From the NCBI GenBank assembly GCA_964236865.1, contig CAXSGJ010000030.1, positions 36,210 through 51,818 of the forward strand: 15,609 nt of DNA, in the 5' to 3' direction. Positions 1-15,609 of this stretch are shown here, one piece after another. The translations under genes and the position numbers were made by a program. This DNA is from an uncultured Polyangiaceae bacterium (GTDB lineage: Bacteria; Myxococcota_A; Polyangia; Polyangiales; Polyangiaceae). A model generated the notes under the pieces. That model had not been told where the DNA came from and searched no databases. It saw nothing but the letters and a program-made list of their open reading frames with translations. Numbering within the stretch: the stretch's first letter is position 1; each line of letters starts with the position of its first letter.

Positions 1-1000
1 GCTACGATCGCGCTGCGGTCGATCAGCCGCCCCTGCAAAAAGCCGCGCATCGGCCGGTTGCCGCCGAGTGAAACTTGATCCGTGAACGGGATCGTGCCTC
101 GCAACGGGTCGGTAAAGTCTGCGGCCACGCCCAGACCGAGCACGCGCCGCTTCCAAAGGTCTATCCCAACCCCCGCTGCGCCGCCGTAGGCGACCCACGC
201 TCTCCGCTTTGCGTCATTGCTCGAAGGCGCAATGACACTCTCGCCGTGTGCTTCGAGCCGGACGCCGGTGCCGACGTACGGATCTGCCTGGCGTGTATCG
301 ATCGCAACGGATAGCGATTGAAACGCTGCGATGTAGCCCAGCCCGTACCCCGGCGGCGAGGGCACCGTACCGTTGGCGACTGCGTCGGAGAGCGCGGGCT
401 CCGAGCAGCAACCGCCGTCGCCAAAGCTCAGCGTGCGCATCCCGGCGCGAGCAGCGAGCGCGCTCAAATGCCAAAAGTCATTTTCATAACCGAGCGCGAA
501 CTCAGACGTCATCGCTTGGTAGCGGTAACGGGGGTCGCTCGGGCTGCGTGGACCGATGCCGAAGAAGGGCAAGTCTTTGCGCCGCACGAAGCTCGCTTGC
601 TCCGCGATCACTTGCCGCGGAGTCAGCGCGTACTCGTCGCTTTGATGCACCGATATCCAATCCGGGCCCCAGGTGCCAAAATGCAGCTTGAGCGTGTTGG
701 GGTCGGTCAGGAAATACTTCCAAGTCAAGTTGAAGCCGACGCTCGGCTTCAAGCCGAAGTCGAACAGCGCAGATGGAAACAGCGACACGTTCTGGCGTTC
801 ACCGAACGTGAAAAAGTCGACCACCTGCTGCGGCCATTGATTGCGCTCTGCAGCGCGAGTCAGCGCGCCGATCGGCTCACGCACCACGTACTCACTCACG
901 AGCCAGAGCGGGAACAAGATTACGCGTGGCACCCAGAGCAGCGCGGGCCCCACGGTGGGCGGCGGCGGACCGCCGTATTGCTGGGGCTCCCGTTTCGGAG
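1..1000. repeat. Left copy of a diverged direct duplication, paired with 3381..4380.
   Basis: Aligns base for base with 3381..4380 at a constant offset of 3,380 nt. For example, 21..50 gatcagccgcccctgcaaaaagccgcgcat matches 3401..3430 gatcaatcgaccctgcaggtagccgcgcat, and 947..1000 matches 4327..4380. In the stretches I aligned by eye, roughly four of five bases match. Similarity ends where the signal-peptide codons begin. Confidence 0.85.
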
Positions 1001-1124
1001 ACCCAAGTGCCATCGGCGAATACAGAACCCCGATGGCCAACCAAGCGATGGCCAAGAAGGAGGAAAGGAACTGCCGCTGACGACGGAAAAAAACTCTAAA
1101 GATTAAGCCGCGTGTGGGTAACAC
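1..1124 (-). CDS. Omp85/BamA-TamA-family (bacterial surface antigen type) outer-membrane beta-barrel protein, paralog of 3125..4510. The 3' end lies beyond the left edge (partial).
   Basis: Absent from the ORF track because no stop codon falls inside the window. My reverse-strand translation is open from the in-frame TGA at 1127..1125 down to position 1. It reads ..RRQRQFLSSFLAIAWLAIGVLYSPMALG SPKREPQQYGGPPPPTVGPALLWVPRVILFPLWLVSEYVVREPIGALTRAAERNQW.. and ends ..FTDQVSLGGNRPMRGFLQGRLIDRS. This is colinear with the 461-aa ORF at 3125..4510 with no frameshift. The start is uncertain: GTG at 1124 gives a basic n-region plus a hydrophobic signal peptide, but I see no convincing Shine-Dalgarno sequence. 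Confidence 0.72.
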   Translation of the reverse strand, partial: MLPTRGLIFRVFFRRQRQFLSSFLAIAWLAIGVLYSPMALGSPKREPQQYGGPPPPTVGPALLWVPRVILFPLWLVSEYVVREPIGALTRAAERNQWPQQVVDFFTFGERQNVSLFPSALFDFGLKPSVGFNLTWKYFLTDPNTLKLHFGTWGPDWISVHQSDEYALTPRQVIAEQASFVRRKDLPFFGIGPRSPSDPRYRYQAMTSEFALGYENDFWHLSALAARAGMRTLSFGDGGCCSEPALSDAVANGTVPSPPGYGLGYIAAFQSLSVAIDTRQADPYVGTGVRLEAHGESVIAPSSNDAKRRAWVAYGGAAGVGIDLWKRRVLGLGVAADFTDPLRGTIPFTDQVSLGGNRPMRGFLQGRLIDRSAIV

Positions 1125-1383
1125 TCAGTCAGGGGTGCCGGTTCCGGGGAACAGGGTCAAGAATAAACGCAAGTGCACGCGAATTGAGACAGATTGCTAT
1201 CGACCAAATGGCGCGCTTCGCACGGTACCAGCGCAAGGCCCGCGAATGGTTCAGTCGATCACCCTCGGCCGAGCATCCTCGCTGGGCCTCGTCGCTGCTC
1301 AACTACATTCCAACAGGTTGCGTTTTCGTCGCGCCTGCCGGGCCTCGGCCGCGATCATCGACCGGCTTAGCCCTCCGCGAGCC

Positions 1384-3135
1384 CTAGGACTCGGGGCGTT
1401 CGATGCCAACCAGACGCAAACCGCGCGCGGGCCCTAGGTCGTAAAGGTGGACTGCGAGCGGGCCCGGCGCGACGCCATTCGCGATGCGGACGGTCACGTA
1501 GCGCTCCACGGCGTTGTCCGGCACCGACCCGGCAAGCGCGGCTTGCGGCACGTCCAGACATGTGTCGTCCTTTCCGACGAACACCGCCTTGACCGGCAAG
1601 GGATCGGCTTTGCCGCGCGCGATGTCCGCCGCATAGTGAAATGCCTCCCGAGGAAACGTCGCGGTCTTGCGCGCTAGATCCGTGGCGCACAAGCGGCGGC
1701 CCTCGACGTGCACATCAGCCAGCGGAGAGAGCTTGGAAAAATAACGCTTCAAAATGGTGTGCTGCCGGTCACGGAGCACTCGATACAAATATTCTGTGTG
1801 CGCGGGGTTGGTCAGATCGGCGACACCGACCGCCGCGCGCACGTCCTCGGCGGTGAAGCGAGCGATGATGCGGGTCGCCCACGCTGCGTCGCGCTCGGTC
1901 ATACGTGAGAAGGCCGGGTTCGGGTAGAGCCCGCGCCACAGATCCGGGTCGAAGTCGCGCTCGCTGAAGTAGCCAAAGTTGGTGGCGCCTGGGGTGCGGT
2001 ACGCTCGCTCCCAAGGGCGCTCTTGAGTTCCAAACGTGGCGAAGTCTTCTAGAATGTAATTGAAGTCGAGCAAGTAGGAGTGGCCCATTCGACGCGAGAA
2101 GCCGTCCTCGGTCCATTCGCTACCAAAACAGTCGCCGAGGTCGATGTACCAGTGGCGGACGTAGCCCGCGCTCTTCGGATCCTTCGAGTTGGCCGCCATC
2201 CAGGTGGACATGCTGTTTTGCTCACGCGAATCGAAGTGGTTGAGCCACGCCGCCAGCACGCGGGCGCCTCGCAAATCACGCCGATTTTCATGGGCGATGG
2301 TGTCAGACGGGTCATCGTCCCGGCTCCCCTCGTAGGTGAACGGCCCGAGCGCCGCGCCCGGAAGCCAGCGCGACGCCACGGCCCGGTAAAGCTCACCGCG
2401 CCGACCGCCTGCTGACAAGATCTGGCTCAGCAACTTGTCGTCGAATTTCCGGACTGGGCCGACATTGGCTTTGATCGTCAAGCCAGGCTTCAATTTGAGC
2501 ACCGACTTTTTGAAATAGACGACACTATCGCAAGGCGCCCACCACCCGGCAGCATAGTAAAGCCGCGAGGCGACCGCGGCGGCGCTGGTGGTGCGCTCCG
2601 CTTGCGCGTCGTCCGTCTTCAGCATGAACTTCGTGCCGTCGACCTTGATGCGAAAGCCAGGATTGGCGCCGTTGTCCTTGCCGTGGTCGATGAGCCAGCT
2701 CCCGTCGGCCGCTTCGTCGGGTTTCAGCTGGGGCCCTTCGGAGCAATAGCCTGTAGCTACGGCTTCCGCGGACATGGGCTGCGAGCCGATGCGATTCGTG
2801 AACCAGCTCGAGTCCGGGACCTCGTCGAAGGCGTTGACGTTTTCGGCCTCGCCGTAAGAGTCGACCTGAAAAAACTTGGACACGGGGCGAAAGATCACGT
2901 GGTCCGCGGCGTCCCAAGCGAACGAGCTTTCGTAGGGCTCTGGCATGCAGGCAGCCGCCTCTACGCCCGCCTTCGGGGGCGTTTCCGGGCAATCGATCTT
3001 TACAAGATCGAGATCTTGGTCGCGCAGGACCGGCGGACTCAGCGCGAAGCGGCGGGGGTCCTCTGCACACGAGACCAGCCCAGCAGTACACGCGAGCAAG
3101 CGCAGCAGTCTTCGGCGGAGCCGGTCAGATGCCAT
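1384..3135 (-). CDS. Exported lipoprotein of unknown function, 583 aa, with a putative protein-kinase-like (atypical kinase) central domain.
   Basis: 583-aa ORF. The N-terminus MASDRLRRRLLRLLACTAGLVSC has a basic n-region, a hydrophobic core and a lipobox L-V-S-C. The start ATG lies inside the last codons of the upstream barrel gene (11-nt overlap, ATGGCATCTGA). Internal motifs are FRIKVDGTKFMLK..AE, LAAWLNHFDSREQN (HxDxxxxN) and WYIDLGDCFG (DFG-like). It has multiple Cys residues, consistent with an extracytoplasmic location. Confidence 0.85.
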   Translation of the reverse strand: MASDRLRRRLLRLLACTAGLVSCAEDPRRFALSPPVLRDQDLDLVKIDCPETPPKAGVEAAACMPEPYESSFAWDAADHVIFRPVSKFFQVDSYGEAENVNAFDEVPDSSWFTNRIGSQPMSAEAVATGYCSEGPQLKPDEAADGSWLIDHGKDNGANPGFRIKVDGTKFMLKTDDAQAERTTSAAAVASRLYYAAGWWAPCDSVVYFKKSVLKLKPGLTIKANVGPVRKFDDKLLSQILSAGGRRGELYRAVASRWLPGAALGPFTYEGSRDDDPSDTIAHENRRDLRGARVLAAWLNHFDSREQNSMSTWMAANSKDPKSAGYVRHWYIDLGDCFGSEWTEDGFSRRMGHSYLLDFNYILEDFATFGTQERPWERAYRTPGATNFGYFSERDFDPDLWRGLYPNPAFSRMTERDAAWATRIIARFTAEDVRAAVGVADLTNPAHTEYLYRVLRDRQHTILKRYFSKLSPLADVHVEGRRLCATDLARKTATFPREAFHYAADIARGKADPLPVKAVFVGKDDTCLDVPQAALAGSVPDNAVERYVTVRIANGVAPGPLAVHLYDLGPARGLRLVGIERPES

Positions 3136-4510
3136 GGTGTGATCCGATCACGACGCGTAACGCCGAGTAATGAAAACCTTGTTCGAACGGATCGGTGGCG
3201 CCCGCTACCAGGAGCTCCAACCCCGAGTCTGGCGAGCCGTTCGAGCGAATGCCGATCGCCGTGCTGAGGCGCAGCAGGTCGGCAGAAAAACCGTCGAGGT
3301 GCGGACCAAATACGTTGCCGACGTCGGCCTGTACGACGCCATTCAGGTATACCCAGACCGGCCAGACATACTGTGCCGTGGCCACTGCGGAGCTGCGGTC
3401 GATCAATCGACCCTGCAGGTAGCCGCGCATGGGGCGTTCACCGCCCAGCGATACCTGGTCGGTGAAAGGGATCGCGCCTTTGACCGGATCGGTGAAGTCC
3501 ACCGTCACACCTAGACCGAGCACCCGGCGCCGCCACAGGTCGATCGCCACACCTGCCGCACCGCCGTAGCCTACCCAAGCTCGCCGCTTGTCGTTGCTGT
3601 TCGACGGAGCAACGACGCTCTCGCCGTGGGCTTCTACGCGCAGGCCCGTGCCCACGTATGGGATCGCTTGCCGAGTGTCGAGCGCGATTGATAAGGCTTG
3701 AAAAGCCGCGATATAGCCCTGGTGATAGCCGGGAGGGGACGGCACCACACCGTTGGCGACGGCACTCGAGAGGGCAGGGTCCGAACAACAACCGCCGTCA
3801 CCGAAGCTCAGTGTTCGCACGCCCGCGCGCGTCGTTAGGGCGCTCAAGTGCCAAAAGTCATTTTGGTAGCCGAGCGCAAACTCAGACGTCATTGCCTGAT
3901 AACGGTACCGTGGGTCGCTCGGGCTGCGGGGGCCGATGCCGAAAAACGGCAGGTCCTTGCGGCGCACGAAGCTCGCTTGCGTGGCGATGATCTGACGCGG
4001 GGTGAGGGCGTACTCGTCGCTGGCCTTGATCGCGACCCAGTCCGGTCCCCAAGTCCCGAAGTGCACCTTGAGCGTGTTCGGATCCGTGAGAAAATACTTC
4101 CAATTCAAGTTGAATCCGACGCTCGGCTTCAACCCGAAATCGAATAGCGCCGAAGGGTACAGCTCGATGTTCTGCCGTGGCCCGAAGGTGAAGAACTGGA
4201 TCACCGCGTCCACCCATTGATTGCGCTCCGCGGTGCGAGTCAGCGCGCCGATCGGCTCGCGCAGGACGTACTCGCTCACTAACCAAACCGGAAACAGCAC
4301 AACCCGCGGCACGTACATGAGCGAAGGCCCCACGCGCGGCGGTGGTGGCCCGCCATAGTGTTGCCGCTCACGCTTGGGATTGGCGAACGCGCTGCTCGAC
4401 CACAACGTCGCCAGAAGCACGATCAGGCAATGAGCGGCGAACGCTCGGCAGCGAGCGCGCGGGCGCGTCGTGAAGGTCAAGTCGAGCACCGAGAAATCAG
4501 CTTCACGCAT
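3125..4510 (-). CDS. Omp85/BamA-TamA-family outer-membrane beta-barrel protein lacking POTRA repeats.
   Basis: 461-aa ORF with ATG start. The signal peptide ..RAFAAHCLIVLLATLWSSSAFA/NP has an AxA cleavage site. The body shows amphipathic beta-strand patterning throughout. The C-terminal signature SLGGERPMRGYLQGRLIDRSSAVATAQYVWPVWVYLNGVVQADVGNVFG matches the conserved LGGxxxxRGY ... D.G.V block of the bacterial surface antigen (Omp85) barrel. Only about 55 residues separate the signal peptide from the first strands, too few for POTRA domains. Confidence 0.85.
   Translation of the reverse strand: MREADFSVLDLTFTTRPRARCRAFAAHCLIVLLATLWSSSAFANPKRERQHYGGPPPPRVGPSLMYVPRVVLFPVWLVSEYVLREPIGALTRTAERNQWVDAVIQFFTFGPRQNIELYPSALFDFGLKPSVGFNLNWKYFLTDPNTLKVHFGTWGPDWVAIKASDEYALTPRQIIATQASFVRRKDLPFFGIGPRSPSDPRYRYQAMTSEFALGYQNDFWHLSALTTRAGVRTLSFGDGGCCSDPALSSAVANGVVPSPPGYHQGYIAAFQALSIALDTRQAIPYVGTGLRVEAHGESVVAPSNSNDKRRAWVGYGGAAGVAIDLWRRRVLGLGVTVDFTDPVKGAIPFTDQVSLGGERPMRGYLQGRLIDRSSAVATAQYVWPVWVYLNGVVQADVGNVFGPHLDGFSADLLRLSTAIGIRSNGSPDSGLELLVAGATDPFEQGFHYSALRVVIGSHHGI
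3381..4380. repeat. Right copy of a diverged direct duplication, paired with 1..1000.
   Basis: See the left copy. The duplication covers the mature part of the Omp85-like barrel gene but not its signal peptide or upstream region. Confidence 0.85.
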
Positions 4511-4698
4511 GCCCTGTAGCGTGGAACGCCCGAGAACTAAAGCGTCCGGTCTGAGCGTGCGCTTTGTTAGACATCGCAGCCAGGGCGCTTCGTGCGACTG
4601 GCCGGGTCCGCTCGCGACCCTTTTTGTGCCTCGCGCTTGGCTGTTGCGACCGCGCAGTCATGAGCGGCGACGCTCGCCGGCAACGACGGCGTGAATCG

Positions 4699-5697
4699 CT
4701 AACGTCGGCGTCTCGCGCTGAACAGAAACAGGATGGCCGCGGCGCCGCCCACAGCGGCGGCCGTCAGCAGCCCCCGGTGCATTGCCGCTTCGGCCACTAG
4801 GCTCGTGCTCCGAGAACGCGCATCGAACGTGCCGTGGGCGCCAGGGTCGCCGGCCACCGGAGCAAACAGGTTATCCGCCGCGTCCCGAGCGACGGGCTCA
4901 TCGGTCTGCTGGGCGTCATACCCAGTGATGCCCAGGTATCGATCGGTCAACCCCGGCGCGAGCTTCGCGCCTCCCACGATGGCAAGCCAGGTGGGCAAGC
5001 CAACGTACAGCTCACGGCGCTTCGAGCGAGCGGCGTACGCGATGGCGCGCGCTGCCACCTCAGGTTGAAAGATGGGTGGTACCGGCTGGGCTTTACGCGG
5101 TAGGCGGCTCTTGACCCAACTGAATTGCGGCGTGTTCAGCGCCGGCATGTGGACCATCGTGATGCTCACTCGGCTCTTGTCATGGTGGAGCTCGCAGCGG
5201 ATGGAGTCGGTGAAGCCGCGGACGCCGGCCTTTGCGCCACAGTAGGCAGATTGCAGCGGGATGCTGCGATAGGCCAGCGCAGAGCCGACCTGGACGATTT
5301 TCCCTCGGTTCCGCTTGGACATGCGCTTGAGCGCCGCCATGGTTCCGTTGACGACACCCAAGTAGGTGACCGCCGTGACCCGCGCGAACTCCTCGACGGT
5401 CATATCCACGAACGGAGAAAATACCGACGTCATGGCGTTATTGATCCACACGTCGATCGGCCCGAAGGCGCGCTCGGTTTCTTCGGCCGCGTGCTCTACC
5501 GCTCCGGCATCGGCTACGTCGATCGGGAACACCAGTGCTCGGCCACCCGCGGCCTCCACGTCACGCTGGGTGCCGGCGAGCCCCTCGAGGCCGCGCGCAA
5601 TCAGGGCGATGTGCGCGCCTTGACGCGCGAACGCAAGCGCCGCCGCTCGCCCCACGCCCGCGGAAGCGCCGGTGATGACCACTACCTGAGGCATCAC
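4699..5697 (-). CDS. Short-chain dehydrogenase/reductase (SDR) family oxidoreductase with a C-terminal hydrophobic tail anchor.
   Basis: N-terminal Rossmann motif VVVITGASAGVGRAAA (TGxxxGxG), an NNA motif (WINNAM) and the catalytic YCGAKAG (YxxxK). The C-terminal GLLTAAAVGGAAAILFLFSARRRR looks like a single TM anchor. The track start is GTG at 5697. The adjacent ATG at 5694 is equally or more likely and overlaps the GMC stop codon (TGATG). Confidence 0.93.
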   Translation of the reverse strand: MMPQVVVITGASAGVGRAAALAFARQGAHIALIARGLEGLAGTQRDVEAAGGRALVFPIDVADAGAVEHAAEETERAFGPIDVWINNAMTSVFSPFVDMTVEEFARVTAVTYLGVVNGTMAALKRMSKRNRGKIVQVGSALAYRSIPLQSAYCGAKAGVRGFTDSIRCELHHDKSRVSITMVHMPALNTPQFSWVKSRLPRKAQPVPPIFQPEVAARAIAYAARSKRRELYVGLPTWLAIVGGAKLAPGLTDRYLGITGYDAQQTDEPVARDAADNLFAPVAGDPGAHGTFDARSRSTSLVAEAAMHRGLLTAAAVGGAAAILFLFSARRRR

Positions 5698-7247
5698 GCC
5701 CTGTTCAACCGTTCTAACAAGTGGTCACCCACGCGCAATGCATTGGCCATGATGGTGAGCGAAGGATTGATCGCGCCGCTCGAAGGAAAGAAGCTACCAT
5801 CTACCACATACAAGTTGTCCAGATCATGGGCTTTGCACATGACGTCCAGTACGGACGTGCTCGGGTCGACACCGAAGCAGCACGTGCCACACTGGTGTCC
5901 AACCTGGGCCAGCGGGATGGTTTTTTTGAAATACAGAGATTGCGGAAAAAAGAGAGTTTGCCCGTCGGCCGCCTCCAAGCACTCTTTCCAGCGTTTCATC
6001 AGCCGTGTGAAGCCTTCCGTGTACCGCTCTTCGTAGTCTAGAATGATCTGAGCGCCCTCGATGCGCACTCGGTTGTCCTTCAAGGGCATGTCTTCGGCGG
6101 TTAACCACCAGTCGATGGAGTGGTGCGCGCTGGCATCGAGCGCCGGGCCAGGAACGAGGCCGAAGGTGTCGGGGCCCAGCATGTCCCCAAGCACCTTGCC
6201 GAGGAGCTGCGCGTGGCCCATCGGAAAGGAAAAATCTCGTTCGCCCCAATAGAAGTCATTGCTGGCGATGGTCTTTTGAAAGATGGTCGGGTTTAGGGAG
6301 CGCCCAACGGCGACGATACTTCCATTGTGATGCTTCATGAAGTTGCGGCCCACTAGGTCCGAGCTATTGGCCAGACCCTGCGGGTGACGGTCGTTGGCCG
6401 ACCTCAGCAACAGCGCCGCCGAGTTGATCGCCCCGGCGGCAACCACGACGATATCCCCGGTAACGCACTGGGACGGACCTCCGTCCACGCTGAGTTCGAC
6501 GCCGGAAACTTCGCGGCCCGATGCGGAGGTGAGCAAGCGCGTGACATAAGCGCCGGTCCACAGCTCGACGTTTTGGTACTTCAGTGCGGGCCGTACACAG
6601 ATTACCTCCGAGTCTGCCTTGGCGTGCACCAGGCAGGGAAAGCCGTCGCAGGTCCCGCATTTGATGCACGGGCTGTGCGCCATGTCCGCCTCGTTCAGGT
6701 CCACCCCGAGCGGGATTGAAAACGGATGCAGGCCTTGGGCTAGGAGCGCGTGGCGGAGCTCGGCGATCCGCGGCTCGTCGCGCACGGCCGGAAACGGGTA
6801 GGGCGCACTGCGCTCGGCGTCTGTCGGATCTTCACCCGCTGCGCCGTGCACACGATACAGAGCCTCTGCCTCCTGGTAGTGAGGCTCCAGGTCTGCGTAT
6901 GTAATTGGCCAAGCCGGAGACCGTCCGCCCCCCGCGTGGATCACCTCTCCGAAATCCGCCTGGCGTAGTCGAAACAGTGCGGCGCCGTAGACCTTGGTAT
7001 TGCCGCCCACCCAATAGCCAGTGCCGGGATGAACGTCCTTCCCGTCCTTGTCACGCCACACGTCCTTGGTGTGATAGCGGTTGTCTTCAAACACCGCGCT
7101 CGCGCTCCAGTTCTCCTTCTCGCGCGGCAGGTACCCTCCGCGCTCCAGCACCAGAATGCGCTTGCCCGAGGGCGCAAGCTTGGAAAGCAGCGTGCCGCCC
7201 CCCGCGCCGGTGCCGATGATGATCACGTCGAAGTGGTTCGTCGTCAT
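5694..7247 (-). CDS. GMC-family FAD-dependent oxidoreductase.
   Basis: N-terminal FDVIIIGTGAGGGTL..LVLERG (GxGxxG FAD fold). C-terminal GMC signature VGHQCGTCCFG....LYVVDGSFFPSSGAINPSLTIMANALR. There is also an internal Cys-rich CIKCGTCDGFPC block. The ATG at 7247 overlaps the upstream stop codon (ATGA). Confidence 0.95.
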   Translation of the reverse strand: MTTNHFDVIIIGTGAGGGTLLSKLAPSGKRILVLERGGYLPREKENWSASAVFEDNRYHTKDVWRDKDGKDVHPGTGYWVGGNTKVYGAALFRLRQADFGEVIHAGGGRSPAWPITYADLEPHYQEAEALYRVHGAAGEDPTDAERSAPYPFPAVRDEPRIAELRHALLAQGLHPFSIPLGVDLNEADMAHSPCIKCGTCDGFPCLVHAKADSEVICVRPALKYQNVELWTGAYVTRLLTSASGREVSGVELSVDGGPSQCVTGDIVVVAAGAINSAALLLRSANDRHPQGLANSSDLVGRNFMKHHNGSIVAVGRSLNPTIFQKTIASNDFYWGERDFSFPMGHAQLLGKVLGDMLGPDTFGLVPGPALDASAHHSIDWWLTAEDMPLKDNRVRIEGAQIILDYEERYTEGFTRLMKRWKECLEAADGQTLFFPQSLYFKKTIPLAQVGHQCGTCCFGVDPSTSVLDVMCKAHDLDNLYVVDGSFFPSSGAINPSLTIMANALRVGDHLLERLNRA

Positions 7248-8302
7248 GGAGTCGTAACCAGGCCCTTCTCTGAAGCGCGTTCGAACAAGCGCACGCTGTG
7301 ACCGTCCGGGTCTCGGACCAGGGCCGCACGCGCCACGTCGGGCCCCAAAAAGCGCCCGCCGAGCGCGCGGCCGGGTACGTCGCCGCCGCTCGCGCGCAGT
7401 GCACGGAGGCTCTCGTCTAAGTTCGGAACCTCGAGCACGATCTCCCAGTGGGAGGTGTCGGCCGCTGTGCTCACCGGGAACGGCAACCCGGGTCCTGGAG
7501 ACAGGTACTCGAGGAGCTCGATGCCCGGGCCCTGCGCGCCGCGCAGGGAAGTAATTTTAACGCGCGCGCCGGCTACCCCACTCAAGAGCTCCTGTTCGTG
7601 ACCCTCGTTCAGGCTCTCGCTCATCACGCGCAGGCCGAGCGCATCCCGATAAAATCGCAAACTCTGAGCCGTGCTGCGCGTCGCAATCGCCGAATGATCG
7701 ATGCCCAAGAAAATGCGATTCGTGTCGCTTTGCCAACGAGGGTCGCCCTTGCCCTTTGGAAACTGAATCAGCTCCATGAAGTGTCCCTCCGGGTCGCGGA
7801 AATAAAACGCGCGGATGCCGGCGGCGACCGGGTTACTGGCGGGCAAGGTTTGAGGAGCGGACGAAACCGGGCGCATGCGTGTCATCGCCAAGCGGCGGTA
7901 TGCTTCATTCATATCGCGCACGACCAACGCCACGTGCTCGAAGCCGGTGTCATTGGCGCGCAGCACGTCGACCGCCCGCGCGGGCGGCGTAGAAAATTGC
8001 CGGAGCATCAGCGCCTGTTCGCCGAGGTGCAACGTCAACTCATGCGCTTGCCCGTGCGGCACCGAGACGAGCTCTGCAAAGCTAGGGCCCGACAGCTCCT
8101 GCACCGGCCCGGATATCATGTCGAACGCCGTCAGAAACGCCCGCTCGGACTCGATGTCGAGCACGGTCATCTCGAACGCTGACACCGCAGCTGAACTTTG
8201 CGCCGCGCGAGGCGAGCTCGGGACGGGCGCGGCCGCACAGCCAGTTACAATGAGAGCGAGCCAAACACGCATGAGGAGTATGCGAGTTACGGGCCTCTGC
8301 AC
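7244..8302 (-). CDS. VOC (glyoxalase/bleomycin-resistance/extradiol-dioxygenase fold) family protein, two tandem VOC modules, probable lipoprotein.
   Basis: 352-aa ORF. It has repeated VOC-type blocks (FEHVALVVRDMNEAYRRL ... GHFMELIQF, and IDHSAIATRSTAQSLRFYRDALGL ... PGIELLEY ... DGHSVRLFE). The N-terminus ..MRVWLALIVTGCAAAP contains a lipobox (V-T-G-C). The track start is GTG at 8302. The internal ATG at 8272 would give a shorter, classical lipoprotein signal. Confidence 0.86.
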   Translation of the reverse strand: MQRPVTRILLMRVWLALIVTGCAAAPVPSSPRAAQSSAAVSAFEMTVLDIESERAFLTAFDMISGPVQELSGPSFAELVSVPHGQAHELTLHLGEQALMLRQFSTPPARAVDVLRANDTGFEHVALVVRDMNEAYRRLAMTRMRPVSSAPQTLPASNPVAAGIRAFYFRDPEGHFMELIQFPKGKGDPRWQSDTNRIFLGIDHSAIATRSTAQSLRFYRDALGLRVMSESLNEGHEQELLSGVAGARVKITSLRGAQGPGIELLEYLSPGPGLPFPVSTAADTSHWEIVLEVPNLDESLRALRASGGDVPGRALGGRFLGPDVARAALVRDPDGHSVRLFERASEKGLVTTP

Positions 8303-8408
8303 ACGCAGTTACGAGAAAACTGCGGCTGCCTGAGATCCGGACCGCGGGTCTGAACTGAGGCAGATTGCCGCGTCGTGAATCGGAGAAAAGAAGCCAGGGG
8401 CGCAAACC

Positions 8409-9254
8409 GTGGCCGTACTTCCCCGTACATTCAGGGTGCGTCTAACCTTCGTCGTCCCCCGCGCTCTCCGGCGCCACTGGATTGAGTACTCATTCGAAGC
8501 CCTCGGTTTGGCGGTCTTCATGCTCTCGGCGTGCTTGATCACGGCTTTGCTGGAGTTTCCGAGCTCGGGAGTGCACCGTGCTTTGCCAAATGAAGACGTC
8601 CGGCGTGCCCTATTGGGTGTTGGCATGGGCCTGACCGCGGTGGGCATCGTGTACTCGCCGCCGGGTCAGCGCTCCGGCGCCCACATCAATCCCGCTGTGA
8701 CCTTGGCCTTTCTGAGGCTCGGTAAGATCGAACCGGTCGATGCATTCTTTTATGTGCTTGCGCAGTTTGCCGGCGGCGTGCTCGGTGTGCTGCTCTCGCG
8801 CGCGCTCATTCCGCATGAAATCGCCGACCCGGCGGTGCGCTTTGCGGTCACCGTGCCCGGAAAACACGGCGTCGCGGCCGCGCTGGCCGCCGAGCTCGTC
8901 ATCTCGTTCGTGCTGATGAGTGTGGTGCTCACGGTCGGCAGCATCGGCGCGGCGGCGCCCTTCGTTGGGCTGGCGACGGGGTTGCTCGTGGCGCTGAACG
9001 TGTTTTTTGCTGCGCCTTTCTCCGGCTTCGGTATGAACCCCGCGCGCAGCGCCGGATCCGCCGTCGTGTCAGGGGTTTGGACCGCCTGGTGGGTGTACTG
9101 GCTCGCGCCACCTGTGGCCATGTTGGTGGCCGCGGAGGGCCACTGGCGCCTGCGTGGCGCGCACGCCATGGCATGCGCCAAGCTCCATCACAGCTCGCGC
9201 CTGGCTTGCATTTTCTGTGACTTTCAACCGAAGGCTTTGGAGCACAAACCATGA
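8409..9254 (+). CDS. MIP/aquaporin-family channel protein.
   Basis: Both hallmark NPA boxes are present and in frame: HINPAVT (NPA at 8688..8696) and GMNPARS (NPA at 9036..9044). They are flanked by six hydrophobic segments. The GTG start at 8409 is the longest option and the true start may be a little downstream. There is an unusual Cys/His-rich C-terminal tail. Confidence 0.93.
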   Translation: MAVLPRTFRVRLTFVVPRALRRHWIEYSFEALGLAVFMLSACLITALLEFPSSGVHRALPNEDVRRALLGVGMGLTAVGIVYSPPGQRSGAHINPAVTLAFLRLGKIEPVDAFFYVLAQFAGGVLGVLLSRALIPHEIADPAVRFAVTVPGKHGVAAALAAELVISFVLMSVVLTVGSIGAAAPFVGLATGLLVALNVFFAAPFSGFGMNPARSAGSAVVSGVWTAWWVYWLAPPVAMLVAAEGHWRLRGAHAMACAKLHHSSRLACIFCDFQPKALEHKP

Positions 9255-11104
9255 CTGAGCCCTCGGCGAGTCGGCCGATCTCCGATTACGCCATCATCGG
9301 CAATTGTCGCTCAGCCGCCTTGGTTTGCAAAAATGGCAGCATCGATTGGCTGTGCTGGCCGCGCTTCGATAGTCCGCCGGTGCTGAGCGCGCTGCTCGAT
9401 CCAAGTGCGGGCGGCAGTTGGCTCATCGCGCCAGTCGGGCCGCTCGCAGCAAAAGGCACACGGAGTTACGTCGGCGCCACGGCCGTGCTCGAGACTCGCT
9501 TCAGTGATGAAGAGTCCGAGCTCGTGCTCACCGATGCCATGACCATCACTGACGGTGAAGATCAAGCGAGCGCGCTGTCGCCAGAGAATGAATTGCTGCG
9601 CATCGTTACCTGCACCCGTGGCCGGGTCGAGGTCGCGGTCGTGTTCGACCCTCGCCCGGACTTCGCGAGGCAAAGCAAGCGGGTCAAGCTCGTCAGTCGC
9701 GGAAAGCTCGGCATCCGAATGGAGGCGCCGGACGGCTTGCTCACGCTGCGTTCCGACCCGGAGCTCAGCATCGGCGCATCCGGCGCTAGTGGTCAGTTCT
9801 GGCTCTCGGAAGGTGAGTCTGCATACTTCTCGCTCACCCACACCGTCGATGCCCCGGCGGTCATCCCGCCCCTGGGTGATTGGACGCGCCGCGTGCTCGC
9901 CAGGACCCGCACGCTATGGGAAGAGTGGTCGCAAAAGACGCGTTACGAAGGTCCGTATCGCGAGCTCGTGTTGAGGAGCGCGGTCGTGGTCCGGCTCCTC
10001 GCTTACGCTCCCAGCGGAGCGATCGTCGCAGCGCCCACCACCTCCCTGCCAGAGACGATCGGCGGCAAGCACAATTGGGATTATCGATTCTGCTGGCTGC
10101 GCGACGCGGCCTTCACTGTGCGCGGTATGCTCGAGCTTGGCCACCCTGATGTGGCGGAGGCGTTTACGGGCTGGCTGCTGCACGCCACGCGGCTCTCGAA
10201 GCCCAAGCTCATGGTGCTGTATGATGTGTATGGCCGGCGGCCGCCGGATGAGCAAGAGCACGAGCATGTCGCAGGTTATAGCGGCTCACGTCCGGTCCGG
10301 ACCGGCAACGGTGCGGATGGGCAAGTCCAATTGGATTGCTACGGCGAGGTGATCGACGCGGTCTGGCGCGTGACGCTCGCGGGCATGCACCTAGACCGTG
10401 AGACGGCCTCCACCGTCGAAGCATTCGGGGGCTACGTTTGCAAACATTGGCGCGACCCAGATGCGGGGATTTGGGAGCCGCGGGAAGCGCCCAAGCAACA
10501 CACGCATTCGCTCGTGCTGTGCGCGGTGGCCCTGGACCGCTTGGTGGATTTGCAAGAGCGGGGTCACCTCCGGCCCCGTCATCGCGCGTTATTCGAAGCT
10601 GAGCGCGCCAAGATCCGCGAGCAGGTCGAGGCGCGTGGCTACAGCGAGGCTCTGTCGAGTTACACCGCTGAGCTCGACGGCGACACCTTGGATGCGACTT
10701 CACTGCTGCTGGGCTGGTACGATTACCAACGTAGCGACGCGCCGCGGATGAAGAGCACGTCCCGCGCGCTGCTAGCCCAGCTTTCGCCGGCCCCCGGGTT
10801 GCTGTATCGATACCGGCACGCGGAGGACGACGAGGGCGCGTTCGGAATCTGCGGCTTTTGGATGGCCGAGCACCTGGCTAAGGGGGGCGGGACGCACGAG
10901 GAGGCGCGCGTGGCCTTCGAGCAGAGCATTGCGTACGGAAATGACGTCGGACTCTTCAGCGAGGAATTCGACCCTAAGAGCGGCGCCGCGCTCGGCAACT
11001 TTCCTCAAAACTTCAGCCACGTGGGCTTGATCAACGCTGCCTTATCACTGGCTGACCGCGCTCAGAGCGATGCCAGCGCCACCCATCGAGGACACCTGCC
11101 ATGA
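9251..11104 (+). CDS. Glycoside hydrolase family 15 protein (glucoamylase/trehalase-like).
   Basis: 617-aa ORF. The characteristic bacterial GH15 N-terminus is ISDYAIIGNCRSAALVCKNGSIDWLCWPRFDSP. The catalytic-domain blocks are NWDYRFCWLRDAAF, DAGIWEPRE (general-acid Glu context) and GLFSEEFDP (general-base Glu context). The ATG overlaps the aquaporin stop codon (ATGA). Confidence 0.95.
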   Translation: MTEPSASRPISDYAIIGNCRSAALVCKNGSIDWLCWPRFDSPPVLSALLDPSAGGSWLIAPVGPLAAKGTRSYVGATAVLETRFSDEESELVLTDAMTITDGEDQASALSPENELLRIVTCTRGRVEVAVVFDPRPDFARQSKRVKLVSRGKLGIRMEAPDGLLTLRSDPELSIGASGASGQFWLSEGESAYFSLTHTVDAPAVIPPLGDWTRRVLARTRTLWEEWSQKTRYEGPYRELVLRSAVVVRLLAYAPSGAIVAAPTTSLPETIGGKHNWDYRFCWLRDAAFTVRGMLELGHPDVAEAFTGWLLHATRLSKPKLMVLYDVYGRRPPDEQEHEHVAGYSGSRPVRTGNGADGQVQLDCYGEVIDAVWRVTLAGMHLDRETASTVEAFGGYVCKHWRDPDAGIWEPREAPKQHTHSLVLCAVALDRLVDLQERGHLRPRHRALFEAERAKIREQVEARGYSEALSSYTAELDGDTLDATSLLLGWYDYQRSDAPRMKSTSRALLAQLSPAPGLLYRYRHAEDDEGAFGICGFWMAEHLAKGGGTHEEARVAFEQSIAYGNDVGLFSEEFDPKSGAALGNFPQNFSHVGLINAALSLADRAQSDASATHRGHLP

Positions 11105-11577
11105 TGTTACTTCACTGTGGGTTCTGGGGGCTCTTCGCGACGATCGTGCTGACGACCCTGCTAGCGGCCAGTCAAGGGCTCGGCTTCACGCGCATGAACA
11201 TGCCTTTCTTGCTCGGAACCATTTTCACGGCAAACCGTGATCGCGCCAAAGTCTACGGAGTGGGACTGCACTTCCTGCTCGGCATCGTGCTCGCGTGGCT
11301 GTACCTGATCACATTCCAAATCTGGGATGGCGCGACGTGGTGGAAGGGCCTGATCCTCGGTGGCCTGCATGCCTGTTTTTTGTTGACGCTCGGGGTGACG
11401 CTCCTACCCGGCATTCACCCGCGCATGGCCAGCGAGCAACAGGGCCCGACCGCATTGAAACAGCTCGAGCCGCCCGGGTTTCTCGGCATGCACTACGGCA
11501 ATCGCACGCCCGTCTCTGTGCTGATCGGTCACCTGATCTTCGGCCTAATCCTCGGCATTTTCTTGCCGCATCACTGA
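11101..11577 (+). CDS. Small integral membrane protein, about 4 TM segments, unknown function.
   Basis: 158-aa ORF with four clear hydrophobic stretches (FWGLFATIVLTTLLAA, GVGLHFLLGIVLAWLYLITF, LILGGLHACFLLTLGVTLL, VLIGHLIFGLILGIFL). The ATG overlaps the GH15 stop codon (ATGA), implying co-translation with the two upstream genes. Confidence 0.8.
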   Translation: MMLLHCGFWGLFATIVLTTLLAASQGLGFTRMNMPFLLGTIFTANRDRAKVYGVGLHFLLGIVLAWLYLITFQIWDGATWWKGLILGGLHACFLLTLGVTLLPGIHPRMASEQQGPTALKQLEPPGFLGMHYGNRTPVSVLIGHLIFGLILGIFLPHH

Positions 11578-11756
11578 CGGCCGAATCACATGCGGCCGCC
11601 TCGGTCACGGGCGCCGCTCTGGTTCGCGTGTCGGCGAAATCATGCGGCCGAGGGCCAAGGTGCATGCAGCCGCCGCGCGACCCTCAGCGCCCATGCCGTC
11701 GCCAGGCGCAGTCCGTGGCATGAGCGCTCGGGCGGATCCGAGCTACACAGAGTCCA

Positions 11757-12242
11757 GTGAAGCCGTTACACGAGCGGTTGTTGGACGTGCCGCAAGTCGG
11801 TTCGGTGCGCTGGATTGGCGTTCGGCCCGAGCACGGCGCGGACATGCGGGAGCTCGATGAGGTGGAGGCGGTCGAACGCCGCGGGCTGCTTGGAGACGTG
11901 GCGGCGCGCGCGCGGGTCGGCGGCAATCGGCAAGTGACACTCGTGCAGGCGGAGCACCTAGCCGTGTTGGCGGCTTGGCTGCGTGTCGCCGCCGTGCAGC
12001 CAGTGCAGCTGCGGCGCAACTTGGTGGTCGCGGGGATCAACTTGCTTTCGCTGCATAAACTCCAGTTCAGCATTGGCGACGACGTCATTTTGCTCGCCAC
12101 TGGCGCGTGCGCGCCGTGCTCGAAAATGGATGCCACGCTCGGAAGCGGCGGTTTTCAGGCCCTGCGCGGCCATGGCGGCATCACGACCCAGGTCGTGCAG
12201 GGCGGTTGGATCCGGGTCGGGGACCGCGTCCGCGTGTGCTGA
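11757..12242 (+). CDS. MOSC-domain protein (YiiM-like, molybdenum cofactor sulfurase C-terminal domain family).
   Basis: 161-aa ORF with a typical stand-alone MOSC layout: GSVRWIGVRP....GLLGD....NRQVTLVQAEHL....LRRNLVVAGINL....FSIGDDVILLATGACAPCSKMD....GGITTQVVQGGWIRVGDRV. This includes the invariant Cys context (CAPCSKM). The start (GTG at 11757) is uncertain by about 10 codons. Confidence 0.87.
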   Translation: MKPLHERLLDVPQVGSVRWIGVRPEHGADMRELDEVEAVERRGLLGDVAARARVGGNRQVTLVQAEHLAVLAAWLRVAAVQPVQLRRNLVVAGINLLSLHKLQFSIGDDVILLATGACAPCSKMDATLGSGGFQALRGHGGITTQVVQGGWIRVGDRVRVC

Positions 12243-12422
12243 GCTTGGGCACTGGTTCTGGTCCGCACCGCGACGCCGAAGGCTGTGCCGGTGCGCGTCG
12301 TGGAGCGTGACCATCACAGCCCTTGCAGAAGTGTTCGCGCGCGAGCGTTGCGGTCGGCCGCAACATCGGATCAACCGCTATCTTTCACGCCGAGGCGGGC
12401 CTAAAGAATTGAATTCTACGCG

Positions 12423-13382
12423 TCAGGCGTTGAGGGTGATCGCCTTCCAAGCCAGCAGTGCGCCGTCGCTTTGCTGTCGGGTGTTGAGGGCGACATCGCC
12501 CAGGGCGAGGTTTGATTCTCTGATGACTTGGTCGCTACTATTTTTGACGTAGCCCGCGCCGCCAGTCGGGTTGTAGTTGGGCTGCGTATCGTAGATAGAA
12601 GCTTTGAAGTCGTCATCGAAGAACAGCTGGGAGGTGAGGTAGGCCGCGGCGCCGACTGTTACCTTGAAGTGAATGTGCGTGGCGCGGCTGGCATACCAGC
12701 CCGGAAAGTTAGCGTCGAAGGTGACCCGCCCGTCGTTGCCCGCTGTTTGAATGCCGCGTCCCCACAGGGCGGCGGCTGCGGCGGCGCTGCCGCCTGTGCA
12801 GAAGGCGTCGTTGTTGCCGTCGATGTCGCCTGAGTAAACGCCCAGGGTATCGCAGGTCCAGATCTCGACGGTGGCGTTCGGTACAGGCTCGCAAGTGGCG
12901 TCCAGCACCAACAACTCCAGGCGCATGGGCAGGCCGGGATAGCCTTCACTCACGTCCCTGCGCGTGAGCAGGTGGCTCGTTGCATGACAGGGGCCGGCCG
13001 TCGCCGCCTTGTACACATTGCAGGTCGCGCCGATGCCGGACGCGAACGGATTACCGTAATCTTTGCCCGTCAAGATTGAGGTTCCGTCGCTTGCCCAAGC
13101 CTCGGCCGAGGTGCCAGCCGCGCCGGCGCTATCGCCGCCGGTGGCGGCTTCGCCCGCTCCGCCGCTGCCTGCTTCGCTGCCCTCCGTGACGGCAGCGCCC
13201 GCCGCGCCCGCGCCATTCATGCCTGCACCGGCTTCACCCGCACTGGCTCCGCTCGCGCCAGATCGGCCCTCGACGGCGCCGTCGAGGTCTGACGAGCCGC
13301 AGCCGAAGAGAGCGGCCGCGCTCAAGCTGCTGAGGGCCTCGAGGAGCCGCCGGCGCGAAGGGCGGTGATGTGATTTACTCAC
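12423..13382 (-). CDS. Exported intradiol ring-cleavage dioxygenase-family protein (dioxygenase_C-like) with a Tat signal, a lipobox and a Gly/Ala/Ser-rich linker.
   Basis: 319-aa ORF with GTG start. The N-terminus SKSHHRPSRRRLLEALSSLSAAALFGCGSS combines a twin-arginine motif (S-R-R-R-L-L-E) with a lipobox (L-F-G-C). About 70 residues of low-complexity G/A/S/E linker follow. The C-terminal domain has the intradiol dioxygenase pattern LPMRLELLVLDATCEPVPNATVEIWTCDTLGVYSG ... GRVTFDANFPGWYASRATHIHFKV. Confidence 0.85.
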   Translation of the reverse strand: MSKSHHRPSRRRLLEALSSLSAAALFGCGSSDLDGAVEGRSGASGASAGEAGAGMNGAGAAGAAVTEGSEAGSGGAGEAATGGDSAGAAGTSAEAWASDGTSILTGKDYGNPFASGIGATCNVYKAATAGPCHATSHLLTRRDVSEGYPGLPMRLELLVLDATCEPVPNATVEIWTCDTLGVYSGDIDGNNDAFCTGGSAAAAAALWGRGIQTAGNDGRVTFDANFPGWYASRATHIHFKVTVGAAAYLTSQLFFDDDFKASIYDTQPNYNPTGGAGYVKNSSDQVIRESNLALGDVALNTRQQSDGALLAWKAITLNA

Positions 13383-13619
13383 GATGAGTCGTCCTGCTGA
13401 TGTTCACGGTTTGTATGTGTCAGCCGGCGCGCGGAGCGATCATTCCCCGCGGCAGCAATCGCATGGCGAAATATCGGTGCGTCGATCGCCGGCCTTAACC
13501 GCGAGAATTAGTGAATGATATTCAACGTATGCTGACTGTCTGTGCGCAGGCTCTAGTGACATTTCTTGGCCCGCTGGCGGCGCTGCGCGCCGCGGACCGA
13601 GCTAGACAGTCGGAAGACC

Positions 13620-15609
13620 ATGACGATTGCCGTCGTTGCCGAGAAGCCATCCGTCGGGCGTGACTTGGCGAACGCGCTCGGTGCCACACGGCGCGGTGAC
13701 GGCAAGCTATCCGGTAACGGCTACGTCGTGACTTGGGCGATCGGTCATTTGGTTGGCTTAGCGGAGCCCGAGGGCATTCGACCCGAGTGGAAGCGTTGGC
13801 GGCGCGACGACCTACCCATGCTGCCCGAGCGCTGGCCGCTCACCATCTTCGACGCGACGCGCGCGCAATTCGAGGTCGTGCGTCAGGTGCTGAACGCTCC
13901 AGACATCACGTCCGTGATCTGCGCCACGGATGCAGGCCGAGAGGGCGAGCTGATCTTTCGGCTGATCTACGAGGCCGCCGAGTGTCATCGGCCGGTGTCG
14001 CGGCTGTGGATCTCTTCCCTGACCGAGGCCGCGATCCGCGAAGGCATGCGTCGGTTACGTCCGGCGCGGGACTATGATGATCTCGCCAATGCTGCTCTAG
14101 GGCGCAGCCGCGCGGACTGGCTCGTGGGTATGAACTTGTCGCGCGCGTACGGGCTCGCGCTCGACGCCCCGCTGTCGGTTGGCCGCGTCCAAACCCCGAC
14201 GCTGGCGATGCTGGTCGAGCGTGAGCTCGAGATCGGAAACTTCGTGCCGGAAGATTACCTGGAGGTCGTGGCCACGTTTTCGCCGCGAGCAGGGGAATCG
14301 TATCGCGGCACCTGGTTTCAGCCGGGAAAGGCCGAGCACCCGCCGCGGTTGCCGGCATCTGGGGAAAAGGCGGGGGAAATCGTTGAGCGCGCGCATGCGG
14401 GGCAAGCGCGAATCGAGAGCGTGACCTCACGAACGAAGCGCCTGCCTCCGCCGCTCTTGTATGATTTGACCGAACTCCAGCGGCACATGAATCGCCTGTA
14501 CGGCCTGTCCGCCCAGCGCACGCTCGACGCGGCGCAGGCGCTGTACGAAAAACACAAGCTGCTCAGCTACCCCCGCACCGACAGCCGACATCTGTCGGCG
14601 GCGGAAGCGAGCACCCTGTCCGCCATCGTTCAAGCGATCGCCGCTCCTTACCGGGCGCTGCTCGCCGAAGGAAGCGGTGAGCGCGCACTCTCTCGCCGCT
14701 TCGTGGATGACGCAAAGGTGAATGATCACCACGCCATCATCCCCACTGCGACGTCAGCCGCAGGCTGCGCGCTCGGTAACGACGAACGGCGGGTCTACGA
14801 GCTCGTATGTCGGCGCTTACTTCAGGCTTATCACGCCGACTTCGTGTGGGCGGCCACCGAGGTCATCACCGCGATTCGGCCGCGCGCTAGCGCCGAGCCC
14901 GTGGACCGTTATCGCAGTCTGGGCACCGCTGTAGAGCAGCAGGGTTGGAAGGTGCTCGATCTCGGTGACCCAAAGCCGCCCCGAGAAAAGGCTGAAAACG
15001 CCGGAAGCGCGCCGGTTGGCGACGCGGAGAGCGCGCTGCCATCGGGACTCAAGGATGGGCAGCCGCAGCACGTTCTGGACGCAAAAGCGGTCGACAAAAC
15101 GACGCGGCCCCCGCCGCGCTTGAATGACGCTTCGTTGCTCACGGCCATGGAAACGGCCGGCAAGCACGTGGATGAAAAAGAGCTATCGGCGGCCATGAAA
15201 GACAGCGGGCTCGGCACGCCGGCGACGCGCGCGAACATCATCGAGACGCTGATCGCGCGCGGCTATGTGATCCGTGACGGCAAGGCGCTGCTCGCGAGCG
15301 AGCGCGGCATCGGGCTTATCGCCGTCGTCGATTCCGAAGTGAAGAGCGCGGCCATGACTGGCGCGTGGGAGGCGCGCCTGCAGGCTATCGCGCGCGGTCG
15401 CGCTGCGCTGCCGGCGTTCCTCGAGCAGATTGAAGCCTACGTGACGGCCGTGGTGGGTCGCGTGCCACCGGTCCTGCCTCCGCTGGCCGGTCAGTCGCCT
15501 GCCACGCGCTCCGCCCCGTCGCCAACGCGCTCGGCCCCGTCGCCAACGCGCTCTGCCCCGTCGCCAACGCGCTCTGCCCCGTCGCCAACGCGCTCTGCCC
15601 CGTCGCCAA
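13620..15609 (+). CDS. topB: DNA topoisomerase III (type IA). The 3' end lies beyond the right edge (partial).
   Basis: Absent from the ORF track because no stop codon falls inside the window. My translation from the ATG at 13620 is open to the edge: MTIAVVAEKPSVGRDLANALGA...GYVVTWAIGHLVGL...ATDAGREGELIFRLIYE...ADWLVGMNLSRAY...SVGRVQTPTLAMLVERE...LYEKHKLLSYPRTDSRHLS (catalytic Tyr codon at 14568..14570). These are Toprim plus type IA core signatures. The C-terminal tail becomes PSPTRSA heptad repeats. Confidence 0.95.
   Translation, partial: MTIAVVAEKPSVGRDLANALGATRRGDGKLSGNGYVVTWAIGHLVGLAEPEGIRPEWKRWRRDDLPMLPERWPLTIFDATRAQFEVVRQVLNAPDITSVICATDAGREGELIFRLIYEAAECHRPVSRLWISSLTEAAIREGMRRLRPARDYDDLANAALGRSRADWLVGMNLSRAYGLALDAPLSVGRVQTPTLAMLVERELEIGNFVPEDYLEVVATFSPRAGESYRGTWFQPGKAEHPPRLPASGEKAGEIVERAHAGQARIESVTSRTKRLPPPLLYDLTELQRHMNRLYGLSAQRTLDAAQALYEKHKLLSYPRTDSRHLSAAEASTLSAIVQAIAAPYRALLAEGSGERALSRRFVDDAKVNDHHAIIPTATSAAGCALGNDERRVYELVCRRLLQAYHADFVWAATEVITAIRPRASAEPVDRYRSLGTAVEQQGWKVLDLGDPKPPREKAENAGSAPVGDAESALPSGLKDGQPQHVLDAKAVDKTTRPPPRLNDASLLTAMETAGKHVDEKELSAAMKDSGLGTPATRANIIETLIARGYVIRDGKALLASERGIGLIAVVDSEVKSAAMTGAWEARLQAIARGRAALPAFLEQIEAYVTAVVGRVPPVLPPLAGQSPATRSAPSPTRSAPSPTRSAPSPTRSAPSPTRSAPSP
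15491..15609. repeat. Tandem 21-bp direct repeat (unit CCCCGTCGCCAACGCGCTCTG) inside the topoisomerase III coding region, running off the window edge.
   Basis: One degenerate copy lies at 15491..15513 (encodes SPATRSA). Unit 15514..15534 has a single substitution. Units 15535..15555, 15556..15576 and 15577..15597 are identical. A partial unit at 15598..15609 follows. The repeat is in frame and encodes (PSPTRSA)n. Confidence 0.92.

What the first reader, a model, noticed from the sequence alone, without database searches (positions are those of the whole stretch)
1384..4510. POTRA-less Omp85-type barrel translationally coupled to a large lipoprotein: a candidate dedicated surface-export or two-partner pair
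The barrel gene's last codons contain the start codon of the 583-aa lipoprotein (11-nt overlap at 3125..3135), so the two are almost certainly co-translated in fixed stoichiometry. The barrel has the conserved Omp85 C-terminal block. It has only a short conserved Pro-rich N-terminal segment (GGPPPPxVGP..VPRV.LFP.WLVSEYV.REPIGALTR) instead of POTRA repeats. It also ends in ..GSHHGI rather than the usual aromatic C-terminal residue. Known Omp85 relatives handle partner proteins: TpsB does so for TpsA, TamA acts with TamB, and the unrelated Slam barrels do so for surface lipoproteins. A minimal Omp85 barrel hard-wired to one lipoprotein is not a pairing I can place in a described system. A plausible role is to move or anchor the lipoprotein at the cell surface.
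Basis: partly seen in the sequence, partly recalled or inferred. Interest (0 to 1): 0.65.

Follow-up and report, generated by a model that had tools for sequence, protein, structure and literature searches.

The report
Omp85 barrel paired with kinase-like lipoprotein
An outer-membrane barrel gene that lacks the usual periplasmic domains overlaps, and in some relatives is fused to, a gene for an exported lipoprotein with a protein-kinase-like fold; the pairing is widespread but undescribed and hints at phosphoryl-transfer chemistry outside the cytoplasm.

Summary
On the minus strand, a 461-aa barrel ORF (4510..3125) overlaps a 583-aa lipoprotein ORF (3135..1384) by 11 nt. The barrel is a 16-stranded Omp85 fold with no POTRA domain. 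In its place is a very conserved hydrophobic N-terminal helix, so it belongs to the known but uncharacterised "noNterm" Omp85 class.

- **The lipoprotein is an enzyme-like protein.** It has a protein-kinase-like fold (best match H. pylori CtkA). The Lys, HxDxxxxN and DxG catalytic residues are conserved, and cysteine pairs co-vary as disulfides would.
- **The cassette is duplicated.** A second barrel copy lies at 1..1124.
- **The family is large and unannotated.** About 3,200 clusters at 50% identity span Myxococcota, Latescibacterota, Zixibacteria and other phyla.

Barrel-then-lipoprotein adjacency recurs in 87 of about 160 loci sampled. Two independent lineages fuse lipoprotein and barrel into one protein after deleting the barrel's signal peptide. 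Relatives' loci often add an NTT/TLC-like transporter and a PAP2 or metallophosphoesterase gene, but the window has neither.

Best reading: a stable outer-membrane complex in which the lipoprotein supplies the barrel's missing N-terminal domain in trans and acts as an extracytoplasmic phosphotransferase. Substrate, sidedness and nucleotide source are inferred, not shown. Dedicated surface export is neither excluded nor specifically supported.

The parts
3125..4510 (-). Barrel gene 1: noNterm Omp85-family outer-membrane protein (461-aa longest ORF; the true start may be an internal TTG).
   Evidence: ORF and translation. AF2 model with 16 strands, pLDDT 86.8. Foldseek match to BamA/TamA at E = 4e-8. 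Pfam Omp85 at 19.8 bits for this protein, but 37 of 51 homologues hit.
4382..4510 (-). Predicted Sec signal peptide of barrel 1 (...LLATLWSSSAFA | NPKRE).
   Evidence: Read from the translation. Homologues start near here. Both natural fusions delete exactly this segment.
4193..4324 (-). Conserved hydrophobic N-terminal helix (SLMYVPRVVLFPVWLVSEYVLREPIGALTRTAERNQWVDAVIQF) that stands in place of POTRA domains. Candidate docking element for the lipoprotein.
   Evidence: AF2 helix at residues 31-64 and 67-74 of the 429-aa query. Per-column conservation of 0.9-1.0 at W, P, R, V, L, F, P, E, R, P, G; mean Kyte-Doolittle hydropathy +1.5 over the first 21 residues.
3140..4168 (-). 16-stranded Omp85 beta-barrel domain.
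   Evidence: DSSP on the AF2 model. Foldseek against PDB.
3419..3445 (-). Loop-6 motif GGERPMRGY, the Omp85 (V/M)RG(Y/F) lid-lock motif.
   Evidence: Motif definition as used in PMC11358297.
3125..3135 (-). 11-nt overlap ATGGCATCTGA: lipoprotein start codon inside the last codons of the barrel (translational coupling).
   Evidence: Conserved in relatives and in the second cassette.
1384..3135 (-). Lipoprotein gene 1: 583-aa exported protein with a protein-kinase-like fold and a C-terminal beta-sandwich.
   Evidence: AF2 pLDDT 83.8, pTM 0.85. Foldseek match to CtkA at E = 1e-4, probability 1.0, followed by PI4KIIalpha, haspin, PKA, HipT and APH. No Pfam, NCBIfam or PDB sequence hit.
3067..3078 (-). 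Lipobox LVSC (Cys23).
   Evidence: Cys invariant in A1 and present in 78 of 116 divergent representatives.
2791..2820 (-). Family signature VPDSSWFTNR in the N-terminal region; role unknown.
   Evidence: S109 114/116, W111 113/116, N114 106/116, R115 114/116.
1726..2718 (-). Kinase-like catalytic domain (about residues 140-470).
   Evidence: Order of secondary-structure elements in the AF2 model. Foldseek matches.
2617..2682 (-). Gly-rich loop GKDNGANPGF through the beta-3 lysine K173 (FMLK); predicted nucleotide-binding elements.
   Evidence: G156 108/116, G160 109/116, K173 107/116, D175 103/116, E180 89/116.
2266..2292 (-). HENRRDLRG: invariant arginine cluster. Inferred anion or phosphate-substrate binding site.
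   Evidence: H282 115/116; R285, R286 and R289 all 116/116.
2215..2238 (-). HFDSREQN: catalytic-loop motif HxDxxxxN (compare HRDLKPEN of protein kinases).
   Evidence: H300 96/116, D302 112/116, N307 109/116.
2122..2142 (-). DLGDCFG: DFG-like metal-binding motif.
   Evidence: D332 113/116, G334 92/116, G338 115/116.
1387..1722 (-). C-terminal beta-sandwich domain ending in the conserved ...LRLVGIERP. In the fusions it is joined directly to the barrel's N-terminal helix.
   Evidence: AF2 strands at residues 472-579. R580 invariant. Fusion junctions.
1..1124 (-). Barrel gene 2 (paralogue, 77% aa identity to barrel 1), truncated by the left edge of the window. It starts a second barrel-lipoprotein cassette.
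   Evidence: blastn to both barrel copies of L002. Translation and blastp. Complete copy, with the same overlap into a second lipoprotein start, on contig L169.

Best explanation
The two genes encode a stable two-component outer-membrane complex, and the cassette is tandemly duplicated in this organism.

**Components.** The barrel is a noNterm Omp85 protein: a 16-stranded barrel with a loop-6 RGY motif. Its POTRA region is replaced by a short, very conserved hydrophobic helix. The partner is an exported, disulfide-bonded lipoprotein with a protein-kinase-like (PKL) catalytic domain and a C-terminal beta-sandwich.

**Proposed mechanism.**
1. Translational coupling makes the two proteins together.
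2. The lipoprotein is lipid-anchored. Its C-terminal sandwich docks next to the barrel's N-terminal helix, so it acts as the barrel's missing N-terminal domain supplied in trans.
3. The kinase-like domain carries out nucleotide-dependent phosphoryl transfer on an envelope substrate (lipid, glycan or protein) in the extracytoplasmic space. The barrel positions it at the outer membrane or gives it access across that membrane.
4. In many relatives, though not within this window, an NTT/TLC-like inner-membrane transporter and a PAP2 or metallophosphoesterase gene sit in the same operon. I read these as the nucleotide conduit and the opposing phosphatase.

**Shown:** gene structure, both folds, motif conservation, export signals, synteny and the fusions.
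**Inferred:** physical complex, catalytic activity, substrate class, sidedness (periplasmic versus surface) and nucleotide supply.
For: **Pairing**
- The 11-nt overlap is present and conserved in relatives.
- Barrel-to-lipoprotein same-strand adjacency (250 nt or less) occurs in 87 of about 160 sampled loci. That includes 42 of 52 lipoprotein genes of a subfamily only about 30-35% identical to the window's, from contigs of 48-74% GC.
- In Sorangium the two genes stay neighbours although inverted.
- Distance matrices of 44 cognate pairs correlate at r = 0.95; the maximum over 1000 permutations is 0.34.
- The cassette duplicates as a unit.

**Fusions.** Two independent natural fusions have the order lipobox, PKL domain, sandwich, helix, Omp85 barrel. 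Both have lost the barrel's signal peptide.
- P0267 (1000 aa) is found in two samples.
- P0449 (981 aa) is found in three samples.

**Barrel fold**
- AF2 and Foldseek results.
- Pfam Omp85 hits across the family.
- No POTRA family is hit.
- The N-terminal helix is more conserved than most strands.

**Enzyme**
- AF2 pLDDT is 83.8. The top six Foldseek hits are CtkA kinase chains (E = 1e-4 to 8e-4, probability 1.0), followed by many bona fide kinases.
- K173, D302, N307 and D332 are conserved in 107-113 of 116 representatives with median identity 34%. R285, R286 and R289 are invariant.

**Extracytoplasmic location**
- A lipobox is present.
- Cysteine pairs are present or absent together: C131/C202 is 57 both, 57 neither, 2 mixed; C483/C526 is 68, 46, 2.

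**Phosphate and nucleotide context in relatives**
- A TLC/NTT-like gene (E < 1e-20) is present in 38 of 68 GTDB loci and 17 of 24 metagenome loci of 9 kb or more. It occurs in at least five different gene orders.
- PAP2 directly follows the lipoprotein in 11 loci.
- A non-homologous Metallophos phosphoesterase follows the P0449 fusion by 16 nt.
- One locus also has PPK2 and a Na/Pi cotransporter.
Against: - No experiment or complex prediction was possible, so the interaction rests on genomic inference.
- The window and its closest relatives (L001-L013) have no TLC-like or PAP2 gene within 6 kb. The nucleotide-supply step is therefore extrapolated from other clades.
- The TLC-like proteins are only distant NTT relatives (25-49 bits on PF03219; 36 bits on TIGR00769 against a cutoff of 387). 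Their substrate is unknown.
- Periplasmic ATP is not an established pool in bacteria.
- Foldseek TM-scores are moderate (0.27-0.30 normalised to the 583-aa query, 0.47-0.55 to CtkA). No sequence HMM links the family to any kinase family.
- About a quarter of lipoprotein genes with enough flank have no Omp85 partner nearby (22 of 75 in GTDB, 6 of 52 in metagenomes). These include a complete Latescibacterota genome locus and a clade where an unrelated secreted protein takes the barrel's position.
- The aligned lipobox Cys is absent in about a third of divergent representatives.
Confidence: 0.5

Rival explanations
1. Dedicated surface export. The barrel acts as a private translocator or anchor that puts the kinase-like lipoprotein on the cell surface. 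It would be functionally Slam-like, or autotransporter/type Vd-like, with the N-terminal helix running through the barrel pore as the linker does in autotransporters or helix H1 does in FhaC.
For: - Obligate pairing and fusions.
- In the fusions the enzyme sits N-terminal to a helix that leads straight into strand 1. From my own knowledge of those structures, this is the topology of an autotransporter passenger, linker helix and barrel, and of FhaC H1.
- The closest structural relative, CtkA, is a secreted kinase.
- The same idea was raised for Leptospira noNterm Omp85 proteins and their downstream lipoproteins (PMC11358297).
Against: - The helix is strongly hydrophobic with a low amphipathic moment. 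That suits burial in lipid or a protein interface better than an aqueous pore.
- The loop-6 lid motif is retained. PMC11358297 uses this feature to argue against a transport pore.
- Relatives' loci add PAP2 (by general knowledge of that family, a membrane protein with a periplasm-facing site) and an inner-membrane transporter. This points to periplasmic chemistry.
- ATP delivered outside the cell would be lost.
- There is no TPS domain, no POTRA and no DUF560.
Confidence: 0.25
2. Nucleotide or phosphate scavenging. The lipoprotein binds or processes external nucleotides or organophosphates. The barrel is the outer-membrane entry point. The NTT-like transporter imports nucleotides, which is the canonical NTT direction. 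PAP2 or Metallophos would release phosphate.
For: - A nucleotide-binding fold is found next to a nucleotide-transporter-family gene in many loci.
- Phosphatases are adjacent.
- Locus L124 adds PPK2 and a Na/Pi cotransporter with a PhoU domain.
- Characterised NTTs import nucleotides (PMC5381601).
Against: - The catalytic base D302 is conserved (112/116). Mere binding would not require it.
- By my own knowledge, Omp85 barrels are not known nutrient channels, and the loop-6 lid is retained.
- PPK2 and NaPi occur in only one locus.
- The window itself has none of the transport genes.
Confidence: 0.1
3. Alternative BAM-like insertase. The barrel is a BamA paralogue that folds particular outer-membrane proteins, and the lipoprotein is a non-catalytic accessory or regulatory subunit like BamB-E (a pseudokinase scaffold).
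For: - The barrel's best structural matches are BamA and TamA.
- noNterm Omp85 proteins were proposed to act in membrane-protein biogenesis (PMC4104836).
- By general knowledge, BAM works with lipoproteins.
Against: - The full catalytic constellation is under strong purifying selection across sequences about 30% identical. A scaffold would not need it.
- Phosphatase and transporter neighbours have no place in an insertase model.
- There are multiple paralogous cassettes per genome.
Confidence: 0.08
4. Secreted kinase toxin with a phosphatase immunity gene, exported by a TpsB-like partner.
For: - The lipoprotein resembles the HipA/CtkA-type toxin or effector kinases.
- A phosphatase gene follows the kinase-like gene in some loci.
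Against: - The protein keeps a lipid anchor and forms permanent fusions to the barrel.
- Barrel and lipoprotein distances track each other across the 44 adjacent pairs, which fits co-inheritance as a unit and does not suggest the rapid, variable evolution I would expect of a toxin cassette; the loci show no variable toxin tips or mobile-element context.
- Most loci, including this window, have no phosphatase gene.
Confidence: 0.04

Closest known systems
noNterm Omp85 subfamily (Heinz & Lithgow 2014, PMC4104836; Leptospira LIC12252/12254/12258, PMC11358297)
   Same: - A 16-stranded Omp85 barrel with the loop-6 RG(Y/F) lid motif and no POTRA domain.
- In Leptospira, too, a lipoprotein gene lies immediately downstream.
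- Function is unknown in both cases.
   Different: - No DUF5982 signature (no Pfam hit). Instead there is a distinct, highly conserved hydrophobic N-terminal helix.
- The partner is a kinase-like enzyme, not a DUF1566 or Big-domain adhesin-like lipoprotein.
- The pair overlaps, is sometimes fused, and is linked to NTT-like and phosphatase genes.
PlpD / type Vd secretion (patatin-POTRA-Omp85 barrel)
   Same: An enzyme domain is joined N-terminally to an Omp85-type barrel in one polypeptide (the fused relatives P0267 and P0449).
   Different: - No POTRA domain.
- The enzyme has a kinase-like fold, not a patatin lipase fold.
- The N-terminus carries a lipobox.
- In the window the two parts are separate genes in the order barrel then enzyme.
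Two-partner secretion (TpsB FhaC / TpsA FHA)
   Same: An Omp85-family barrel is encoded next to a dedicated partner protein. FhaC also begins with an N-terminal helix.
   Different: - No POTRA1-2.
- The partner lacks a TPS domain and beta-helix.
- The partner is a lipoprotein that can be permanently fused to the barrel.
- The helix is hydrophobic rather than a polar pore plug.
BAM/TAM-type Omp85 machines with partner proteins (BamA with BamB-E or RcsF; TamA with TamB)
   Same: The barrel's closest structural matches are BamA and TamA. Those are also Omp85 barrels working with a dedicated partner.
   Different: - No POTRA domains.
- The partner is unrelated to BamB-E, RcsF or TamB.
- The partner has a conserved catalytic site.
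CtkA / HipA / PI4K-II-like atypical kinases of the protein-kinase-like superfamily
   Same: Bilobal kinase fold with a beta-3 Lys, an HxDxxxxN catalytic loop and a DxG metal-binding motif. CtkA is also an exported kinase.
   Different: - No detectable sequence similarity to any Pfam, NCBIfam or PDB kinase.
- Extra N-terminal region with the DSSWFTNR motif, an invariant RRxxR cluster, a C-terminal beta-sandwich, a lipid anchor, disulfides and an Omp85 partner.
NTT, NTT-HEAT and cNMP-binding modules of free-living bacteria (Major et al. 2017, PMC5381601)
   Same: The TLC-like, TLC-HEAT and cNMP-binding genes next to the pair in many relatives match this described but functionally unexplained group.
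   Different: That paper reports no link to Omp85 or kinase-like lipoproteins. These genes are absent from the window itself.

Membership tests
Omp85 superfamily (Pfam PF01103) | Sequence match to the Omp85 HMM at or above the gathering score. | tested here: inconclusive
   The window protein scores 19.8 bits, below the gathering score of 24. However, 37 of 51 aligned family members hit (best E = 1.7e-12), and divergent members score 67 and 101 bits.
Omp85 superfamily (Pfam PF01103) | 16-stranded beta-barrel fold. | tested here: met
   The AF2 model (pLDDT 86.8) has 16 strands. Foldseek matches BamA 7bnq_A at 4.2e-8 and TamA 4c00 at 4.7e-8, with 106 PDB chains at E <= 1e-3.
Omp85 superfamily (Pfam PF01103) | Loop-6 (V/L/M)RG(Y/F/W) motif. 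| tested here: met
   GGERPMRGY at 3419..3445. The family consensus is GGDxPMRGY.
noNterm Omp85 subfamily (Heinz & Lithgow) | No POTRA or other folded periplasmic N-terminal domain. | tested here: met
   No POTRA family is hit in 51 members. AF2 shows only a helix of about 44 residues before strand 1.
DUF5982-type noNterm Omp85 (Leptospira group) | DUF5982 signature over the first two strands. | tested here: not met
   Pfam scans of the window protein and 50 homologues list only PF01103.
BamA | Five N-terminal POTRA domains. | tested here: not met
TpsB / two-partner secretion | Two POTRA domains in the barrel protein, and a TPS (haemagglutination-activity) domain in the partner. | tested here: not met
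   No POTRA. The partner has no Pfam hit at all and folds as a kinase-like domain.
TamA/TamB | Three POTRA domains, and a TamB (DUF490/AsmA-like) partner. | tested here: not met
   No such gene was found in the window.
Slam (surface lipoprotein assembly modulator) | DUF560 14-stranded barrel with an N-terminal TPR domain. | tested here: not met
   The barrel has an Omp85 fold with 16 strands. There is no DUF560 hit.
Type Vd (PlpD) | Patatin passenger, one POTRA domain and an Omp85 barrel in one chain. | tested here: not met
   These are separate genes in the window. The fused relatives have no POTRA and no patatin domain.
Protein-kinase-like (PKL) superfamily | Bilobal kinase fold. | tested here: met
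   Foldseek matches CtkA at probability 1.0, E = 1.2e-4 to 8.1e-4, TM 0.47-0.55 normalised to the target. PI4KIIalpha, haspin, PKA, ACVR1, HipT, APH and ERK2 follow.
Protein-kinase-like (PKL) superfamily | Catalytic constellation: beta-3 Lys, alpha-C Glu, HxDxxxxN and DxG. | tested here: met
   K173 107/116, E180 89/116, H300 96/116, D302 112/116, N307 109/116, D332 113/116. The residues fall in the expected secondary-structure order. Residue-level superposition on a kinase was not available.
Protein-kinase-like (PKL) superfamily | Nucleotide binding and phosphotransfer activity. | not testable with these tools
   This needs biochemistry.
HipA/CtkA family | Sequence membership (Pfam HipA_C or related HMMs). 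| tested here: not met
   No Pfam, NCBIfam or PDB sequence hit for the protein or for its 44-sequence profile.
Bacterial lipoprotein | Signal peptide ending in a lipobox [LVI][ASTVI][GAS]C. | tested here: met
   MASDRLRRRLLRLLACTAGLVSC|A. Cys23 is invariant in A1. Acylation itself is not testable here.

The most novel reading that the evidence does not exclude
The pair is the core of a previously unrecognised, widespread system for extracytoplasmic phosphorylation in diderm bacteria. A kinase-fold lipoprotein is held at the outer membrane by a POTRA-less Omp85 barrel. It phosphorylates an envelope component using ATP (or another nucleotide) exported to the periplasm by the enigmatic NTT/TLC-like transporters of free-living bacteria. 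PAP2 or metallophosphoesterase enzymes would reverse the modification. This would give Omp85 barrels a new role as platforms for enzymes, and would explain why free-living bacteria keep NTT homologues.
Probability: 0.25. Interest if true: 0.9.

Novelty: new variant of a known kind. Interest (0 to 1): 0.75.

Why it matters
Omp85 proteins are known as protein insertases and translocases. The POTRA-less "noNterm" class has no assigned function. Here one such class turns out to be obligately coupled, and twice fused, to an unannotated enzyme family of about 3,200 clusters at 50% identity. That family has a kinase fold, export signals and disulfides.

- If the complex is real, it gives noNterm Omp85 barrels a concrete, testable partner and role.
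- If the enzyme is active outside the cytoplasm, it raises the question of where the nucleotide comes from. The recurrent NTT-like neighbour offers a direct, testable answer to the open question of what NTT homologues do in free-living bacteria (PMC5381601).
- Cultured hosts exist (Labilithrix luteola DSM 27648 and Sorangium cellulosum So ce56), so experiments are feasible.

Tried and rejected
- **Family and sequence searches for the lipoprotein found nothing.** This covers Pfam and NCBIfam on the protein and 44 homologues, and PDB sequence and profile searches. Only the fold comparison was informative.
- **The PDB sequence hit of the barrel to "Porin 1"** (24 residues, E = 0.03) is a short strand motif and was ignored.
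- **The apparent lipoprotein-PAP2 fusion P0284 is an artefact.** The contig has 2x coverage, and an Arg-rich out-of-frame stretch joins two adjacent genes. I kept it only as evidence that the two genes are adjacent.
- **P0244** (barrel N-terminal fragment plus lipoprotein) was treated as a probable gene-call or assembly chimera.
- **The first neighbour clustering was unusable.** Single linkage on stop-to-stop ORFs was swamped by antisense shadow ORFs in high-GC DNA. It was redone with known genes masked.
- **Neighbouring Ser/Thr kinase and histidine kinase clusters** are judged to be background for Myxococcota.
- **PPK2 and the Na/Pi cotransporter** occur in one locus only and are anecdotal.
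- **My GC3-based gene caller failed on lower-GC loci**, including the window. Counts therefore rely on stop-to-stop ORFs searched with HMMs.
- **The secreted "SB" protein that replaces the barrel in one clade** has no PDB hit and no profile similarity to the Omp85 family. I do not call it a barrel.
- **I first described the Sorangium arrangement as divergent.** After converting coordinates it is convergent: LIPO> <BARREL TLC>.
It was repeated with 13 sequences.
- **No paper describing this pairing was found.** I ran nine full-text searches of the held library and read four papers.

Full report
**1. The observation**

The minus strand carries a 461-aa ORF at 4510..3125 and a 583-aa ORF at 3135..1384. 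The junction reads ...cacc ATG GCA TCT GA. The downstream ATG lies inside the last codons of the upstream gene, giving an 11-nt overlap at 3125..3135.

The overlap is a conserved trait rather than an accident.
- The closest relatives keep the same 55-nt distance between the barrel stop and the lipobox cysteine codon.
- In 27 of 32 co-directional pairs from reference genomes, the predicted start overlaps or abuts the barrel stop.
- A second copy of the cassette in the same organism has the identical ATGGCATCTGA junction.

**2. The barrel**

The window protein alone gives only a sub-threshold Pfam Omp85 hit (19.8 bits against a gathering score of 24, E = 6e-4). The family assignment is nevertheless secure.
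- 37 of 51 aligned homologues hit PF01103, best E = 1.7e-12.
- Divergent family members score 67 and 101 bits.
- The AF2 model (pLDDT 86.8, pTM 0.78) has 16 strands.
- The model matches BamA and TamA barrels at E about 4e-8, probability 1.0.
- The loop-6 motif GGERPMRGY is present.

No POTRA model is hit in any member. Between the signal peptide (...SSSAFA|NPK) and strand 1, the model shows only a long helix.

That helix is among the most conserved parts of the protein, with W, P, R, V, L, F, P, E, R, P, G columns at 0.9-1.0. It is hydrophobic (mean Kyte-Doolittle hydropathy +1.5 over its first 21 residues) and has little amphipathic moment. I read it as a buried docking element rather than a polar pore plug. 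This is an inference.

102 of 120 homologues end in Phe (GSHHGF). The window's Ile is a rare variant.

POTRA-less Omp85 proteins are a named class of unknown function, "noNterm" (PMC4104836). In Leptospira, such genes are followed by lipoprotein genes, and a lipoprotein-export role has been discussed for them (PMC11358297).

**3. The lipoprotein**

It has a signal peptide and the lipobox LVSC (Cys23). It has no Pfam, NCBIfam or PDB sequence match, either alone or as a 44-sequence profile.

The AF2 model is confident (pLDDT 83.8, pTM 0.85). Its best PDB matches are six chains of the H. pylori kinase CtkA (E = 1.2e-4 to 8.1e-4, probability 1.0, TM 0.47-0.55 normalised to CtkA). A long list of genuine kinases follows: PI4KIIalpha, haspin, PKA, ACVR1, HipT, aminoglycoside and sugar kinases.

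The sequence carries the expected motifs in the expected structural order:
- a Gly-rich loop, GKDNGANPGF;
- a beta-3 lysine (FMLK173);
- E180 at the start of the following helix;
- HFDSREQN (HxDxxxxN);
- DLGDCFG (DxG).

Across 115 cluster representatives with median identity 34% to the window protein, these residues are kept in 89 to 113 of 116 sequences. An RRxxR cluster (R285, R286, R289) is invariant. That pattern indicates an active enzyme, not a scaffold.

Three cysteine pairs appear and disappear together across the family: C131/C202 is 57 both, 57 neither, 2 mixed; C483/C526 is 68, 46, 2. This is the signature of disulfides and hence of an oxidising, extracytoplasmic location.

A beta-sandwich domain (residues 472-579) ends in the conserved ...LVGIERP.

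**4. Size and spread of the family**

- A word-indexed search found more than 2,699 homologues, every named one called "hypothetical".
- An exhaustive profile search found 3,196 cluster representatives (clustered at 50% identity) at E <= 1e-3, and 859 at E <= 1e-30.
- Named sources include Polyangiaceae, Labilithrix, Sorangium, Kofleriaceae, Latescibacterota, Zixibacteria, Calditrichota, TA06 and Marinimicrobia.

**5. The pairing is real**

Synteny:
- In 80 loci from GTDB species representatives, the barrel lies directly upstream on the same strand for 32 of 75 lipoprotein genes with enough flank. It lies elsewhere in the locus for 21 more, including all Sorangium, where it is inverted immediately downstream.
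- In 80 metagenome loci of a subfamily only about 30-35% identical to the window protein (GC 48-74%), it is directly upstream in 42 of 52.
- Overall, barrel-to-lipoprotein adjacency within 250 nt occurs in 87 loci.

Other evidence:
- Pairwise distance matrices of 44 cognate pairs correlate at r = 0.95, against a maximum of 0.34 in 1000 permutations. Shared species history contributes to this.
- The cassette duplicates as a unit. Window positions 1..1124 encode a second barrel, 77% identical to the first and cut by the window edge. Contig L169 shows that copy running into a second lipoprotein start. L002 has the same barrel-lipoprotein-barrel-lipoprotein layout, with orthology copy to copy.

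The strongest evidence is two independent natural fusions.
- P0267 (1000 aa, GC about 73%, two samples) and P0449 (981 aa, three samples) both have the order lipobox, kinase-like domain, sandwich, N-terminal helix, Omp85 barrel.
- In both, the barrel's signal peptide has been deleted precisely. Comparison of P0449 with the unfused neighbours in L124 shows the junction at ...LKLIGIV|PCLGQ..., which is the end of the barrel's signal peptide.

The fusions say that the lipoprotein's C-terminus and the barrel's N-terminal helix belong together in space. They also say the association is permanent rather than a transient export step.

**6. Wider context in relatives, not in the window**

Unsupervised and targeted neighbour analysis finds three recurrent additions.
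- **A TLC/NTT-like MFS transporter.**
  - It is present at E < 1e-20 in 38 of 68 GTDB loci and 17 of 24 metagenome loci of 9 kb or more.
  - It appears in at least five gene orders and is often operonic with the pair.
  - Some copies are fused to HEAT repeats or sit next to a cNMP-binding gene.
- **A PAP2 phosphatase.** It lies directly after the lipoprotein in 11 loci.
- **A calcineurin-like metallophosphoesterase.** In the P0449 clade it takes the place of PAP2.

The transporter genes match the NTT, NTT-HEAT and cNBD group that Major et al. described in free-living bacteria without a function (PMC5381601). They are only distant relatives of proven ATP/ADP translocases (25-49 bits on PF03219; 36 bits on TIGR00769 against a cutoff of 387), so their substrate is open.

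One low-GC locus also has PPK2 and a Na/Pi cotransporter, but that is a single case.

The window and its nearest relatives (L001-L013) have none of these genes within reach. The window's neighbours on the same strand are an SDR, a GMC oxidoreductase and a glyoxalase-family gene.

**7. Mechanism**

The best-supported model is a stable outer-membrane complex. The kinase-like lipoprotein is the barrel's N-terminal domain supplied in trans, and it performs nucleotide-dependent phosphoryl transfer on an envelope substrate.

Three independent recruitments fit phosphate chemistry in the periplasm: a transporter from a nucleotide-carrier family, and two unrelated phosphatase types.

What is not shown:
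- the physical interaction;
- catalysis;
- the substrate;
- which face of the outer membrane the enzyme occupies;
- that the TLC-like protein carries nucleotides outward.

In the fusions the enzyme precedes a helix that leads straight into strand 1, an autotransporter-like topology. But three things argue for a resident periplasmic complex: the helix is hydrophobic, the loop-6 lid is retained, and the recurrent partners are periplasm-facing or inner-membrane proteins. I give surface export about 0.25.

Nucleotide scavenging, a BAM-like insertase with a pseudo-enzyme subunit, and a toxin-immunity system are less likely. Reasons are given under the rival explanations.

**8. Comparison with known systems, and novelty**

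The barrel is a member of the Omp85 superfamily and of the descriptive noNterm class. It is not BamA, TamA, TpsB, Slam or PlpD, because defining features of each were tested and not met.

The lipoprotein is a new, unannotated branch of the protein-kinase-like superfamily. It is not a sequence member of HipA/CtkA or any other curated family.

I found no paper describing an Omp85 and kinase-like-lipoprotein pair, or its link to NTT-like genes, in nine full-text searches. The nearest is a 2026 preprint on a cytoplasmic PAP2-linked PKL family, which is a different protein.

I rate it a new variant of a known kind: an Omp85 barrel with a dedicated partner. There is a realistic chance, about 0.25, that it is the core of something categorically new, namely extracytoplasmic phosphorylation fed by exported nucleotide.

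**9. Limits**

- Locus samples are biased. The GTDB set keeps the best 80 hits, with about 20 near-identical Sorangium arrangements, and many metagenome contigs are short.
- Start positions used for gap estimates are approximations from HMM coordinates.
- About a quarter of lipoprotein genes with adequate flank lack a nearby Omp85 partner.

Noticed in passing
window 1..1124 (-): A second barrel paralogue, 77% aa identity to barrel 1, runs off the left edge of the window, so the ORF listing does not report it. The + strand ORF 318..1106 is its antisense shadow. On contig L169 it is complete (ending GSHHGI*) and overlaps a second lipoprotein start by the same ATGGCATCTGA. The locus is therefore a tandem barrel-lipoprotein-barrel-lipoprotein cassette, as in L002.
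   Followed up: yes
window 4699..8302 (-): Three genes with 4-nt overlaps lie upstream on the same strand: a short-chain dehydrogenase (4699..5697), a GMC oxidoreductase (5694..7247) and a two-domain glyoxalase/VOC protein (7244..8302). A 188-nt spacer separates them from barrel 1. The blastn match to the closest relative L002 runs on past barrel 1 into this upstream stretch (window 1381..5734); the other close relatives match only across the pair.
   Followed up: partly
window 8409..11577 (+): An apparent operon with overlapping starts: a MIP-family channel (8409..9254), a GH15 glucoamylase/trehalase-like enzyme with a TREH_N domain (9251..11104), and a small protein with a weak DUF1440 hit (11101..11577).
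   Followed up: no
window 4604..4620 (+): A GC-rich hairpin followed by TTTTTGTG sits on the + strand inside the spacer upstream of barrel 1. On the minus strand, which is the coding strand here, no T-run follows it, so it is not an obvious terminator for the upstream operon.
   Followed up: no
window 12423..13382 (-): A 319-aa ORF has a Dioxygenase_C (intradiol dioxygenase-like) domain. No link to the finding is evident.
   Followed up: no
L045, L046, L050, L055, L058, L071, L073-L077 (for example L073:5020-5916): In one Polyangiaceae clade, a conserved secreted protein of about 265 aa ("SB", ending RYRWATGDLWPEFP) sits between PAP2 and the lipoprotein, where the Omp85 barrel normally is. It has no Pfam or PDB hit and no profile similarity to the barrel family. 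It may be an alternative partner.
   Followed up: partly
L046:2786-3967, also L045, L050, L055, L071, L077: A DUF2252 gene (179 bits) lies between the TLC-like and PAP2 genes in six loci. From memory, DUF2252 is itself placed in the kinase clan; I did not check this here.
   Followed up: no
L124:2837-14274: A low-GC (48%) metagenome locus has the order PPK2 <, TLC-like >, Na/Pi cotransporter with PhoU >, lipoprotein >, barrel >, barrel >, lipoprotein >. The first lipoprotein's stop abuts the barrel's start, which is the gene order seen in the fusions. The phosphate and nucleotide theme is striking but occurs in this locus only.
   Followed up: partly
L034 (Sorangium cellulosum So ce56) 4696-5826 and 11244-12830: In Sorangium loci, the lipoprotein / barrel / TLC-like trio is flanked by an alpha/beta-hydrolase (lipase-like) lipoprotein and a GDSL lipase-family gene. 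This is a possible hint at a lipid substrate.
   Followed up: no
L084:2839-5352: The database protein P0284 ("kinase-like + PAP2", 837 aa) is a frameshift artefact of a 2x-coverage contig. The true layout is TLC-like, barrel, lipoprotein, PAP2 as separate abutting genes.
   Followed up: yes
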